From NCBI GenBank assembly GCA_965224715.1, contig OZ245054.1, positions 906,411 through 970,410 of the forward strand: a stretch of DNA of 64,000 nt, in the 5' to 3' direction. The notes under the pieces are model-generated. The model worked only from the letters and a program-made list of their open reading frames with translations, ran no database searches and was not told the origin of the DNA. Shown here in pieces: positions 1 through 64,000 of this stretch. The translations under genes and the position numbers were made by a program. The stretch is from Spirochaetota bacterium (GTDB lineage Bacteria > Spirochaetota > UBA12135 > COTS27 > CAXSBA01). How positions within the stretch are numbered: position 1 is the first letter of the stretch; every line of letters begins with the position of its first letter.

Positions 1-745
1 GGAAAGGATGAGCCAGATCCCATCGGGGTAGAGTGTTAGTGGAGAAACGTCCATGAACCATCGCCATATGGGAGGTGAAAAGAGGATTTTTAAGGTCAAG
101 AAAATAGTCGCCAACTTGGATGGGAACTAATTGCCCTTTATAAACTATTTTATGTGTGGAGAGTGAACAGATATAAACTTTTTTAAAATCTTCTCCATCC
201 TTTTTAATTATTTTTTCAAATTGCCTTCGAGCTAAGAAGAGGCGGCGTTCGAAATAAAGAGGATCTTTTTTTAATCTATTTTTATTTTTAGACAGCTTGA
301 CAAATACTTGTTCAAAATTTGGTTCATTATAGGCGGGGATATTACCGATCAAATTTTTAGCAGTGGGAACAAATCGCCAACCCAATACTTTCATTCCCCA
401 GTTTTCCAAACATTTTTTTAATATTTTTTTATAATATTGGGCTATTCCAGAATCGTGTTTATCAAAAAACATCACTTGTCCGACTCCATAATTTCTAGAA
501 GTAGGTAGAGTGAAGTCAAGTTTTTCTGTTTCGCTGACAAAAAAGTCATGAGGAAGAGAAAACATGATTCCAGCTCCATCGCCAGAATTTCGTTCATCTC
601 CTACAGCGGTTCTATGGTTTAGATTGGTAAGTAAATCAATCCCTTGTTGAATAATTTTATGAGAACCCTCTCCTTTGACATTGCAAACAAAGCCAAAGCC
701 ACAGGAATCGTGTTCATATCGAGAATCGTATAAGCCCTGGTTCAT
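1..745 (-). CDS. gltB: Glutamate synthase (GOGAT) large subunit, N-terminal glutamine amidotransferase domain; partial, runs off window start
   Basis: Minus-strand translation from ATG (rc of 743-745) gives MNQGLYDSRYEHDSCGFGFVCNVKGEGSHKII...MAMVHGRFSTNTLPRWDLAHPF, matching the class-II amidotransferase N-terminus and the GltB 'HSRFSTNTFPSW' motif. The frame stays open to position 1. It is absent from the ORF track because it is truncated by the window edge. Confidence 0.8.
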   Translation of the reverse strand, partial: MNQGLYDSRYEHDSCGFGFVCNVKGEGSHKIIQQGIDLLTNLNHRTAVGDERNSGDGAGIMFSLPHDFFVSETEKLDFTLPTSRNYGVGQVMFFDKHDSGIAQYYKKILKKCLENWGMKVLGWRFVPTAKNLIGNIPAYNEPNFEQVFVKLSKNKNRLKKDPLYFERRLFLARRQFEKIIKKDGEDFKKVYICSLSTHKIVYKGQLVPIQVGDYFLDLKNPLFTSHMAMVHGRFSTNTLPRWDLAHPF

Positions 746-902
746 AGTGATGAATCTTAACTATAGTATAATTATATTAACATAATTATGATACTTTTTA
801 TATAATATCTTATAAAGAGGAAATTTCTTAAGTTTTTTTGTTTTGGAAATTAAATGTAATTATGTGAAGTTATATTGATTAATTAAATAGGCTAATGCTA
901 AA

Positions 903-1691
903 ATGACCAATAAGTTTAATATTTTTCATCTTTTTGAAGAAAAAATGTATCAACTAATTTTTAAAATTTCATCAAAATCAATTAAAAGTTTATTTTTGAA
1001 GTTAATCGTTTCCTTGATTTTTATTTCAGTGGTTATTGGTTGTTCTGTAGATGACCCTAGTTCTATAAGTCCTAGAACAACGCCTCTTTCTACGATTACT
1101 GTTACCAGTGATGATTTTAGTGATGGAGAGTCGCTTTCGGTCATCCACTACGGTACTAATCTTACTAATACAATATTTGCCAAAACAAATGGTGCTTTAA
1201 ACATTTCCCCCCATTTAAGTTGGACAAAAACTAATGATGATGTCAAAAGTTTTATTGTTATAATGATAGAGACTAATGCTTCATTTACTTCACTTATAAG
1301 TGCTAATCCTACTCTTTATTGGTTTCGAACAGGAATTACCAATAATAAGTTGTCCCAAGGGGTGGGAAGTAGTAATCAAGCTAATAATCAGGGATTAACT
1401 ACATTTGCTCAAATTGGCTATTCAAATAAAATGTATTTTGGGCCTCAACCAGCTATTGGTTCTGCATCTAATAATTATGACTTCGTTGTTTTTGGAATTG
1501 ATTCGAATTTGGATATAAGCGGTATGGATGATGATACATTGGTGAGTATTGAAAGTCAGATATTGAATATTTATAATGATTACAAAGTTGGAAATGCATT
1601 TGTAAAATTAATTTTCATGATTTCAGGTAAATCTGTATCATTTTTCCAAGTATTATCTATTGGTAAGATCACAGCTATTGCAAAACCTTAA
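903..1691 (+). CDS. Putative lipoprotein, diverged YbhB/YbcL (PEBP-like) family. The true start is probably the Met at 945 (MYQLIFK...VVIGCS lipobox)
   Basis: Lys-rich n-region, hydrophobic core and VIGC lipobox. The body (NISPHLSWTKTNDDVKSFIVIMIE...YFGPQPAIGS) resembles the PEBP/YbhB pattern SPxLxW...KSFxLxM...YxGPxPP. Confidence 0.4.
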   Translation: MTNKFNIFHLFEEKMYQLIFKISSKSIKSLFLKLIVSLIFISVVIGCSVDDPSSISPRTTPLSTITVTSDDFSDGESLSVIHYGTNLTNTIFAKTNGALNISPHLSWTKTNDDVKSFIVIMIETNASFTSLISANPTLYWFRTGITNNKLSQGVGSSNQANNQGLTTFAQIGYSNKMYFGPQPAIGSASNNYDFVVFGIDSNLDISGMDDDTLVSIESQILNIYNDYKVGNAFVKLIFMISGKSVSFFQVLSIGKITAIAKP

Positions 1692-1752
1692 TCCTACTTA
1701 TAGTGAAGTTACTAAAATACTTGGACTTATAAAATCGAATAATCGATAAATA

Positions 1753-2685
1753 ATGACTGAAATTCAATCCAAATTATTTGTAGCTGGTTATACATTTATA
1801 GAGTTGCTATTGGAACTGAGTACTTTGTTTATCGTGATCAGCTTTTTTGTCGCCATACTTAACCAAAAAATATCGAAAAAGAAAATTCAAAAAATACTAG
1901 GAGCAAATAAAGGAGGGTATTTTGTAGCTGCTGGATTGGGTGCTATCACTCCATTTTGTAGTTGTTCGACAATTCCGATGCTTGTTGGATTATTAAAAGC
2001 TCGGGCTGCCTTTGGCCCGTTGATGACATTTTTGTTGACCTCCCCCCTGTTGAATCCAATCATCGTTGTCTTATTTATTCCTGTTTTGGGAGTCAATGCA
2101 ACCATTATATATGGCTTGTTGGCATTAGCTTTATCGATTACTGCTGGTATGTTATTACAGTTTTTAGGTTTTAAAAAATTTATATATGAAGGTATAATTA
2201 CCCCCAGTCAATGTAGTGATAGTAAGAAATGTGATACGAATAATGAGGGAGTAGCTGCATATCAATCTACAAGAAATATATATAAGAATGCTTGGAAAGA
2301 AAGCATTAGCTTGTTTAAATCAATTTTTCCCTATTTATTTATTGCAATGATTATCGGGGGACTTGTAACCGGTTTTGTTCCCAATGAATTTTTTTCTGAA
2401 ATTGCTGGTGTCGGTAATATCATGGCGGTCCCAATCGCTGCCATAATCGGAATCCCTCTCTATGTTCGTGTGACCTCGCTTATCCCATTAATAGGAGCGT
2501 TCATCGCAAAAGGAGTGAGTGTAGGTGCGATCGTTGCTCTGATTATTGGTGCTGGGGGAGCAAGCTTACCAGAACTTATATTACTCAAAAAAATATTTAG
2601 GTGGCCATTGTTATTAGCATTCTTGTGTATGATTTTTTTCATTGCAATTATTGGTGGATACACATTTAATCTATTTTTAATCTAA
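1753..2685 (+). CDS. UPF0718/DUF318 family permease (YraQ-like) with conserved CxC motif
   Basis: Polytopic membrane protein with the hallmark 'PFCSCSTIPM' motif of COG0701 permeases. Confidence 0.6.
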   Translation: MTEIQSKLFVAGYTFIELLLELSTLFIVISFFVAILNQKISKKKIQKILGANKGGYFVAAGLGAITPFCSCSTIPMLVGLLKARAAFGPLMTFLLTSPLLNPIIVVLFIPVLGVNATIIYGLLALALSITAGMLLQFLGFKKFIYEGIITPSQCSDSKKCDTNNEGVAAYQSTRNIYKNAWKESISLFKSIFPYLFIAMIIGGLVTGFVPNEFFSEIAGVGNIMAVPIAAIIGIPLYVRVTSLIPLIGAFIAKGVSVGAIVALIIGAGGASLPELILLKKIFRWPLLLAFLCMIFFIAIIGGYTFNLFLI

Positions 2686-2829
2686 ATTGATATTTAAACT
2701 TGTTCTGTACTTGCTTCTTGAGCATATCTTGAGCATGTTAGAAGATCTTAGTCTAAAGAAGAGGTGAGAATTAAGCCTAGAGCAAGTAGGATAATATCAA
2801 TGAATCAATTCATCCAACTCTTCTTGTCT

Positions 2830-3300
2830 TCCTGATTCCACCAAAAGAAAAGGGTTCCCATGGCACTGGGATTCCTACATTAACCTCTACCATTCCGGCT
2901 TTGAGTTCAGTTACCATTTTCTGAACTGTTCTTTTTTATGGCAGTAGGAATGATAAGAGGGGGGGGGGGGGGGGTGAGTATTATTTTCCTGCTTTCATGC
3001 TTTTGGCCTTCGTGACGATATTTTCCTTTTCAGCGAGAATTATGTAATTCTTAGCACTTCTATAGGTCATACCCATTTTAGGTTTTGTGCAGAACGTTTA
3101 TAGACCAATTTTGTCACAGGAGTAGATTCTAAAAACTAATCGCCAGAAGATGTTTCTTGAAAATATCCTAATTACCTACCATCAATCGGAGAAAAAATTT
3201 TATATTTCTTTTCACCTCTTACTTCTTTTCCTTCAATGAAATAAGGAAAAATTTGGTATGGATTATTACTTTTACTGTTAATAATGTCTATGATTTTCAT
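2830..3300 (-). pseudogene. Remnants of methylmalonate-semialdehyde dehydrogenase (iolA/mmsA, ALDH family): the N-terminal 35 codons and a C-terminal fragment survive, and the ~1 kb middle is missing
   Basis: Minus ORF from rc(3298-3300) is MKIIDIINSKSNNPYQIFPYFIEGKEVRGEKKYKIFSPIDGR* (ALDH N-terminal pattern YINGEWV...NPATGE). The minus frame at ~2830-2930 reads KRTVQKMVTELKAGMVEVNVGIPVPWEPFSFGGIRKT (MMSDH C-terminal 'GxNVPIPVPxxxFSFxG'). Only ~265 bp separates the two fragments and there are many stops. Confidence 0.45.
2959..2974. repeat. Homopolymeric G16 tract inside the decayed iolA region
   Basis: Direct count of sixteen consecutive G at 2959-2974. Confidence 0.9.
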
Positions 3301-3375
3301 GGTTTACTCCTGAATTAAAAACCTCTAATAACTGTCTTAATATTAACAAAATATTATTGTATAATATAGTAGGAG

Positions 3376-4413
3376 GTGATTATGAATAAAATTACTGTTC
3401 TTAATATAGGGGTGGTGGCAGCAGGTCGGATCGGTATGATACATGCTGAAAACATCCTTCGGATACCCGGTGTTCAACTCAAAACTGTTTTGGATAAATA
3501 CCGAAGAGGTGCAAAGCTCCGTAAATATAATAAAGAAATTCTTATTACTGATGATGAGAAAAAATTCTGGGAAGATCCGGAAATCACTGCTGTGGTAATT
3601 GCAGCTTCTTCTTCTGCCCATGTAAACTTAATCAAAAAGGCAGTTCATTATCGAAAACATATATTTTGTGAGAAGCCTGTAAGTTTTAAATCTCAGGAAT
3701 TATGGAAGTTATCTCAATGGGTGAAGAAGCATAGATTATTTTTTCAAGTAGGATTTAATCGTCGATTCGACCATCATTTCCGTCGGGTTAAGATGGCAAT
3801 GGAATGGGAACAGATCGGAAAAGTCTACATGATAAAAATAGTGAATCGAGACGCATTTCGTCCTCCATACTCATTTATCTCTAAATCGGGGGGACTTTTT
3901 TTTGACTTCAATTCTCATGATTTTGATATGATCCATTATCTCACTGGTGAGGATATTGAAGAGGTCTATGCTTATGGAGCCAACCTCATTGATCCAAAAA
4001 TAAGAAAGCTAGGAGACGTCGATACTGCTCTTATCAGTTTGAAACTGAAGGGAGGGGGATTGGCCTCCATCGATTGTAGCCGGGAAAGTGGCTATGGTTA
4101 TGATCAGCGTTTAGAAGTATTTGGATCTGAAGGGTCTGCTGAAACTGGGAATCTTCGTGAGGATACCGTACTTTTAAGTCGTCAACGTGGTATATCCATC
4201 GCCAAACCTAAGAATGATTTTATGATTCGCTATCAAGATGCGTATCGAACGCAAATAGAATCTTTTTTTAATCATCTTCGTTTATTCTTGCAGAAAAAAA
4301 AGGTTAATCCAGAAGTTACTGGTTTTGACGCGGCACGTGCGGTGGCAGTATCCGAAGCAGTAATGAAATCTTATCGAACTGGGAAAGCTCAGAAAGTTAT
4401 TTACCCCAAATAA
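3376..4413 (+). CDS. Gfo/Idh/MocA-family NAD(P) oxidoreductase, myo-inositol 2-dehydrogenase-like
   Basis: N-terminal Rossmann 'VLNIGVVAAGRIGMIHAENI', 'EKP' motif (FCEKPVS) and length typical of IolG-like dehydrogenases. RBS aggagg sits 7 nt upstream. Confidence 0.7.
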   Translation: MIMNKITVLNIGVVAAGRIGMIHAENILRIPGVQLKTVLDKYRRGAKLRKYNKEILITDDEKKFWEDPEITAVVIAASSSAHVNLIKKAVHYRKHIFCEKPVSFKSQELWKLSQWVKKHRLFFQVGFNRRFDHHFRRVKMAMEWEQIGKVYMIKIVNRDAFRPPYSFISKSGGLFFDFNSHDFDMIHYLTGEDIEEVYAYGANLIDPKIRKLGDVDTALISLKLKGGGLASIDCSRESGYGYDQRLEVFGSEGSAETGNLREDTVLLSRQRGISIAKPKNDFMIRYQDAYRTQIESFFNHLRLFLQKKKVNPEVTGFDAARAVAVSEAVMKSYRTGKAQKVIYPK

Positions 4414-4419
4414 TGCTAT

Positions 4420-4548
4420 ATGAAAATAGCATTATTTGGATGTGGTCGTATTGCTCAAATCCATCTTAAGAATATTTTACAAAATAGATGCTAGTTTAGT
4501 TGGAGTTGTTGATTTTCTTGAATTTTCAATTACCAGATAGGCTAATTG
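4420..4548 (+). pseudogene. Truncated and frameshifted second Gfo/Idh/MocA oxidoreductase (N-terminal ~45 codons only)
   Basis: MKIALFGCGRIAQIHLKNILQNRC*, then the +1 frame continues IDASLVGVVDFLEFSITR*. This is a typical MocA N-terminus cut short. Confidence 0.4.
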
Positions 4549-4682
4549 ATGAAGAGTACCGATATTAACCTCTGAACAGGTTCTCAGAGATAATGTATCC
4601 ATGGAGTTCTCATTGCTTCATCATCAGATACTTATCAAGAAATAATATTTTGTTTCAAAAATAATTAAAATATTGGTACTAA

Positions 4683-5357
4683 ATGTCAAAAGGAATATAT
4701 CATCGTGATGATTATTTTACAATAAAAGCACAAAGAGAGGGAGTTCGGGCAAGAAGTTATTATAAGCTAGAGGAAATCGATCGTAAATTCCAAATTTTTT
4801 CTCATTTAAACGAAAAAAACTGGGTATTAGACCTTGGCTGCAGTCCTGGTTCTTGGGTTCAATATGTTTTGAAGCAAACAAATGGCAAAGCCAACATTGT
4901 TGGAGTTGACCTTAAAGAAACCCAAAATTTTCCTGAATATACCAAGAAATTTCATTTTATTCAGGGTAATGTTGAAGAAATAACGGAATCTTCACTACTC
5001 CAGATCACTAAAAAGAGAAATTTTTCGGTAATTATGAGTGATATGGCTCCAAATACTACCGGTAATCCTGATCGAGATGCTTATTTATCCTATGAATTGG
5101 TATTACATAGTTGGGAGATAGTGAAAAACCTCTTTATTAGAGTTTCTAAGAAATTCCCTCAAGAGTCTTCACAAGAAGGAGTTTTTATTGCTAAATATTT
5201 TCAAGGAAAAGAAAGTATGAAACTTTTTAATCAACTCAGAAATGAAGTAAAGGATCTTAAGAAATCGATAAATTTATTTAATTTAGGGAAAGTAAAGTTA
5301 TTCAAACCTAGTTCCAGTCGAAAAAAATCTCGTGAAATTTATATCATTATTAAATAG
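4683..5357 (+). CDS. rlmE: 23S rRNA (uridine2552-2'-O)-methyltransferase RlmE/FtsJ
   Basis: YFTIKAQREGVRARSYYKLEEIDRKFQIF...VLDLGCSPGSWVQY matches the FtsJ family AdoMet motif. Confidence 0.8.
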   Translation: MSKGIYHRDDYFTIKAQREGVRARSYYKLEEIDRKFQIFSHLNEKNWVLDLGCSPGSWVQYVLKQTNGKANIVGVDLKETQNFPEYTKKFHFIQGNVEEITESSLLQITKKRNFSVIMSDMAPNTTGNPDRDAYLSYELVLHSWEIVKNLFIRVSKKFPQESSQEGVFIAKYFQGKESMKLFNQLRNEVKDLKKSINLFNLGKVKLFKPSSSRKKSREIYIIIK

Positions 5358-5469
5358 TTGATTATAAGTAACTATTTTTTAAATTTTATAGGTTTAAGTT
5401 TCGAATATATATGTATGAATAGAAAGATAGTACAGGAAGTACTATTAGTAAATTTTTCATGGAGGAAAA

Positions 5470-6330
5470 ATGATTATTAATTCAAATTTAAGTAGTATCA
5501 ATACTAACAGGGTAATGAAATTCCAGGCTGAAGAAAGTGATTTTCGGTTTCGGAATTTATCATCTGGTAAGAGGATAAATCGTGCCGGTGATGATGCTTC
5601 AGGTTTTGCGGTTTCAGCAAAAATGACTGGTCAAATCGAAGGTTTGGACCGAGCAGAAAAGAATGCTATGGATGGAATTTCCATGATTCAAACTGCGGAA
5701 GGCTATCTTCATGAAACGATCAATGTCATGAATAGGATCCGCGAGATAGCTATTCAAGCTGCTAACGGTGTTTATAGTGATGAAGATCGTCTTTATATTC
5801 ATGTAGAAGTTAGTCAGTTAGTTGCAGAAGTGGATAGGATTGCTCATTATGCGGAATTCAATGAATTAGCACTTCTTACAGGTAGATTCGCTAATGAAGA
5901 AGCTGGTGGGGTTCCTGCAAGCAGTATGTGGTTTCATATTGGAGCCAATCCTAATCAGAGAATCCGTGCTTTTATTGGGACTATGACTGCTTATGCATTT
6001 AATCTGAAGGATATTAATGACGATATTGCTATTTCTGTAAGTGCACCGTCTCAAGCAAACGATGCTTTGGAAGTGGTGGACAACTCACTGAAAAAGATCT
6101 TAAAACAATTGGCTGATCTTGGTGCTTATCAAAGTCGTTTAGAACATGTTACCAGAAGTTTAGCCGTAGGTAGCGAGAATCTGCAAGCTGCTCGGAGTCG
6201 AATTCGTGATGCTAATATGGCAGAAGAGGTATCAAAACTTTCAACTAGTCAAATTTTGTCTCAGTCGCAAGTTTCGGTTTTGGCTCAGTCCAATCAGAGA
6301 GCTCAGTCAGTTCTTCGTCTTCTTCAATAA
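5470..6330 (+). CDS. flaB: Flagellar filament core protein FlaB (spirochaete flagellin)
   Basis: 286 aa. MIINSNLS...RINRAGDDASGFAVS...IQAANGVYSDEDRLYIHVEVSQLVAEVDRIA...SSMWFHIGANPNQR...RIRDANMA closely parallels Treponema FlaB along its whole length. Confidence 0.9.
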   Translation: MIINSNLSSINTNRVMKFQAEESDFRFRNLSSGKRINRAGDDASGFAVSAKMTGQIEGLDRAEKNAMDGISMIQTAEGYLHETINVMNRIREIAIQAANGVYSDEDRLYIHVEVSQLVAEVDRIAHYAEFNELALLTGRFANEEAGGVPASSMWFHIGANPNQRIRAFIGTMTAYAFNLKDINDDIAISVSAPSQANDALEVVDNSLKKILKQLADLGAYQSRLEHVTRSLAVGSENLQAARSRIRDANMAEEVSKLSTSQILSQSQVSVLAQSNQRAQSVLRLLQ

Positions 6331-6361
6331 CTTTTTTCATACAAATTATTGGATACAATAT

Positions 6362-6398
6362 TCAAGCGGTAGATAATTTTGCCGCTTGAGTATTTTTA
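6362..6398 (+). terminator. Rho-independent terminator downstream of flaB
   Basis: tcaagcgg-(loop agataatttt)-ccgcttga, followed by a T-rich tract (gtattttta). Confidence 0.5.
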
Positions 6399-6415
6399 TT
6401 CATTTTTATTGAATT

Positions 6416-6724
6416 ATGGTAAAACAAGTTGTTATTATCTTAGACAGTTTTGGTTATACAGTTGGCTATAGTCCCTATCACACTGATGCAGATATAAAAA
6501 AATATGCTTCTAAAAAAGATAGAGTGTCTGGGAAAAATTTTTTTACAGTTTATTCTCCCGATGGCTATGTGGTGGGAAGAATTCATGATCTCGAAGAAAA
6601 TGATAAATTCAAAATATCCCACCTTAAAACAATTATCAGTTATTTTAAGATGTTTGAAATTTCCAACTCTAAAGCTATAGTGATAGAGTTAGAAAGAATT
6701 CTTGATAAATCGAAGAAAAAATAG
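6416..6724 (+). CDS. Hypothetical small protein
   Basis: ORF only; no recognisable motif. Confidence 0.25.
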   Translation: MVKQVVIILDSFGYTVGYSPYHTDADIKKYASKKDRVSGKNFFTVYSPDGYVVGRIHDLEENDKFKISHLKTIISYFKMFEISNSKAIVIELERILDKSKKK

Positions 6725-6844
6725 GATATTTTTACTTATAGGTTTGTAAGTTTTACCGAATTTTAATAAATAACATTTGATTATTTTGTTGTTTTACCAA
6801 TACGAATAATCATTCATGGATTTATGAAGACGATTTAAGAAATA

Positions 6845-8542
6845 ATGTTTAAGATTACTAAGTTAAAATTTGTTTTTTCACCTTTGATAGTATTACTTCA
6901 ATTCCTTTTTCTCTTTCCTTTAATAGTAGTAGCTTGGGGAAACCCTTTAATATTGGAGATCGAAAAAAAGATGAGTGCAGCATCGTTCCCTACTTATAGT
7001 AATACTCTTTCCTCTGATCCAAGATTTCTTGTAAAAAAGGATAAGAAAGATGTCCAACAAATGATCAAGATATCTTTTTTTCCAGAGAATTTAGAGTATC
7101 GGGAAGGTGATAGTTTTACTTTCCATGTAACCATTGAAAATAGCTCGACAAAAAAAGTTTTTTCCTATAAAAATTTTAATGAACCTTTCCAGCAGTTCTT
7201 ATTCACTATAAAAAAAGGGCATCAAGATTATTCCATTAAGCATTTGAATTATTATCGGTTTTTATATGATCGAAGTACTTATAGCGATAGTCATAGAGTT
7301 ATATCTTTAAATCCTCAAGAAAGTTATTCTAAGATGATATCCCTAGGAGCTTTTTTTAAATTTGATCGTCCTGGCTTTTATGAAATAACGGGGGAATTCT
7401 ATCCTTTGGGAATTTCAGAAAGTGATTATCGAATACCCATTCAACCTTTTGTTTTAAGGATTCATTCCCGTCAACAGTATTTGTCAGATATTAATAGTGA
7501 AAGTCTCTCTAAGAAAACTATTATAAAGCAAATACCTCAATTTATTGGGGGGCCAAATATATCAGATAATCAGATAGGTATTTCTAAATCAGTTAGAGAA
7601 GAGGGTAACAGGCGAATAACTCCTCTTTTCCCCGGTGAGGTAGTTCGAGATCATTTTAATCAAATTCGAACTCATGATTATGCTGGTTATTTAAAGAATT
7701 TAGAACTAGAGCAGCTTCTAATCAATAGTTATCAGTCCAGTGAGGTCTATTTACGTTATCAAGAAGCAAAGGTTTACGAAAAGGAAATTATTATTGAAGA
7801 TTTTAAAAAATTTCTGATTGAGAAAATCGACTATTCCTTAATAGACAGTATGGTTTTAAAGACTACTGTAATCAAAGATTCCGCAGTGGTGGAAGCTGTT
7901 ATGGCAGTAAGAGAACCATTTGAGGACTACCATCAAGGGATTGACCCTCACACTGGAGAGACTCAACCATTGTGGATTAAGGAATCGATAAACCGTTTAG
8001 AAAAATTTTATTATCTTACATTTGACTTAATGATGATTCCAGAGGTCGATAATAGTAAACCTTGGAAAATCATCAGCTATATAGTCCGATCTCTTTCAGT
8101 CGAACAGTATCAAAACTATAAAAGTCGTATTCCAAGCATTGGCAAGCCCGTATTGCCATTGATGTATTCTCAGGAACAACAGAATCAACAAATCGATGAT
8201 CGATTAAATCATGTAATTCATTTTGGTTATAATCAGTTTGTAATAGAACGAGGGTATTTACCTCAAATCGAAAAAGTTACCCAATTCTTGGTAGCTTATC
8301 CTGAATTACTGATTGAGCTTTATGGTCATACTGATGATAGAGGTGAGGAGGACTACAATTATGAATTATCCAAAGAACGGGTGGAATCGGTTGCTGACTA
8401 TTTAATAGCGGGTGGTGTAGAACTTAGTCGAATGCGGTTTTTTTATAAAGGGGAAAGTGAGCCTGTTACTTACGGTCAAACCGATGGCGATCGTCGGCTC
8501 AACCGAAGGGTTGAAATAAAAATTTTTAAACCCCAGTTTTAG
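6845..8542 (+). CDS. OmpA-family protein (signal peptide plus C-terminal OmpA peptidoglycan-binding domain)
   Basis: N-terminal hydrophobic signal. C-terminus YGHTDDRGEEDYNYELSKERVESVADYL...NRRVEIKI is the OmpA_C motif. Confidence 0.7.
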   Translation: MFKITKLKFVFSPLIVLLQFLFLFPLIVVAWGNPLILEIEKKMSAASFPTYSNTLSSDPRFLVKKDKKDVQQMIKISFFPENLEYREGDSFTFHVTIENSSTKKVFSYKNFNEPFQQFLFTIKKGHQDYSIKHLNYYRFLYDRSTYSDSHRVISLNPQESYSKMISLGAFFKFDRPGFYEITGEFYPLGISESDYRIPIQPFVLRIHSRQQYLSDINSESLSKKTIIKQIPQFIGGPNISDNQIGISKSVREEGNRRITPLFPGEVVRDHFNQIRTHDYAGYLKNLELEQLLINSYQSSEVYLRYQEAKVYEKEIIIEDFKKFLIEKIDYSLIDSMVLKTTVIKDSAVVEAVMAVREPFEDYHQGIDPHTGETQPLWIKESINRLEKFYYLTFDLMMIPEVDNSKPWKIISYIVRSLSVEQYQNYKSRIPSIGKPVLPLMYSQEQQNQQIDDRLNHVIHFGYNQFVIERGYLPQIEKVTQFLVAYPELLIELYGHTDDRGEEDYNYELSKERVESVADYLIAGGVELSRMRFFYKGESEPVTYGQTDGDRRLNRRVEIKIFKPQF

Positions 8543-8859
8543 CCTTACTTTTCTCTTTTTTCCATTTATAGATGATAGCTTATTAATGGTTAGTTAATAA
8601 AATTATATTATATAAAACTAAAATCAAAAGTGACAATAGACGAGGGTGAATTTGCCTCTAAGAAAACACATCAAATTCATTATCCTCTAAACCAGAGGTT
8701 TTCGGGTGATCATACTGAATCTAATGGTATCTATCAAGATGGGGTATTATTTTGTTTAAAATATAAATAATAGTTATATTGCTTTTTTTCTTTGCCTTCA
8801 TTGAGCAATGCTCTCAAACTTACGAGGATGGGAATTGTGTAATTAAAAGATATAAATGA

Positions 8860-9237
8860 TTAAATTTGATTAGTAGAAAGTAGGACGAGGGTACAGGCTT
8901 GGATGAAGGGTAATTGATGGCGATTAAATAAATTCAAGGCCATTGGGGTATCAGAGCCAGGATTTAAAATGATAATAAGTGAGTTCTGGGTATTAGTTAA
9001 ATAAATAATATCTTCAATTACACTTTCTAAAATCGGATAACTTAGATAGATTGACAGACAGTCAATCTTTCCAACTTCTTTTAAAGAAGGTATTACAGGT
9101 AAACCGTCTATTTCAGTATATTTGGGATTAACTAGAACTGGATCCAATCCTTGAGTTTGTGCCATGTGGATAGCTTTGTTGGAATATTTTTCTTTATTTG
9201 GAGAAACTCCTAAAATAGCTATTTTTTTCTTCAGCAT
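8860..9237 (-). CDS. CoA-binding domain protein (YccU-like)
   Basis: KKIAILGVSPNKEKYSNKAIHMAQTQGLDPVLVNPKY...IDCLSIYL fits the CoA_binding_2 pattern. Confidence 0.55.
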   Translation of the reverse strand: MLKKKIAILGVSPNKEKYSNKAIHMAQTQGLDPVLVNPKYTEIDGLPVIPSLKEVGKIDCLSIYLSYPILESVIEDIIYLTNTQNSLIIILNPGSDTPMALNLFNRHQLPFIQACTLVLLSTNQI

Positions 9238-9247
9238 GTTACAAAAA

Positions 9248-9859
9248 TTATCCTAGCCCAATAATCGCTAATTGACATATGCCGATAAAGAAACCCAAAA
9301 CTGCCCCACTCCATTCAACAAAACGAAATTCTCTTTTCAATACTGAACGAATAAGTTCTTCCATTTCTTTCATAGATAAGCTATTCAGATAATCGGTTAC
9401 CACTTTTTTAATATCTAAATTAGCTATAGCTTCATGTAAAAACTCATTTTTTATCGGACCTAAACCTTCCTTAAAATCAGATAGTAAACTTTCTTCAATA
9501 CTCTGAACCATATCTTCATTGACAAGTGCTGAAATAAGAGGAATTTTCTTGATTTTATTGTTAATAAGACCACCGATATATTTTTTTATATTACTGGTGA
9601 TCAGTTCGTCAAGTTTGGGATTTGCAGTAATTTGATCAATCAATTTTTCTTTATGAAGGAGATCATGAGCTATGATAGTTGACAGCTTTTCAATCAAAGC
9701 ATGTCTTCGCTTAGGAAAAATTCCTTGAATCTTTATAAAAAGAAAATTTCTCTCTTTGTAAGGACGGAACAACATTTTAACTGCCACATAATTGGTCATC
9801 CAACCGATAAATGATGAGATTAAAGGGATAGTAAAGTAATAAAGGGACAAATTAAACAC
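9248..9859 (-). CDS. DUF445 family membrane protein
   Basis: PLISSFIGWMTNYVAVKMLFRP resembles the DUF445 signature. Confidence 0.5.
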   Translation of the reverse strand: MFNLSLYYFTIPLISSFIGWMTNYVAVKMLFRPYKERNFLFIKIQGIFPKRRHALIEKLSTIIAHDLLHKEKLIDQITANPKLDELITSNIKKYIGGLINNKIKKIPLISALVNEDMVQSIEESLLSDFKEGLGPIKNEFLHEAIANLDIKKVVTDYLNSLSMKEMEELIRSVLKREFRFVEWSGAVLGFFIGICQLAIIGLG

Positions 9860-10003
9860 GTGGTTTAAACAACATTATTAAAACGTTAATAAAAAATTTG
9901 ATTAAAAGGTATCTTACAAAGATTACCTATTAACCAAATTTCAGAATTTTTGATACTTCTTTTTCAAAAAATCGAAAAAGAGAAAACAATAAATAGCAAA
10001 AAG

Positions 10004-10273
10004 TTAAATGACGAGCTTAGGACTAGCAGAAAAAACCAACTTTTTTCTTTCAGGAAGTTTTTTAATTTCCCCAGTAAAAGGTAGTTTCATTTCCCTAGCA
10101 GCTAAGGTTCGACATTTAAAAGTTCCAAAACCCCTGATCCGAATATCAGAGCCATTTTTAATTTGTTTATGAATTTCCTCAAAAGTTGTTTCAATAATGA
10201 TGCGAACTTTATCGAGTTTTTCTTCATAGGGTAAATTGGAATTTACTTCTTTAATAAATTCATTAAATTGCAT
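10004..10273 (-). CDS. HU/IHF-family nucleoid DNA-binding protein
   Basis: IRGFGTFKCRTLAAREMKLPFTGE fits the HU arm motif GFGxF...R.GRNP.TGE. Confidence 0.7.
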   Translation of the reverse strand: MQFNEFIKEVNSNLPYEEKLDKVRIIIETTFEEIHKQIKNGSDIRIRGFGTFKCRTLAAREMKLPFTGEIKKLPERKKLVFSASPKLVI

Positions 10274-10288
10274 GAATACCTCCTATGT

Positions 10289-10570
10289 TTAAGATTCAAT
10301 AGCATTTTTTTTAAATACCAATACTTTTTTCGTAATTTCAGATTTTTTGCGATTAACATTATTCTTCTTAATAACCCCTTTTTTGACAGCTTTATCAGCG
10401 TATTTATAAAAAAGACTTAATTCAGAATCAATTTTATCTATTTTATTTTCTTCGACCGACTTAACTATTTTTTTCAATTGGGTACGCATTCGAGAAAGGA
10501 CCGCTCGATTATCTACTGATTTTTTCAGCGACTTTCTTAAATTCTTTTTATTAGATTTAATGTTTGGCAA
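10289..10570 (-). CDS. rpsT: 30S ribosomal protein S20
   Basis: MPNIKSNKKNLRKSLKKSVDNRAVLSRMRTQLKK matches the S20 N-terminus (MANIKSAKKR...). Confidence 0.8.
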   Translation of the reverse strand: MPNIKSNKKNLRKSLKKSVDNRAVLSRMRTQLKKIVKSVEENKIDKIDSELSLFYKYADKAVKKGVIKKNNVNRKKSEITKKVLVFKKNAIES

Positions 10571-10731
10571 ATTAATTTCCTATAAGTGTTTTAATTTTAA
10601 CTTGTAAAAATAATTTTGTCAACTCTTTCAACAATTAAAAAGCAAATTAAAAATAAAACTATAAAAAGCGTAAATGTTATGGTATAATTTATATTATTTA
10701 TTTTAATTTTTCTTAAAGTTAAGCAATTATT

Positions 10732-11049
10732 ATGAAAGAAGAAAATATGGAAGTAAAAGATAAAGAAATTTACGGTCAAACAATCAAAGCTAGAGGAAGA
10801 AGATATTATTTTGATATTAAAGAAAACCGAAATGGTGATCGATATGTTACTATTTCGGAGACACAACCGAAAAATAATCAGTTTAAACGCATGAGAATTA
10901 TGGTTTTTGGTGAATATTTAGATGATTTTATTGTTGGATTACAAGATTTGAAAAGTAAAATTAATATTTCTGAAGAAGAGGGCACTAGATTGGTTGCAGA
11001 ATTAAAAAAATCTCAAACTCAGCAAGATGACCAAAAACTGACCAAATAA
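10732..11049 (+). CDS. DUF3276 / bacterial Pur-alpha-like nucleic-acid-binding protein
   Basis: YYFDIKENRNGDRYVTISE...RIMVFGEYLDDFIVGLQDL resembles PUR repeats. Homologues are common in spirochaetes. Confidence 0.45.
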   Translation: MKEENMEVKDKEIYGQTIKARGRRYYFDIKENRNGDRYVTISETQPKNNQFKRMRIMVFGEYLDDFIVGLQDLKSKINISEEEGTRLVAELKKSQTQQDDQKLTK

Positions 11050-11080
11050 CACCTAAAATTCAGATGATTTAATCATTTTC

Positions 11081-11153
11081 GGGCCACTAGCTCAGTTGGT
11101 AGAGCAACTCCCTTTTAAGGAGTAGGTCGATGGTTCGAATCCATCGTGGCTCA
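11081..11153 (+). tRNA. tRNA-Lys (anticodon TTT)
   Basis: Cloverleaf: acceptor gggccac/gtggctc, anticodon stem actcc/ggagt with loop cTTTTaa, T-loop ggttcgaatcc. Confidence 0.85.
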
Positions 11154-11157
11154 TTAT

Positions 11158-11229
11158 GTCTCCATCGTCTAGTGGTTAGGACACCAGGTTTTCATCCTGG
11201 CAACCGGGGTTCGATTCCCCGTGGAGATG
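11158..11229 (+). tRNA. tRNA-Glu (anticodon TTC)
   Basis: gtctccatcgtctagtggttaggacaccaggttTTCatcctgg...ggggttcgattcccc. G1-U72 wobble at the acceptor end. Confidence 0.75.
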
Positions 11230-11260
11230 CTTTTCCCCCTGATTTTTTTTCTCTTGTATT

Positions 11261-12271
11261 ATGAATTTATCTACATCTAAACAATTTCTAAGAGATATTC
11301 TTCCTCAAGTTAGTCGAACTTTTGCCCTAAATATTCGAGTTCTTAATGAAATAGATTATAACTTTATTGGTAGTACCTACCTTATTTGTCGGTTTATTGA
11401 CACAATTGAAGATTCTCCCATCTTAACCAATAACCAAAAAATAAATATATTACAAGAATTTGCTCGAATTTTTCAAGTAACATTCCAATCAAAAGATTTT
11501 TTAAAAATAATTGATCAATGTAAAAATATCTCCCACTATCCACCTGAAAATGAGTTAATGGAACGTTTTGATGAAGTTATTTTTCTTTTCAATTCTTTTC
11601 CCCAGATTTATCATGACATTTCCAAAGATATGATTATCGAAATGGCCTTGGGAATGGCTGAATTTACAGAAAAATACTCCAAACAAGATAGGAAAATTCT
11701 TAAAAACATGGAGGAGTTGGAAAAATATTGCTATTATGTAGCTGGAACTGTAGGAATAATCTTAACCCGTCTTTTTACTCTGAAAATAAATTCAAAAACT
11801 AAGAAAAAAATTCTTAATAAATTTACCAATGATTTTGGACTTTGCCTTCAAATGACTAATATTGTTAAAGATGTCAATGATGATAAAAAAAGAGGCTGGT
11901 CTTATGTTCCCCAAACTGTTTTAGAAGAAGCAGGGGTTACAGTTAAAGAATTTTATAACGGATTAAAACCACAGCAAATAAAATCAATTCAAGAGATTTT
12001 AATCAGAAAAATTGAAATTTATATTAAAAATTCATTAGTTTACTGTCAAAACATACCTATATATCTAGGAAAATATCGTTTATTTTGTCTTATACCTCTT
12101 TTTTTATCGATTAAAACTGTTTATTTCTTAAAGAATCGAAAGTCTAGTCAAATTCATATAAAAAAAATAAGTAAAAAAAATCTATTTTCTACTATTTGTA
12201 TAGTTTATTTAATATTCCCATTCAACATTTTAATTAAAATTTACTTTTTTTTAATAAAAAAAACTAATTAA
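11261..12271 (+). CDS. Squalene synthase (farnesyl-diphosphate farnesyltransferase, eukaryotic/FDFT1-like class)
   Basis: VSRTFALNIRVL...YLICRFIDTIEDS (cf. SRSFAAVI...YLVLRALDTLEDD), YCYYVAGTVGIILTRLF, LQMTNIVKDVNDDKKRGWSYVPQ. Confidence 0.75.
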   Translation: MNLSTSKQFLRDILPQVSRTFALNIRVLNEIDYNFIGSTYLICRFIDTIEDSPILTNNQKINILQEFARIFQVTFQSKDFLKIIDQCKNISHYPPENELMERFDEVIFLFNSFPQIYHDISKDMIIEMALGMAEFTEKYSKQDRKILKNMEELEKYCYYVAGTVGIILTRLFTLKINSKTKKKILNKFTNDFGLCLQMTNIVKDVNDDKKRGWSYVPQTVLEEAGVTVKEFYNGLKPQQIKSIQEILIRKIEIYIKNSLVYCQNIPIYLGKYRLFCLIPLFLSIKTVYFLKNRKSSQIHIKKISKKNLFSTICIVYLIFPFNILIKIYFFLIKKTN

Positions 12272-12419
12272 TAAATGAATTTTTATTAAAAAAAAGTAAA
12301 TTTTATGTTAAAATATTAAACTTATATTTATAACTATATGTTGAAATCAATAATATTGGGATAATATTGACACAGTAAATTTTATTTTAAACTAATTAAG
12401 CATAATAATTGGAAATATC

Positions 12420-14129
12420 ATGGCAACTGGTGGAGAAATTCTCATCAAATGTTTGGAAAAGGAGGGTGTTGAATATATCTTCGGTTATTCTGGCGGAGCA
12501 GCAATGCCGATTTTCGATGCCATCTATGATTCTTCTAAAATAAAACTAATCTTAACCCGGCATGAACAGGGGGCTACTCATATGGCTGATGGTTATGCGC
12601 GGGCTACAGGAAAGCCAGGTGTTGTTCTTGTGACTTCTGGACCAGGGGCGACAAATACTATTACTGGTATCATTACCGCCCAAATGGATTCGGTACCTAT
12701 CATTATTCTTACGGGTCAACAAATCACTTCTATGTTGGGTAAAGATGCGTTTCAAGAGACTGATATTTTTGGAGCTACCATCCCAATTGTCAAACATAGT
12801 TATTTAGTGAAAGACAGACAGATTATTCCCAGAGTCATTATTGAAGCCTTTAAGATTTCCACTACTGGGCGACCTGGACCAGTTCTCGTTGACTTGCCTA
12901 AGGATATTACCGCTGGAGAATTTGATGAGAGTCATTATACAGATGAGATAGATTTGCCGGGATATAGTCTTAAAGACCTGGAAGTTCCCATTGAGGATGT
13001 GAGAGAAATGGCTAACCTTATCAACCAAAGTCGAAAACCTTTAATCTTGGTTGGTCATGGAGCCCTTATCTCTGGAGCTTCTAGAGAAGTAAAAGAATTA
13101 GCAGAAAAAATTAAAGCCCCTGTAACCACAACCCTTTTGGGGAAGGGGGCTTTTCCAGAAACGCATTCCCTTTCAGTCGGGATGCTGGGAATGCATGGGA
13201 CTGCTTATGCAAACAAATGTTTATTAGAATGTGACCTTGTGATCAATATCGGTTCTCGCTTTGATGACCGGATCTGTGGTGACAGTAATCAATTTTGTCC
13301 TCAATCTAAAATCATCCATATCGATATCGATCAGGCTGAAATTAGTAAAATTATTCAACCTGATTTTTATATTGTCGGAGATGCTAAAAAAGTGATCCGT
13401 GAACTTAATAAATTTATTAAGCCCATCAATACCCAAACTTGGCTTTATTCTATAAATCGTAATAAGAAAAAATTTCCTCTTACCTACAAAAAGAAAGGAG
13501 GTCTCCGAGCTCAACATGTGATCAAAATCCTTTATGAAGTGACCAAAGGTAAAGCAATTATCAGTACCGATGTGGGGCAGCATCAGATGTGGGCAGCTCA
13601 GTTTTATAAGATAGATGAACCGGATAAATGGCTTTCATCTGGGGGTGCTGGAACAATGGGATTTGGGTTTCCGGCTGCTGTTGGAGCTCAGCTTGGAAGA
13701 CCGGGGGAATTGGTAGTGGCTATTGTAGGGGATGGAGGTTTTCAAATGACTTCTTATGAACTTTCAACTATTTTGAACCATAAGATTCCCGTAAAAATTT
13801 TAGTAATCGATAACAAATTTCTTGGTATGGTCCGCCAGTGGCAGGAGTTGTTTTATGATCTACGTTACTCTGGAGTTGATCTTGAGGGTAACCCTGACTT
13901 TGTAAAATTAGGTAAGGCCTATAACATTAAGTCCTACCGCTTAAAGAAATCATCTCAAGCCAAAAAAATATTACAGGAAGCTATAAACTATGATGGTCCT
14001 TGTCTTATTCATGCAGAAGTGATCAAAGAAGATAATGTTTTTCCAATGATTCCTTCGGGGCAATCTGCTGATAAGATGATCATCGCCCCGCCCACCAAAA
14101 AATTGGATAAGCCTGTGGGAAGTACTTAG
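12420..14129 (+). CDS. ilvB: Acetolactate synthase large subunit
   Basis: TPP enzyme: GVEYIFGYSGGAAMPIFDA...HEQGATHMADGYARATGKPGVVLVTSGPGATN...GDGGFQMTSYELST. Confidence 0.85.
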   Translation: MATGGEILIKCLEKEGVEYIFGYSGGAAMPIFDAIYDSSKIKLILTRHEQGATHMADGYARATGKPGVVLVTSGPGATNTITGIITAQMDSVPIIILTGQQITSMLGKDAFQETDIFGATIPIVKHSYLVKDRQIIPRVIIEAFKISTTGRPGPVLVDLPKDITAGEFDESHYTDEIDLPGYSLKDLEVPIEDVREMANLINQSRKPLILVGHGALISGASREVKELAEKIKAPVTTTLLGKGAFPETHSLSVGMLGMHGTAYANKCLLECDLVINIGSRFDDRICGDSNQFCPQSKIIHIDIDQAEISKIIQPDFYIVGDAKKVIRELNKFIKPINTQTWLYSINRNKKKFPLTYKKKGGLRAQHVIKILYEVTKGKAIISTDVGQHQMWAAQFYKIDEPDKWLSSGGAGTMGFGFPAAVGAQLGRPGELVVAIVGDGGFQMTSYELSTILNHKIPVKILVIDNKFLGMVRQWQELFYDLRYSGVDLEGNPDFVKLGKAYNIKSYRLKKSSQAKKILQEAINYDGPCLIHAEVIKEDNVFPMIPSGQSADKMIIAPPTKKLDKPVGST

Positions 14130-14138
14130 TAATAAAGT

Positions 14139-14663
14139 GTGACTATGATAAATAATCAGAAACTCCATACCATCTCTATCAAAGTCCAAAATCAACCAGG
14201 AGTACTGGGACGAGTGGCTCTCGTTTTTGCCCGTAGAGGCTTCAATATCGAATCCCTAGTAGTTTCTGCTTCCTATAAAAATCCAAAATTTTCTACAATG
14301 ACAGTTACAGCTTTAGGTGAAGAAAAAGAATTGGAGCAGATTATTAAACAGGTTAAGAAGTTGATTAATGTTATCAGTGCTACCGATTATATCCAAGATA
14401 ATAAATCAGAGAGCAAGATTATTGAAAAGGAATTAGCTTTGATTAAGGTAATATTTAGGAATGAAGAACTTACCCCAATTCTTCAAATTGTAGATCATTT
14501 TAAAGCTAAAACTCAAGATATGTTGGAAGGTTCCCTTATCGTACAAATCACTGGGAGTACAGAAAAAATAAATGCTTGCATCGGGATGCTGAAACAGTTT
14601 CACTTAGTGGAAGTGGTTCGCTCCGGCAAACTATTGATTCGCCGAGGCAAGGAAATTACTTAA
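14139..14663 (+). CDS. ilvN: Acetolactate synthase small (regulatory) subunit
   Basis: ACT domain HTISIKVQNQPGVLGRVALVFARRGFNIESLVV immediately downstream of ilvB. Confidence 0.8.
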   Translation: MTMINNQKLHTISIKVQNQPGVLGRVALVFARRGFNIESLVVSASYKNPKFSTMTVTALGEEKELEQIIKQVKKLINVISATDYIQDNKSESKIIEKELALIKVIFRNEELTPILQIVDHFKAKTQDMLEGSLIVQITGSTEKINACIGMLKQFHLVEVVRSGKLLIRRGKEIT

Positions 14664-14679
14664 ATTTATCCAGTCTTTG

Positions 14680-15150
14680 TCAATCAGTTGATGATCGTTT
14701 AGAGTCTAAATTTTTGCTATCCAGCCAGATTGTTACCGGACCCGCTAATAAGAGTTTGATCTCCATATCCTCGCCGAATTTACCCTCAGCAACTTTTCCT
14801 GAATAATTTTGTTTAAGTTCTTTCACTAATTTATTGATTAAAGATCTAGCCAATTCTCTTGAGGCACTTTTGTCGAATGAGGGTTTCGTTCCTTTTCTGA
14901 CATCGGCATGGAGGGTGAATTGACTCACCACCAAAATCTCCCCATTTATATTAACCACACTTTGGCTCATCTTTCCTCCTTGAGAGAAAATTCTTAAGTT
15001 CAAGACTTTTTGAGCTATCCACCGTACATCGGAGAATGTATCATCCTTCCCTACTGAAACTAATATAGTAAGTCCTCTTTCAATTTGTGATACCTTCTCA
15101 CCATCGACACTGAGGGAAGACCGGTTCACCCTTTGAACTACGGCTCTCAT
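14680..15150 (-). CDS. dtd: D-aminoacyl-tRNA deacylase
   Basis: MRAVVQRVNRSSLSVDGEKV...GLTILVSVGKDD...VVSQFTLHAD..KGTKPSF...GPVTIWLDS. Confidence 0.85.
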   Translation of the reverse strand: MRAVVQRVNRSSLSVDGEKVSQIERGLTILVSVGKDDTFSDVRWIAQKVLNLRIFSQGGKMSQSVVNINGEILVVSQFTLHADVRKGTKPSFDKSASRELARSLINKLVKELKQNYSGKVAEGKFGEDMEIKLLLAGPVTIWLDSKNLDSKRSSTD

Positions 15151-15163
15151 ATTTTTTGTAGAA

Positions 15164-18100
15164 CTATTCTTTTTTAAGAAAAAATTCTACTCGTCGATTT
15201 TTTCGATAATTATCTTCAATCATCTTTTCTCGAATCTTCCCGGTAATTTGAGGATCTACTTCTTTCTCTTTAAGGATAAGAAGCTCTTGTTTTCCTTTAC
15301 CTTCACTGGTTAGTCGATCTTTGTCTAAACCACCTTGATTCTGAAGATAGTTCAAAACTCGTAAAGCTCGTTTGATCGAAAGAGAATTATTGTATGCATC
15401 AGAACCTCGAGAGTCAGTATGTCCCACCACATTAATATGATAATCTGGAAATTTCCTAAGCATACGGATTAAAAGATTTAGGACTTTTTCATAGTTTCCT
15501 AACATTTTGTCTGAATTATATTGAAAATTGATACTGTTGAGGATAATTCGCAATCGACCATCAGAAAGTTTTTCTACAAGGATATCCACTAAAAATGAAT
15601 GTTCAACTGTAACCGGCAACCCTACCTTATCTCTACCTCTCACAAATAGAACATAATCTGTAGCAGATTCTACTGAATCACCCAAATCCCCTTTTCCATT
15701 CCAACTAAATTGCTTATCAAATTTCTTTGAGTTAAAATTCCATGACCAGGTTTTTAATGGAATTTGTTTTTGGTTGTGATAAAGATAGCTCTCTTCTGGA
15801 CTCATCTTTTTTGGAGTCTCCTCCTTACGAAAAATTGCAGCTCCTACATTCTTAATTCCATAATTATCATTAACAATAATTCTAACACTGAGTTTATCAT
15901 TAATATTATCTCCATCGGGTGAGAAAAAGAGAGGTTGCGTATTGACTGTAGCCGTTGGATATTCATTATCGATATAAATTTTCTTGACCGGTGACTGAGG
16001 TCGATTTCCAGATTTATACTCTGCAATAGCTTGGAGATAATAAAAACCACCTTGAAGTTCTATTCCATTTACTGTGTTTTTTTTTTGTTTTAATAAATTC
16101 CATTTTACAGAATTTATATTGTTCTTTCTGGCAAAAGCTGATTTTTTTTCATTGCTTAGAAAGAAACTATAAGATATACCCTGTATGCCCTCAGTAGAAG
16201 AAATTTCAGGGGTAATGATGAGTTCATGAGGGCTACCTTCAGGAAGTGAAGTAAGCAAATCAGGCATGACTTTCAAGTTTAATTCTTCAAATTTACGTAC
16301 TAGTCTAAATAGACGACTCTTATATGTTTTCTCATTAAAAGCATGATCAATAGTATCGATCCGTAATCGATAAATCCCTTCTGGGCTATCTTCTTCCACT
16401 TGATCTTTTCCCGTCCATAAAAGTTCACTTGGAAAATCTCCCTTCCATTCTTTTCGACGATAGATAACCTCCTTCCCTTCTTCCACTTTGAAGATGTATA
16501 CGGTAAACTGATCTGATTCAGGCCTCAGTACACTAGGTATGTGACGATTGTTGAAAATGATTTGATCTTTATTTCCATCATCATTAGGAGAGAAAGCTGT
16601 TTCGTGAGACATTATCTCCAATTCTACTGGGGTAGTATCTAAATAAAGTTTTTCAGCGGTTGATAAAATATCTTCTTGGGTTTGAAATTTGGCTGTAAAT
16701 GTGAAGAAATAAACTCCATCGGGAAGGGGTCCGGATTCAGAGCCATCACGATTAAACTGAGGATCGACAAGCCCATCCCAAACCAAAGTTTCTGGTAATT
16801 TGGTGAAGTAAAATTCCTTGACCGTTTCTTGACTTTCGTTATAGATAAGAAGTTTTCCTTCTGTAAGGATATTCCGATATCTATTGTTGATGTTGAAGCT
16901 AAAGCTGATTGTGTCGAGTTTGCCATCTCCATTGGGAGATATGGAAGTGTTGTCAGTTATCACTTCAACATTCAAATTCTCATCAATCACCTCAAAAGGA
17001 TCACTCACAACAGAGTTTATATTCTCTACTTCATCTTTTGCTTTAAACACATAGACGTATTTTCCAGGAGATATCTCACCTTTCTCGTTTTTTCCATCCC
17101 AAAGGAAATCTTTGGGGGGATGGTTATTGAGATAACTTCTTTTCAAAATTGAGTCCCCATTCTGCTTTAAAATTGATATTTGATAGGAATTAGTTTCCGA
17201 TAAATCGTAGATATGCATAGCCAACAGGTTTTTATATCCGGACCCGATGGCATTTGGATTAAGGATTTTATTTCGTAGTTTTACTCCAACGGTAGGTGCT
17301 TCAGTATCTATTTTGAAAGTAACAGGGGGGGAATTTGGTTGGTTACCAGAGCGAAACCAAGTTCGGAGTTGGGAAGTATAAATACCATCAAATAATTGTT
17401 GTCCATCATCAGACTTCCCTTCATAGAAAATAGCTTTGGCAAAAGGTGAATTTCCAAAAGTTTTTACGATTCTCCCTGACTCATTTTTTATTTCCAAATT
17501 CCATTTCTCCATTCCTTCTGTTGATGAGAGATAGGTTTCAAAAGTGATATTATCAAAGAAGCCATCTTGATTGGGAGAGAAAACTGGTTGAGAGACTTCC
17601 AAATTTATTTCCTCAAATTCACGAACCAAATAAACTTTTTTTTTTTCGCTTTTATAACTATTCCCTGCCAAATCCCGTGACTCCAGGGCGATATGATAGG
17701 TTCCAGTTGGAGCTTTTTCCCCATTATCGGTGATACCATCCCAAGAGATTGAGGTATTAGGTTCACTGGAAACAAAAGTTTTTGTAACTTTACCTTCTGA
17801 ATTGGATAGAGTCAAATACCAACTATCTTGAGAGTTAAAATTTTTGGAATTGATGGCAATTTGTAATTCATCTTTTCGTCCATCCCCATTGGGTGAGAAA
17901 ATGTCTGTATCTAAAATAAACTCAGATTTAGGTGAAATAATATCAACCACGATTGGGATCAGGGGACTTTTATTCTTGTTCCCCCAGCTATCCACCGCAG
18001 TAATGGTGAAATAATAGATACCATCTTCAACTAATTCCCCGTTGTCATTTCTCCCTTCCCACAGGTAGGAATTGGGAGCTTTTAGGGGAGTATCTTTAGC

Positions 18101-18400
18101 TACCAAACGAGAAAAAAATTTAGTGAAACTAAGTTGTTCTTCTTTAGGGTTTATCGATTCGTGAGTCATTACCTGTAAAAAGCGATTCCCTTCTTTACGT
18201 ATGATGGTAAGTGACCATTTTTGAAGATTATCCTCCTTAATAATAAAAGGAATTTCTATAAAGTCTTTAACGCCATCTAAATTTGGAGAGAAATAACGGT
18301 TTGCATTGGTGAACTGCCCGTAACCTTTATGGACAGTCAACACAACTCCAAACATAATGACCGAAAGAAGTGATATTATATTCTTGATCAGATCGAACAT
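15164..18400 (-). CDS. Large (1078 aa) secreted OmpA-family protein with ~6 FlgD-Ig-like repeats
   Basis: Signal peptide. Recurrent 'FSPNGDGxxD' segments (FSPNGDGVKD, FSPNGDGRKD, FSPNQDGFFD, ISPNGDGKLD, FSPNDDGNKD, FFSPDGDNIND). C-terminal OmpA motif VVGHTDSRGSDAYNNSLSIKRA...NRRVEFFL. Confidence 0.65.
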   Translation of the reverse strand: MFDLIKNIISLLSVIMFGVVLTVHKGYGQFTNANRYFSPNLDGVKDFIEIPFIIKEDNLQKWSLTIIRKEGNRFLQVMTHESINPKEEQLSFTKFFSRLVAKDTPLKAPNSYLWEGRNDNGELVEDGIYYFTITAVDSWGNKNKSPLIPIVVDIISPKSEFILDTDIFSPNGDGRKDELQIAINSKNFNSQDSWYLTLSNSEGKVTKTFVSSEPNTSISWDGITDNGEKAPTGTYHIALESRDLAGNSYKSEKKKVYLVREFEEINLEVSQPVFSPNQDGFFDNITFETYLSSTEGMEKWNLEIKNESGRIVKTFGNSPFAKAIFYEGKSDDGQQLFDGIYTSQLRTWFRSGNQPNSPPVTFKIDTEAPTVGVKLRNKILNPNAIGSGYKNLLAMHIYDLSETNSYQISILKQNGDSILKRSYLNNHPPKDFLWDGKNEKGEISPGKYVYVFKAKDEVENINSVVSDPFEVIDENLNVEVITDNTSISPNGDGKLDTISFSFNINNRYRNILTEGKLLIYNESQETVKEFYFTKLPETLVWDGLVDPQFNRDGSESGPLPDGVYFFTFTAKFQTQEDILSTAEKLYLDTTPVELEIMSHETAFSPNDDGNKDQIIFNNRHIPSVLRPESDQFTVYIFKVEEGKEVIYRRKEWKGDFPSELLWTGKDQVEEDSPEGIYRLRIDTIDHAFNEKTYKSRLFRLVRKFEELNLKVMPDLLTSLPEGSPHELIITPEISSTEGIQGISYSFFLSNEKKSAFARKNNINSVKWNLLKQKKNTVNGIELQGGFYYLQAIAEYKSGNRPQSPVKKIYIDNEYPTATVNTQPLFFSPDGDNINDKLSVRIIVNDNYGIKNVGAAIFRKEETPKKMSPEESYLYHNQKQIPLKTWSWNFNSKKFDKQFSWNGKGDLGDSVESATDYVLFVRGRDKVGLPVTVEHSFLVDILVEKLSDGRLRIILNSINFQYNSDKMLGNYEKVLNLLIRMLRKFPDYHINVVGHTDSRGSDAYNNSLSIKRALRVLNYLQNQGGLDKDRLTSEGKGKQELLILKEKEVDPQITGKIREKMIEDNYRKNRRVEFFLKKE

Positions 18401-18410
18401 GTTTTTTTAC

Positions 18411-19499
18411 TTATTCGATCTCAACATCATTGAGAGTTCCCTCATCTTCAAAAGGTGAGGATATTTCTGGTTTGAGATTATCCACTTTTCCAAAACTAAT
18501 ATTGAATCCGAGAGTATGATAAAATTCAATAGAATCTCTTCGATTTAAGCCAAATGCATAACCGAGTTCTAGTTTTATGTCATCAAACATAAAAACAGTA
18601 CCTAGCCCACCACTGAGTGGAAATGGATTGTTCAATGCCGGATCTCTAAAGTGACCAAACATTAATGATAACTCTTTAAATTTACCATTGAATAAGAATA
18701 TGTTTTTAAGTCCAACCGTATAACCAAAGTCTAATGGATAGGTCAAGCCGATGTCATGATTTAACCGAACTTTCCAAGTCCCTTTATTTTTAGGGAAGTC
18801 TGCTTGAATAAAAGTAAAACCTGCCCCCAATTTAAACATATCAGCAGTTTTGGCATAATAGGTTTTATTTCCAAACTTTATATAAGGAAGCAGACCTAAT
18901 TGATCAATTTGAATACTGGCGATAAATTCTCTTAAAGTGAATATTGATTTTTGATAATCCCAATCTGGACTAAATGACGACGACAAACTAATATTAATTC
19001 CCCAAGACTGAATATCATTGTTTGGTACTGAAGTACTAGATTTATAATAGTCAAATAATATCATTGTGCCTATAGAAATTAATCGACTGATCTCTTTAGA
19101 AAAAACCGGTCCAAGAGCGAAAAAAAAGTCATCTGAATCATGATCGATAAAGTTACCGACATAACCTCCGAAAGTTCCATATTCAGTAGGATGAAGATAT
19201 CCGAGATTTACATAATTAATCGACTCCGTGCCATAGCCGATATTTGCTACTATCATTTGTTGAAGAATGGTGGAAGACAGAGCCGGGTTCACAGCAAAGT
19301 TACCTCCTTTCATTTCTAAACCTGAAGATGACCCACCTAAGGCAAAAGATTCTAGACTTCGTCCCATATTGAGCATATCTGAGCCTGGCACTATATTGTT
19401 TGCCAGTACTGGCTTCCATAGCCCCAATATTAGAGGAATAACGATCGTAAAAATAATTAAAATAAATTTTTGAATATTTTGAAAAAAACAGACAGTCAT
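18411..19499 (-). CDS. Hypothetical secreted/outer-membrane protein, co-directional and 10 bp from the large OmpA gene
   Basis: N-terminal signal-like hydrophobic region. The Gly/Tyr/Phe-rich alternating pattern and C-terminal aromatic residue (..VEIE) suggest a beta-barrel. Confidence 0.35.
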   Translation of the reverse strand: MTVCFFQNIQKFILIIFTIVIPLILGLWKPVLANNIVPGSDMLNMGRSLESFALGGSSSGLEMKGGNFAVNPALSSTILQQMIVANIGYGTESINYVNLGYLHPTEYGTFGGYVGNFIDHDSDDFFFALGPVFSKEISRLISIGTMILFDYYKSSTSVPNNDIQSWGINISLSSSFSPDWDYQKSIFTLREFIASIQIDQLGLLPYIKFGNKTYYAKTADMFKLGAGFTFIQADFPKNKGTWKVRLNHDIGLTYPLDFGYTVGLKNIFLFNGKFKELSLMFGHFRDPALNNPFPLSGGLGTVFMFDDIKLELGYAFGLNRRDSIEFYHTLGFNISFGKVDNLKPEISSPFEDEGTLNDVEIE

Positions 19500-19940
19500 C
19501 TTACCTCCAAATATAATTACATGGTAATTATATCATACTCATTTTTTTTGTAACAAAATCTTGTAAAAATTTATTACTTTATACAGATTTAACGATTATT
19601 CTGGACAGATATCATTTTATTAAAATTTATAAGCAAAATATCCATAGTTTGAGTAATAAAAGTTATAAAAACATTTCGTTTTCTTTACTCAAAAAAAAGA
19701 TAAAAACATGATAAAATTATTCTCGGTGAATTCTGAATTATTTTACTTTTTTACTTTTATGAATTTTGCTTTAATAAATTTGTTCAGTTTTTGTTTGAAT
19801 TAAAGGTTTAAATTATAAATTCAATTATGGTATAATTAATAATTACTGAGAATATTATTTATAATAGTTATTGTAAATTTTTATTAATAGATACCCTTCA
19901 AATTAAAAGTAAGGTTGTTTTAATAAAAATGAGGTAATGA

Positions 19941-21359
19941 ATGAAAGGCTTGAAATCAAAAAAGAATCTTAATTTAAATAAGTCCTATGATGTATGTATT
20001 GTAGGAGCTGGGGTTGCAGGAACGGTTTTGGCAGCTTTACTATCACGTCTTAACTACCGGATTTTGATTATCGAAAAAAGTTTCAGAGAACAGGAAAAGA
20101 TTATTGGTGAACTTCTTCAGCCAGGAGGAGTGGAGTGTTTAAAAAGTATGGGACTTGGCTTTCTTCTCGAAGAAATTGATGCTCAAGAGGTTGAAGGCTA
20201 TACCCTTTTTCTTAAGGATGAGTTTATCTCTATACCTTATAATCAGGAGAATAATTTGCAAGCCTATGCCTTTAGGAATGTCAAATTTGTTACTCGAGCC
20301 AGACAATATATTAGTACGCTCCCTCAAGTTGATCTGATAGAAGGGAATGTCTGTGATGTCATTATTGAAAATAAAACAATTAAGGGAGTTGTTTATCAAT
20401 ACCAAAATAGAACCATGCATGCCCATGCTAATCTTACCTTTGTCTGTGAAGGGGCGATGCCTAAACTGAAATTAAAAAAAAATCTGGCTTGTGAGAGTAG
20501 AAAAAAGAGCAGTTATTTTGTTGGAACATTGTTGACCGATTGTGAACTTCCAGTAGCTAAAAATGGACATGTCATTTTAACTGGAGAATATCCTATCCTT
20601 ATTTATCCAATTTCTTCTAGTGAGACACGAATTTTAATCGATTTCCCAAAAACTCCTAAAATGGGTCAACAGATGCGAGATCACCTAAAGAGCCAAATCC
20701 GCCCCCATTTACCCGAAACCGTTCTGTCAGCTTTTGATAAAGCTGTGGATAAAGGTAAATTTATAGGAATGCCTAACCAGAATCTTCGTACTTATCCACT
20801 TAAGAATAAGAAAAATGTGGTATTAATAGGTGATAGTTTTAATATGAGGCATCCTCTTACTGGTGGGGGGATGTCGGCAGTATTCAATGATATTAGGAAT
20901 ATTTTTACCTTGATAGCTGGATATTCTGATTTAAGCGATCAAAATAATATTGATAGAATCATAGCTCGTTATTATGACATTAGAGTTCGGGATGTAGCTA
21001 ATATTAATATTCTAGCGGATTCTCTTTATCGAGCTACCCTTGATCCCTATCTTAAAATAGCTAGCTTTAATTATTTAAAACAAGGTAACCATGATGCTAT
21101 CCGAATTTTGGCTGGGATTGATAAAAGTAAATTCAATTTAGTTAAACACTTTGCTAATGTTGTCTCAAATGGAATAAATAAACTTCAGCTTAATAATAGA
21201 AAGAAGATTCAACTACTAGCCAAAGCAAGTGGGATAGTTATCCCGCTTCTTCTACAAGAGGGGAACACAAAGTTTCATAGATGGGGCAAACAATTATTGG
21301 ATAGATTTTTCCCTCCTCACATTAATGCAAAAGCATCTACCCAAAAAAATTCCCCCTGA
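19941..21359 (+). CDS. Squalene monooxygenase (squalene epoxidase, ERG1/SQLE-like, FAD-dependent)
   Basis: YDVCIVGAGVAGTVLAALLS (GxGxxG), IGELLQPGGVECLKSMGL, EIDAQEVEGYTLF and GDSFNMRHPLTGGGMSAVFNDI all parallel eukaryotic SQLE motifs. Confidence 0.8.
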   Translation: MKGLKSKKNLNLNKSYDVCIVGAGVAGTVLAALLSRLNYRILIIEKSFREQEKIIGELLQPGGVECLKSMGLGFLLEEIDAQEVEGYTLFLKDEFISIPYNQENNLQAYAFRNVKFVTRARQYISTLPQVDLIEGNVCDVIIENKTIKGVVYQYQNRTMHAHANLTFVCEGAMPKLKLKKNLACESRKKSSYFVGTLLTDCELPVAKNGHVILTGEYPILIYPISSSETRILIDFPKTPKMGQQMRDHLKSQIRPHLPETVLSAFDKAVDKGKFIGMPNQNLRTYPLKNKKNVVLIGDSFNMRHPLTGGGMSAVFNDIRNIFTLIAGYSDLSDQNNIDRIIARYYDIRVRDVANINILADSLYRATLDPYLKIASFNYLKQGNHDAIRILAGIDKSKFNLVKHFANVVSNGINKLQLNNRKKIQLLAKASGIVIPLLLQEGNTKFHRWGKQLLDRFFPPHINAKASTQKNSP

Positions 21360-23598
21360 ACTTTTCATTAAGAGTTGGAAGTTATTTACTGAAAATGGTC
21401 GTCAATATTGGCGGTATTTACCGACTCAAGATCTTCGTTCTGTATTCAAGAAAAAACGACTTCAAGAAGAAGAAAAATTAAAAGCTCTTTCTCAAGCATT
21501 TGTATATGATAAACATAAATTGCATCATGCTTGTGATTTAGTCTTTCGAAAGTCAAGAAAATTCCACTATCAAACGAAACTCCGTCATCGTTTTCTCTCA
21601 AAAAAATCATCAAATAAGGATTCTGATCATTTAACTAATTTAGTGACGGACTCATTGGTGAGGGGATGGGATTATTTTACATCATTACAAACACAAGAAG
21701 GTCATTTCCCTGGGGACTATGGAGGACCGCTTTTTCTTATGTCTAATTTAGCTCTTCTCTCTTTCACCACCAGCTTTGATTTGGGAAAGCCTCAGGTTAC
21801 CTTGATGAAACGTTATATCTTTAACCATCAAAATCCTGATGGAGGGTGGGGTCTTCATATTGAAGGAGAATCGATCATGTTTACTACCGTAGTTAATTAC
21901 ATTACACTCCGGCTTTGGGGGGAAGATCCTTCTAAGTTAGAGGATGCCCGAAAATGGATCAGGAAGAATGGGGGAGCGGGAGATATCCCCTCATGGGGAA
22001 AATATTTTCTAGCTATGGTGGGGTTATATGAATGGAAAGGCATTGATTCCCTTTCTCCAGAAAGCTGGCTTTTTCCCCGATCTTTTATTTTTTCTCCTTA
22101 TCGTTTATGGTGTCATGCCCGGATGGTTTATCTTCCTCTAAGTTATCTTTATGGGATTCGTTTTAAGCCGAGTAAGAAACAATTATCGATGCCGATCATC
22201 TCTCAGCTTAAAAAGGAAATTTATCTTGAAAACTATGACAGTATAAATTGGATAAAGTTAAGAAAACGATGTTGTCCTCGGGATGAATATTTTCCGGTTT
22301 CTAAAAGGTTTAAGTTATTATCTATGGTTTTGAATTTTTATGAAAAAATTCATCTCTCTTTTTTTCGCAAGAAAGCATTATTGATAATAAGCAAATATAT
22401 CGATAGTGAGGATATCCAAACGGACTTTATCAACATCGGCCCTATCAGTAAGGTGTATAATGCTTTGGTGATTTATTATCGTCTACAGAATGATCCCGCT
22501 AACCCTAAATTGCAACAGTCATGGAAAAGACATTGTGAAAGGATCCAAGATTATCTTTGGGTAGCTGAAGATGGCATGAAGATGAATGGATATAATGGCT
22601 CCCAGTTTTGGGATACCCTATTTACTGGGAAAGCTCTACTTGCCTTACCTAGGAATTTAAAAAAGTATTACCGTAAACCCATGAAACAAATTCAAAGGTT
22701 TTTAAATAATCATAGGCTTGATGAAGGGGGCTGGCCCTTTTCGACGAGACAGCATTCTTGGCCAATTTCAGATTGTAGTGCTGAGGGAGTGATTTATAGT
22801 TTGGCTTTTCATAGGCGAGGCGATATAGATGATTACTCTAGACTTACTAAAAGTGTTAATTTTATATTGGGATTACAAAATCCTGATGGAGGCTGGCCTT
22901 CTTATGAAGTGCAAGGTGGACCTGCTTGGTTAGAATGCCTCAATTCTTCCATGATTTTTGGAGATATTATGGTTGATTATTCTTATGTGGAATGTACTTC
23001 ATCAAATATCCAGGCCTTGGAAAAATTTCATAACTTTTACCCTGATTATCGGAATAAGGAAATTTGTTGTGCGTTAGACAGAGGAAGACAATTTATTATC
23101 TCTAAACAAAAACCCGATGGATCCTGGTATGGGTCATGGGGGATATGCTTTACTTATGGAATTTTTTTTGCGGTAAAAGGTTTAATCGGATTAGACAAAC
23201 CTGCAAGTCGAAAGGCTCTTGTAAGTTCAGCTAAATTTCTATTGAAAAATAGAAATTCTGACGGTAGTTGGGGAGAGTCTTACCTTTCCTCAAGTAAAAA
23301 GATTTATCACAGTACTTCCGGTCAAGCTGTACATACCGCATGGGCAACTCTTTCTCTTCTTCCTCTTATTGAAAAGGGTATCTGTGATGAGTCTTTAATA
23401 CTTGATGAACTTAAAGCTGCAGTAAAAAAGGGGATCGGTTTTCTTATAAATATTCAAAAGAGTGATGGGGATTGGCCACAACCCCATATTACCGGCGTTT
23501 TTAATCAAAACTGTATGATCACTTATACTAACTATCGGAATATTTTTCCTTTATGGGCTTTGGGAGTTTTTCTTGATAGATCAAGTAAGTTTTCATAG
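21325..23598 (+). CDS. Oxidosqualene cyclase (lanosterol/cycloartenol synthase-type triterpene cyclase)
   Basis: 757 aa. GRQYWRY near the N-terminus. MKMNGYNGSQFWDTLF (cf. LSS MKMQGTNGSQIWDTAF). ISDCSAEG (the OSC DCTAE catalytic Asp motif, not the SHC DxDDTA). QW repeats QNPDGGWG, QNPDGGWP, KQKPDGSWYGSWG, NRNSDGSWGES. ATG start overlaps the SQE stop by 35 nt. Confidence 0.85.
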   Translation: MQKHLPKKIPPELFIKSWKLFTENGRQYWRYLPTQDLRSVFKKKRLQEEEKLKALSQAFVYDKHKLHHACDLVFRKSRKFHYQTKLRHRFLSKKSSNKDSDHLTNLVTDSLVRGWDYFTSLQTQEGHFPGDYGGPLFLMSNLALLSFTTSFDLGKPQVTLMKRYIFNHQNPDGGWGLHIEGESIMFTTVVNYITLRLWGEDPSKLEDARKWIRKNGGAGDIPSWGKYFLAMVGLYEWKGIDSLSPESWLFPRSFIFSPYRLWCHARMVYLPLSYLYGIRFKPSKKQLSMPIISQLKKEIYLENYDSINWIKLRKRCCPRDEYFPVSKRFKLLSMVLNFYEKIHLSFFRKKALLIISKYIDSEDIQTDFINIGPISKVYNALVIYYRLQNDPANPKLQQSWKRHCERIQDYLWVAEDGMKMNGYNGSQFWDTLFTGKALLALPRNLKKYYRKPMKQIQRFLNNHRLDEGGWPFSTRQHSWPISDCSAEGVIYSLAFHRRGDIDDYSRLTKSVNFILGLQNPDGGWPSYEVQGGPAWLECLNSSMIFGDIMVDYSYVECTSSNIQALEKFHNFYPDYRNKEICCALDRGRQFIISKQKPDGSWYGSWGICFTYGIFFAVKGLIGLDKPASRKALVSSAKFLLKNRNSDGSWGESYLSSSKKIYHSTSGQAVHTAWATLSLLPLIEKGICDESLILDELKAAVKKGIGFLINIQKSDGDWPQPHITGVFNQNCMITYTNYRNIFPLWALGVFLDRSSKFS

Positions 23599-23631
23599 AT
23601 CAATTTTTAACCTTCTATATTATTTTTAAAT

Positions 23632-24480
23632 TTGGGTTTTCCTTACCAATTTATGACCTGTAAGGATAATCTCAGAAGCTTTGTTCAAAAAGATTTCGTT
23701 AAACAAAATCAATTTTATCCGAAAATAGAATTGAGAAATTATAATAGTCAAAAAATGCCTACATTTTTAAAAATCTGTGTTCCATTTATTATTTTACTTC
23801 TATTCCATTTTTTTTATTTAAATGGTAAGAAACTAATGAAAGATCAGGATATTTATCGATTGAAAAAAGTTTCTTTCATCGGAGTAGAGGACTCTGATCC
23901 CTATGAGATTATAGAAGGATTAGGTTTAGAAAAAGGGATCAATCTTCTTTTTCTTGATACTGAAGAACTTACTCAAAAGATTAAGGCCATACCCCGCTAT
24001 CGAGATGCTGAAGTGATCTTACAATATCCCGATACCCTGATTTTGAAATTAGAGGAGAAAAGAACGGAGTATATTGTTAAAGTTAATGGAATGATGTATT
24101 CTGTGGATGCTTCTGGTGAAGTTACAGAGAGAAGTCATGAGATCAAGAATTATGATTTTTTTTTTATTGAAGCTACTGACTTTCAAAATTTACAAGAAGT
24201 ATTGTCAAATAACAAATTTGAGAAGTTTATTCGATTGGCTCAAGATGTTCCTGGTAATGAAAAGAATATATTTCAATTATTTTCGGGAGTTGAGTTTAGT
24301 CGTTTCAATAAGGACTGGATTCTCCATGGACATAGCCGGGAAGTGAAGTTTAATATGGGAAAGGATCTTTCGTTGGATAAATTAAGGAAAACTCTTTATG
24401 CTTATATGTATGGGAAATATAAGGAAATTCCCGTCAAAAACGTATTTATTACAGAAGATTTGGTATATTTTAACCAATAA
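23632..24480 (+). CDS. ftsQ: Cell division protein FtsQ/DivIB (POTRA domain). The ORF-track start is TTG; the likely true start is ATG at 23758 (MPTFLKICVPF...)
   Basis: Single TM helix followed by a POTRA-like region (KVSFIGVEDSDPYEIIEGLGLEKGINLLFLDTEELTQKIKAIPRYRDAEVILQYPDTLILKLEEK). Positioned immediately before ftsA-ftsZ. Confidence 0.6.
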   Translation: MGFPYQFMTCKDNLRSFVQKDFVKQNQFYPKIELRNYNSQKMPTFLKICVPFIILLLFHFFYLNGKKLMKDQDIYRLKKVSFIGVEDSDPYEIIEGLGLEKGINLLFLDTEELTQKIKAIPRYRDAEVILQYPDTLILKLEEKRTEYIVKVNGMMYSVDASGEVTERSHEIKNYDFFFIEATDFQNLQEVLSNNKFEKFIRLAQDVPGNEKNIFQLFSGVEFSRFNKDWILHGHSREVKFNMGKDLSLDKLRKTLYAYMYGKYKEIPVKNVFITEDLVYFNQ

Positions 24481-24553
24481 AGCCATATTTTTAGAAAATA
24501 TAGCTTTATTGGTGTCTTTTTTATTTTATAATAAAGAATCAAACTAATGGAAA

Positions 24554-25801
24554 ATGAATTCATTGTCAACTATTAACGTTATTGATATTGGCAGTAGTAA
24601 GGTTCAGTGTTTGATCACTCAGCCTAATCTTGATAACGGAGAACTGGAAGTCATTGGTTATGCTCACCAGGAGTCTTCTATCCACTTACTCAATCAAGGG
24701 AATATTATTAATATCGATAAAACGGCTAAAATAATTCGTGAAGTAGTGGCTAGTGCTGAAATGATGGCGGGAGTAGAAGTAGGGGATATTTTTACTAACA
24801 TTCCTGGGATTCTTTGTCATGGGATAAGTTCCCATGGTCTCATTACAGTTACCCCTAAGGAAGGAGGGGAGAAAAAAGTTGCTTTGTCCGATTTGGAAAG
24901 AGTGATAGATATTGCAGAGTCCACTCCTATTCCTCGTGATCACATCATTATTCATAGTGTGCCAGTTGAGTTCAAAGTTGATGGGATTAGAGTGGAAGAA
25001 GATCCTTTGGGTATGGTTGGAATGCGTTTGGAGACACAGGTTTATCTTCTTACCTGTCCTAAAGGAACCTTAGATAATCTTCATAAGGTTGTGCAAACTG
25101 CAGGGTATGAACTGCGCGATATTATGTCAGAAAGTATTACTTTTGTTGAGACGGTTTTGTCAGAGGAAGAGAAAAAGCTTGGTAGTTTGGTGATCGATAT
25201 TGGCAGTCAGTTTACTAATGCTGTACTTTATTCTGAAAATGGGGTGCATTTATCTTTTGCAATTCCTTTGGGGGGAGATAGTCTTACTAGGGACTTATCA
25301 GTTGGAATCAATACCGGTTTAACGGAAGCTGAGGAAATTAAAAAGCAACATGGGGTACTAGATTATAAAATGGTGGATGAAGACAAGATGATTACAGTTA
25401 AGTTGATCGCATACCAGAAAAAGACTCATATCTCTCAGCGAGCGGTTTTTCAGATTATTGAAGCCAGAATGATTGAAATATTAGATCTTATTAAGAAGGA
25501 GCTTAAAAGCCGTCAGGCAACTTTTCCAGTAGGCTGTGGTATTGTCGTTACTGGAGGTGGTGCAATGATGCCCGGTATAGATACTATTGTGCGAAATGCT
25601 TTTAATCTATCAGTTCGAGTTGGATATCCTTTGGGAGTGAAGGGATTGGACTCCCAAATGATTAGTCCAAATTACTCTACATCATTGGGTATGGCTCATA
25701 TAGTTAGTTCCAGAGATACGATGCCTGGGAAAGGTAAAATTTCTATAAAAGATGGAATATTAAAAAGAATTGAAAGTTCAATAAAAAATTTTTTTACATA
25801 G
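24554..25801 (+). CDS. ftsA: Cell division protein FtsA
   Basis: Actin-like ATPase: VIDIGSSKVQCLI...LVIDIGSQFTNAVLY...GIVVTGGGAMMPG. Directly precedes ftsZ. Confidence 0.85.
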   Translation: MNSLSTINVIDIGSSKVQCLITQPNLDNGELEVIGYAHQESSIHLLNQGNIINIDKTAKIIREVVASAEMMAGVEVGDIFTNIPGILCHGISSHGLITVTPKEGGEKKVALSDLERVIDIAESTPIPRDHIIIHSVPVEFKVDGIRVEEDPLGMVGMRLETQVYLLTCPKGTLDNLHKVVQTAGYELRDIMSESITFVETVLSEEEKKLGSLVIDIGSQFTNAVLYSENGVHLSFAIPLGGDSLTRDLSVGINTGLTEAEEIKKQHGVLDYKMVDEDKMITVKLIAYQKKTHISQRAVFQIIEARMIEILDLIKKELKSRQATFPVGCGIVVTGGGAMMPGIDTIVRNAFNLSVRVGYPLGVKGLDSQMISPNYSTSLGMAHIVSSRDTMPGKGKISIKDGILKRIESSIKNFFT

Positions 25802-25844
25802 TTAAAATATAAGTTAAATTAAGACAGTTTTATAGGGAGGGTCT

Positions 25845-27236
25845 ATGTCTTTTCAAATTTTAGAAAACGAACAAGGGAATAACAATCAAAGTCCCACTAT
25901 CATAAAAGTGGTTGGAGTTGGTGGGGGTGGCTGTAATGCCATCAACCGAATGATTGAAAATGGAATGAGTGGAGTGGAGTTTGTTGCGATCAACTCTGAT
26001 CTTCAAGCTCTAGCTCATTCCAAAGCCAAGACTAAACTTCAAATTGGGGTCAAAACCACTAGAGGATTAGGTGCCGGCGCTAATCCCGATGTTGGTTATT
26101 TAGCTGCAGAGGAACAGGAAAGTGATATTTTGGATATTCTTAAAGGGGCTCATATGGTATTCATCACTGCTGGTATGGGTGGAGGTACAGGAACTGGAGC
26201 GGCTCCGGTGGTGGCTAAATTAGCCAAGAGTTTGGATGCTCTTACAGTAGCAGTGGTTACTAAACCTTTTCTTTTTGAAAAAAAGAAAAGAATGGATCAT
26301 GCTATGTCTGGCATTGCTTCCCTTAGGGAGAATGTGGATACCATCATTGTGATCCCCAATCAAAATTTGCTTAATATTAATGATAAAAACATGTCCATTG
26401 GAGAGTCCTTTAGAATGGCGGACACTATTCTTATGGATGGGGTTCGGGGGATTACTGATCTAGTGGTAAATTCCGGTTTTATCAATGTTGATTTTGCCGA
26501 TGTTCGTACCGTGATGGAGAACCAAGGTAACGCAGTGATGTGTTCGAAAGTTTTTGATTCCCGCTTGCCGGCAGAGGAAGTGGTTAAAGAAATAGCTCAT
26601 AACCCCCTTATCGAAGGTGGAAATATTCAAGGAGCTAAGGGTCTTCTTATGAATTTAATTCATGGAAAAGATACACCTATTCAAGATGCTGTAAAGATTA
26701 TTGATTCTATCAGTAAACTCCTCGATTCTGAGGCAGCTTGTATTCATGGCTTTTTCTGTGATCCTAAATTAGAACGTGATATTAAAATCACTATCATTGC
26801 GACTGGGTTCATCTCAAATTTGGACCAGGAAGGGAGACTTGAAGAAAAAAATGAATCTATAATCTCCCAAGAAAGTTCTTCTAGAGCCAAGAGTTCTTCT
26901 GGGAATAATATTTCACAAGATTCAGACCAAAGTGAAAGTGTAAAAAGTATTTTGGAACAGCAGCCAGTAAACTTTAATACTGATAACGATCAAGAAGATC
27001 CCTTAGAGTGGGAGAAACGAAGAGTTTATACTTATGCTGCTAATCCTAACGCACCTACTCAAAACCTAAATGCCTCTTTGGTTAATCAAGCTGGCTATCA
27101 ACGTCATGCTCATTCGACTATAGAAGAACCGGTACATAAATTTGAAGAGTTAAATCAACAAACAATATCAGGTTATGATAAGGATGATCTCAGCATACCG
27201 ACTTTTATGCGATTAGGTAGGAAGATAGATTATTAA
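25845..27236 (+). CDS. ftsZ: Cell division GTPase FtsZ
   Basis: [17 protein letters not shown]...[19 protein letters not shown] (tubulin signature GGGTGTG)...[11 protein letters not shown]. Confidence 0.9.
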
Positions 27237-27241
27237 TCCTT

Positions 27242-29308
27242 GTGCCTTCTTTTATTGATCTTCCCCAGAAAAAGGAGTTTTCCGAAACTATCAATGAAAT
27301 CATTGAGCTGCGAAGTAAACGAAAATATATTTTTGAGACGAATATCAATAACAACGCGACTCGCAAGAAAGCTTTAGGTATCCTTAAGGAGAGGCTAGAC
27401 TTTCTGCGTCAATCAGCTCGTGAATTATACTCGACTGTATCTTCTATCAATAATCGTGCTTTCTTTACTGAGGACCCAGACTTTATTAAGGGCGAAGTAA
27501 AGCCGAATGCTCCAGTGGGAGATTATGAAATTGAAATTTTGGAATTAGGTGATAAGCAACTCCTTATAAGTGATCCATTGCCTGATAAAATCATATTGCC
27601 AGAGAGTCAGATTGAAATTGAAATTAAAAATGAAAAAATCTTTTTTGACTTTCAAGGGGGAGACGCTAAGAGTTTTGTTCGAAATTTTAATGAAGCGTAT
27701 AAAGGATATTTTACAGCAAATTGGATTAGCAAATCTGAAGATGAAAGTTACTTTGTCGTTCAAGCCAACCAAATAGGTGAGGCCTATCGATTTAACCTTA
27801 GAAAAGATTCTAGTGAAGTATTTGCAGCACTTAAACTACTTAAAGCTAAACCTCCAATCATCAAAACATTTATTGATACCAAATCTTTAATTGAAATGGG
27901 GTGGGCTACCTATAAGAAAGAAAATATTGCGGGAGTGATTATTCCTCCTGGTGCTATTCCTGATCTCAGTTTTTCCAATCACATGGAAGTTGGCTCTACA
28001 GTACCCAACCAGGGCGTTGAACCGGGAGTGATGCCTTTAGATCTTACCGTGGACTTTATAGAAACCCAACATATTTTTTTTAAGATAGATATACTTTCCC
28101 CTCAATCACTTTTTGAAAATAACAAGGTTGAACCTGATCTAGGTCATGATAAAAGTAATGGGTTATCGATCAGCCATTTGAATGCAACGAATGAGATTTC
28201 TAAAATCTCAAATCAGCACTTGATTAAATCTAGTCAGGAAAAAATTATTCAGGAACTTAAAATTCAAAATGAGCCGATTATGGTTTTGGAATACTTTGCT
28301 GAAGGGGAGGAGCGAACTAAGACTTTTACTTGGAATAATGTTTACGATGACCGAATTTGGATAAACGATTCACGATTGGGTGCTGGGTTAGACAAGACCG
28401 TTGTATTTCGTTCCATTAAATTTATTAATGGCTCTGAATATCCTTATATTGCAGGGAAGTGGTTTCGTTCCCTTTATAATACAAATCAAGATAAGTATCT
28501 TCCGGTCAATGAGAAGTCCTCACCTTCAAAAGTGGAATTTCGGTTTTATTCCATTGATATGGAAAGAGAAAGTGCAATTGTGGATGATCTTATTGATGGG
28601 GTTATCCTTAATTTTTTAAAGGTTAAGGATGAGCCAGTTCGGTTTTCGATTCAAAACTATATTGAAGGATATAATCAGCAAATCAAAAATTTTGTTGGGC
28701 AATATAATTATACTTTAGACTTTATAAATTTGAGTTTGGCTCCAGGAAAAGAAGAGTTGGTATTAGATCAGATAGAGTCTGGGATGGAAGAAATGATCGG
28801 AGTTTTTGACTCTGAAACAAGTATTCAACGACTTAAAGATAAGATGAAGGAAATTCTTCAAAAGGGTTATCTTCTTAAAGAAAATGAACGAGAGGTTTAT
28901 CTTCAAGAAGTTGGCATTAAGGTATTCAATTCATTATCCAAACCTTATCATATCAATGCTTCAAAAATAGAATTGGATGAGGAACGACTTCAAGCCCAAC
29001 TTTTGAAGTACGGAGATGAAATTAAGAATCTTTTTCGTTATGACAAGAATAAGGATTATGTTCCCGATGATGGTTTTGCTTATTTGATGGATAAGCTATT
29101 AAGAGAATATTTGGCTCCTAACTCTATATTTACTTTGATGGAGAGGAGCTTGGATAAAGAGAAAGATTCCTTAGAGAAATCACTGGATGCGGAACAAAAA
29201 CGTATCAATAGTTATCGAGAAAAATTAGAAAGTGATTTTGCTAAAGTAAAGCAAGTCCGTGAACGTCAGAAACAGTTAGAAAAGTGGCTTAAAACAGCAG
29301 GGGAATAG
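27242..29308 (+). CDS. Hypothetical 688-aa protein immediately downstream of ftsZ
   Basis: Long ORF with a coiled-coil C-terminus (EKDSLEKSLDAEQKRINSYREKLESDFAKVKQVRERQKQLEKWLK). No recognisable family. Confidence 0.35.
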   Translation: MPSFIDLPQKKEFSETINEIIELRSKRKYIFETNINNNATRKKALGILKERLDFLRQSARELYSTVSSINNRAFFTEDPDFIKGEVKPNAPVGDYEIEILELGDKQLLISDPLPDKIILPESQIEIEIKNEKIFFDFQGGDAKSFVRNFNEAYKGYFTANWISKSEDESYFVVQANQIGEAYRFNLRKDSSEVFAALKLLKAKPPIIKTFIDTKSLIEMGWATYKKENIAGVIIPPGAIPDLSFSNHMEVGSTVPNQGVEPGVMPLDLTVDFIETQHIFFKIDILSPQSLFENNKVEPDLGHDKSNGLSISHLNATNEISKISNQHLIKSSQEKIIQELKIQNEPIMVLEYFAEGEERTKTFTWNNVYDDRIWINDSRLGAGLDKTVVFRSIKFINGSEYPYIAGKWFRSLYNTNQDKYLPVNEKSSPSKVEFRFYSIDMERESAIVDDLIDGVILNFLKVKDEPVRFSIQNYIEGYNQQIKNFVGQYNYTLDFINLSLAPGKEELVLDQIESGMEEMIGVFDSETSIQRLKDKMKEILQKGYLLKENEREVYLQEVGIKVFNSLSKPYHINASKIELDEERLQAQLLKYGDEIKNLFRYDKNKDYVPDDGFAYLMDKLLREYLAPNSIFTLMERSLDKEKDSLEKSLDAEQKRINSYREKLESDFAKVKQVRERQKQLEKWLKTAGE

Positions 29309-29349
29309 AATTGTTATGACAATAGGATACAATTTTACTATTTGAGCAA

Positions 29350-30336
29350 ATGAAAATTTTCTTAAACGATCGTGAGATTGACTTTGAGCTCAAAGGCGAG
29401 AAGACACTGGGACAAGTTTTGGCTAGTTTAAAAACATGGGTACAAAAACAAAAGTATTTTCTTGGAGAAGTTAGGGTAAATCATGAAATTATTGATATAG
29501 AAAGTAAAGTTATTGAGAAAAGGTTATTAAGCGAGGTGACAACTCTTCATTGTACGGTTCTTTCAGCAGTTGCCTATGCGGTTTCTGTATGGTCTGAGTT
29601 GAGTCTTCATTTTAAACCGTTTAAATTAATCACCTCTGAATCAGTTATAGAGAATATGGAGGACATCAGTGGACGTTTGGAATGGATAAAAAAAATTATC
29701 GCTAAGTTAGATAACTTTTTTGACACACCGAAAGAAAATCAACCCTTGATTCAAAATGTTAAAGCTCTAGAAGTGATGCTGTTTCAACTTAAAACCCAGC
29801 CAGAAAAAATTGAAAAGATAAAGAATTTACTTGAGTTGATTGATCGTGATCTTGAACAGGGACTCTTTAAATTAAATTTAAAGATACTAAAGTCAGGACT
29901 TAAAGAAGATCTTTCTTCAGTTCGGAATAGTCTTGAAAATTATTCGGTTTTCTTAGAGCTTTTAGAAGAGAAACTTCTTATGACCGCAACCGCGTTTCAG
30001 AAATCTCATTTAAAGTCAGCTTTAGAAGATATTCCATTGATTGTTGAAGGCTTAAGTGTTTACTATATACTTGAACAACAACTTGATCAATTAAGTGATA
30101 ATTATCATTCAATTAAAGAGATGGAAAAGGCATCTCGAAATAAGTTAGCAGAATCATTGAAGGGCTTTTTACATGGAATGGAAGAGTCAATCAAAAACCA
30201 AGACTATATCGATACGGCCGACATCATTGAATATGAAGTTAAAGAAATGCTTCCTGCTATCAAGGAGGTGTTGGAAAATATTTGTTGTGAAATAGATCAG
30301 ACCCAAACCGATCAAGTGGTAGGGGCAACTGATTGA
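29350..30336 (+). CDS. Hypothetical 328-aa helical protein
   Basis: ORF with coding-like composition; no motif recognised. Confidence 0.3.
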   Translation: MKIFLNDREIDFELKGEKTLGQVLASLKTWVQKQKYFLGEVRVNHEIIDIESKVIEKRLLSEVTTLHCTVLSAVAYAVSVWSELSLHFKPFKLITSESVIENMEDISGRLEWIKKIIAKLDNFFDTPKENQPLIQNVKALEVMLFQLKTQPEKIEKIKNLLELIDRDLEQGLFKLNLKILKSGLKEDLSSVRNSLENYSVFLELLEEKLLMTATAFQKSHLKSALEDIPLIVEGLSVYYILEQQLDQLSDNYHSIKEMEKASRNKLAESLKGFLHGMEESIKNQDYIDTADIIEYEVKEMLPAIKEVLENICCEIDQTQTDQVVGATD

Positions 30337-30354
30337 TTCATATTTAGCTTACCT

Positions 30355-30888
30355 GTGTTTCTTCAAACTCAAATCAGATGCATTCTCACAGGAGGGACCA
30401 TCGATAACCGCTATCATCAACGTTTAGGGAAGATGGTGATAGGCAATAATGTAGAGAAAATGTTAAAAGACTTTCGTCTTCCCCATCATCGTATTATCAC
30501 TGAAAGGCTTTTTAAAATTGATTCTCGGAATATGACACAGGATCATCGATCTCAGATCATTACGATTATTCGAAAAAGTAAAGAAAGGAAGATCATCATC
30601 ACCCATGGTACCGATACCATTGTGGAAACCGCTCGTTATCTAAGGAAGAATCTGTCTGTCCTGGAAAAGAAAAAAAAGGTGGTAGTACTTACCGGAGCTC
30701 TGGTTCCTTACGGAGTAATGGGGGGAACACCTTCTGGTCAAAGAAAGGATGCTAAAATCAATCTAATTTCGGCTATCGCTATGCTGGAAGTGTTAACATC
30801 TAATGTTTGGATCACTTTTCATGGACGGAAGATCAATCCACTCAGGGCCTACAAGGATTATTCTCAGCTTACCCTATTGGAAAAATAG
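30355..30888 (+). CDS. Asparaginase/glutaminase N-terminal-domain protein (short, 177 aa)
   Basis: ILTGGTID...DSRNMTQ...IITHGTDTIVETARYL...VVVLTGALVPY are asparaginase N-domain motifs. The C-terminal domain is absent. Confidence 0.5.
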   Translation: MFLQTQIRCILTGGTIDNRYHQRLGKMVIGNNVEKMLKDFRLPHHRIITERLFKIDSRNMTQDHRSQIITIIRKSKERKIIITHGTDTIVETARYLRKNLSVLEKKKKVVVLTGALVPYGVMGGTPSGQRKDAKINLISAIAMLEVLTSNVWITFHGRKINPLRAYKDYSQLTLLEK

Positions 30889-30950
30889 TATTATAATAGG
30901 TTAGCTGAATTATGAATATTGAGTATTAATTTTTTCATTAAGGAGTATTT

Positions 30951-31994
30951 ATGGAACAGAGAAGATTAGGAGAAACAGATTTAAAGGTATCTAAAATCTG
31001 TCTAGGAACTATGACTTGGGGGGAGCAGAATAGTGAAGAAGAGGCTTTTTCGCAAATGGACTATGCAATGGGGCAAGGGATTAATTTTTTTGATACGGCA
31101 GAAATCTATGCTGTCCCCCCTAGGACAGAAACTTATGGTAAGACAGAAACGATGGTAGGGCGTTGGTTTAAAAAAACAGGTCATCGTCAAAAAATTATTC
31201 TGGCAACAAAAATGGCAGGGCCACGCCCCACATGGGTTCGTGAAGGTCGGGGGCTTGTTGTTTCGGACATTGAAGAAGCGATTAATGGCTCATTAAAAAG
31301 ACTACAAACGGATACCATTGATCTATATCAGTTGCATTGGCCGCAAAGACAGGTACCGCTTTGGGGAAAGGAAAATTACCATCCAAACATGTTTGATTTG
31401 CAAGCTGCAGAGCAGATGGAAGAATTTTTCTATGCTTTGAGTCGGGAACAGAAAAAAGGACGTATTCGTCATATTGGGGTTTCTAATGAGACCGCTTGGG
31501 GAGTGATGTACTATATGATGATTGCAAGGAAAAGGGAAATTTTACCTATTGTTTCCATTCAAAACGCCTATTCTCTCGTTCGCCGGGAATATGAGGTAGG
31601 TCTTGCAGAAGTTTCTTTGCATACCAAGGTGGGATTGTTGGCCTATTCTCCTTTAGCTGGTGGTTTGCTTTCTGGTAAGTATATTGATGGAGTACAACCG
31701 GAAAAAGCTCGTTTTACACTTTTTCCAGAAATGCAAAGTTATTATAAAAACGAAAAAAGTAACTTAGCGGTCAAGGCTTATCAGAAAATCGCTGAGGAAT
31801 TAAATTTAAGTCTTACCCAATTAAGTTTGGCTTTTGTCAATCAACAGGCTTTTGTTACTTCAAATATTATTGGAGCAACAACTATGGATCAGTTGAAAGA
31901 AAATATTGCTACCCATACGATTACTTTGGATACAGAAGTTTTAAAAAAAATTGACGACATTTTTAGAGAGTATCCAAATCCAGGTAATTTTTAA
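30951..31994 (+). CDS. Aldo/keto reductase, Tas-like
   Basis: LGETDLKVSKICLGTMTWGEQNSEEEAFSQMDYAMGQGINFFDTAEIYAVPP parallels E. coli Tas almost residue by residue. 347 aa. Confidence 0.8.
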   Translation: MEQRRLGETDLKVSKICLGTMTWGEQNSEEEAFSQMDYAMGQGINFFDTAEIYAVPPRTETYGKTETMVGRWFKKTGHRQKIILATKMAGPRPTWVREGRGLVVSDIEEAINGSLKRLQTDTIDLYQLHWPQRQVPLWGKENYHPNMFDLQAAEQMEEFFYALSREQKKGRIRHIGVSNETAWGVMYYMMIARKREILPIVSIQNAYSLVRREYEVGLAEVSLHTKVGLLAYSPLAGGLLSGKYIDGVQPEKARFTLFPEMQSYYKNEKSNLAVKAYQKIAEELNLSLTQLSLAFVNQQAFVTSNIIGATTMDQLKENIATHTITLDTEVLKKIDDIFREYPNPGNF

Positions 31995-32519
31995 TTTATC
32001 TATATGGAGTGTTGGAAGGAATGTAAAAACCTCCTATTTATATTAGGAGAGGTAAGAGAACTTCTGCAGTATAACGACAACTGACAATAAAAGAGCGAAT
32101 CCTGTATCGTTAGCTGCTCGGGCAAGGCTAGAGATCGCACAGACAACCCGCCTAACCGAAACCCTAGTTCTGTCTTTTCAGATAAGAATATAGTATGAAA
32201 CTAGAGTTTTCCAAGCCAGAAAATGTAATAAGCCTTCCAAATTTAATAGGATTACTGTTGTTAATCTTACGTAAATCCATTTTTCCTGTGTGCATATACA
32301 TTTAACGATGTTTTCTTTTCTGTTGTTCCAAAGCGATACATATACAGGACCTCTATAACCAGCATCCGAAGTTGCAAAAATTTTCCAGCTGCCTATTATT
32401 TCTATAAGATTGCCATTCCACCCATGCGTTTGTCTCTGTGGCCGGGGTCCACGTTATTTACATCCTTGCTGTCAAAAATCAACCCGCTACCGTTATTAAA
32501 ATGGCTTGTCAACCTTGCC

Positions 32520-33013
32520 CTAGAATGGTATAGCTAGAGTTAGTGAAATGAGTCTTAGCGTAATCATGGGGGCATTTATCTTTTGAGCGATAAGCACGTT
32601 GATGGAGTTAGTGCTTAGATGACGTTTTAAAGCTCCCTCTGTCATTTCCGTGGTGGTAGGGGCTGGTTTGTTTGTCTCTTTTACAGCGAGAAGATAGTCG
32701 GATATGTTTTTGTTAGCCTTAATGCTGAACAGCACGTAAGAGTCCCGCACATCGGTGTTGGCTCTTTTGGGGATCTCTGTTACTGTGATTTCGGCCTGAC
32801 TACCTGTTTTTGTTTCGTTATCTGCGGTAACGTTACAAGCAATGATTGAGATTGCTAAGAATACAATGACTGAGAACTGTTTGAGAAGAGAAAGATGTTT
32901 TAGATGTAAACTTTTATTTAGAAGATTTGGGGGGAGGGGGGGTGATTTTACTTGAGGGAGCGATTAACTCTGGGGTTTTAGTTTGCTGTAATTTTAGTTT
33001 TGTTTTTAATTTT
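32520..33013 (-). pseudogene. Frameshifted member of the lipoprotein family. Its promoter and first ~60 nt are near-identical to the gene at 37419..38801
   Basis: ATGAAAAAAATTAAAAAC... carries A7 where the paralog has A6, so a stop follows after 13 codons. A second frame change is needed at the C7TC6 tract (32930-32945). Removing one A and one C restores MKKLKTKLKLQQTKTPELIAPSSKITPPPPNLLNKSLHLKHLSLLKQFSVIVFLAISIIAC(NVT...)...AIPF. Confidence 0.5.
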
Positions 33014-33066
33014 TTTCATTAAATGATCCTTTTGATGAATTTTTAAATAATAATAATATTATAAAT

Positions 33067-33095
33067 ATAATAACATACTAACCGTGATTTGTCAA
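33067..33095 (-). promoter_or_regulatory. Near-consensus sigma70 promoter (TTGACA-17-TATTAT) of the lipoprotein-family cassette
   Basis: Minus strand reads ccccaTTGACAaatcacggttagtatgtTATTATattt, with RBS AAAGGA 7 nt before the ATG. Confidence 0.55.
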
Positions 33096-33257
33096 TGGGG
33101 TTTTTTTTTAACGGTTTACTTAGTTTATGTTTGATGATTGTAAAACCCATCTATAGTATACCTAGAATGTTGTGATTAAGAATAAAAGTTTTCTTTAGTT
33201 TGAGTCATTATATAGTTCTTATCTAAATCAGCAGATGAAAAAAATGACGGATTACTT

Positions 33258-34391
33258 TTACAGTTGAAATGACCAGTAAATTGGTTCATTTGATATGACA
33301 GTATCAGGAGTAACTTCAAAACGATTCCGGATATTATTATGAGACAAATCACTGACTCTAGTGGTGATAACTACAGTATAGACAACCCCCTTCTTCCAGA
33401 GTGCAGTAAATTTCCAGCGACTATCATTTTTATCATGAGTAACTGCAACTTTTGTTTTTTCTTGCGGAAGATTTTGGGGATGAATATAAATCCCATCAAC
33501 AATGGAAAAATAATCCATGCTTTCAGAGAAGACCAAAACCAAAGGATCATTCGATGATTTTGGAACAATACTGGACTGAGGTAAGAAGTGAGGGATTTCA
33601 TAGTCCGGAGCTGTTACCTTATAAGTTTTTTGATAATCGCTGGCTAATTTTCTATAAAAAATATCATGGAAACCTTCTTTATTTATTGTTACAGTATATT
33701 CTTCATCTTTTCTGATTGCCGTTTTTCTGATTTTTCCTTTAAGACTAATTCCTCGTTTTACTCTTCCTGGATGAATCATAATCGGCAAATAATTTTGTAT
33801 ATTTTTTCTCGGTGGTAAAAGAAAACTTGTCCATACATTAGATTGTTTAACTCCATCTGTGTTAAGAAGGTTAACATAAAGAAGACTATCTCGTTTTATT
33901 TCTATAGGAGAAGTGAAAAAGGCATAAAAAGTTAAATGATTTTCAGGGATGCTAGAACCCACGGGATAAAATTCTTTTATTGATACTAATGGTTCATCTG
34001 TTGGGATAAAAGCCGGAGTTTGAAATGTTAGGGTGATTTTGTCTCCATTATTGTTGTTTATTCCCTCAGAAGTCCATTCCACCATAAAATTCCCTTGAGG
34101 CATAAGTGGCGATGCTGGTATAAGGCTTAATTCTTCATTAGAATATGAATAGAAAGAATAAACAGGTAGATCATTCTTCTTTCCTTCAACCATTAAATAC
34201 AACCGTAAGATATCTTCCTTTTTTGATTTTTTCTTTTTCAAAAAAGGAACAGAAATCCGAGGAAGCAAAGGATTCTGAGTATCAAGCTTTATAGATTTAA
34301 CTTCTTTGTTGCAAGAAATAAAAACAAATAAAGCAGTGAACAGAAGACAACCATTTTTCATATTACCATATTTTAATTGTCTACTGAGCAC
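33258..34391 (-). CDS. Putative lipoprotein (hypothetical), overlaps the upstream gene by 11 nt
   Basis: MKNGCLLFTALFVFISCNKE signal and lipobox. No family recognised. Confidence 0.45.
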   Translation of the reverse strand: MLSRQLKYGNMKNGCLLFTALFVFISCNKEVKSIKLDTQNPLLPRISVPFLKKKKSKKEDILRLYLMVEGKKNDLPVYSFYSYSNEELSLIPASPLMPQGNFMVEWTSEGINNNNGDKITLTFQTPAFIPTDEPLVSIKEFYPVGSSIPENHLTFYAFFTSPIEIKRDSLLYVNLLNTDGVKQSNVWTSFLLPPRKNIQNYLPIMIHPGRVKRGISLKGKIRKTAIRKDEEYTVTINKEGFHDIFYRKLASDYQKTYKVTAPDYEIPHFLPQSSIVPKSSNDPLVLVFSESMDYFSIVDGIYIHPQNLPQEKTKVAVTHDKNDSRWKFTALWKKGVVYTVVITTRVSDLSHNNIRNRFEVTPDTVISNEPIYWSFQL

Positions 34392-35685
34392 TTACAGCTT
34401 CTAGCCAAACATTATCTTTATTTTTTAAAGCAAATAATAGTTTTTCTTCGGAATAATAAGGAACACCCGAAATCCATTCCTCCCCGACCTTTAAGGTCGT
34501 TCTTTTATATTCACTTTCTGATAAGTCGGGGAACTGCGATGAGAACTGAGGATCTAATATGTCTACATTTTTACCGGACTTTAAATCATCATTATTATAG
34601 CTCCCGTCAATATACTTTGAACCGATTCTTTCAAAATATCTATCTTCATAAGAGGATAATATAAAATAATAAGTATCTTTTTTACCTGAGACTGTAACTT
34701 CATAGTGAAAAGACTTTTTTGGGTTGTTGAAAGCCATATTAAATGTTTGCACGAAAGTAATTGGATCAAAACTAGAACGAATTTCGGAAGTTGGCAATGA
34801 AAATCCCGGTGAGCAAGTATTTACTCCTGTAAGAAAACTTGTTCCGTCAATAATAGTTACAGACATTTTTTCTACAGGAGCGGATGTACTATATGTTGAG
34901 GGATCTCTTGGCCGGGAACCTGACGTAAATCTTGCTTCCCTATAACCCATACTATTAGTTTGTTGATCATTGGTAATAATAACCTCTTCTTTGTTAAAAG
35001 GAGCCTTTATCCATGCTATTCGAGAGCGTAGCTCCCTTCTATTCCCATAACTTACATATAAATAACTTTCTGCAGTATCCCAAGAAAAATCTATAACCTC
35101 ATCATCTCCAGATTGATGGTTTGTCACATTTATTTTTGCGGTTTTTACTGAACTAAGATCTACTGCTTCAATATTAGTTACATTTTCAGAAATAACTACT
35201 TTATATAACTTCCCCGTATCACCCAAAATGTAAACTCTCTTAGTAATAGGGTCTACTTCAATATTTTTCACCCCAGTGCCAGATCCAGATACAGCTTCAA
35301 GTTTATCTTTAAAATCTGTAGAATTTGAAGACCCGAAACTATCTCCTATATAACCGCTATCGATAGTCCCTGCAATTTCCAATTCTATAATAAAAATATT
35401 AGTCCCATGAGTAGATAAAAAACCTAAAGTATTTCCATATTTATCATTAGCCACTTTAAAGATATTAATATTTTCTTTACTTAAGTCTATGAGAGAATTA
35501 TCACTGAAAACGGAGCCATGGCTAGTTGCAGGAGTATTATCATCATTATCATTCTGTTTAAATACAGTACAACTAGTAATAGTAATCAAACAAATAGCTA
35601 TCATGAGTAAATTAATAAGCCTTTTAAACACTTTTATTATCCCTTTGTTTGGGTAATCTTCTTGAGGTGGTTTTATTTTTTTCAT
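34381..35685 (-). CDS. Putative lipoprotein sharing the family promoter and MKKIK leader
   Basis: MKKIKPPQEDYPNKGIIKVFKRLINLLMIAICLITITSC lipobox. The conserved promoter is at 35724..35752. Confidence 0.5.
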   Translation of the reverse strand: MKKIKPPQEDYPNKGIIKVFKRLINLLMIAICLITITSCTVFKQNDNDDNTPATSHGSVFSDNSLIDLSKENINIFKVANDKYGNTLGFLSTHGTNIFIIELEIAGTIDSGYIGDSFGSSNSTDFKDKLEAVSGSGTGVKNIEVDPITKRVYILGDTGKLYKVVISENVTNIEAVDLSSVKTAKINVTNHQSGDDEVIDFSWDTAESYLYVSYGNRRELRSRIAWIKAPFNKEEVIITNDQQTNSMGYREARFTSGSRPRDPSTYSTSAPVEKMSVTIIDGTSFLTGVNTCSPGFSLPTSEIRSSFDPITFVQTFNMAFNNPKKSFHYEVTVSGKKDTYYFILSSYEDRYFERIGSKYIDGSYNNDDLKSGKNVDILDPQFSSQFPDLSESEYKRTTLKVGEEWISGVPYYSEEKLLFALKNKDNVWLEAVSAQ

Positions 35686-35723
35686 TAAATAATCCTTTTG
35701 ATAAATTTTTAAATAATGATATT

Positions 35724-35752
35724 ATAATAACACATTAACCGTGATTTGTCAA
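35724..35752 (-). promoter_or_regulatory. Conserved family promoter copy (TTGACA-17-TATTAT)
   Basis: Minus strand: cccaTTGACAaatcacggttaatgtgtTATTATaat. Confidence 0.55.
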
Positions 35753-35903
35753 TGGGATTTTGACATAATTTTTTCACTGTGATATAAAAATTTTGTAGAT
35801 GCAGCGACGGCAGAATCGGTTTCATCATAACTTTCTTTATGAAAGACTCTTATTATGAAACCGACTTTGTCTTTGCCATATAACTTATCTTGATAAGAGG
35901 AAA

Positions 35904-37178
35904 TTACAGTTTTTGTTCCCAATTGATACCGTCTGAGGATTTCCATACATCATTATAGCGAGAGCTGCCATCAATTCCACCGATGAGGTATAGTTCATTG
36001 TTAAACACGACTACACTGTGAGCTTGTCTTCCGGAAAACTGAGCTTGGTTAGTCACTTCTGTCCAATCGATACCGTCTGAGGATTTCCATACATCGTTTT
36101 TGAAAGAGCCATCATTTCCAACGATGAGGTATAGTTCATTGTTAAACTTGACTACACTGTGATCGTATCTTCCGGTAAACTGAGCGTTACCAGTCACTTC
36201 TGTCCAATCGATACCGTCTGAGGATTTCCATACATCGTTATAGCGAGTGTTTCCGCCCCCAAATCCACCGATGAGGTATAGTTCATTGTTAAACTCTACT
36301 ACACGGTGACTGTTTCTTTTGGGAAACTGAGCGTTACCAGTCACTTCTGTCCAATCGATACCGTCTGAGGATTTCCATACATCGTTTCTGAAAGAGCCTC
36401 TGCTATGCCCACCGATGAGGTATAGTTCATTGTTAAACTCTACTACACTGGGAGTATTTCTTTCGGAAAACTTAGCTTGAGTGGTAGTCACTTCTGTCCA
36501 GGTAGCACCGTCCGATGATTTCCATATATCATTTAGTTGATTGAAGCCACTACTTTCTCCTCCAATGAGATATAGTTCATTGCTAAACTTGACTAAACTG
36601 TGAAGGTATCTTCCGGAAAACTGAGCATTACCAGTAACTTCTGTCCAGGTAGCACCGTCTGAGGATTTCCATACATCGTTTAGTAGATTGTTGCCGGTAT
36701 CTTGTCCTCCGATGAGGTAGAGTTCATCGTTAAGTTTTACTACACTGTGAGAGTATCTTGCGGAAAAATGATTTACTTTTATGGAAACAGTTCCTGTAAC
36801 CGACCCCTTGTATTGGGGATTATTTTCGGTTACGGTTGCGGTTATGGTGTAAGTATTGGAAAAACCCGGAGCATTGGTTGTTACTGTGATGGTGCCGTTT
36901 GTTAGATTCAGGGTAACTCCATTTGGTAAGGGAGGCTCTACACTGTAGCTGTAGTCGCTATTAGTAGTAGCATCAGAGGGAGTTATGTTGGTTAGCTTAG
37001 CTGTCCTGCTGACTTCGGTTCCGTAATTGACTTGGATATTCTGATAGCTGATGCTACCTGTTATTTGTGTTTTGCCATCTGAGGAATCCGTAGAATTCGT
37101 CTCGGTGCTGCATCCTAAAGTTAGTATAGTCAGGATGGCTGTGAGAGCGATTGTTAATGAGATTTTTATTTTTTTCAT
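35904..37178 (-). CDS. Kelch-repeat beta-propeller lipoprotein (N-terminal Ig-like segment plus 6 Kelch-like blades)
   Basis: MKKIKISLTIALTAILTILTLGCS lipobox, then ~47-aa units repeated 6 times: NNELYLIGG...NDVWKSSDG(A/I)(T/D)WTEVT. Confidence 0.6.
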   Translation of the reverse strand: MKKIKISLTIALTAILTILTLGCSTETNSTDSSDGKTQITGSISYQNIQVNYGTEVSRTAKLTNITPSDATTNSDYSYSVEPPLPNGVTLNLTNGTITVTTNAPGFSNTYTITATVTENNPQYKGSVTGTVSIKVNHFSARYSHSVVKLNDELYLIGGQDTGNNLLNDVWKSSDGATWTEVTGNAQFSGRYLHSLVKFSNELYLIGGESSGFNQLNDIWKSSDGATWTEVTTTQAKFSERNTPSVVEFNNELYLIGGHSRGSFRNDVWKSSDGIDWTEVTGNAQFPKRNSHRVVEFNNELYLIGGFGGGNTRYNDVWKSSDGIDWTEVTGNAQFTGRYDHSVVKFNNELYLIVGNDGSFKNDVWKSSDGIDWTEVTNQAQFSGRQAHSVVVFNNELYLIGGIDGSSRYNDVWKSSDGINWEQKL

Positions 37179-37217
37179 TGAATAAATCCTTTTGATAAAT
37201 TTTTAAATAATGATATT

Positions 37218-37246
37218 ATGATAACACATTAACCATGGTTTGTCAA
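37218..37246 (-). promoter_or_regulatory. Conserved family promoter copy (TTGACA-17-TATCAT)
   Basis: Minus strand: ccctTTGACAaaccatggttaatgtgtTATCATaat. Confidence 0.5.
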
Positions 37247-37418
37247 AGGGCCTTTTTACATGAAATTTTTTCGCTGTGATATGAAAATTTTATGGATTCA
37301 GCGACGACAAAAGAGTTAACGGTTCATCATAATTTTTTCCTTTATTTAGGAAAGAATCAATATTATGGAACCGACTTTGTCGTCGCCATATAACTTGTAT
37401 TACTTCGATAAGAGGAAA

Positions 37419-38801
37419 TTACAGTTTTTGTTCCCAGTCAATACCGTTTGAGGATTTCCATACATCGTTTAGTAGATTGTTGCCGGCCTCTTGTCCACCG
37501 ATGAGGTATAATTCATTATTAAACACGGTTGCACTGTGACCCCGTCTTGCGGAAAACTGAGCTTGACTAGTAACTTCTGTCCAATCGATACCGTCTGAGG
37601 ATTTCCATACATCATTTAGTCGATTGGTGCCATCAAATCCACCGATGAGGTATAGTTCATTATTAAACTCGACTACACTGTGATAGGATCTTTCGGAAAA
37701 CTTAGCTTGAGTGGTAGTCACTTCTGTCCAGGTAGCACTGTCTGAGGATTTCCATATATCGTTTTTGTAAGGGGTTGCGGATGTTCCGCCCTCATATCCA
37801 CCGAAGAGATATAGTTCATTGTTAAACACGACTACATTGTGACTACTTCTTGCGGAAAACTGAGCTTGATTAGTAACTTCTGTCCAAGTAGCACCGTCCG
37901 GTGATTTCCATACATCGTTTTTGTAAGTGATGCCACTATATCCACCGATGAGGTATAGTTCATTGTTAAACACGACTACATTGTGACTATTTCTTGCGGA
38001 AAACTGAGCTTGATTAGTAACTTCTGTCCAAGTAGCACCGTCCGGTGATTTCCATACATCGTTTAGTTGATTGTTGCCGGTATCTTGTCCTCCGATGAGG
38101 TATAGTTCATTATTAAACTTGGTTACATAAGCCCGTCTTGTGGGAAACTGAACTTGATCAGTAACTTTTGTCCAGGTAGCACCGTCCGGTGATTTCCACA
38201 CATCGTTTAGTAGATTGTCGCCGGCCTCTTGTCCTCCGATGAGGTATAATTCATTATTAAGTTCTACTACACTGTGGCCACCTCTTATAGAAAAATGATT
38301 TACTTTTATGGAAACAGTTCCTGTAACCGACCCCTTGTATTGAGGATCATTTTCGGTTACGGTTGCGGTTATGGTGTAAGTGTTGGAAAAACCCGGAGCA
38401 TTGTTTGCTACTGTGATGGTACCGTCTGATGGATTCAGGGTAACTCCATTTGGTAAGGTGGGCTCTACACTGTAGAGGTAGTCGCTATCGATAGCATTAG
38501 AGGGAGTCATATTGGTCAGCTTAGCAGTACTGCTGTCTGTGTTTCCGTAATCGACCTGGATATTCTGATAGCTGATGCTACCTGTTATTTGTGTTTTGTC
38601 AATTGAAGAGTCTGTTTCGGAGTTGCATCCTAAAGTTAATATAGTCAGGATGACCGTGAGAGTGATTGTCATGAGATATCTGAGCCGTGAGCTTTTGTTT
38701 AGATGGATTGAGGGAGAGGGGGGAGGTATTTTGCTTGAGGGAGCGATTAACTCTGGGGTTTTAGTTTGCTGTAATTTTAGTTTTGTTTTTAATTTTTTCA
38801 T
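37419..38801 (-). CDS. Kelch-repeat beta-propeller lipoprotein, paralog of 35904..37178, with a Pro-rich pre-lipobox leader
   Basis: MKKLKTKLKLQQTKTPELIAPSSKIPPPSPSIHLNKSSRLRYLMTITLTVILTILTLGCNS, then the same Ig-like segment (TYTITATVTENDPQYKGSVTGTVSIKVNHF) and 6 Kelch-like repeats. Confidence 0.6.
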   Translation of the reverse strand: MKKLKTKLKLQQTKTPELIAPSSKIPPPSPSIHLNKSSRLRYLMTITLTVILTILTLGCNSETDSSIDKTQITGSISYQNIQVDYGNTDSSTAKLTNMTPSNAIDSDYLYSVEPTLPNGVTLNPSDGTITVANNAPGFSNTYTITATVTENDPQYKGSVTGTVSIKVNHFSIRGGHSVVELNNELYLIGGQEAGDNLLNDVWKSPDGATWTKVTDQVQFPTRRAYVTKFNNELYLIGGQDTGNNQLNDVWKSPDGATWTEVTNQAQFSARNSHNVVVFNNELYLIGGYSGITYKNDVWKSPDGATWTEVTNQAQFSARSSHNVVVFNNELYLFGGYEGGTSATPYKNDIWKSSDSATWTEVTTTQAKFSERSYHSVVEFNNELYLIGGFDGTNRLNDVWKSSDGIDWTEVTSQAQFSARRGHSATVFNNELYLIGGQEAGNNLLNDVWKSSNGIDWEQKL

Positions 38802-38839
38802 TAAATGATCCTTTTGATGAATTTTTAAATAACGATATT

Positions 38840-38868
38840 ATGATAACATATTAACCGTGATTTGTCAA
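38840..38868 (-). promoter_or_regulatory. Conserved family promoter copy (TTGACA-17-TATCAT)
   Basis: Minus strand: ccacTTGACAaatcacggttaatatgtTATCATaat. Confidence 0.5.
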
Positions 38869-39078
38869 GTGGTTTTTTTCTCTCTATATTCTCTGAGTAA
38901 ATCAAAGAACTAAATTCAAGTCATTCATGCGAAATAGAAGCTATGTTAAAATTTATTGAATAAAGTTGTTGTACTTTTTGGAATTTTAATTTCATTGAAG
39001 AAACTAGAAAATAAGAAGTTATCTTGTTAGTTTTTACAGAGTGTTTTATATTTTTGAATAACTGATTATGGAGAAAAA

Positions 39079-42048
39079 ATGAATCATTTAGAGCGATTAA
39101 ACCAACAATACCAGGAAACTGTAAGTAAGTGTAATGAATGCCGTCCTATAAGGAAGTCTAATCAATTTTATGGGGTAGGCCCGATCACCAATTTGGCTCT
39201 TGATGAGATGGATGGTCGAATGAAAAAATTAGAATTCGAAAAGTGGGTAGAGGAGAATTACCTAAAATACGATGACAAAGGAAATCTCATCGGGAATTTT
39301 ACTGTATCCGAACTCAATCGGAGTATGCACAGGGGATATCCTGCCGACAAAATTTTATTGGATATGGTGAGAGGAATTCATAGCTATTTTGAATTTCCCA
39401 AAAAAAACAAAATGGCTATTGGGCTTGGTGGGGGACATAGTGGCTTCACTGTGGCTGCTATGCATCTTATGAACGCTAATGACGAAAAGCAAATCGTCTT
39501 TGTGGACACTCCTAAGCCTGAATCAGAATTGGCATCAGCCGGTGGTTTTTTTAGACAATCCTGGGGCACCCAACTCATGGAAATGCAAAAATATGCCAAA
39601 AAGGGAAATACTGAAAGGATACTGTTTGCCAACAGTGAAGGAACGATCCCACCTGCACGGGAATTAAAGAACAAAGGGGTAAAATTATTTTTTGGAGTTG
39701 GGCACGAAACCACCGGTGCCACAACCTATACCGAAAAAGAAATCGAAAATTTGTTGGAATGGATAGAGGATAATCTGGCAGAACATCATGCGGTAATTGA
39801 TGCTACCTCTTTATTAGGCTCAATGGTATGGAGCAACAAAGTAATCAAACGGCTTTTGGATCGATGCAATATGTTTATGCCTTTCCAAAAAGCTATCGGA
39901 GGTGTGTCTGGTTACTTCAGTTTAGTATTGACCCCAGAAACATTAGCATTAATTGAGAGAAACTTGTCTAATCCATCGTGGGCTGTTCCCCGGCAATTAA
40001 AATTAACACCACCCGATAATCCCAAAAAGCCTCTTTCCGGAACCTACTCAACTAAGATGGGACCTATTTATGATCCGGTAAACGATAGAATGCAGGGTGG
40101 AATCATTAACACCTTCAGTAATTTAGCCCTTGCAGAAACTACATTTGCGATAATCCAGAGTAAGAAAGTCATTGGACCTGTTTCTAAAATGAACGAACGA
40201 TCTTTAAAAAACAGAGCACTTGTTGATAAATGGATTGTCGAAAACGAACTTTTTGAGCATGGGGTAACTACCCCCGAATCCCGTGGGTCTGCGGTTACTT
40301 TATTAAAAGTGAATGACCCTGAAATAACCGACCCAACCATTCACGCCGATATTATTCAAAAAGCCAAACAAATCCTCAGTTATGAAGGGATCACCCATTC
40401 AGACGGTAATCACGAACCCGGACTAGATGCAGCTAGGTATATTAATGCTTTCCCGGGTACTCCAGGAGATTTTCGAGCTTGGATAGGGGGTATCCGTAGT
40501 GAAGATGAAATTAAAACCTTTTTGGAGAATTTAAAGTATGCCTACTTTAAAGCTAAGTCGATTTATCTGGAGGAACAATTAGCAAAAGCTGGAAAAAAAA
40601 TTACCGATCATAATCCATCGAAAGAGACAACTTCCGGAAACAATCCAGAAAAAACATATAAAGTTCTAATCGCTGACTTGGTTGGTCTTAAATTAAATGA
40701 AAACGGACAGCCCGACTGTTCAGAATTAAAACAATATATTGAGGAAAAAGAAGGACGGTTTCACCTTGGCTGTGCCACAGATCATTTGAATCCAGAAAAA
40801 GGGAAGATTCATTTTTATTACTTATCGGATTTAAGCAGGGAGGAAGCAATTCTAAAAGAAACTGAAGCCGGAAAATACGATGCTTTGATAGCTACATCCA
40901 CAAAAATATCGGCAGAATGCAAATTTCCTCTAGGTGGGGTAAGAATTGGAGTGAGCACTGTAAATATGGGCTCAGTTAGTTGGGGTGGTGGAAGTGGTAC
41001 AGGTGGCGAAGCCCCACTTATGAACACTCCTGGACTTAATGGGGGTGTTGCCGCTCATGTTGCTTTCAAAGCTTTACTGAAAGTTCGTTCCGATTTAAAA
41101 TATTCAGAGATACATCAACAGATTATAGCTGGTAACTTCAATGCTGGGAAACATCTTAAAGACTACTCTTATACCCAAATTGAGGGGAAAAAGATGGCCG
41201 TCCTCGGATATGGTAATGTTGGTCGAGAAATGGCTAAACTTGCCTCAGCTTTCAAAATGAATGTGATTGTTTACGCACGACCCATACATCGGGAATGGAT
41301 TGAATCGGAGGGATACGAATACGCTGAAACTGTTTTAGTCGCTGCTACCCATGCCGATGTTCTTTCCTCCCACCTTGGATTGGGGAAACTGGATGCTGCT
41401 ACAGGTAATTTTTCTAATGCAGAGATAATTAATTCCCAAATCCTTTCGGCTATGAATGATGGCGGTGTTTTGATTCATTATGATCACGGAGAACTTGTTG
41501 AGGTCAATGCTCTTGAGAAAGCACTCACTAGTGGAAAACTCTCCCATGTGGCTATCGATGCTGACTTTTTCATTAAGCCGGATAAAAGCCTATCCGGTCA
41601 TCTTGCTCTTTATAGAAAACTCCTGGATCAGTATCCCGATAAATTAGAGTTGCTTTCCCATGCAGTTTTAGACACTGAGCATGCCTCCCGAGTAGAAGGA
41701 GCTAAACAGGCGGTTGATCAAATTATGGATTGTATTCGCACTAAGACGGTTGTAAACCTTGTCGGTGATATGCCACAAGGCTATGTCAACGGGGGGAGTA
41801 AGTCGCTATTGAATATGGGCAAAGCAACCCCGACTGACTTCAAACGACTATCCGATGATGAGTTAAAAAAAATCCGAAAGCTCACAGAAGGTATTTACGC
41901 TTTTTGGAGTTCGATGGAATCGATGAAAGATACAGCTTCAAGAACATCAATTGTTAAAAAATATGCTAAACAGGCAATTCTCGATTCCAATACTTTGGCT
42001 AGCCAACTCAGAAAGTTTGGCCTTACCGGTCCTTTTATTCAGGAATAA
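39079..42048 (+). CDS. Fusion protein: N-terminal phosphoserine-aminotransferase-like (class V aminotransferase, SerC-like) domain plus C-terminal D-2-hydroxyacid dehydrogenase (SerA/PdxB-like) domains
   Basis: N-terminus: KMAIGLGGGHSGFTVAAMHLM (cf. SerC [21 protein letters not shown]), GVGHETTGAT (cf. CPNETIDG), FQKAIGG (PLP-Lys region AQKNIG). C-terminus: KYDALIATSTKISAECKFPLGGVRIGVSTVNMGSV (SerA substrate domain) and KKMAVLGYGNVGREMAKLA (NAD GxGxxG). Confidence 0.5.
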   Translation: MNHLERLNQQYQETVSKCNECRPIRKSNQFYGVGPITNLALDEMDGRMKKLEFEKWVEENYLKYDDKGNLIGNFTVSELNRSMHRGYPADKILLDMVRGIHSYFEFPKKNKMAIGLGGGHSGFTVAAMHLMNANDEKQIVFVDTPKPESELASAGGFFRQSWGTQLMEMQKYAKKGNTERILFANSEGTIPPARELKNKGVKLFFGVGHETTGATTYTEKEIENLLEWIEDNLAEHHAVIDATSLLGSMVWSNKVIKRLLDRCNMFMPFQKAIGGVSGYFSLVLTPETLALIERNLSNPSWAVPRQLKLTPPDNPKKPLSGTYSTKMGPIYDPVNDRMQGGIINTFSNLALAETTFAIIQSKKVIGPVSKMNERSLKNRALVDKWIVENELFEHGVTTPESRGSAVTLLKVNDPEITDPTIHADIIQKAKQILSYEGITHSDGNHEPGLDAARYINAFPGTPGDFRAWIGGIRSEDEIKTFLENLKYAYFKAKSIYLEEQLAKAGKKITDHNPSKETTSGNNPEKTYKVLIADLVGLKLNENGQPDCSELKQYIEEKEGRFHLGCATDHLNPEKGKIHFYYLSDLSREEAILKETEAGKYDALIATSTKISAECKFPLGGVRIGVSTVNMGSVSWGGGSGTGGEAPLMNTPGLNGGVAAHVAFKALLKVRSDLKYSEIHQQIIAGNFNAGKHLKDYSYTQIEGKKMAVLGYGNVGREMAKLASAFKMNVIVYARPIHREWIESEGYEYAETVLVAATHADVLSSHLGLGKLDAATGNFSNAEIINSQILSAMNDGGVLIHYDHGELVEVNALEKALTSGKLSHVAIDADFFIKPDKSLSGHLALYRKLLDQYPDKLELLSHAVLDTEHASRVEGAKQAVDQIMDCIRTKTVVNLVGDMPQGYVNGGSKSLLNMGKATPTDFKRLSDDELKKIRKLTEGIYAFWSSMESMKDTASRTSIVKKYAKQAILDSNTLASQLRKFGLTGPFIQE

Positions 42049-42291
42049 TCTTGTTTGATTTTTTATCAAGGTATGGGTGCGATGATAACCTTTGTAAAGG
42101 AAATGCTTCCCCAACTCCTGTAAACTGAAGTAGAAGTCAGATAGTTTAGATAATTTATATTATTTATTTGCCATTGGAAGTAGGGAGTCCCAGAACTCCC
42201 TCCGATTGGGAAAAGCCTCCTCTTACACAATTGCTCCCCATTTCAACAAAAGAGAAAATTAAATCTTGAAAATCGTTTAGGAATGATTTCT

Positions 42292-42807
42292 TTATTCTTT
42301 GTAACCATAAACTCGGCTGGTTTTGCCGTTTTTATCCCATAAAGGATAACCGGAAAATTTCCAACGAAAAATTCCTCCTTTCAGGCTTAAGAAACGAAAC
42401 TTTGAGTCTCGCTTTTGTAATTTAAGGTATTTAGTGGTTTTTTCTACAAAAGTTGAAGAGCGTACCCCAACCGAACAGTAAAACACAACAGTTTTATCAT
42501 GTAGCTTTTTGTCATATTTTTTAAAGAAGTCTTTTATTTGGGTTTTTGGATTGATTTGTATTGAGTCTTTGATATGAGATATATCATATTCCTCTTTTTC
42601 TCTTACGTCGAAAAGTAAATATTTTTTCTTGTCTTTATCTAACTCTTTTTTTAAAACTTTAGCCTCTATTTGTTCAATGTCAAAAACTTGGTTTACATAG
42701 GCCTCAGCTATGGAAATTGTAGTCGCACTAGTCGCATAAGACATTGGGGATGCAAGAAAAAGTATTCCGACCATGACCTTCAAGTAAAAAAAAATAATTT
42801 TATTCAT
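42292..42807 (-). CDS. Secreted rhodanese-domain sulfurtransferase
   Basis: Signal peptide plus rhodanese active-site loop FYCSVGVRSS. Confidence 0.65.
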   Translation of the reverse strand: MNKIIFFYLKVMVGILFLASPMSYATSATTISIAEAYVNQVFDIEQIEAKVLKKELDKDKKKYLLFDVREKEEYDISHIKDSIQINPKTQIKDFFKKYDKKLHDKTVVFYCSVGVRSSTFVEKTTKYLKLQKRDSKFRFLSLKGGIFRWKFSGYPLWDKNGKTSRVYGYKE

Positions 42808-43109
42808 ATATGAATAATACTCCTTGTCCCTTTCCCAATAGGATTATCAAAGGAAATTATTGATAGTATATCATAGATTCAGAGGACTATAATATCTAGA
42901 TTTATCATTAATAGTCCAAAAAATTTGACGGAAATTTATTTTTTTTCGTTAAATTAGAAAGGCTGTTTTATTATTCACTTGTTTTCCCGTCCTTATAGTA
43001 TTATATTCTTATTATCATATTGTTATTATCTTCAAAATTTTTTATTTAGAAGAGATACGGAATAAATGTTACAATTTATAGTAATGGCACTATACTTCAA
43101 AAATTATCT

Positions 43110-44609
43110 TTGATTAAACCGTTAATTGAATCAATCATTACTCTTCAAGAAATATTTATTATGAAAACAATCGGGTTAATGTTCTTATGTGCCCTAGCTT
43201 TATGGCCATTACCCCTTCAGGCTCAAACGGTATTAGATCTTTCTATAGTCGAATATATTGAAAAAGTTCGAGAAAACCATCCTAAAATCAAGATTGAAGA
43301 AATAAATCCTGAAATTAAAAAGTCCATCTATGAAGAACATCCGGTAGTATCAGGATTTGGAGGGGCTTTCACGGCTGGCTATCAACAAAATTTTAATAAC
43401 ACTTCCTTAAAAAACGAAAGTAAATCTTTTAATTTTGGCTGGGCCTATAAACTTCTACAATCAGGAACCTCTTTTGGAATAAATTTTAACAATGTTCGGT
43501 CTCCTAGCTCCACCATGGGAACCGATCTCTGGAATACGACAGCTACTCTTTCCCTCGAGCAACCTTTACTTTTCAATGGATTGCTTGGAGATAATGTCAA
43601 TGCCCATGATATTAAGCGATACGAATATGAAATCAGCCAAGTGAGTTCCGAGTTAACCATGTCCCAAATTATTCTCCAAGCCCTCCTCCTTTATCGAAGA
43701 TATGAGATCACCAAGGAAATCAATAATCTTTCCAAGGAGCTTCTTAAAAGTGCCCGGGAGATTTTTGACTTCAATCGGAAGAGGGTAAAGATTGGAACCG
43801 TCAGTCGTTCCGATATCCTCAACTCAGAAAGTCAAATCATCAAAAACCAAATCGATATTCAGAACTCTGATAACAACCTTATCCAACTTCAAGAATCCAT
43901 CCTTTACAATATGGGTTATGGGGAAGAGAGTAGCAAGAATATCAAATTAAAATTTTCTGACAATCCCAATATTTCTAAATTCCAAAAAGTGAACTTTCAA
44001 GAGGTCTGGAATGTAGCTTCTCGAGAAAGAAAAGAGTTTCAACTTTATTCCTTGCAATTAGCAGCTGCGGAGAATGCTATTAGCTTGGGAAAGAAGGCTG
44101 TATTTCCTCAGCTCAATGCCTTTCTCAACTACAGTTTTCTCGGTCAAGACAGTTCTCTGGGAGAATCTTATAACGATACCTTCAGTGGTTTTTCCTTCGA
44201 CAACACCGACCTTACTGTTGGGGTTAATCTAATCCTCAGTACTGACATCTCTAAATATCGGCTAGCTTCCCAAAGACCCAATCAAAACAAGGAGTTAGCG
44301 GAAAGGTCATTGATTGATTTTCAAAACAATCTTCGAAACGATCTACGGGTTAAGGTGAGAAATTTCAATAATGCCTATGATGTTTATAAAAAAAATCAGA
44401 AGGTAGAGGCTTTAACCAGTGAACGTTATTCCATCTCCAGAAAAGAATATTTTATCGGAAAACTTGATTATCCTCGTCTCCTCCAAGTGGAACAGGAGTT
44501 AAAGCAGGCCACTATCAACTATCTTAACAGTAAGATTGCCTATTATCTGGCGGAATTAGAACTGGAAAACTCTCAAGGAATTGTTCTAAAAAAGTACGGC
44601 ATCGAATAA
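43110..44609 (+). CDS. TolC-family outer membrane efflux protein; likely start at 43161 (MKTIGLMFLCALALWPLPLQAQ)
   Basis: Signal peptide and two helical/beta repeat halves typical of OEP family proteins. Positioned immediately upstream of an RND pump. Confidence 0.65.
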   Translation: MIKPLIESIITLQEIFIMKTIGLMFLCALALWPLPLQAQTVLDLSIVEYIEKVRENHPKIKIEEINPEIKKSIYEEHPVVSGFGGAFTAGYQQNFNNTSLKNESKSFNFGWAYKLLQSGTSFGINFNNVRSPSSTMGTDLWNTTATLSLEQPLLFNGLLGDNVNAHDIKRYEYEISQVSSELTMSQIILQALLLYRRYEITKEINNLSKELLKSAREIFDFNRKRVKIGTVSRSDILNSESQIIKNQIDIQNSDNNLIQLQESILYNMGYGEESSKNIKLKFSDNPNISKFQKVNFQEVWNVASRERKEFQLYSLQLAAAENAISLGKKAVFPQLNAFLNYSFLGQDSSLGESYNDTFSGFSFDNTDLTVGVNLILSTDISKYRLASQRPNQNKELAERSLIDFQNNLRNDLRVKVRNFNNAYDVYKKNQKVEALTSERYSISRKEYFIGKLDYPRLLQVEQELKQATINYLNSKIAYYLAELELENSQGIVLKKYGIE

Positions 44610-44632
44610 TCCCTTATCCTCTAACTCTATTT

Positions 44633-47600
44633 ATGATTGAATTTTTCATTAGACAACATAAGATGATGAATCTGGTTTTGATCGGAATCATCGTTATCGG
44701 GGCGTATTATTTCGTAATCGGACAAAAAGAAGGTTTCCCTAATATCGGCTTGGATCAAGTTTATATCAGTACCTCCTATCCGGGAGTGTCAGCCAAAGAT
44801 ATAGATACCCTTATTACTTCCAAGATTGAAGATGCCATTGAATCTGTAGATGGCATTAAAGATATAAAATCTACTTCTTCACAAGGACAATCCACCATTA
44901 TTGTTTCTATCGATACTGTGAACAGTGGTGTGGATTTGGATACGGTAGCTAGTAAAATTCGTGATAAGATCGATCTTATTAAGAAAGACCTTCCCGCAAA
45001 TTTGGATTCCGATCCAGTGGTTCAAACTATCTCTTTTGCCGAAGTTATGCCCATCATCCAAGTTTTCATAGCCGGCGATCTTGATTTTAATGAATTGAAA
45101 AAGATAGCCGATCAATTCAGTACTCGGATGGGCAATGTTTCCGGGGTTAGTAAAACCGAAAAAGTCAATTATCCCAAAACTCAGGTATGGGTCTCTATCG
45201 ATCCACAAAAACTGGAGAAATACGAAATCGATATAAGTGAAGTGGGCAATGCGGTTAGAGCTGCCAATCTCAATATGCCCAGCGGAACCATCAAAGATAA
45301 TAATGAAGAGATCATTATTAAGACCTGGAATCCTCTCCAAAATGTTTCAGACATTGAAAGCATCATTATCCGTGGTAATGATAACTTTCAATCGATTCGT
45401 ATTAAGGGTTTAGCACGAACTGAAGTAACCTCGGAAACGCTTAGAGAAATTATTGAAAGTGACGGGAAAGCTGGAATAGGGGTTAGCGTTTTCAAAAGTT
45501 TGAATGGAGATGTGATTGATGTTGCCGATGCTACCAAAGATTTGATTAAGGAATTTCAAGAACTATATCCAAACCTTACCATCTTCCATATTCAAGATAT
45601 TTCTTTTTATGTGAAAAGACGGCTCAATGTTTTGGGTAATAATGCTACTATTGGGCTTCTCTTGGTTTTTCTCTGTCTCATCATCTTTTTTGAATTCCGA
45701 GTCACTTTTTGGACCACATTGGGTATCCCGGTATCTTTATGTTTTGCCCTTATTGCCTGTTATCAATTGGGGATCACCCTTAACCTTATGAGTATGTTTG
45801 GTTTTATTATTGTTCTTGGGATGTTGGTTGATGATGCTATTATCGTCTCGGAAAATATCTATCAAAAATACGAGAAGGGGATGCCCTTGATGGAGGCTGC
45901 TGTCAGCGGTGCTCAGGAGATGTTAATTCCGATTCTCGCTATTGTGGCCACCACCATGGCCTCTTTCCTGCCCTTGATGACCCTTCCTGATATTTTTGGA
46001 AAAGTTTTAGGAATTATTCCCCAGGTTGTCGTTTTAGCGATGATCGCCTCTTTTCTGGAGTCCCTCCTCATCCTTCCCGGACATATCGCTCATATGAGAG
46101 ATCGAAACATCGGTCGTAAAGAACATCAAGGCGAACTCCAGAAACAATTTATCGAGTCCCCCTATAATATAAGCAATGAGACAGTGCCGGACTTTTCCAA
46201 TGTAGCTGCTCTTTCAGTTCATGGAAAGTTGGGGCAAAAACAAAAAAAGCCTCCCCAAGAAAAAAGACAATGGTTCAATAAACTACGTAATTTTTATATC
46301 AACCTGATTACACGACTCACCTTGAGACCGGTTCTCAGCGCTACTTTTATTCTGTTGTTGTCCATTGCGATCCTTTTGGGTCTTGGTAGTCAACTTAGGT
46401 TCGTTTTCTTTCCCGGTGAGGCTGAGGATATCATTCTCAATATCAAATTGGATAAGAAAGCACCCATTGAAAAAACCCAAGCCGCATTACGGAAATTGGA
46501 AAGACAATTACGTGTCCAATTAGGTAATGATGTACGAGAGTATTTTTCCACAGCTGGGTCAACCCAAGAAATTGACCAAGCTAATAAATTAACGAGGAGC
46601 TATGTGGGTAATGTTTATATGAATATCTACCCTAGTGAAGAACGGAAATACAGTGTTGGGGAGATCACTAAAATTATGGAAGATACCGCGGCAACCGTTC
46701 CGGAAGTGAAAGAAGCCTATGTTGTTGCCTTCGCAGGTGGTCCACCCGCAGGAAACCCGGTGGAAGTAGAGATGTTCTTTGACAATATCGAGTCTATGGG
46801 TAAAGCTAAACTCATGGCAGATAAAATGAAAGAATTTATCTCGGGTATCCCTAATACCACTTCAGAAACAGTGAGTTATGAAGAGGGTAAAGAAGAAATT
46901 ATCCTCACTCCTAATATTGATCGTGCTATAGTCTATGGGATAAATCTAGATAAAATCGGTACTATCGTAGGCTCTTCTTTTCAAGACTTCCCAGTTACCA
47001 CGATTAATGATTTTACCGGAGTGGATGGAGAGGTGGAAGTGGTGGTTAAATTAGATGAAGAGAAGGTAACTCAGTCCACTGTTACCAACCTCATGGTCAA
47101 GAGTTTGTTCGGGAAGAATTTAGGGCTTGATAATTTTGTTACCGCAAATACTATTGTGGGTGAAGGCCGAATCACTAAGGAAAATGGCCGCTATACATTG
47201 AAGGTAGCCTCCCAATTAGAAGATGTCGAAGCTAAAGAATATACTGGACAGAAGATCAATCAAGAAATCAAGAAAAAAATCCCGGAATGGGAAAAAGAAT
47301 TTCCGGAAGCAGATTTTCTTTTAGGTGGAGAACAAGAAGAACAACAGAAACTCATGTTTGGAGGAATTCGTGCTTTCCTTCTCTCACTTTTCGGAGTACT
47401 CTTAGTGTTAGTAACAATTTTCAGGAGTTACCTCCAACCCTTCATTATCATGAGTGTTCTGCCATTTATCACTGTAGGGGCGACGATCGGTCTTTTTATC
47501 AATGATGTTCCCGTTGGTCTTATGCCCCTCTTGGGGATGGTGGCTCTCACCGGAGTGGTGGTCAACGACTCCATCGTTATGGTCAATCTTATCAATAAAA

Positions 47601-47878
47601 AACGTCTTCATGATCACCACCGACCTCTCCGAGAAATTGTGATTGAATCTGCCGGGCAACGGCTTCGAGCTATTCTTATGACCACCATCACCACTATCGT
47701 AGGGCTTATTCCTATCGCTTATGGAATTGGGGGAGAAGAGCCCTTCATTGCTCCCATGGCCATTACTTTTCTTTGGGGAATGGTCTTCTCGTCATTGATG
47801 ATCCTTCTCCTCATTCCCAACTTCTATTTGATCATTGATAAGATCAGGCATTTTCCCTCCCGCTTTCGTAAATCTTAA
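44633..47878 (+). CDS. RND-superfamily efflux permease (AcrB/HAE1-like, 1081 aa)
   Basis: 12-TM, two-large-loop architecture. GMLVDDAIIVSENI matches the AcrB motif; GMVALTGVVVNDSIVMVN is the second pseudo-repeat. Confidence 0.8.
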   Translation: MIEFFIRQHKMMNLVLIGIIVIGAYYFVIGQKEGFPNIGLDQVYISTSYPGVSAKDIDTLITSKIEDAIESVDGIKDIKSTSSQGQSTIIVSIDTVNSGVDLDTVASKIRDKIDLIKKDLPANLDSDPVVQTISFAEVMPIIQVFIAGDLDFNELKKIADQFSTRMGNVSGVSKTEKVNYPKTQVWVSIDPQKLEKYEIDISEVGNAVRAANLNMPSGTIKDNNEEIIIKTWNPLQNVSDIESIIIRGNDNFQSIRIKGLARTEVTSETLREIIESDGKAGIGVSVFKSLNGDVIDVADATKDLIKEFQELYPNLTIFHIQDISFYVKRRLNVLGNNATIGLLLVFLCLIIFFEFRVTFWTTLGIPVSLCFALIACYQLGITLNLMSMFGFIIVLGMLVDDAIIVSENIYQKYEKGMPLMEAAVSGAQEMLIPILAIVATTMASFLPLMTLPDIFGKVLGIIPQVVVLAMIASFLESLLILPGHIAHMRDRNIGRKEHQGELQKQFIESPYNISNETVPDFSNVAALSVHGKLGQKQKKPPQEKRQWFNKLRNFYINLITRLTLRPVLSATFILLLSIAILLGLGSQLRFVFFPGEAEDIILNIKLDKKAPIEKTQAALRKLERQLRVQLGNDVREYFSTAGSTQEIDQANKLTRSYVGNVYMNIYPSEERKYSVGEITKIMEDTAATVPEVKEAYVVAFAGGPPAGNPVEVEMFFDNIESMGKAKLMADKMKEFISGIPNTTSETVSYEEGKEEIILTPNIDRAIVYGINLDKIGTIVGSSFQDFPVTTINDFTGVDGEVEVVVKLDEEKVTQSTVTNLMVKSLFGKNLGLDNFVTANTIVGEGRITKENGRYTLKVASQLEDVEAKEYTGQKINQEIKKKIPEWEKEFPEADFLLGGEQEEQQKLMFGGIRAFLLSLFGVLLVLVTIFRSYLQPFIIMSVLPFITVGATIGLFINDVPVGLMPLLGMVALTGVVVNDSIVMVNLINKKRLHDHHRPLREIVIESAGQRLRAILMTTITTIVGLIPIAYGIGGEEPFIAPMAITFLWGMVFSSLMILLLIPNFYLIIDKIRHFPSRFRKS

Positions 47879-47891
47879 CTAATCCTTTACG

Positions 47892-48563
47892 ATGAAAAAA
47901 AAAATCTATGCCGCTTGGTTTTCCGGTAAGGAAAAATCGGCGGTTTTTTATGATAGTTGGGAAGCCTGTAAGCCTCAAGTGGAAGGGGTTTCCGGTATCC
48001 GTTATCGGGGTTTCCTAGACCGAAAACATGCTGAGGAATTTTTGGGAATCACCCCCTCCGATCACGGTCTGGATATTCCCGATGATACCTTGTTTCGAGA
48101 TAAAGAGGCTGAAAATACCCTCATTATTTATGTGGATGGCTCTTTTCAAGAGGGCACTCCTTATGCCGGATGGGCTTGGGTGGCTCTCACCCATCATAAT
48201 CAAAAAGATACCTTGGTTGGAGAAGATTATGGCATAACCGCAGAACCAGCCCTAAGCCGCAATATCGACGGGGAAATCACTGCAGTGTTGGAATCGGTGA
48301 AATGGGTGGAAAATTATCTGCCTACCCAAAAAAGTGATTGGCAAAAAACCAAGGTGGTTGTTCTCTATGACTATCAGGGAATAGAATCCTGGGCTATGGG
48401 GAAATGGAAAGCCAAAACCCTCATCAGTCAACATTACCAAAAAGAGATGATCCCTTACCGAAATTATATCCATTTCCACAAAGTTTCTGCTCATTCCGGT
48501 AAAAAATGGAATGAATACGTGGACCGACTGGCCAAGGAAGCAGTTTGGAAGTTGAAAGGATAG
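47892..48563 (+). CDS. rnhA: RNase H type 1 with N-terminal hybrid-binding (caulimovirus viroplasmin-like) domain
   Basis: HBD: KIYAAWFSGKEKSAVFYDSWEACKPQVEGVSGIRYRGFLDRKHAEEFL. RNase H core: IYVDGS...GEITAV...HKVSAHSGKKWNEYVDRLAKEA. Confidence 0.7.
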   Translation: MKKKIYAAWFSGKEKSAVFYDSWEACKPQVEGVSGIRYRGFLDRKHAEEFLGITPSDHGLDIPDDTLFRDKEAENTLIIYVDGSFQEGTPYAGWAWVALTHHNQKDTLVGEDYGITAEPALSRNIDGEITAVLESVKWVENYLPTQKSDWQKTKVVVLYDYQGIESWAMGKWKAKTLISQHYQKEMIPYRNYIHFHKVSAHSGKKWNEYVDRLAKEAVWKLKG

Positions 48564-48667
48564 TAAGGCGTTAATTCTGATGATCGAAAGACAAAGATTC
48601 CCTACTACTTTTAATAATAAAATTTGGAGAAAAACTGATACTTAGTTTATTTAATATTTACTAAAAC

Positions 48668-48752
48668 TAAAAAATGGGCAGTTAAGGATGCCCAGCCTTG
48701 CAGTATGAACTTTATTATAGTCCACTTACCAAAGATATTGTATCATTAATTT
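48668..48752 (-). ncRNA. Candidate tracrRNA (anti-repeat, linker, GC hairpin, U-tract)
   Basis: Minus strand reads AUGAUACAAUAUCUUUGGUAAGUGGACUAUAAU (complementary, with a bulge and G:U pairs, to the minus-sense repeat GTTATAGCCCACTTACCACC...). Then aaaguucauacugcaaggcu, then GGGCAuccuuaacUGCCC, then AUUUUUU. Confidence 0.55.
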
Positions 48753-48797
48753 ACAGTTGGATTAATAAATTTTTTTGAAATTTACAAAGGAGTCATT

Positions 48798-51700
48798 ATG
48801 AAAATTCTTGGAATTGATATGGGAATCACTTCTATTGGATGGGGCCTTATTCACTTTAATCCTCGGGAAAGAGAAGAAACTCGAATTATCGATGCCGGGG
48901 TAAGGATTTTTACCAAGGCTGAGCATCCAAAAGATGGATCTTCTCTGGCACTTCCTCGCAGAGAAGCCAGGGGAAGAAGACGAATATTAGTTAGAAAAAG
49001 GGAAAGGATGCAGAAAATCAAGGAGCTATTTATCGAGTATTTTGGTCTTGACCGTGAAAGTCTTTTTGAGATAGGGGATTACGGTTCTGGAACGATTTTT
49101 AAGGAGAAGAAGAAGAGTGATGTTTGGGAACTTAGAGATGCAGCCCTTGAAAGAAAATTAAGTCTAAAGGAGATGGCTAGAGTCCTGACCCATATCGCCA
49201 AACGCAGAGGTTATCATTCCAACAGTAAATCTGATGATTCAGAAAAAGACAAAGGTAAGGTTATTGAAGCGATTAAGGCTAATCAAGAAAATTTAAAAAA
49301 ATTAGGCTATTCTACACCGGGACAAATGATGTATCGGGAATCTCAAAAAAGTAGTTCCAAATCCGGTGATTATTTTTTACGAATTCGAAATACTACCAAT
49401 GATTATCGCCATGTAGTAACTCGGGAAATGCTCCGCGATGAAGTGGAAAAAATTTTTTCTGTTCAGAAAAAATTTTCCAAAAAATATTCTTCAGAGTTAA
49501 AGAACCGGTATTTGGATATAGCCTTTTATCAAAGACCACTCAAATCCAGCGAAGATATGGTAGGACCTTGTACTTTTGAGTCTGATGAAAAAAGGGCTCC
49601 TAAATACAGTTATAGTGCTGAACGATTTGTTTTGCTTGGCAAGATTATCAATACCATGATGATCGATGCCGGTGAAAATAATCGGTATAAAGAAAAGCGT
49701 CTCCTTGACTTCTGTCCGATGGATAAAATTCTTGAAGTCTTTCATGACCAGAAAGAGGTGAAATACCAAACTTTGAGGAAAAATTTAGAGATAGCAGATC
49801 ATCTCAAATTTAAAGATGTCAACTATAACGAGGATCCGGAGAATAAAAAGCTTCCCAAGGTAGATTCTTTTTTTAAAAAAGAGACCTGGTTAGAGAAAGA
49901 TCAAAAAGAACTCTTGACTTATAATGATAAGGAGAATCATTCACACTTTCATAAATGGATCCGAAAATATACGGACATTAGAAGGGCTTTGAAACTTGAT
50001 AAGAATTTTGAATTTATCTCTTTGAAAAGTGATTATAAGAAGCACCCTGAAAGCAAGGAATTCTACTCGCTAAAGGGGTATCATATTTTCAAAAAAGCAT
50101 TATCTTCAGAAGAATTTGAACAGTTTTTTCAAAATCTTTCGGTTTATAATGAGGTAGCTTATATCTTAACCGTAGAGCAAGGAATTAAAGAAATCCGAGA
50201 GCGTTTAGAGTCTATTCCTGGCATTTCCTCCTATATCGATAAGCTGGTCACCATTACGGGCTTTAAGGGATTTAATCATTTGTCCATTAAGGCGATGAAC
50301 AAACTTACCCCTCATCTTAGGGCTGGGAAACGATATGATGAGGCTGCTCGGGAGGTGTATGGACATCACTCGGTTAAAAAGGGAAATCAGGCTGAACTCC
50401 TGAGAATCTTGAATCGAGAAGAGAATTATCAACTTACCAACCCGGTGGTGAAACGGGCCTTCGCTCAATTTCGCAAGGTTGTTAATGCAATAGTCCGAAA
50501 GCATGGTCAGTTTGATAGCCTTCATATTGAACTAGCCCGCGAGCTAAAGCATAGTTACAAGCAACGGCAAGAAATCATACGGGGGCAAAATGAATTTAAA
50601 GGTAACAAGGATGCGGCTAAGGAAAAGTTTATAGAACTCTGTCGCAGAGAACCGGCTGCGAGTGAACTTCTAAAATTTCGTTTGTGGGAGGAACAAGAAG
50701 GGAAATCAGTTTATAGCGGTAAGCCTATCTCTATTAACGAATTGGCAAAAAACGATAAGGCTTTCGAAATTGATCATATTCTTCCTTATAGTCGAACTTT
50801 CGATAATACCCTCAATAACAAAGTTTTGGTGTTAGCAGAAGAGAATCAACATAAGAAAAACCGAACTCCCTTTGAATGGTTGGGAAAGAAAAATGAAGAC
50901 GATCCCTCCTGGCTGGAATTCAAAAGTCGATTATTCAGTTTTAAGAATTTGGGAAAAGCTAAGATTAATAAACTTTTCAATACCACCCTGTCTCAAAAAC
51001 ACGGGGAAGAATTCGATGAAGACGATCCGGAAAGTAATTTTTTCATCAATCGCAATCTCAACGATACTCAGTTCATGGCTAAGTTTATTAAAAATTTTGT
51101 GGAACAGAACCTTAAATTTGCCGATAACCCGGATGTCAAGCAAAAGGTCAAAGTGAGGAATGGGATGGTAACTTCTCATCTTGCCTATCTTTGGGGAATA
51201 GGTCGGGTGATCCAGGAAATCCTTCCTACTGAAAAAGAAGATCGAGATGGAAAAGATCCGACCAAGAAGATTCGAGATAATCACCTCCACCATGCCCTTG
51301 ATGCCCTGGTGATTGCCGCTACCACTCAAAGCGAAGTGCAGCGGATGTCCACTTATTCTGCCCGTTTTGAAGATTATCAGTTCAAAAGTAAGGAGGAGAA
51401 GGAGAAAGTTAAAAAACTGAGAACCTCCACGCCCTTCAATGACGAGGAACTGAAGCGGAAACTCTCGAATATTTTTCCTTCCTATGCTCCCCGTCGTAAG
51501 GTGACCGGAGCCGCCCATGAAGAAACCCTTTACAGTGGAAAAACTTATCAGTCAAAAAACAAATCCAAATTGGTCGGAGCTAGCCTTAAGTACCCGGTAA
51601 AACTCAACCACGGAAAGACCTTGGCTAAAAAAAGTTCCATGCCTCGTATCGATCTCTTCCGTCATGTGGAAAACAAAAAATATTTCATCGTCCCCATCTA

Positions 51701-52097
51701 TGTAGCTGACTTTGTCAAAAAACAACTGCCCAGTCATGCGATTATTGGCGGAAAAGATAAGGAAGGAAACCCCAAACCCTGGTTAGAGATGGATGATAGC
51801 TATGAGTTCATCACTTCCATCTATAAGAACGATCTCATCGAAGTGAAGACAAAGAAGGAAACAGTAAGAGGCTACTTTGATAGCGCTGACAGTAGTACCG
51901 GTACTATCTCTTTAAAATCTCCTCAAACCGGTCATCCTTTTAGGAAAGGTATGGGAATTCAAGGAGCTTTACAAGTTCGTAAATTCGAGGTCTCTCCTCT
52001 TGGTGAAATCCATGAGGTTTCCCTCCCTCAAGATCGGGTGGGAACCCTCCATGAGTTGAGAAGGATCAAGAAAGAAAAAGCAATGGATAAAAACTAA
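48798..52097 (+). CDS. cas9: Cas9 (type II-C size class, 1099 aa)
   Basis: RuvC-I MKILGIDMGITSIGWG. Arg-rich bridge helix RREARGRRRILVRKRER. HNH EIDHILPYSRTFDNTLNNKVLV...NRTPFEW. RuvC-III HHALDALVIAATT. RBS aaaggag lies 6 nt upstream. Confidence 0.95.
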   Translation: MKILGIDMGITSIGWGLIHFNPREREETRIIDAGVRIFTKAEHPKDGSSLALPRREARGRRRILVRKRERMQKIKELFIEYFGLDRESLFEIGDYGSGTIFKEKKKSDVWELRDAALERKLSLKEMARVLTHIAKRRGYHSNSKSDDSEKDKGKVIEAIKANQENLKKLGYSTPGQMMYRESQKSSSKSGDYFLRIRNTTNDYRHVVTREMLRDEVEKIFSVQKKFSKKYSSELKNRYLDIAFYQRPLKSSEDMVGPCTFESDEKRAPKYSYSAERFVLLGKIINTMMIDAGENNRYKEKRLLDFCPMDKILEVFHDQKEVKYQTLRKNLEIADHLKFKDVNYNEDPENKKLPKVDSFFKKETWLEKDQKELLTYNDKENHSHFHKWIRKYTDIRRALKLDKNFEFISLKSDYKKHPESKEFYSLKGYHIFKKALSSEEFEQFFQNLSVYNEVAYILTVEQGIKEIRERLESIPGISSYIDKLVTITGFKGFNHLSIKAMNKLTPHLRAGKRYDEAAREVYGHHSVKKGNQAELLRILNREENYQLTNPVVKRAFAQFRKVVNAIVRKHGQFDSLHIELARELKHSYKQRQEIIRGQNEFKGNKDAAKEKFIELCRREPAASELLKFRLWEEQEGKSVYSGKPISINELAKNDKAFEIDHILPYSRTFDNTLNNKVLVLAEENQHKKNRTPFEWLGKKNEDDPSWLEFKSRLFSFKNLGKAKINKLFNTTLSQKHGEEFDEDDPESNFFINRNLNDTQFMAKFIKNFVEQNLKFADNPDVKQKVKVRNGMVTSHLAYLWGIGRVIQEILPTEKEDRDGKDPTKKIRDNHLHHALDALVIAATTQSEVQRMSTYSARFEDYQFKSKEEKEKVKKLRTSTPFNDEELKRKLSNIFPSYAPRRKVTGAAHEETLYSGKTYQSKNKSKLVGASLKYPVKLNHGKTLAKKSSMPRIDLFRHVENKKYFIVPIYVADFVKKQLPSHAIIGGKDKEGNPKPWLEMDDSYEFITSIYKNDLIEVKTKKETVRGYFDSADSSTGTISLKSPQTGHPFRKGMGIQGALQVRKFEVSPLGEIHEVSLPQDRVGTLHELRRIKKEKAMDKN

Positions 52098-52165
52098 CCA
52101 TAGCTTATCAAAGTCATTAAAGAACCGGGGAGTCAATATCGAGAATTTAACTACCTTTTTTATTA

Positions 52166-53077
52166 TTGATTATGGCTTGGCGATCTGTTTCTATCACCCA
52201 TCCCGCTCATCTTTCGGTGTCTTCGGGTCGTCTCAAGATCGCCCAGGAAGAAACCCATTTCCTCCCTCTCGATGATCTTAATGCTATCATCTTGAGTCAT
52301 CCCCGGATATCTCTTACCGCTCCCCTCCTGGGACGGTTGGCAGATCACAATATTGCGGTGTTTAGTACCGATGAACGGCATCTCCCTAATGGGGTTTTTT
52401 ACTCCTTTCAGGGTCATAGTCGGCAGACCAAGATGATCAAGGAGCAGATCGGTTGGTCATTACCTTTTAAAAAAAGGATGCAGCAGAAAATCATAATCAA
52501 CAAAATCAGAAATCAGGGAGAGGTTTTAAATTACCTCTATCCCGAGACTCGTCCGGGAGAAAAGCTGTTTCCTTTAATCAAGGATGTTGATTCCGGTGAT
52601 CGCCGCAATCGAGAGTCGCAGGCTGCCAGTCAATATTTTCGAATCTTATTTCATGCCTTTAACCGTCGAGCAGACAACCTCCACAATGCGGCTCTCAATT
52701 ACGGCTATTCCTTAGTCAGGGGATTTACCGCCCGGGCAGTTGTAGCCCATGGTTTTATTCCCTGTTTGGGACTTTTTCATGATAGTGAGCTTAACTCGTT
52801 TAATTTAGCCGATGATCTCATGGAGCCTTACCGTCCCCTCGTGGATGAGAGAATATTCCAATTACTGGGAAAAGATACCCGAAAAGTATCCGACAGTGAA
52901 CTTAGCCCGGAATTAAAAAAATCTATAGCGGAGATTATTTTCACTCCCTGTCGATTGCGGGGGGAGGAATTACAGCTTCATCACAGCCTGGATGTTCTCG
53001 CTCGAAGTCTTAGCAGTGCCTCCCGGCATAATGACTACAAACGTTTTTTAGAAGTGGAGTTGATTTTATCTTCATGA
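52166..53077 (+). CDS. cas1: Cas1 (type II). TTG start in the ORF track; alternative ATG at 52172
   Basis: NAALNYGYSLVRGFTARAVVAHGFIPCLGLFHDSELNSFNLADDLMEPYRPLVD matches the type II Cas1 core. 4-nt overlap with cas2. Confidence 0.9.
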   Translation: MIMAWRSVSITHPAHLSVSSGRLKIAQEETHFLPLDDLNAIILSHPRISLTAPLLGRLADHNIAVFSTDERHLPNGVFYSFQGHSRQTKMIKEQIGWSLPFKKRMQQKIIINKIRNQGEVLNYLYPETRPGEKLFPLIKDVDSGDRRNRESQAASQYFRILFHAFNRRADNLHNAALNYGYSLVRGFTARAVVAHGFIPCLGLFHDSELNSFNLADDLMEPYRPLVDERIFQLLGKDTRKVSDSELSPELKKSIAEIIFTPCRLRGEELQLHHSLDVLARSLSSASRHNDYKRFLEVELILSS

Positions 53078-53400
53078 AAGAGGAGGATCGGTTTTTGCGT
53101 CTTTTTGTTTTTTTCGATTTACCGGTAGTGAGCGAACAGGAAAGAAGCCGAGCCGGTCGTTTCCGGCGACTACTCATTAAAAATGGTTTTTTTATGATAC
53201 AGTTCTCCATTTATTGTCGAATCTGTCGAGGACAGCAGAATGTGGATAAATATCGCAAACGGATCAAATCCTATCTCCCCCCTTACGGCAATATTCGCCT
53301 CATGCAGGTAACAGAGAAACAGTTTGAGAATATGGAAATTTTACTAGGAAAATTTAAAAAAGAAGAAAAATTTAAAGATAATCAACTTCTCCTTTTTTAA
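53074..53400 (+). CDS. cas2: Cas2
   Basis: LRLFVFFDLPVVSEQERSRAGRFRRLLIKNGFFMIQFSIY is a typical Cas2 N-terminal beta-alpha fold signature. 108 aa. Confidence 0.85.
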   Translation: MKEEDRFLRLFVFFDLPVVSEQERSRAGRFRRLLIKNGFFMIQFSIYCRICRGQQNVDKYRKRIKSYLPPYGNIRLMQVTEKQFENMEILLGKFKKEEKFKDNQLLLF

Positions 53401-53521
53401 AAAATTCAGAAAAAATTTGACTCAAGTCACAGTTTTAGCCCCTCCTCAATGTATTTTTTTGATCAAAAAAACCTTGATTTCCTAAGTTTTTCCATAGAAA
53501 ATCAGGGTTTTTTCGAGACGT

Positions 53522-55404
53522 ATTATAACACAGAAAAGGTGGTAAGTGGGCTATAACGGGGCAGATGACAAATACGGAAATATCGATATTATAACACAGA
53601 AAAGGTGGTAAGTGGGCTATAACACTGCGGGTTTTAGCTACATAGAATTAATTATTATAACACAGAAAAGGTGGTAAGTGGGCTATAACTTGAACCCCAT
53701 TATTCAGAATTTAAATAATATTATAACACAGAAAAGGTGGTAAGTGGGCTATAACGGTTATCTTGAATTCACCTATTCCTCAGATATTATAACACAGAAA
53801 AGGTGGTAAGTGGGCTATAACACTAAAGCTCAAGGGGGGTTCAAGGTAACAATTATAACACAGAAAAGGTGGTAAGTGGGCTATAACCCTGTACCTGTGT
53901 TCTTTGGTGAGGTTGCAATTATAACACAGAAAAGGTGGTAAGTGGGCTATAACATCGATTACAAACTCTTGTGCCGCCTCAAGATTATAACACAGAAAAG
54001 GTGGTAAGTGGGCTATAACGATTTAAGGAAGAAGAAGGCAGAAGCTGACATTATAACACAGAAAAGGTGGTAAGTGGGCTATAACTAGTCATAGCCACGC
54101 CTGCCACAAGGTCTCATTATAACACAGAAAAGGTGGTAAGTGGGCTATAACTTCATAGATAGTCCAATGGAAAGTGTCGATATTATAACACAGAAAAGGT
54201 GGTAAGTGGGCTATAACGATGACACCAGAGCAACAAATAAAAAAGTTATTATAACACAGAAAAGGTGGTAAGTGGGCTATAACGAATAAATACCCTTTAT
54301 GCTTATAACTCTAATTATAACACAGAAAAGGTGGTAAGTGGGCTATAACTGATACTATGAACGAAGATAGGAAAATAAAGATTATAACACAGAAAAGGTG
54401 GTAAGTGGGCTATAACGCCTCTGATTTAATATTCTTAAACGCCTCAATTATAACACAGAAAAGGTGGTAAGTGGGCTATAACCGATATATATCGCAGAAG
54501 TTACCTGTAGACATTATAACACAGAAAAGGTGGTAAGTGGGCTATAACTATTGTACTAAACTGCTACTTTTTAATTTTATTATAACACAGAAAAGGTGGT
54601 AAGTGGGCTATAACAAAGGTAATTTAAGTAGTAAGAGAGTAGCTATTATAACACAGAAAAGGTGGTAAGTGGGCTATAACTCGCACCCGTGTTAGTATTC
54701 GTGGGTGTGAATTATAACACAGAAAAGGTGGTAAGTGGGCTATAACGGCAAAAAAAAACACACCTTAAGATTATTATTATAACACAGAAAAGGTGGTAAG
54801 TGGGCTATAACCTTCGTCAAGGAGCAGTACTGACACCGATTATTATAACACAGAAAAGGTGGTAAGTGGGCTATAACATCTTGAGTTCACATACTCGGCT
54901 GAGTATGATTATAACACAGAAAAGGTGGTAAGTGGGCTATAACTCAGGGTTTGTGATGATGAACGGATCTTTAATTATAACACAGAAAAGGTGGTAAGTG
55001 GGCTATAACATATTAATAGAATACACGCCAGACTGTCAGATTATAACACAGAAAAGGTGGTAAGTGGGCTATAACCTTTGTCCCCATCGATAAGAGGTTT
55101 GTCTATTATAACACAGAAAAGGTGGTAAGTGGGCTATAACACCCCATACCCTCCCCCACCAGTTGGGGAGATTATAACACAGAAAAGGTGGTAAGTGGGC
55201 TATAACAGGTACATTGGTCTTGTGAAAGCTATCGGGATTATAACACAGAAAAGGTGGTAAGTGGGCTATAACCATTAAGTCGATGTCATGAGTTGAAAGA
55301 ACATTATAACACAGAAAAGGTGGTAAGTGGGCTATAACTCAGAGGTTACGAGTTGGTTACGAGTTGTCATTATAACACAGAAAAGGTGGTAAGTGGGCTA
55401 TAAC
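53522..55404 (-). CRISPR. CRISPR array: 29 identical 36-bp repeats and 28 spacers (29-31 bp, mostly 30). The crRNA sense is inferred to be the minus strand (repeat 5'-GTTATAGCCCACTTACCACCTTTTCTGTGTTATAAT-3')
   Basis: Repeat starts at 53522, 53588, ... 55369 (period 66). Plus-strand repeat is ATTATAACACAGAAAAGGTGGTAAGTGGGCTATAAC. The minus-sense repeat begins GTT.TAG like other type II repeats and ends in the extended -10 TGTTATAAT. Confidence 0.95.
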
Positions 55405-55424
55405 TCGGAAGGCTTATAAAAAAT

Positions 55425-55475
55425 GTCTGCGTTTATCTGCGGTAAATAAAATCGTATCCGCAGATAAACGCAGAC
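55425..55475 (-). terminator. Strong hairpin (18-bp perfect stem, 15-nt loop) followed on the minus strand by a T6 tract; likely terminator of the minus-strand ABC-transporter operon, shielding the array
   Basis: gtctgcgtttatctgcgg / ccgcagataaacgcagac. The plus strand is preceded by ttataaaaaat, which reads aTTTTTTataa on the minus strand after the stem. Confidence 0.5.
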
Positions 55476-55690
55476 GGCGGATGGTGAGATAATATACCCT
55501 TGAAGATAAAACTTTTACCTAGACTCCTTCTTAACTCTGGATGAGGGTTTGCCATTGACATCTAACATTTCTTTTTTCATAATTTTATTGCCTTTCTATA
55601 GTTATTTTTTATATTGATCTTGACTTCATTAACAGATGACAGGGGTATTCTATCAATATTTTCTTCAAAGTATCTCCAAGAGTACTATTT

Positions 55691-55726
55691 CTATAAGGTT
55701 ATAAATAACACGGAAGAGGTGGTAAA
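55691..55726. repeat. Degenerate CRISPR repeat remnant ~290 bp beyond the array
   Basis: ataaATAACACgGAAgAGGTGGTAAaTaGGttttat vs ATAACACAGAAAAGGTGGTAAGTGGGCTATAAC. Confidence 0.4.
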
Positions 55727-55803
55727 TAGGTTTTATTATTTTCTCATTATTTGTTATTTCATAAAGCATTTAAAACTTAAAGAATGTGATTGAGTACTTT
55801 TTG

Positions 55804-56910
55804 CTATACTTTAGGAAAGAAAATATAGGGTTTGTTGATTACGTGGACGGTAACCTGGTCGCCGATATTTTTTTCAAAGTCTGCCGGCATTAGTGAATAA
55901 AGGATTAAATGATCCTGATCTGAGGAATTGGGATAAGCGATTTGAACCCGATAGAGATAGCTTCCACTTTGAAATTCTTTCCCGACAATCACCCCGATGG
56001 CCGTACCTTTCTTTTTCTCTCTTCTATTCAAAATAACATTTTCCGGCCTTAGGTGAACCCTGACCTCTTGTTCTTTGTAACATTTAATATTCGACGGACT
56101 ATTGCCCTTAAAAGAAAACCAATGATTAATTGCTTGATTTTGGGAATAAATCGCTGTAACAAAGGATCCGATGCCGATGAAACCTGCTGTAAAGCAAGTA
56201 GTGGGAAAGTAATAGATTTCCTTAGGGGTTCCAAGTTGTTCCAACCGGTATTCTTGCATGACACCGACACGATGAGATATTTTAAAAGCCTCATTTTGGT
56301 CATGGGTGACAATTAAGGTAGTGATCTTCTCTTTTTGAAGAAGATACAATACCGAATCAATGATCTTGGCTTTGAGTCCCACATCTTGACTGGTGAAGGG
56401 TTCATCCATGAGGAGTAACTTGGGGCGAGGTGCGATAGAACGAGCCAAAGAGGTACGTTGCTGCTGTCCTCCGGAGATTTCATGCGGATATTTCTCAGCA
56501 AGAGGGAGGATGTCGAGGATATTCAGGATCTCTCGGATTCTTTCCTGAGTTTCAGACTTTTTTTGTGCTGCCTTGGGGATACCAAATATCACATTTTCAT
56601 ATACGGTGAGGTGGGGAAAGAGAGCATTATCTTGAAAGACCATGCCGAGTCCACGTTTTCGGGTAGGGAGTGATTTACTTGGAGTTTGTACTGTGGAACC
56701 TGAAATACAGATTTTCCCATTACAGATGTTTTCTAATCCGGCAATATTTTTAAGTAAGGTAGTTTTGCCGCAACCGGAGGGACCCAGTAGAGAAATGATC
56801 TCTTCGGGATAAATAGTAAGAGAGAAATGATCCAAAATAATTTTATTTCCGTATTTTGAAGTAATTTCTTTGATCTCTAAAACCGGTGTCATGTTTTTCA
56901 TTGTTTCCAT
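55804..56910 (-). CDS. ABC transporter ATP-binding protein (Fe3+/spermidine PotA/FbpC type)
   Basis: Walker A LLGPSGCGKTT, signature SGGQQQR, Walker B LLLMDEPF. C-terminal TOBE-like domain. Confidence 0.8.
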   Translation of the reverse strand: METMKNMTPVLEIKEITSKYGNKIILDHFSLTIYPEEIISLLGPSGCGKTTLLKNIAGLENICNGKICISGSTVQTPSKSLPTRKRGLGMVFQDNALFPHLTVYENVIFGIPKAAQKKSETQERIREILNILDILPLAEKYPHEISGGQQQRTSLARSIAPRPKLLLMDEPFTSQDVGLKAKIIDSVLYLLQKEKITTLIVTHDQNEAFKISHRVGVMQEYRLEQLGTPKEIYYFPTTCFTAGFIGIGSFVTAIYSQNQAINHWFSFKGNSPSNIKCYKEQEVRVHLRPENVILNRREKKKGTAIGVIVGKEFQSGSYLYRVQIAYPNSSDQDHLILYSLMPADFEKNIGDQVTVHVINKPYIFFPKV

Positions 56911-58565
56911 TCCAAAAAGTTGACTTCGGTTTTCCGGGCACGATCGATATGGCGGGTTAGGAGGATAACCGGGAGTAATCCCAGGAGGACAATAGTTAAA
57001 GCTGAAGGAGAAGCCAAGGTTAAATTTTCATTAGAAGCATAGGTAAAAACATGGGTAGCCAGATTTTCATAGTTTAGGGGACGGAGGATGATCATCAAGG
57101 GGAGCTCTTTCATTACATCAACGAATACAATAATGAAAGCGGTAAAGATACATTTTTTAAGTAGGGGAATATCCAGAGTTAGGGCCCGCTCCCATCGGGT
57201 CTTTCCTAAAATATTTGCGGAATGATAGATATTTTCTGAAATCTTACGATGTCCGGTTTCGATAGAACCTAGGGGAATGGTAATGAAGCGGATCACATAG
57301 GCAAAGATTACTGCCAGGAGCGTTCCTCCGATGAAAAAGATATTCTCAATAAGAACGTTGATGCTCATAACCACCGGGATAATGCCAATACCCAATAAGG
57401 TGCCGGGCAAGGCATAACCGATGGAAAAGGCGGGAAGAACAGTATGGATAACTTTTGATTTATGGGTTACTACTGTCTTGACTACCAAAAAAGCGATGAT
57501 ACAGGTAAGGGAGGCTATGAGAAAAGCTAAACTTATACTATTCCAGGAATAGAGGAGGTATTCAGTTATGGTGGTGTTGGAGTTTTGTCCTCTTAGGGTG
57601 ATGATGCTAAAGTAGATGAGGATAAGGAGTGGGATAATGAAACCGATAAGGACAGGCATTCCAGTTATAGTTATAGCCAAAGTTGCTTGAGGGAATTTAA
57701 GTTTTCGTTGAGGAAGGGGTTGCTGGTTATTTTCAAAATGTCGTTTTTTGGACCGTTGCCATTTTTCTAAATATATCATCGTTAAGATGAGAATCAAAGT
57801 GATGATAGCGATATGAATAGCTCCCTCTAAACTTCCCATATTGATCCAGAAGTTATAGGCTCCCAATGAAAGGGTAGGGATGGAAAAATAACTTACGGTT
57901 CCAAAATCAGCGAGTATTTCCATCATCACTAGAAAAACCCCTAATACAATCGCAGGACGAGTAAGAGGCCAGGAAATTTTGAAAAAAAGTTGTCGAGAGG
58001 AAAGTCCGAAAACTTGAGCGGTTTGTTGGAGAAATTGTGATTGTTCTAAAAAAGCTTTCCGGGCAAACATATAAACATAGGGGTAAAGACTAACAGCAAA
58101 AAAAACAATCGCTCCCGGCAAACTTCGGATTTCTGGAAACCAATAGTCCTGAGGTCCCCAGCCCGTCCAGGTTCGAAGAATGGTTTGAATGGGGCCGGGG
58201 TAGTCAAAAATTTCAGTGTAGATAAAAGCTATGAGGTATGAGGGGAAGGCAAAAGGAAGAAGAAGAAGCCAAATCAAATAACTTCGTCCAGGAAAACGGT
58301 AGAAAGTAACAATCCAAGCGGTAAGAATACCCAAAATGGTAGCGAGGAATCCAGATCCGATCATCAGTATCAAAGTATTACTGACATATAGGGGGAGCAT
58401 GGTTTGGTAGAGATGTTTCCATATCTCACCTTCGACATCCCAGGAACCGACCCCTAATTTAAGAATGAAGAAAACCGGGGATAGAAAAATTGAGAGGGTG
58501 ATGAAAATAATCACTCCCCGCCGATCCAAGAAATCCGGCCAGTGAAAAGGGTAATGCTTTGGCAA
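56898..58565 (-). CDS. ABC transporter permease, two-domain Fe3+ (FbpB-like) type
   Basis: 555 aa, ~12 TM. Duplicated binding-protein-dependent permease modules. 13-nt overlap with the ATPase gene. Confidence 0.75.
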   Translation of the reverse strand: MPKHYPFHWPDFLDRRGVIIFITLSIFLSPVFFILKLGVGSWDVEGEIWKHLYQTMLPLYVSNTLILMIGSGFLATILGILTAWIVTFYRFPGRSYLIWLLLLPFAFPSYLIAFIYTEIFDYPGPIQTILRTWTGWGPQDYWFPEIRSLPGAIVFFAVSLYPYVYMFARKAFLEQSQFLQQTAQVFGLSSRQLFFKISWPLTRPAIVLGVFLVMMEILADFGTVSYFSIPTLSLGAYNFWINMGSLEGAIHIAIITLILILTMIYLEKWQRSKKRHFENNQQPLPQRKLKFPQATLAITITGMPVLIGFIIPLLILIYFSIITLRGQNSNTTITEYLLYSWNSISLAFLIASLTCIIAFLVVKTVVTHKSKVIHTVLPAFSIGYALPGTLLGIGIIPVVMSINVLIENIFFIGGTLLAVIFAYVIRFITIPLGSIETGHRKISENIYHSANILGKTRWERALTLDIPLLKKCIFTAFIIVFVDVMKELPLMIILRPLNYENLATHVFTYASNENLTLASPSALTIVLLGLLPVILLTRHIDRARKTEVNFLEWKQ

Positions 58566-58611
58566 ATTTAATGGAGTGTATCTTGCAAATACCTACTGTT
58601 AAGTTGATCGA

Positions 58612-60216
58612 TTATTGGTCAAACTGGATGGAATCCAGAATTTGGATTGTTTTTCGCCTTTCTGCTACAACTTTATCTAAACTGAGGTCATCCCATTTCT
58701 TATCAGACATATAAGTTTTAAGAAAACTGGATAGGGGAATGCCCTTTTTAACTGGGTACTCGTAATTCTCTGAAGAATAGATATATTGAGCTATATCGCT
58801 TACCAGGAATTCCATAAGTTTAATTGCCGATGATTTATTGGGGGCGTATTTAGCCAAGGCCATTCCGCTAACATTGTAATGGGTTCCTCGATTATCTTGA
58901 TTAGGGAAGATCAAATTGACAGATTTCGCCCATTTGATTTGTTCCGGTTGGTCGTGATTGTAGAGCATCTTGGCATAATAATAACTGTTGCCAATCGAAA
59001 GGTCACAGAGCCCTTCTTTGATGGCTTTTACTTGAGCCCGGTCATTTCCTTGAGGTTTACGAGCAAGATTTCTTTTCAAATTTTTAAGAAATTTTTCGGT
59101 GGCTGTTTTTCCCTCATGAGCGATAATAGATGAGAACAGTGCCAAATTATAGGGATGGTATCCGGAACGGATACAGATTTTTTTTTTCCATTTTGGATTA
59201 GCTAGATCAGCATAATCCTTGATATCACCTTCTTTAATCCGATCCTTAGAAGCATAGATAATTCGAGCACGGGTAGTAAGGGCAAACCAGGTTCCCTCTT
59301 TGTTACGAAGATTAGACGGGATGGCAGACCTTATTTTTTTACTTCTTACTTTTTTAACGATGTCGTTGTTTTTCAATTCAATCAATTGGCCTATATCGGT
59401 AGTCAAAATCACATCAGCGGGGGATTGCTTCCCTTCTAATTTGATCCTTTCCGCTAATCCCTTTTTGATGTAAATTGTATTAACTTTAATACCTGTGGTC
59501 TTTGTGAATTTATCTAATATCCCTTCGATGAGAAATTGCTGTCGGTAGGAATATACATTGACTTCCTTGGCATTGACTTCAGATAAGACAAAAAAGGCTA
59601 GGAAGAAAACTAGGGCGGAAACTTTTAATCGTCTTACTTGAACAAAATTCTTAACCGGACTTAATATCGAGCCTATTAATCCTATGATAGAACCTTTGCT
59701 TTGTTTATCAGTAGCAGAGGTTTTTTGAGGTTGAAGATTTTTTTGACTCGTTGTTTTGGCTTTAACACCATGATGATTGTTATTGTTGTCCAGATGATAA
59801 GGAGTGAGAATTTCCGATAAAGAAATACCTTTATAAATTTCACGAAATTTATTGTTCAATAGACGCATCGGGTCAATGATACTACAACCATAATCATAGT
59901 TACAAGACTTATCCACATTGATACAATTCACTATGGTGTAATGTCCTTCTAGTACTTCCAACAGTTGGAGTAAGGAAATTTTAGAGAGATCCTCGTTAAG
60001 ATAATAACCACCATGAGCCCCTTGTTTGGATATTAAAATTTGCTTTTTACCTAATTTTTGCATCACTTTAGCCACAAAATCTTCAGAAATTTTATGGACT
60101 CTAGCGATCTCATGGGCTTTAACCACAATTTGACTATCTTTATTATTTAGATTTTTTTCTTCAAGATGTTTTAATATTATTAAAGCAAATTCAACTTTTT
60201 TAGTTAACGATATCAT
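58612..60216 (-). CDS. Single ORF fusing an Rrf2/IscR-like winged-helix regulator domain (N-terminus, with a Cys cluster), one TM/signal-like helix, and a periplasmic Fe3+-type solute-binding protein (FbpA/AfuA-like)
   Basis: N-terminus: MISLTKKVEFALIILKHL...VHKISEDFVAKVMQKLGKKQILISKQGAHGGYYL...VNCINVDKSCNYDYGCSI. Middle: VSALVFFLAFFVLSEVNA. C-terminus: EVNVYSYRQQFLIEGILDKFTKTTGIKVNTIY...ADVILTTD... No in-frame ATG/GTG/TTG lies near the hydrophobic segment. Confidence 0.5.
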   Translation of the reverse strand: MISLTKKVEFALIILKHLEEKNLNNKDSQIVVKAHEIARVHKISEDFVAKVMQKLGKKQILISKQGAHGGYYLNEDLSKISLLQLLEVLEGHYTIVNCINVDKSCNYDYGCSIIDPMRLLNNKFREIYKGISLSEILTPYHLDNNNNHHGVKAKTTSQKNLQPQKTSATDKQSKGSIIGLIGSILSPVKNFVQVRRLKVSALVFFLAFFVLSEVNAKEVNVYSYRQQFLIEGILDKFTKTTGIKVNTIYIKKGLAERIKLEGKQSPADVILTTDIGQLIELKNNDIVKKVRSKKIRSAIPSNLRNKEGTWFALTTRARIIYASKDRIKEGDIKDYADLANPKWKKKICIRSGYHPYNLALFSSIIAHEGKTATEKFLKNLKRNLARKPQGNDRAQVKAIKEGLCDLSIGNSYYYAKMLYNHDQPEQIKWAKSVNLIFPNQDNRGTHYNVSGMALAKYAPNKSSAIKLMEFLVSDIAQYIYSSENYEYPVKKGIPLSSFLKTYMSDKKWDDLSLDKVVAERRKTIQILDSIQFDQ

Positions 60217-60324
60217 AAGAGATTATCCTCCTCTTTTTCAATAATTTTTTCAACTTTATACAGGACATAATATGTCCTGTATAATTATAGCATATATTTC
60301 AGTTGAGAAGAAAAAAAAGAGAAT

Positions 60325-62063
60325 TTAATGAAGAAAATGGCGTGTGGAGGTAAAAACCAGTTCGATTTTCCGTTTTTTAGCTTCAGCGATTACCTCATCA
60401 TCACGAATGCTGCCTCCTGGTTGAATAATTTTACGAATTCCACAGTCATAACTTGCCACAATACTATCTTTAAAGGGGAAGAAGGCATCACTTGCGAGAA
60501 CACAGTCGTGAAGTAAAGTTTCTAACTCTGTTTTAGGTAATTGCGGAAACATTCTGGACAAGTTATCTTTAGCTTTTACAATAGCTAGTTTTTTGATGGA
60601 ATCAATTCGGTTGGGTTGACCAGTTCCAGCACCCAGAAGCATGAATTGACCGTTTTGATAAGGATAGCAGATACAGATTGCATTACTTTTAAGGTGTTTG
60701 ACAGTCCGAAAGGAGAATTCATAAAGATCAACATTCATCCTTTCTTTCTTTTTAAAGCCTGTTGAGCTCATTTTGCTATAGAGTTGCTGATCTTTTTCTT
60801 GGACTAGTATTCCTCCGGTAATAAAATGATAAGTTAATTCTTTAATTTCATTTTTAATCTTACTGATTTTCATATTACGGAGATTGGTTTCGGTTAATAC
60901 CTTAGACTGTGGGGTTTTGATAATCCTAAGGCTCTTACTTTTTTTCTTAAGCCATGCCAAAGCTTTAGGTTCAAAGTCAGGAGCTAAAATAACTTCAATA
61001 AATTTATCATTCAAAAATCGAATACTCTTAAAATCGAAAGTCTGATTGGTTGCGACAATTCCACCGTAGGCGGAAACTGGATCTCCTTCCCAAGCCATTT
61101 CTAAACAAGTAGCGAGATTATCTCCTGTGGCTAATCCGCAAGGATTGCCATGTTTGACAACAACAGCTGCCTTACTCGGGAAAAAATCCCAAACACAAGC
61201 CAAGGCGGCTTCAGCATCCAAATAATTATTATAAGACATGGCTTTGCCATTGAGGATTTCCGCTCCGATTAAAGTTGGCTGTTGATTTATAGGGCCTATT
61301 TTACCACCCTGATTAAGGGGAGATGAGCTATCTTTTTGGGATAGGTAATTCTCTGGATTATAAGAAGAATATATCCAAGCCTTCTGGTGAGGGTTTTCTC
61401 CGTAACGAAGTTCACGGCCACTTTGAAAATGTAGATTAAGATTTTTTTCTTCGAAATAAGTTTCACTAAAGTAGTTGGAAATAGTTAGGTCATAATGGGC
61501 TGTTGTTCTGAAGGCTTTAATGGCCAGATACCTTCGAGTTTCCGAATCTGTATTTTTTTTATATCGTATCTGTTGGATAACTTTTTCATAATCATTGATA
61601 TCGGAAACTACAGTCACCCATTCATGATTTTTAGCGGCAGCTCTTATAAGAGCCACACCGCCGATATCTATATTTTCGATAGCACTTTTGGTATTGGCTT
61701 TACCTGATTTAATAGTTTTTTCAAAAGGATAAAGATTAACAACTACAAGGCGAAGATCAACATAACTGAGTTCCCGGATCATCCGGCTGTCTGAAGTATG
61801 ATTGCGGCGATAGAGAATGCTGGCATGGATAGCAGGATGCAGGGTTTTTACTCGCCCTTCCAAAATTTCAGTAAAGTGGGTAAGATGTTCGACTTTATGA
61901 ACGTCAAGACCTTCTTTTTTTAGGTAAGAATAGGTTCCACCACTGAATAGATGACAATTCCACTTCGAGCTAAATTTTGAGCAAATTCTTTTATCCCAGT
62001 TTTATCAGAAACCGAAATTAGGGCTGCGGTTATTCGATTTAACTCTTTTTTTGATTTTTTCAT
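60325..62063 (-). pseudogene. purH: purH (bifunctional AICAR transformylase/IMP cyclohydrolase) interrupted by a -1 frameshift near 61945-61960
   Basis: Frame A from ATG at rc(62061-62063) gives MKKSKKELNRITAALISVSDKTGIKEFAQNLARSGIVIYSVVEPILT*. The -1 frame continues FSGGTYSYLKKEGLDVHKVEHLTHFTEILEGRVKTLHP..., which joins the 512-aa ORF 60325..61863. Confidence 0.7.
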
Positions 62064-62582
62064 TTTTCGTATGAAATAAGTCTTATAAAATTTTATGTTA
62101 TTAATTATAATATTAATTGTCATTTTTAGCAAATTCTCTTTTTTAAAAAAAAGAATTTAACTCTCAGTTCATTGAAAAATCAGTGTTTAAATGTAAATAA
62201 TGAAGAAATAGTTTTTATCAAATAAGCTTTTATACATTGATTTATGATAAATTCTTTAAAGTTATAGGGATTAAGTTACAAAAACAAAGGCTAATAAGTT
62301 GAAATGAAAGTCAGTTGTCAAGGTATCGGTCTTTTTATTGAATACAAGATAAACGAGAAAATTGACAGCTTAAATTTTATTTATTTATTAAGTATGGATA
62401 TATTAAAACTTAAAAAACTTTGAAGGTAATTGAACCCATTTTTTGAAATATCTGTCTTGTTTTACACATCATCGGTATTCCAAAATGATATTTACCCCGC
62501 TGATTTGTCGGCTATTTGTTCCAATTTTTTTTAAATATATACTCAATATAGCTTTACAATCCGATTTAGCTTTTTTTATTTA

Positions 62583-63551
62583 ATGTTAAAATTTATAATT
62601 ATTGAAGTTATGAGTGGCTCTTTTGATAAATTTTCTCAGTTCACTACCATTGTAGCAGATACTGCTGATATCAAAATGATTAAAAAATACCTTCCCCAAG
62701 ATGCCACTACTAATCCCAGTCTGATTTTGAAGAATGCCGGAAATATTGATCCATCTTTAATCTCATCGGAATCTGGCCGAAGGTTAATCGCGGAAGCTAA
62801 TGTAAGTGATGAAGATATCTTTTATATTGAAACAGTAGTCCAACTAGGGATTAAGATTTTAGATATCATTCCTGGTCGAATATCCACCGAAGTTCCTTCA
62901 CGATACAGTTTCGATATTGAAAAAACCGTGGCTCTTGCCCGTCATGTTATCGCCCGTTATAATGAGAATGGGATCGGTACTGAAAGGATTTTAATTAAGA
63001 TTGCTTCTACTTGGGAGGGTATTCAGGCTGCCCAAATATTAGAAAGAGAGGGAATTCATTGTAATATGACTTTGCTTTTTTCGCTTACCCAAGCAATCGC
63101 TTGTGCAGAAGCAGGGGTCACTCTCATATCTCCCTTTGTAGGAAGGGTCTATGATTGGTATAAAGACCATGGGAAGTTACTTAATCCTGACCCTGGGGTA
63201 AAGTTGGTGAGGGATATTTATAATTATTATAAGAAATTTGATTATCCGGTGGAGATTATGGGAGCTTCGTTTAGAACTTTAGATCAGGTTATAGCCTTGG
63301 CTGGATGTGACCTTCTTACTATTAGCCCTACTTTGTTGGGAGAGTTGGAAAATTTTTCCGGAGAAATCGTTCCCCATCTTAGTCTAGAAAAAGCTAAGAC
63401 CGATGAAAATGTTATTACAAAAAATCAATCCCTTGACCGAATGACCTTTATGTGGGAGTTATGTTCTGACCCGATGGCTACAGAAAAACTGGCAGAGGGT
63501 ATTCGTCTATTTCACAGAGATTTTTTAAAATTTAATGAATTATTTAACTAA
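62583..63551 (+). CDS. tal: Transaldolase; probable start at Met 62613 (MSGSFDKF...)
   Basis: FTTIVADTADIKMIKKYLPQDATTNPSLIL and the later FVGRVYDWYK motif. Confidence 0.85.
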   Translation: MLKFIIIEVMSGSFDKFSQFTTIVADTADIKMIKKYLPQDATTNPSLILKNAGNIDPSLISSESGRRLIAEANVSDEDIFYIETVVQLGIKILDIIPGRISTEVPSRYSFDIEKTVALARHVIARYNENGIGTERILIKIASTWEGIQAAQILEREGIHCNMTLLFSLTQAIACAEAGVTLISPFVGRVYDWYKDHGKLLNPDPGVKLVRDIYNYYKKFDYPVEIMGASFRTLDQVIALAGCDLLTISPTLLGELENFSGEIVPHLSLEKAKTDENVITKNQSLDRMTFMWELCSDPMATEKLAEGIRLFHRDFLKFNELFN

Positions 63552-63605
63552 TAATATAATTTTTAACTAATAATATAATTATATATGATATTTTGAGGAC
63601 TATGT

Positions 63606-64000
63606 ATGAATAAAATAAGAGTAACAAACCCGATTGTAGAAATTGATGGGGATGAAATGACCCGCATTATCTGGCAGATGATAAAAGATAAATTTATTTA
63701 CCCTTACTTAGATATTGATCTAAAATATTATGATTTATCTATTCAAAATCGAGATCAAACTGATGATCAAGTTACTTTGGATTGTGCCCATGCAATAAAG
63801 AAATACCATGTTGGAGTTAAATGTGCTACCATAACACCTGATGAAGGTCGGGTCAAGGAATTCGGGCTCAAACAAATGTGGCGGTCTCCCAATGGTACCA
63901 TCAGAAATATTCTTGATGGCACAGTTTTTCGTGAACCGATCTTAATTAAGAGTGTGCCTCGATTGGTCCCTGGATGGAAGAAATCCATTTGTATAGGTCG
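63606..64000 (+). CDS. icd: NADP-dependent isocitrate dehydrogenase (IDH1-like homodimeric type), 5' part; runs off window end
   Basis: [44 protein letters not shown]...[44 protein letters not shown] is near-identical to the eukaryote-type IDH N-terminus. Confidence 0.85.

Follow-up and report, generated by a model that had tools for sequence, protein, structure and literature searches.

A probable tracrRNA gene upstream of cas9 in a type II-C CRISPR-Cas locus of an uncultured Spirochaetota bacterium

Introduction

The tracrRNA is a helper RNA: it base-pairs with CRISPR repeats and serves to load guides into Cas9. In the crystal structure of the Campylobacter system, the tail of this RNA adopts a triple helix. 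Among described type II-C systems, that of Neisseria meningitidis (PMC8038530, PMC3737331) has a 36-nt repeat with GUU(A/G)UAGC at its start and an extended −10 box (TGCTACAAT) at its end, and its array is read in the direction opposite to that of the cas operon. Mutated "extra" repeats are common in type II-C arrays (PMC12080349). The in silico criteria for tracrRNA genes that were applied in this study are those of Chylinski et al. 2013 (PMC3737331).

Here we describe a CRISPR-Cas9 locus of a deep-branching, uncultured bacterium of the Spirochaetota, located in a 64-kb stretch (referred to throughout as the window) of a 2.1-Mb contig. The repeat starts as in N. meningitidis, ends in a box of the same type (TGTTATAAT), and is probably likewise read against the cas operon. 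Very probably, the tracrRNA gene of this locus is a short minus-strand element just upstream of cas9, which would provide a rare Cas9 lineage with its missing RNA. This is an ordinary, if useful, tracrRNA annotation; the system itself is not new in kind, and the understanding of CRISPR-Cas9 biology is unchanged by the result.

Results and Discussion

The CRISPR-Cas locus

The window contains cas9, cas1, and cas2 next to a CRISPR array (Table 1), and Pfam assignments and the map of open reading frames revealed no csn2, cas4, or further cas genes between 47.9 and 55.8 kb. The locus is therefore type II-C, and its array architecture resembles that of previously described II-C arrays (PMC12080349, PMC3737331). 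The closest solved Cas9 structures, from Neisseria, Geobacillus, and Campylobacter (E values of 1e-129 to 1e-94), are all type II-C, and the closest named Cas9 relatives are type II-C proteins of Campylobacterota with approximately 40% identity.

Among 5.8 billion proteins, only three Cas9 relatives exceeded 45% identity. The best Cas9 in a scan of genome representatives, which exclude the species of the window, was 41% identical and encoded by an orphan cas9 in a Spirochaetota metagenome-assembled genome. A metagenome scan for closer Cas9 proteins yielded identities of at most 41%, plus two short N-terminal fragments (54 to 64%), and no new tracrRNA orthologs. The comparisons below center on two loci: L001, with a Cas9 that is 92% identical, and L002, with a Cas9 that is about 50% identical and a different upstream neighbor. 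In the Spirochaetota relative L004, a solitary repeat fragment adjoins an orphan cas9. A further relative, L098 (PurH 70% identical), has no cas locus and its synteny is broken there, so it cannot set the borders of the island.

Three features support a minus-strand sense of the crRNAs. All 29 minus-sense repeats end in TGTTATAAT, an extended −10 motif with the counterpart TGATATAAT in L002 and L003; the oldest, degenerate repeat, which is orthologous to the terminal repeat of L001, is cas-distal; and a strong terminator lies upstream of the array. The hairpin of the latter is likely an insulating terminator, and the hairpin between cas2 and the array resembles a bidirectional one. A preliminary description of the locus had stated that the tracrRNA candidate and the crRNAs share the same polarity, and this polarity of the crRNAs, deduced independently of the candidate, agrees. 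The 29 identical repeats and intact cas9 catalytic motifs suggest that the system is active. Searches for protospacers provided no PAM-based support for guide polarity: BLAST of the whole array against phages gave nothing meaningful, and four 20-mer scans of viral contigs returned a single match, which was taken as chance because only the first 20 of 30 nt match.

Table 1. Positions of the tracrRNA candidate, its parts, and neighboring features in the window
Feature	Position	Strand	Remarks
Predicted tracrRNA, short form, ~62 nt	48669..48730	minus	GGUAAGUGGACUAUAAUAAAGUUCAUACUGCAAGGCUGGGCAUCCUUAACUGCCCAUUUUUU; based on sequence, covariance model R1, and conservation in L001 and L002
Predicted intrinsic terminator	48669..48694	minus	6-bp stem UGGGCA/UGCCCA, 8-nt loop uccuuaac, then U6
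Conserved junction motif	48695..48701	minus	GCAAGGC
Vestigial stem-loop 1	48702..48711	minus	AGU-ucau-ACU, 3 bp
Anti-repeat	48714..48731	minus	pairing partner: CRISPR repeat in minus sense, nt 1-18
Candidate extended −10 box	48737..48745	minus	TGATACAAT; ends 6 nt before G48730
Candidate −10 box of the preliminary description	48748..48755	minus	TGTAAATT
cas9	48798..52097	+	1099 aa; RuvC-I Asp in GIDMGITS; HNH motif EIDHILPYS
cas1	52166-53077	+	part of 52166..53400
cas2	53074-53400	+	
Hairpin between A-run and T-run	53463..53516		between cas2 and array; kept in L001
CRISPR array	53522..55404	minus (crRNA sense)	29 identical 36-nt repeats, 28 spacers; repeat GUUAUAGCCCACUUACCACCUUUUCUGUGUUAUAAU
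18-bp perfect hairpin, then AUUUUUU	55418..55475	minus	just upstream of array in crRNA direction; dG −32.4 kcal/mol, z −8.35
Degenerate old terminal ("extra") repeat	55702..55737	+	~300 bp from array; not tracrRNA

A candidate tracrRNA gene beside cas9

The element lies in a 234-bp intergenic gap between the end of an RNase H gene (48563) and the start of cas9 (48798). The products of the flanking genes have RNase H and RNase H1 N-terminal domains (upstream) and HNH and RuvC_III domains (downstream), consistent with the original placement of the candidate between rnhA and cas9. Several of the published in silico characters of tracrRNA genes (PMC3737331) were found together: the position beside cas9, in intergenic DNA, an anti-repeat that pairs with the 5' part of the repeat, and a Rho-independent terminator on the same strand.

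The anti-repeat (48731-48714, minus strand) reads TGGTAAGTGGACTATAAT and matches the repeat (TGGTAAGTGGGCTATAAC) at 16 of 18 positions, with 2 mismatches; 0.03 such 18-nt matches to the repeat would be expected by chance in the whole window. Pairing of the anti-repeat with the minus-sense repeat (nt 1-18, GUUAUAGCCCACUUACCA) involves 16 Watson-Crick pairs and a G1·U pair, interrupted by a C8·A mismatch. The calculated duplex energy was −23.4 kcal/mol, compared to −8.2 ± 2.5 for shuffled anti-repeats. The earlier proposal was of 20 nt of pairing that included a bulge as well as a single C·A mismatch and a single G·U pair. The mismatch and the G·U pair were borne out, but the pairing covers 18 contiguous positions with no need for a bulge, and ends after nt 18 because C19 and C20 stand opposite U residues. 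In cofolding, which had been suggested as a check, the candidate favored the minus-sense repeat (−39.0) over the plus-sense repeat (−24.4).

The 20-nt linker between the anti-repeat and the terminator hairpin, judged by its sequence, holds a conserved type II-C module: AA, stem-loop 1, and GCAAGG. Stem-loop 1 has 3 bp in the window, 2 bp in L001, 5 to 6 bp in L002, and 3 to 7 bp in other II-C tracrRNAs; across the related loci the sequence of its arms varies and their complementarity is kept. GCA(A/G)GG is found at the junction in related II-C tracrRNAs; the Campylobacter variant is GCGGGG and the Neisseria variant is GCAACG. In the tail as a whole, AAU-AA, stem-loop 1, GCA(A/G)GG, and the hairpin follow one another as in the tracrRNA sequences given for N. 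meningitidis and C. jejuni (PMC8038530) and as in eight further related loci. The loci L002, L007, L085, L088, L090, and L096 share this order of motifs.

The arrangement of linker, hairpin, and U6 given in the preliminary description was present in full, with a hairpin of 6 bp (UGGGCA-uccuuaac-UGCCCA). The stem (48694-48675) is G+C rich, U6 occupies 48674-48669, and there is no other terminator-like site in 48300-49100. The predicted terminator can work on the minus strand only, because no T-run follows the stem on the plus strand. The possibility that the hairpin is the terminator of the RNase H gene was considered and rejected, given this lack of a plus-strand T-run and the fact that in L002 the element goes with cas9 and not with the RNase H gene. 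Free folding of the RNA was close to that of shuffled sequences (z, −1.4 to −1.9), and covariation cannot prove the terminator stem because the stem is invariant in the three known lineages. A covariance model (R1) detected the element only once in the window (98.7 bits), and its scores overall were 81 to 99 bits. Rfam yielded no match overlapping 48.6-48.8 kb at E values up to 10 and none at the gathering score; this lineage is outside Rfam coverage.

Comparison with related loci indicates that the element is under purifying selection. It is identical at 71 of 72 positions in L001, compared to 86% identity at the third codon positions of cas9 and 66% in the remaining intergenic region, and thus appears more constrained than the silent sites of cas9. 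In L002 the element is also found upstream of cas9, on the same relative strand, with CUGCA(A/G)GGCUGGGCAUCCU and AACUGCCCA nearly unchanged. A T-to-C change in the L002 repeat (GGTAAGTGGG to GGTAAGCGGG) is mirrored in the L002 anti-repeat, and the L002 tracrRNA forms a more stable predicted duplex with its own repeat (−25.1) than with the other repeats (−19.7). An irregularity past base pair 7 is kept in both lineages, as a C·A mismatch in the window and as a 2-nt bulge in L002. Thus, in its only known relatives, L001 and L002, the element is conserved with cas9 and covaries with the repeat. The pairing, the terminator, the conservation with cas9, and the matching substitution in repeat and anti-repeat are all consistent with the identification as a tracrRNA that had been proposed, and the tail is arranged as in the N. 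meningitidis and C. jejuni tracrRNAs, as expected for the II-C layout that had been assigned to it.

Promoter and length of the predicted RNA

Upstream of the anti-repeat are three overlapping, AT-rich −10 candidates, and a strict scan for two-hexamer promoters found none for the element. A promoter upstream of the anti-repeat is also among the published characters (PMC3737331), and the position of the candidate TGATACAAT is conserved in both L001 and L002: the box is identical in L001, and L002 has TATAAT/TGTATAAT at the same position. The extended −10 box selected in the preliminary description, TGTAAATT, is present on the minus strand as stated but is not the best-conserved candidate, as it reads TATAAATT in L001, where the TG is lost, and is without a counterpart in L002. 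TGATACAAT is more likely to be the promoter. A promoter at this site predicts an RNA of about 62 nt (48730-48669) rather than the 85 nt first suggested. Its 5' end would be G48730, 67 nt upstream of the cas9 start codon, or possibly up to ~25 nt further upstream.

In a possible but not favored alternative, the same tracrRNA is made in a longer form of ~75 to 90 nt, close to the 85 nt first suggested, with either TGTAAATT or a more upstream TATTAAT box as its promoter. Such an RNA would carry a full-length, interrupted anti-repeat that also pairs with the 3' half of the repeat and provides a substrate for RNase III. Repeat nt 26-33 can form an in-register 8-bp helix with 48746-48739, which changes the duplex energy from −23.4 to −29.5 kcal/mol; an extended version of the L002 RNA can pair over most of the repeat (34 pairs, including 7 G·U); and full-length anti-repeats are found at the same position in Campylobacterota relatives. 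However, the complementarity of the distal half was not significant against shuffled sequences and AT-matched genomic 24-mers (P = 0.065 in the window, 0.64 in L001, and 0.10 in L002). Furthermore, a substitution in the L001 repeat breaks the helix without compensation, so that the gain drops to −1.6 kcal/mol, the additional helix overlaps TGATACAAT, the best-conserved −10 candidate, and the upstream box TGTAAATT lacks its TG in L001.

It is also conceivable, though unlikely, that the ~62-nt RNA is a naturally minimized tracrRNA carried by this clade, with an anti-repeat of 17 to 18 nt, a vestigial stem-loop 1, and a single hairpin that serves as both scaffold and terminator. If so, the anti-repeat would have been shortened because the promoter now sits in its former distal half, and RNase III may not act on so short a crRNA:tracrRNA duplex, which would leave crRNA maturation to the repeat-embedded promoters only. 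Under the same assumption, the GG of GCAAGG may pair with the CCUU of the terminator loop (48699-48696 with 48687-48684), and the resulting H-type pseudoknot would replace the nested closing helix of Neisseria-like tails.

Other readings of the element

Readings in which the element is not primarily a guide-loading RNA have little probability. One is that it is a nonfunctional relic, a decayed, inverted repeat beside a hairpin, and that the true tracrRNA is encoded elsewhere or the system is defective. Degenerate repeats do occur outside arrays at this locus (55702-37), the solitary repeat fragment of L004 is beside an orphan cas9, and the inspection covered 64 kb of the genome. Nevertheless, a relic is very improbable, because the constraint on the element exceeds that on the silent sites of cas9, the element stays with cas9 in the different genomic context of L002 and covaries with the repeat, its tail is homologous to those of the published tracrRNAs from Neisseria and Campylobacter, and the identical repeats and catalytic motifs suggest an active system. 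A plain degenerate or orphan CRISPR repeat was also rejected as an explanation; the orientation of the element is opposite to that of the array, and a conserved tail and terminator come after it.

Also very improbable is a primary role in the regulation of cas9, as an antisense or autoregulatory RNA, with guide loading secondary. The gene lies on the opposite strand 53 to 130 nt upstream of the cas9 start codon, so the tracrRNA and cas9 promoters must overlap or abut, and regulation might take the form of transcriptional interference with the divergent cas9 promoter or of a natural single guide like the long tracrRNA of S. pyogenes. However, a divergent position upstream of cas9 is common in ordinary II-C relatives, and the standard role of a tracrRNA accounts for every conserved feature.

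The candidate had been described as the only extended match to the repeat outside the array. This was not the case: when every 40-nt segment of either strand of the window was scanned, the candidate ranked second in duplex energy, behind the degenerate array repeat near 55702-55737 on the plus strand. A better anti-repeat elsewhere had been named as evidence against the candidate; a sequence of lower duplex energy does exist within the 64 kb, but it is a degenerate array repeat without a Cas9-binding tail. That this repeat is the true anti-repeat, of a tracrRNA beside the array as in some II-C loci, is extremely improbable, although no other sequence in the window reached so low a duplex energy (−36.1 kcal/mol) and a sigma-70-like TTGACA-17-CATAAT lies ~120 nt upstream on the plus strand. 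The continuous helix of this sequence involves repeat nt 12-32, with the first 11 nt, the part retained by Cas9, paired only patchily, and AT-rich sequence without AA, stem-loop, GCAAGG module, or terminator comes after it. In addition, model R1 gave no match here, the L001 ortholog of this sequence is a plain terminal repeat of the array, and mutated "extra" repeats are frequent in II-C arrays (PMC12080349).

Proposed function and use

The tracrRNA gene would thus produce a small minus-strand RNA, divergent from cas9, with transcription starting near G48730, most likely from TGATACAAT at 48745-48737, and ending at the hairpin and U6 (48694-48669). The crRNAs would also be transcribed from the minus strand, probably initiated at the TGTTATAAT box in every repeat, and in every crRNA, nt 1-18 of the repeat-derived portion would pair with the 5' 17 to 18 nt of the tracrRNA. 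The tail, comprising AA, the vestigial stem-loop 1, GCAAGG, and the terminal hairpin, would provide the scaffold bound by Cas9, and the crRNA:tracrRNA duplex would load into Cas9 and direct DNA cleavage.

A single guide RNA can now be designed for this Cas9 from repeat nt 1-17, a tetraloop, and 48730-48669, i.e., GUUAUAGCCCACUUACC, GAAA, and GGUAAGUGGACUAUAAUAAAGUUCAUACUGCAAGGCUGGGCAUCCUUAACUGCCCAUUUUUU. With a predicted tail of 45 nt and an anti-repeat of 18 nt, the RNA would be a natural example of a small II-C scaffold, which may be of practical use for compact guides.

Comparison with known systems

With the tracrRNA of the type II-A system of S. pyogenes, the founding member, the candidate shares the principle of an anti-repeat:repeat duplex with an early mismatch or bulge, 3' hairpins, and an intrinsic terminator. 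The S. pyogenes tracrRNA has no sequence or Rfam-level similarity to it, and type II-A systems differ in their leader-driven array, co-directional with the cas genes, and their three-hairpin tail. The mutated "extra" or terminal repeats of II-C arrays (PMC12080349) are repeat derived and located outside or at the edge of the array, and 55702-55737 is an example in the window. Unlike these repeats, the candidate (48.7 kb) stands in the opposite orientation to the array, keeps the Cas9-bound 5' part of the repeat, and has a conserved scaffold and terminator.

The Cas9 of Neisseria is among the closest solved structures to that of the window (E ~1e-128). In both systems, the anti-repeat ends in ...CUA(C/U)AAU with a G1·U closing pair and is followed by AA, and the tail contains stem-loop 1, GCAA, and the terminal hairpin in the same order. 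In Neisseria, a much larger part of the repeat is covered by the anti-repeat, whereas only 18 nt are significantly paired in the window. The tail is also larger in Neisseria (~69 versus 45 nt), with a stem-loop 1 loop of 15 nt and a terminal hairpin of 12 bp, compared to a 3-bp stem-loop 1 and a 6-bp hairpin in the window.

The C. jejuni tail is closer in size, at 49 nt in the CjCas9 scaffold (PMC8038530). It shares with the window AAU-AAAG, a short stem-loop 1 (AGAGU/ACUCU versus AGU/ACU), and CUGC(G/A)(G/A)GG, and the tracrRNAs of Campylobacterota relatives are, as in the window, divergent and upstream of cas9. The Campylobacter anti-repeat is long and perfectly paired, unlike that of the window, and Cas9 is smaller (984 versus 1099 aa). 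In contrast to Campylobacter, the GG of GCAAGG in the window could pair with the 3' U-tract or with the CCUU of the terminator loop. Taken by their motifs and the order of these, the layout of the tail is homologous to that of the published Neisseria and Campylobacter tracrRNA tails.

A probable tracrRNA gene upstream of cas9

The analysis covered a 64-kb window of a 2.1-Mb contig, in which the minus-strand element upstream of cas9 very probably encodes the tracrRNA of a type II-C locus. Pairing, terminator, polarity, conservation, and tail homology all support this reading, which the preliminary description had proposed; its details of pairing, its claim of uniqueness, the meaning that it gave the linker, and its likely promoter required revision. 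The locus was assigned to type II-C because neither csn2 nor cas4 was found with cas9, cas1, and cas2. The catalytic motifs GIDMGITS and EIDHILPYS are retained in the window's Cas9, and the nearest solved structures belong to II-C enzymes from Neisseria, Geobacillus, and Campylobacter.

Features of the CRISPR-Cas locus and other elements of the window
Feature	Position	Strand	Remarks
Tandem repeats, two blocks	35919-36771, 37443-38276		144-147-nt units, ~78% matching, 5.7-5.9 copies each; unrelated to the CRISPR locus
RNase H1-type gene	47892-48563		Upstream of cas9; N-terminal hybrid-binding (RNase H1 N-terminal) and RNase H domains
Hairpin of candidate	48694-48675	-	UGGGCA-uccuuaac-UGCCCA, then U6; 20 nt past the anti-repeat
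Anti-repeat of candidate	48731-48714	-	TGGTAAGTGGACTATAAT
cas9	48798-52097	+	1099 aa; HNH and RuvC_III domains
cas1	52166-53077	+
cas2	53074-53400	+
Hairpin with flanking A-run and T-run	53463-53516		Between cas2 and first repeat
CRISPR array	53522-55404		29 identical 36-nt repeats, 28 spacers of 29-31 nt
Perfect hairpin	55475-55418	-	18 bp, then AUUUUUU; just before first repeat; dG -32.4 kcal/mol, z -8.35
Sigma-70-like site	55555-55583	+	TTGACA-17-CATAAT, near consensus; directed toward degenerate repeat
Degenerate repeat	~55702-55737	+	Cas-distal end of array

The gene upstream of cas9 had been read as an RNase H gene, and its domains agree. It also adjoins cas9 in the sister locus L001 but not in L002, a locus of a more distant relative, and therefore the adjacency is probably coincidental. 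The hairpin between cas2 and the array, which is kept in L001 (fold z = -3.0 and -3.7), is similar to a bidirectional terminator, at which cas operon transcripts and minus-strand array transcripts would both stop.

Pairing with the repeat and probable polarity of the crRNAs

The anti-repeat differs from the repeat (TGGTAAGTGGGCTATAAC) at 2 of 18 positions and is the sole 18-nt, two-mismatch match outside the array (0.03 expected by chance). When the candidate is paired as RNA with nucleotides 1 to 18 of the minus-sense repeat (GUUAUAGCCCACUUACCA), 16 positions form Watson-Crick pairs, G1 pairs with U, and C8 is mismatched with A. The duplex has an energy of -23.4 kcal/mol, compared to -8.2 ± 2.5 kcal/mol for shuffled anti-repeats. 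The G·U pair and C·A mismatch had been described previously, within a 20-nt pairing with a bulge; however, pairing stops at 18 nt and the bulge is unnecessary.

The minus-sense repeat begins GUUAUAGC, as the Neisseria repeat (GUUGUAGC) does. Its 3' end, TGTTATAAT, fits the extended -10 box TGnTATAAT perfectly; in L002 and L003, the loci of the two more distant Cas9 relatives, the repeat finishes with TGATATAAT. II-C repeats carry their own promoters; in Neisseria and Campylobacter, transcription of the array runs against that of the cas operon; a II-C array is transcribed from the end that holds its oldest repeat, which is often mutated; and an upstream terminator insulates many of these arrays (PMC3737331; PMC12080349). 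The window's array appears to fit this architecture on all counts, with a promoter motif in the repeat, the opposite reading, an old repeat at the cas-distal end, and a putative hairpin terminator upstream. Because the -10 box, the degenerate cas-distal repeat, and the terminator follow the II-C pattern, the candidate would share the polarity of the crRNAs, as had been suggested, with the anti-repeat at its 5' end, as a tracrRNA requires. A search for a protospacer that could confirm guide polarity via its PAM found none.

Candidate promoter and predicted 5' end

The -10 sequence proposed previously, TGTAAATT (48755-48748), is altered to TATAAATT in L001 and has no counterpart in L002. The extended -10 box TGATACAAT (48745-48737), which ends 6 nt before G48730, is a stronger candidate; L002 has TATAAT at an equal distance from its GG. 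TGATACAAT is the more likely promoter of the two, from which the predicted primary RNA would be ~62 nt (48730-48669) with an anti-repeat of 17 to 18 nt. A two-hexamer promoter scan of the region found no promoter. A 5'-extended RNA would gain an in-register 8-bp helix with repeat nucleotides 26 to 33. However, the shorter RNA is somewhat favored, because this distal complementarity reached significance in none of the lineages (P = 0.065, 0.64, and 0.10) and the helix is broken in L001 without compensation.

Conservation in related loci

The window's Cas9 lineage is rare: only three proteins among 5.8 billion were >45% identical to its Cas9, and scans of genomes and metagenomes added none to the three. 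The organism's PurH is 97% and 70% identical to proteins of two metagenomic contigs and otherwise no more than 45% identical to any match. In L001 (Cas9 92% identical, locus syntenic), the segment running from the -10 box through the hairpin is identical at 71 of 72 positions, the exception being a single-base deletion in stem-loop 1, compared to 86% identity at cas9 third codon positions and 66% in the remaining intergenic region. In L002 (Cas9 ~50% identical), the neighboring genes differ, and the element (GGUAAGCGGGUACUAUAAU-AAAG...CUGCAGGGCUGGGCAUCCUCUAAACUGCCCA) lies upstream of cas9 on the same relative strand. The L002 repeat has a T-to-C change in its paired part that the anti-repeat mirrors, and the L002 tracrRNA forms a more stable duplex with its own repeat (-25.1 kcal/mol) than with the others (-19.7 kcal/mol). 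An irregularity after base pair 7 is kept in both lineages, as the C·A mismatch in the window and as a 2-nt bulge in L002. In L003 (Cas9 48% identical), only 142 nt of contig precede cas9, and the sequence breaks off at the expected start of the anti-repeat.

A covariance model of the predicted tracrRNA (R1) took the window, L001, and the two L002 copies as its input, so that their scores (99, 93, 82, and 81 bits) follow by construction; it found a single copy in the 64-kb window. The two L002 copies (81 and 82 bits) lie in tandemly duplicated 418-bp units (98% identical; L002 7112-7961) upstream of cas9, the duplicated segment comprising the whole predicted tracrRNA gene and part of a SpoU methylase gene. 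In a Spirochaetota MAG (OZ255710.1; L004 8001-11600, the same locus as L005), a cas9 with 41% identity stands without cas1, cas2, array, or upstream tracrRNA, and a solitary repeat-like fragment, TTGGTAAGTAGGCTATAAC, lies ~255 nt downstream. The locus has the appearance of one from the same repeat family that has decayed or been orphaned.

A second repeat-like sequence

When every 40-nt window on both strands of the 64-kb window was scanned for duplex formation with the repeat, the candidate (-29.5 kcal/mol) ranked second to the degenerate repeat (-36.1 kcal/mol). The earlier claim that the candidate alone shows an extended match beyond the array thus needs qualification. The degenerate repeat is orthologous to the terminal array repeat of L001. 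As a rival tracrRNA it would form a continuous helix at repeat nucleotides 12 to 32 and pair only patchily with the first 11 nt, the part that Cas9 retains; featureless AT-rich DNA lies downstream, and R1 gives no match. II-C arrays typically have such mutated "extra" repeats (PMC12080349), and the sequence is one of these rather than a competing tracrRNA.

The ~300 bp between the 29-repeat array and this ancestral terminal repeat (55405-55737) are missing from L001. In L003, the cas-distal terminal repeat (5565-5600) has exactly the two substitutions (…GGACTATAAT) that separate the window's anti-repeat from its repeat, and the L003 contig itself (1-30) starts exactly at the expected beginning of its own anti-repeat. 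Gene conversion involving the anti-repeat and the terminal repeat might explain this, as might an assembly that broke off at the repeat-like sequence.

The tail and its relation to known tracrRNAs

Past the anti-repeat, the candidate RNA consists of AA, AGU-ucau-ACU, GCAAGGC, the hairpin, and U6. The linker, hairpin, and U6 of the preliminary description were confirmed, and the region holds no terminator-like site other than this hairpin with its U6. On the plus strand no T-run follows the stem; therefore, the terminator serves the minus-strand transcript only. The free RNA folded no better than shuffled sequences (z -1.4 to -1.9), which is unsurprising for an RNA that would act within a duplex. 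The terminator stem is invariant across the three lineages (window, L001, and L002), making covariation uninformative there, and no Rfam family matched the candidate.

The GG of GCA(A/G)GG pairs, in related tails, with a CC(U) located 3' of an inner hairpin to give a closing helix (for example, AACG...CGUU in Neisseria, AGG...CCU in the related locus L007, and GGG...CCC in Campylobacter-like tails). The candidate's AAGG could pair in a nested fashion with the U-tract at the 3' end, as RNAalifold predicts; L002 offers one A-U to G-C double change for this arrangement. Alternatively, AAGG could pair with CCUU inside the terminator loop to form an H-type pseudoknot; the L002 sequence is compatible with both.

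In an Ilyobacter MAG, R1 matches weakly (22.5 bits) at a position immediately upstream of cas9 (L082 5861-5921, plus strand). The match reads ...UACAAUAAAGGUAUUAUCCUGUAAGGCU..., which indicates that a distant II-C lineage shares the module of AAUAAAG, stem-loop, and G(C/U)AAGGC.

If the prediction holds, its value is practical rather than conceptual, as an sgRNA scaffold ready for a rare Cas9 lineage. The order ...AAU, AA, stem-loop 1, GCA(A/G)GG, and one or more terminal hairpins is common to the predicted tracrRNAs of L002 and five other related loci (L007, L085, L088, L090, and L096). The arms of stem-loop 1 vary yet stay complementary (AGU/ACU, AGAUAU/GUAUCU, GUGG/CCAC, GGAG/CUCC, GGGA/UCCC, and GGC/GCC). 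Because the order recurs and the arms keep their complementarity, the "linker" is, as judged from sequence, a conserved module joining duplex and hairpin. The tracrRNAs of N. meningitidis and C. jejuni (quoted in PMC8038530) have the same tail order, with GCAACG and GCGGGG, respectively, at the GCA(A/G)GG position, and by these comparisons the candidate's tail is homologous to known II-C tracrRNA tails. At 45 nt, with stem-loop 1 shrunk to a 3-bp stem (2 bp in L001), the tail is close in length to the short, 49-nt tail of Campylobacter. The predicted tracrRNA would illustrate how compact a natural scaffold of this well-known kind can be.

Follow-up and report, generated by a model that had tools for sequence, protein, structure and literature searches.

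The window, that is, the whole stretch of 64,000 nucleotides that was analysed, carries an open reading frame of 534 amino acids (58612-60216, minus strand) in which ORF reading and Pfam matches delimit an Rrf2 domain, a linker, a predicted signal peptide and an FbpA domain, and which is followed by genes encoding a permease and an ABC ATPase. The initial annotation of this DNA had described the same layout, with a regulator, a linker, a hydrophobic segment and an iron-binding domain in one frame; the strand was absent from it. The start codon of the fused frame is an ATG, with GAGGAGGA 5' of it, and its Shine-Dalgarno region AAGAGGAGGA (60226-60235, minus strand) is kept in two other assemblies, L003 and L004.

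These two assemblies contain the same uninterrupted fused frame (535 aa in L003, from SRR14371711, and 534 aa in L004, from SRR14371676), and nucleotide identity among the three fused assemblies is 91.7-93.6%, which corresponds to a divergence of 6-8% from the window. Because the frame runs identically through the junction in two assemblies that are this divergent and derive from different sequencing runs, an assembly artefact is ruled out and the fusion is genuine; the merger of two genes by a frameshift, which the initial annotation had offered as an alternative, is thus rejected, and the architecture is real and unusual. Among the three fused lineages (window, L003 and L004), which are close relatives with a dS of about 0.25 and not mutually independent, dN/dS is 0.03-0.09 for the Rrf2 domain and 0.07-0.10 for FbpA (dS 0.17-0.31), and both domains are under strong purifying selection.

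The N-terminal domain (aa 4-137; 59806-60207, minus strand) is an Rrf2 winged-helix DNA-binding and dimerisation domain, matching Pfam PF02082 with an E value of 7e-23 (81.6 bits, cut-off 30) over positions 1-130 of the 132 in the model, and belongs to the Rrf2 superfamily according to NCBIfam rrf2_super TIGR00738 (score 74.7, cut-off 73.3). The C-x6-C-x5-C cluster that had been noted in it was located at C98, C105 and C111 (59884-59925, minus strand), and by analogy with the Rrf2 family these cysteines are the putative ligands of an Fe-S cluster. All three are kept in the three fused proteins and in the unfused Rrf2 protein of the closest unfused relative (L001), and the distant homologues P0124 and P0125 also have three cysteines at nearby spacing (C-x8-C-x5-C and C-x7-C-x5-C). 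The Rrf2 domain is probably Fe-S-sensing. The fused regulator should not be named IscR, since none of the NCBIfam equivalog cut-offs was reached, namely those of IscR (42.7, cut-off 207.55), suf_reg_Xantho (62.5, cut-off 110.65), RirA (42.4, cut-off 193), NsrR (20.7, cut-off 182) and CymR (39.9, cut-off 195). Beyond L001, the nearest Rrf2 homologues are only about 37% identical, and the AF2 model of this domain is of low confidence (pLDDT 40-70) because the family alignment is shallow.

Upstream of the fused gene, reading of the sequence revealed an extended -10 element, TGcTATAAT (60284-60292, minus strand; TG at 60292-60291, TATAAT at 60289-60284), and the same TGnTATAAT arrangement precedes the unfused Rrf2 gene of L001. 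A simple promoter consensus scan did not list the element at 60284-60292, and inspection of the sequence revealed no TTGACA-like -35 hexamer at the expected distance; we infer that TGcTATAAT serves as the promoter. An inverted-repeat search identified a perfect 14-1-14 palindrome, TTATACAGGACATA-T-TATGTCCTGTATAA (60256-60284), whose arms are 100% complementary, which is unique in the 64 kb window (0.00 matches expected) and which covers the expected transcription start as well as the final base of the -10 hexamer. The operator core ARGAC-W3-N-W3-GTCYT was found at a single place in the window (0.03 expected) and at a single place in each of the loci L001 to L004, always just upstream of the Rrf2 start (five Rrf2 genes including that of the window). 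It is therefore likely that the palindrome is an autoregulatory operator of fused and unfused Rrf2 genes alike, to which the Rrf2 domain would be expected to bind. This core does not occur in the suf-linked loci L006-L008, nor in L002 beyond the first copy, so that in these relatives fbpA lacks an Rrf2 site of its own immediately in front of it.

The C-terminal part of the protein (aa 217-534; 58615-59568, minus strand) is a mature FbpA-type periplasmic Fe3+-binding domain, as had been proposed. The Pfam families SBP_bac_6, 8, 1 and 11 cover aa ~227-501, and phmmer aligned the domain over its full length (query aa 2-317 of 318) with Mannheimia haemolytica FbpA (1q35, E 1e-97), followed by Bordetella FbpA (1y9u, E 2e-90) and FutA1 (2pt1, E 5e-75), while the AF2 pLDDT is above 90 over aa 217-534. 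The residues aligned to Arg10, Arg101, Tyr142, Tyr198 and Tyr199 of 1q35, which we take to be the ligands of iron and the synergistic anion, are identical (R225, R316, Y356, Y412 and Y413).

Downstream lies the FbpB-like permease gene, with a maximal frame of 555 aa (56898-58565, minus strand) and a likely GTG start at 58514 that gives 538 aa, as in L003 and L004; its product matches Pfam BPD_transp_1 and, over its full length (aa 30-534), the fused-type permease PhnU2. The FbpC-like ABC ATPase gene (55804-56910, minus strand; likely start ATG at 56901) matches Pfam ABC_tran (E 2e-34) and the NCBIfam ferric ABC ATPase PRK11432 (E 6e-73). The operon thus pairs FbpA with a double permease of the FbpB type and an FbpC ATPase. 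The overlapping stops reported for this operon were found between permease and ATPase, which overlap as ATGA (56898-56901), but not at the end of the binding protein, whose stop codon (58612-58614) is separated by 46 nt from the first possible permease start (TTG, 58565) and by 97 nt from the likely one (GTG, 58514). The permease and ATPase genes are 94% identical in nucleotide sequence across the fused lineages, with no frame-breaking indels. Rfam detected only two tRNAs in the window, neither of them near the operon.

Between the two domains lies a low-complexity linker (aa 141-193; 59638-59796, minus strand) rich in N, H, K, Q, S and T, which derives from the C-terminal tail of Rrf2 together with what used to be the intergenic spacer and the 5' end of fbpA. 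The initial annotation had noted its low complexity, and it is predicted to be disordered, AF2 giving aa 136-186 a pLDDT below 50 and no secondary structure, and its dN/dS of 0.39-0.53 among the three fused lineages indicates relaxed constraint. The 228-nt junction has no indels or stops in these lineages, and about 650 nt of neighbouring intergenic DNA have accumulated about 8 indels between the window and L003; the probability of an indel-free junction is roughly 0.02-0.06, to be read with the lineages not being independent. No in-frame ATG, GTG or TTG occurs between codons 121 and 268 of the window frame, bearing out an earlier remark that the binding protein has no internal start, and none is found in the 76 junction codons (141-216, linker plus signal segment) of the three lineages, for which 3.6 would be expected from the codon usage of the window (probability of zero about 0.025). 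Since the fused lineages are close relatives, the junction provides a weak evolutionary test. The stop codon of Rrf2 and the start codon of fbpA are both gone, and FbpA is therefore translatable only as the C-terminal part of a 534-aa precursor; instead of an independent FbpA gene with an N-terminal Met and signal peptide, the locus has a signal peptide that is internal. Two candidate elements within the linker were discarded. The stretch SIIGLIGSIL (aa 176-185) is invariant in the three lineages, which is not significant for 10 residues in three sequences with about 34% variable junction positions, and an internal promoter match at 59711-59684 belongs to a regional total of 16 found against 13.9 expected, i.e. 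chance level; a transcript from it would still be without a start codon.

The single hydrophobic segment was recovered at aa 199-216, SEVNA included, and aa 197-215 form the sole window of transmembrane-grade hydropathy in the protein (Kyte-Doolittle 19-residue mean 1.81). Its hydropathy, flanking charges, AF2 model and relatives all point to a Sec-type signal peptide (59569-59637, minus strand) that is now internal, with VRRLK (aa 194-198) as n-region, VSALVFFLAFFVL (aa 199-211, 13 residues) as h-region and SEVNA (aa 212-216) as c-region. The segment is flanked by a charge of +4 N-terminally and of 0 C-terminally, and AF2 places a helix at aa 191-210. A signal peptidase I site is predicted between VNA and KE, before a mature sequence KEVNVYSYRQ. 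The small-x-small motif is kept in the three fused lineages (VNA, ANA and VNA), and the exchanges between lineages near the site, S to P at -5 and V to A at -3, agree with the rules for signal peptides. In the alignment the segment coincides in position with the N-terminal signal peptides of the relatives P0003-P0006. This predicted site lies one residue before EVNVYSYRQ, where these relatives have their predicted cleavage site, and the 1q35 FbpA chain begins two residues before the equivalent motif. The hydrophobic segment thus appears to be the ancestral Sec signal peptide of FbpA, of cleavable type. The initial annotation had proposed a membrane-tethered regulator, with a cleavable signal peptide that had lost its Met start as the finding that would speak against it; the unusual fusion stands, whereas the segment looks like a retained signal peptide of exactly this kind, as far as can be read from the sequence, and a processed precursor would fit better than a stable Rrf2-transmembrane-FbpA sensor. 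Tat export, prompted by the RR in VRRLK, was rejected because L004 has RW at this place and the motif misfits S/T-R-R-x-F-L-K. Judged from genes for an outer-membrane efflux protein and AcrB, the host cell has two membranes, and its FtsZ, whose best named matches are from Spirochaetota at about 50% identity, gives it a loose placement only.

In L001, purH, Rrf2 (178 aa), fbpA (365 aa), fbpB and fbpC are separate genes, with a 58-nt spacer carrying a Shine-Dalgarno sequence between Rrf2 and fbpA, which indicates a lineage-specific fusion of adjacent genes. In L002 the Rrf2 gene heads sufBCDSU, followed by fbpABC, and L006-L008 have the same sufBCDSU-fbpABC order in loci that begin inside suf genes, with the 5' end outside view. 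Homologues with Rrf2 and FbpA in one protein, the search for which had been suggested as a check, were found in L003 and L004. Elsewhere, a full-length search of 5.8 billion proteins returned the fusion only in the query's own cluster among the best 120 of 7909 hits, and in an exhaustive phmmer search of 1.84 billion representatives the best 150 hits match the binding-protein part only, the long matches among them being fusions to a fatty-acid hydroxylase, a permease or an acidic linker and none to regulators. A query with Rrf2 plus linker, limited in sensitivity in that it did not recover the query's own cluster, returned three proteins, all of them short stand-alone Rrf2. A scan of genome contigs for relatives gave one distant gammaproteobacterial binding protein only, and scans of metagenome contigs with the Rrf2 alignment and a 20-nt junction string gave no relatives. 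Among the hits examined, the fusion is lineage-specific and confined to one small clade of uncultured bacteria.

The locus is an in-frame fusion of adjacent genes from a single iron operon, the likely autoregulatory Rrf2 repressor gene and fbpA, and we consider it reasonably probable that its precursor is cleaved into free periplasmic FbpA and a repressor that is anchored in the membrane or later released. The former signal peptide of FbpA would act as an internal signal-anchor with the N terminus in the cytoplasm, so that the folded Rrf2 domain would stay cytoplasmic and the FbpA domain would be exported through the Sec machinery. Cleavage after VNA by signal peptidase I would then give soluble FbpA serving the FbpBC importer, leaving a 216-aa stub of Rrf2, linker and signal peptide that may remain membrane-tethered or be freed by signal-peptide or site-2 proteases. 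As a dimer with an Fe-S cluster, the stub would bind the 14-1-14 palindrome over the promoter and repress the operon. The fusion would in this way be largely resolved after translation, regulator and binding protein would be made one-to-one, and production of the regulator would depend on membrane targeting. That the protein is synthesised as a single chain, exported and cleaved, and that it binds DNA, are steps that we infer from sequence features. Against processing, cleavage may be inefficient or absent when a signal peptide lies internally, with about 190 residues in front of it, and a repressor made one-to-one with an abundant binding protein would be an odd stoichiometry. A more far-reaching proposal, which we regard as rather doubtful, is that the fusion is no mere tolerated accident but a novel regulatory design that depends on processing. 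In it the Rrf2 repressor would arise solely as the N-terminal pro-part of a precursor of exported FbpA, its tethering to the membrane and its later release by signal-peptide or site-2 proteolysis being set by Sec export and signal-peptidase flux, and repression of the operon would couple cytoplasmic Fe-S status with delivery of the binding protein to the periplasm.

Alternatively, the segment may stay uncleaved in a stable transmembrane one-component regulator, in which tethered FbpA would feed FbpBC and also report periplasmic Fe3+ in the manner of ToxR or CadC. The chain does combine a DNA-binding domain (Rrf2) with at least one transmembrane-grade segment (by Kyte-Doolittle hydropathy and the AF2 helix), a single one in N-in orientation, and a long N-terminal extension can hinder the access of signal peptidase. 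FbpA homologues elsewhere are also fused to membrane proteins or anchors (P0255, P0257, P0280 and P0344), and transmembrane regulators are widespread, a catalogue of 50,302 transmembrane transcription regulators listing 128 with an Rrf2 domain and 2 with SBP_bac_8 (PMC10269533). We nevertheless find such a sensor unlikely, given that the h-region, only 13 residues long, leads into a canonical and conserved small-x-small site where the predicted site of the relatives lies, and that the linker of about 50 residues would be a poor conduit for a conformational signal because it is predicted to be disordered and is fast-evolving (dN/dS 0.4-0.5). The Rrf2 domain, moreover, already has a cytoplasmic sensor of its own in the cysteine triad, and the architecture was born of an accident of adjacency limited to one small clade.

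Other explanations dispense with a functional precursor. If FbpA were initiated at a near-cognate codon of the linker, where ATA, ATC, ATT and CTG occur in frame, or if slippage at an A-run ended Rrf2, the two proteins would be made separately and the long frame would be mostly a by-product. The three lineages differ only synonymously over a 30-nt stretch that holds in-frame ATC and ATA codons (aa 177, 178, 181 and 184), and AAAGG stands 7 nt upstream of ATA178 in the window and L004, but it is lost in L003, which reads AAAAGT. The same 30 nt contain TAG, TAA and TAG in the +1 frame, although out-of-frame stops are expected anyway in AT-rich DNA, and the run at 59738-59744 is one base longer in L004 (A8) than in the window and L003 (A7), yet the out-of-frame peptide past it is not conserved, L004 stopping earlier. 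Non-canonical starts are very inefficient whereas the binding protein is needed in quantity, and separate products would not explain why the 76 codons stay free of stops and indels in all three lineages; we judge them quite improbable. A 1-nt deletion in the neighbouring gene purH at about 61946, seen in the window only, can be enlisted for two further possibilities. One is that a recent deletion crippled both genes and that the frame is on its way to a pseudogene, in agreement with the small and young fused clade; this is very improbable, since purifying selection acts strongly on Rrf2, on FbpA and on the genes downstream in all three lineages (dN/dS 0.10 or less), the permease and ATPase genes at 94% identity have no frame-breaking indels, and candidate operator, Shine-Dalgarno region and signal-peptide grammar are all kept. 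The other, that a sequencing or assembly frameshift merged two genes in this one assembly, as that suspicious single-base deletion might suggest, has hardly any probability left in view of the two other assemblies with the same frame and no start codon for a separate fbpA.

Should the protein be synthesised and cleaved in the proposed way, it would represent a natural polyprotein of bacteria, yielding a cytoplasmic Fe-S factor and a periplasmic transporter component from one chain. It would imply that an N-terminal signal peptide can keep working behind a whole folded domain, that fusions of a regulator gene with its target can be resolved after translation and that an Rrf2 regulator can act at the membrane or after release from it, and it would offer a compact system in which to study signal peptidase and signal-peptide proteases on internal signals. 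An uncleaved protein would instead be the first transmembrane regulator of the Rrf2 type whose outer domain binds iron. The feature is found only in three closely related uncultured lineages, and its practical reach is modest either way.

The fused protein shares with the Rrf2 Fe-S regulators (IscR, the TIGR02944 SUF regulator, RirA, NsrR and RsrR) a winged helix with three clustered cysteines at the customary place, a gene that leads an operon for iron or Fe-S functions (in L002, sufBCDSU-fbpABC) and a palindromic candidate operator over its own promoter, and differs from them in scoring below every equivalog cut-off; to our knowledge, no described Rrf2 member is covalently joined to an exported protein. 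Like FbpA, HitA, SfuA and FutA (1q35, 1y9u), its binding domain shows full-length similarity, the ligand-aligned residues, a double-length permease with an ATPase and a predicted Sec signal peptide with its signal peptidase I site, but this FbpA has no start codon of its own and its signal peptide follows 193 residues of regulator and linker. The transmembrane regulators ToxR, CadC and TcpP likewise have an N-terminal cytoplasmic DNA-binding domain, one spanning segment and a periplasmic ligand-binding domain; theirs, however, are true uncleaved anchors with OmpR-type domains, whereas here the segment is a short signal peptide of cleavable type, the DNA-binding domain is an Rrf2 with its own sensor and the periplasmic domain is a transport component.

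Precedents for the proposed processing are the anti-sigma factors RsiV and RsiP, in which signal peptidase makes the first cut (site 1) and a site-2 protease the second (PMC8844934). They too link a cytoplasmic regulatory domain to an extracytoplasmic one and have their signal-peptidase site on the outer side of the membrane; in the fused protein this site is predicted from the sequence V-N-A before K at the outer end of the N-in segment, and a cut there with ensuing intramembrane proteolysis would set the cytoplasmic part free. Their cleavage is signal-dependent and releases an anti-sigma fragment, whereas in the fused protein cleavage would be constitutive and would release a DNA-binding repressor, the outer part being, as we propose, a working transport protein. 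FeoC, a small winged-helix Fe-S protein with a Cys-ligated cluster, is attached to the Feo ferrous iron transporter, but it belongs to another family than Rrf2, serves another type of transporter and is not linked via a signal peptide to any exported protein.

The initial annotation proposed, from the sequence alone, that an Rrf2-type regulator and an Fe3+-binding protein are fused in one ORF lacking an internal start, and this was borne out by Pfam, NCBIfam, hydropathy and a codon scan. The gene is a single minus-strand ORF (ATG at 60216, stop at 58612-58614) encoding 534 aa, in which an Rrf2 domain (Pfam, aa 4-137, E 7e-23) with three cysteines (C98, C105 and C111) is followed by a linker enriched in N, H, K, Q, S and T after aa ~140, by the one segment that is strongly hydrophobic (aa 197-215, mean Kyte-Doolittle value over 19 residues 1.81, net charge +4 on its N-terminal side and 0 on its C-terminal side) and by matches to the SBP_bac_6/8/1/11 families (Pfam, aa ~227-501). 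Between codons 120 and 269 the frame contains no ATG, GTG or TTG. NCBIfam assigns the N-terminal region to the Rrf2 superfamily (74.7 bits, cut-off 73.3) and far below every named equivalog, IscR, the Rrf2-type SUF regulator, RirA, NsrR and CymR among them. Downstream on the same strand are genes assigned by Pfam and NCBIfam to a double-length FbpB-like permease (56898-58565) and an FbpC-like ATPase (55804-56910); the overlapping stops noted earlier hold for this pair, but a gap of 46-97 nt separates the binding-protein gene from the permease.

The binding domain is a full FbpA, matching 1q35 (E 1e-97), Bordetella 1y9u (E 2e-90) and Synechocystis FutA1 (E 5e-75); in the alignment it is identical to 1q35 at Arg10, Arg101, Tyr142, Tyr198 and Tyr199, which we take to be the iron- and carbonate-binding residues of that protein. 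The AlphaFold model gives this domain pLDDT > 90; it also shows a helix at aa 191-210, no predicted structure for the linker (aa 136-186, pLDDT < 50), and the expected helices of the Rrf2 part at low confidence, because its alignment is shallow. Within the otherwise fast-evolving linker, the short hydrophobic motif SIIGLIGSIL (aa 176-185, 59662-59691) is identical in all three fused lineages, with synonymous changes only, and its DNA, when read in the +1 frame, contains TAG, TAA and TAG; the motif may be left over from the old gene boundary or be a functional element, its conservation not being statistically significant with three sequences.

A frameshift or assembly merge, the other option raised initially, did not survive comparison with two further, divergent assemblies that carry the same open frame. 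The 90%-identity cluster of the fused protein has three members, P0001 (encoded in the window), P0121 (535 aa) and P0122 (534 aa), the first from a 2.1 Mb NCBI/ENA contig and the others from two different Logan-assembled runs (loci L003 and L004, respectively). Both loci have the gene order of the window (purH, fused gene, permease, ATPase), preceded in L003 only by transaldolase, and L003 also shares Cas2-Cas1-Cas9. With 91.7-93.6% nucleotide identity among their fused genes, the three sources are distinct populations, not one sample re-assembled. Their codon alignment at the junction contains many substitutions and no indel, stop or canonical start in any of them; between the window and L003, ~8 indels fall in ~650 nt of flanking intergenic DNA and none in the 228-nt junction, where identity is 91.2%, compared with 93.5-95.2% in the domains and 87-92% in the intergenic DNA. 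Contradicted by three assemblies, an assembly error is hardly credible as the source of the fusion. Decay of the locus is also very improbable, being contradicted by Nei-Gojobori dN/dS values among the three fused lineages (dS 0.17-0.31): 0.03-0.09 for the Rrf2 domain and 0.07-0.10 for the FbpA domain, with 0.39-0.53 for the linker and 0.24-0.76 for the signal segment. Purifying selection on both domains has therefore remained strong since these lineages split. Because the FbpA domain is conserved and has no canonical start of its own, the long ORF should be translated unless a near-cognate codon is used. A real fusion made as one chain is very probable.

The hydrophobic segment is built like a Sec signal peptide: VRRLK forms a basic n-region, VSALVFFLAFFVL an h-region of 13 residues, and SEVNA a c-region whose residues at -3 and -1 are small. 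The N-terminal signal peptides of stand-alone relatives end at the same place, with predicted cuts at FAFA/KEVNVYSYRQ (P0004), FAFA/SEVNVYSYRQ (P0005), LLA/NEVNVYSYRQ (P0003) and SIA/QEVTVYSYRQ (P0006), and the solved chain of M. haemolytica FbpA starts two residues before EVNVYSYRQ. The small-x-small motif reads VNA, ANA and VNA in the three fused lineages, and the substitutions seen in the segment, Pro at -5 and Ala at -3, are typical of cleavable signals. A Tat signal is unlikely, since the twin arginine is not conserved in the fused lineages.

The 108-nt control region between purH and the fused gene contains, as read in the sequence, an extended -10 element (TGcTATAAT, minus strand, 60292-60284) and, beginning at its last base, a perfect 14-1-14 palindrome, TTATACAGGACATA-T-TATGTCCTGTATAA (60256-60284), followed by GAGGAGGA and the ATG. 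The palindrome is unique within the 64-kb window and is kept in L003 and L004 with one or two changes. Shorter palindromes (AATAGGACAAT-T-ATTGTCTTATT and AATAAGACTAA-n-TTAGTCCTATT) precede the unfused Rrf2 genes of two relatives, L001 and L002, at the corresponding position. The core ARGAC-W3-N-W3-GTCYT has a single occurrence in the window, against 0.03 expected, and one in every locus from L001 to L004. The palindrome looks like a candidate autoregulatory Rrf2 operator, and its position over the -10 box and transcription start implies repression.

The reading that we favour, with some reserve for the chain as a whole, is that of one precursor. The operon would be transcribed from a promoter at ~60290 and a 534-aa precursor made, whose Rrf2 domain would fold in the cytoplasm while the internal signal peptide went into the membrane, N terminus inside, and the FbpA domain was exported. 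A cut at A216/K217 would give a normal periplasmic FbpA for FbpBC and leave a 216-aa Rrf2 stub anchored in the membrane by the signal peptide, perhaps released by signal-peptide or site-2 proteases; bearing an Fe-S cluster, the stub would repress the operon at the palindrome. A similar order of events, a signal-peptidase cut followed by site-2 proteolysis, is known for the regulator RsiP (PMC8844934).

The initial idea of a membrane-tethered regulator is right as to a real fusion with one hydrophobic segment, but that segment is of the cleavable type. A stable ToxR-like transmembrane sensor is formally compatible with the data, and such transcription regulators are common (PMC10269533); it is nevertheless unlikely, given that the h-region is short, that the cleavage motif is conserved and that the linker is disordered and evolves quickly. 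We consider still less likely that near-cognate initiation, or slippage at the A7/A8 run, yields separate products, since L003 has lost the Shine-Dalgarno-like AAAGG and the out-of-frame peptide shows no conservation.

Comparison with relatives suggests how the precursor gene arose. In L001, the closest unfused locus (binding protein 66% and Rrf2 62-64% identical), the order is purH, Rrf2, a 58-nt spacer with a Shine-Dalgarno sequence, fbpA, permease and ATPase; the Rrf2 gene encodes 178 aa with a low-complexity tail and ends in a stop codon, and fbpA (365 aa) starts with ATG. In L002 an Rrf2 gene, with a palindrome of the same type, heads a sufBCDSU operon directly followed by fbpABC, and L006-L008 also have sufBCDSU-fbpABC, those loci beginning inside the suf genes. 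This position at the head of a suf-fbp unit points to the Rrf2 protein as the regulator of an Fe-S and iron operon. Rrf2 came to adjoin fbpA in the lineage of L001 and the window, and the window clade then lost the Rrf2 stop codon, the spacer and the fbpA start. In its own right, the placement of ferric ABC transporter genes immediately 3' of sufBCDSU in L002 (1-9862) and L006-L008 suggests that Fe-S assembly and iron import form one unit governed by a single Rrf2 regulator.

The homologue search suggested at the outset returned the architecture only from the query's own cluster among the best 120 matches in 5.8 billion proteins. An Rrf2-plus-linker query matched only three stand-alone Rrf2 proteins, and when 1.84 billion representatives were searched exhaustively, each of the top 150 matches covered the binding-protein part only. 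Other FbpA homologues from that search (P0255, P0257, P0344 and P0280) have different partners in front of the domain: a fatty-acid hydroxylase membrane domain in proteins of 647 and 678 aa, an ABC permease in one of 905 aa, and an N-terminal hydrophobic segment with a ~150-residue acidic linker in one of 507 aa; the FbpA-type protein therefore fuses repeatedly to whatever lies upstream. All component families are already known, and regulator-membrane fusions are a known kind; what is new, found nowhere else in these searches, is an Rrf2 Fe-S regulator placed ahead of the signal peptide that a secreted FbpA, itself without a start codon, has kept. The fusion is restricted to three uncultured lineages that are close relatives of one another and probably belong to deep-branching, two-membraned Spirochaetota; it is a real curiosity with a testable mechanism and not a new class of system.

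Several other genes in the window deserve mention. Adjacent purH (minus, 60325-62132) is split into ORFs 61920-62132 and 60325-61863 by a single-base deletion at ~61946 (TATT-CAG, versus TATTCCAG in L003 and L004, both of which have an intact purH of 579 aa); the deletion either truly inactivates the gene or is a miscalled base in the assembly of the window. Directly adjoining the iron operon is a type II CRISPR-Cas locus (48798-55405) with Cas9 (48798-52097, HNH and RuvC_III domains), Cas1 (52166-53077), Cas2 (53074-53400) and an array (53521-55405; 66-nt period, 27.6 copies) read as a 36-nt repeat with ~30-nt spacers; the cas genes are the same in L003, and its array region does not align to the window, which suggests different spacer content. 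The interval 43110-48563 encodes an outer-membrane efflux protein of the TolC type and an RND pump of the AcrB type, which indicate a two-membrane cell, and next to them an RNase H1 whose N-terminal domain is of the Cauli_VI type. A pair of neighbouring Kelch-repeat beta-propeller proteins (424 and 460 aa; 35904-38801, minus) lies beside a protein that matches no family (34381-35685) and a Big_5 Ig-like protein (33258-34391). The domain order of a 1078-aa protein (15164-18400, minus) is odd, because CHU_C, a type IX secretion sorting signal family that is normally C-terminal, lies with FlgD_ig near the N terminus and OmpA at the C terminus. Finally, overlapping genes at 19941-23598 (plus) encode a squalene epoxidase (PF08491, E 3e-61) and a squalene-hopene/oxidosqualene cyclase (757 aa), a pair that is a signature of sterol-type triterpenoid synthesis, uncommon in bacteria.
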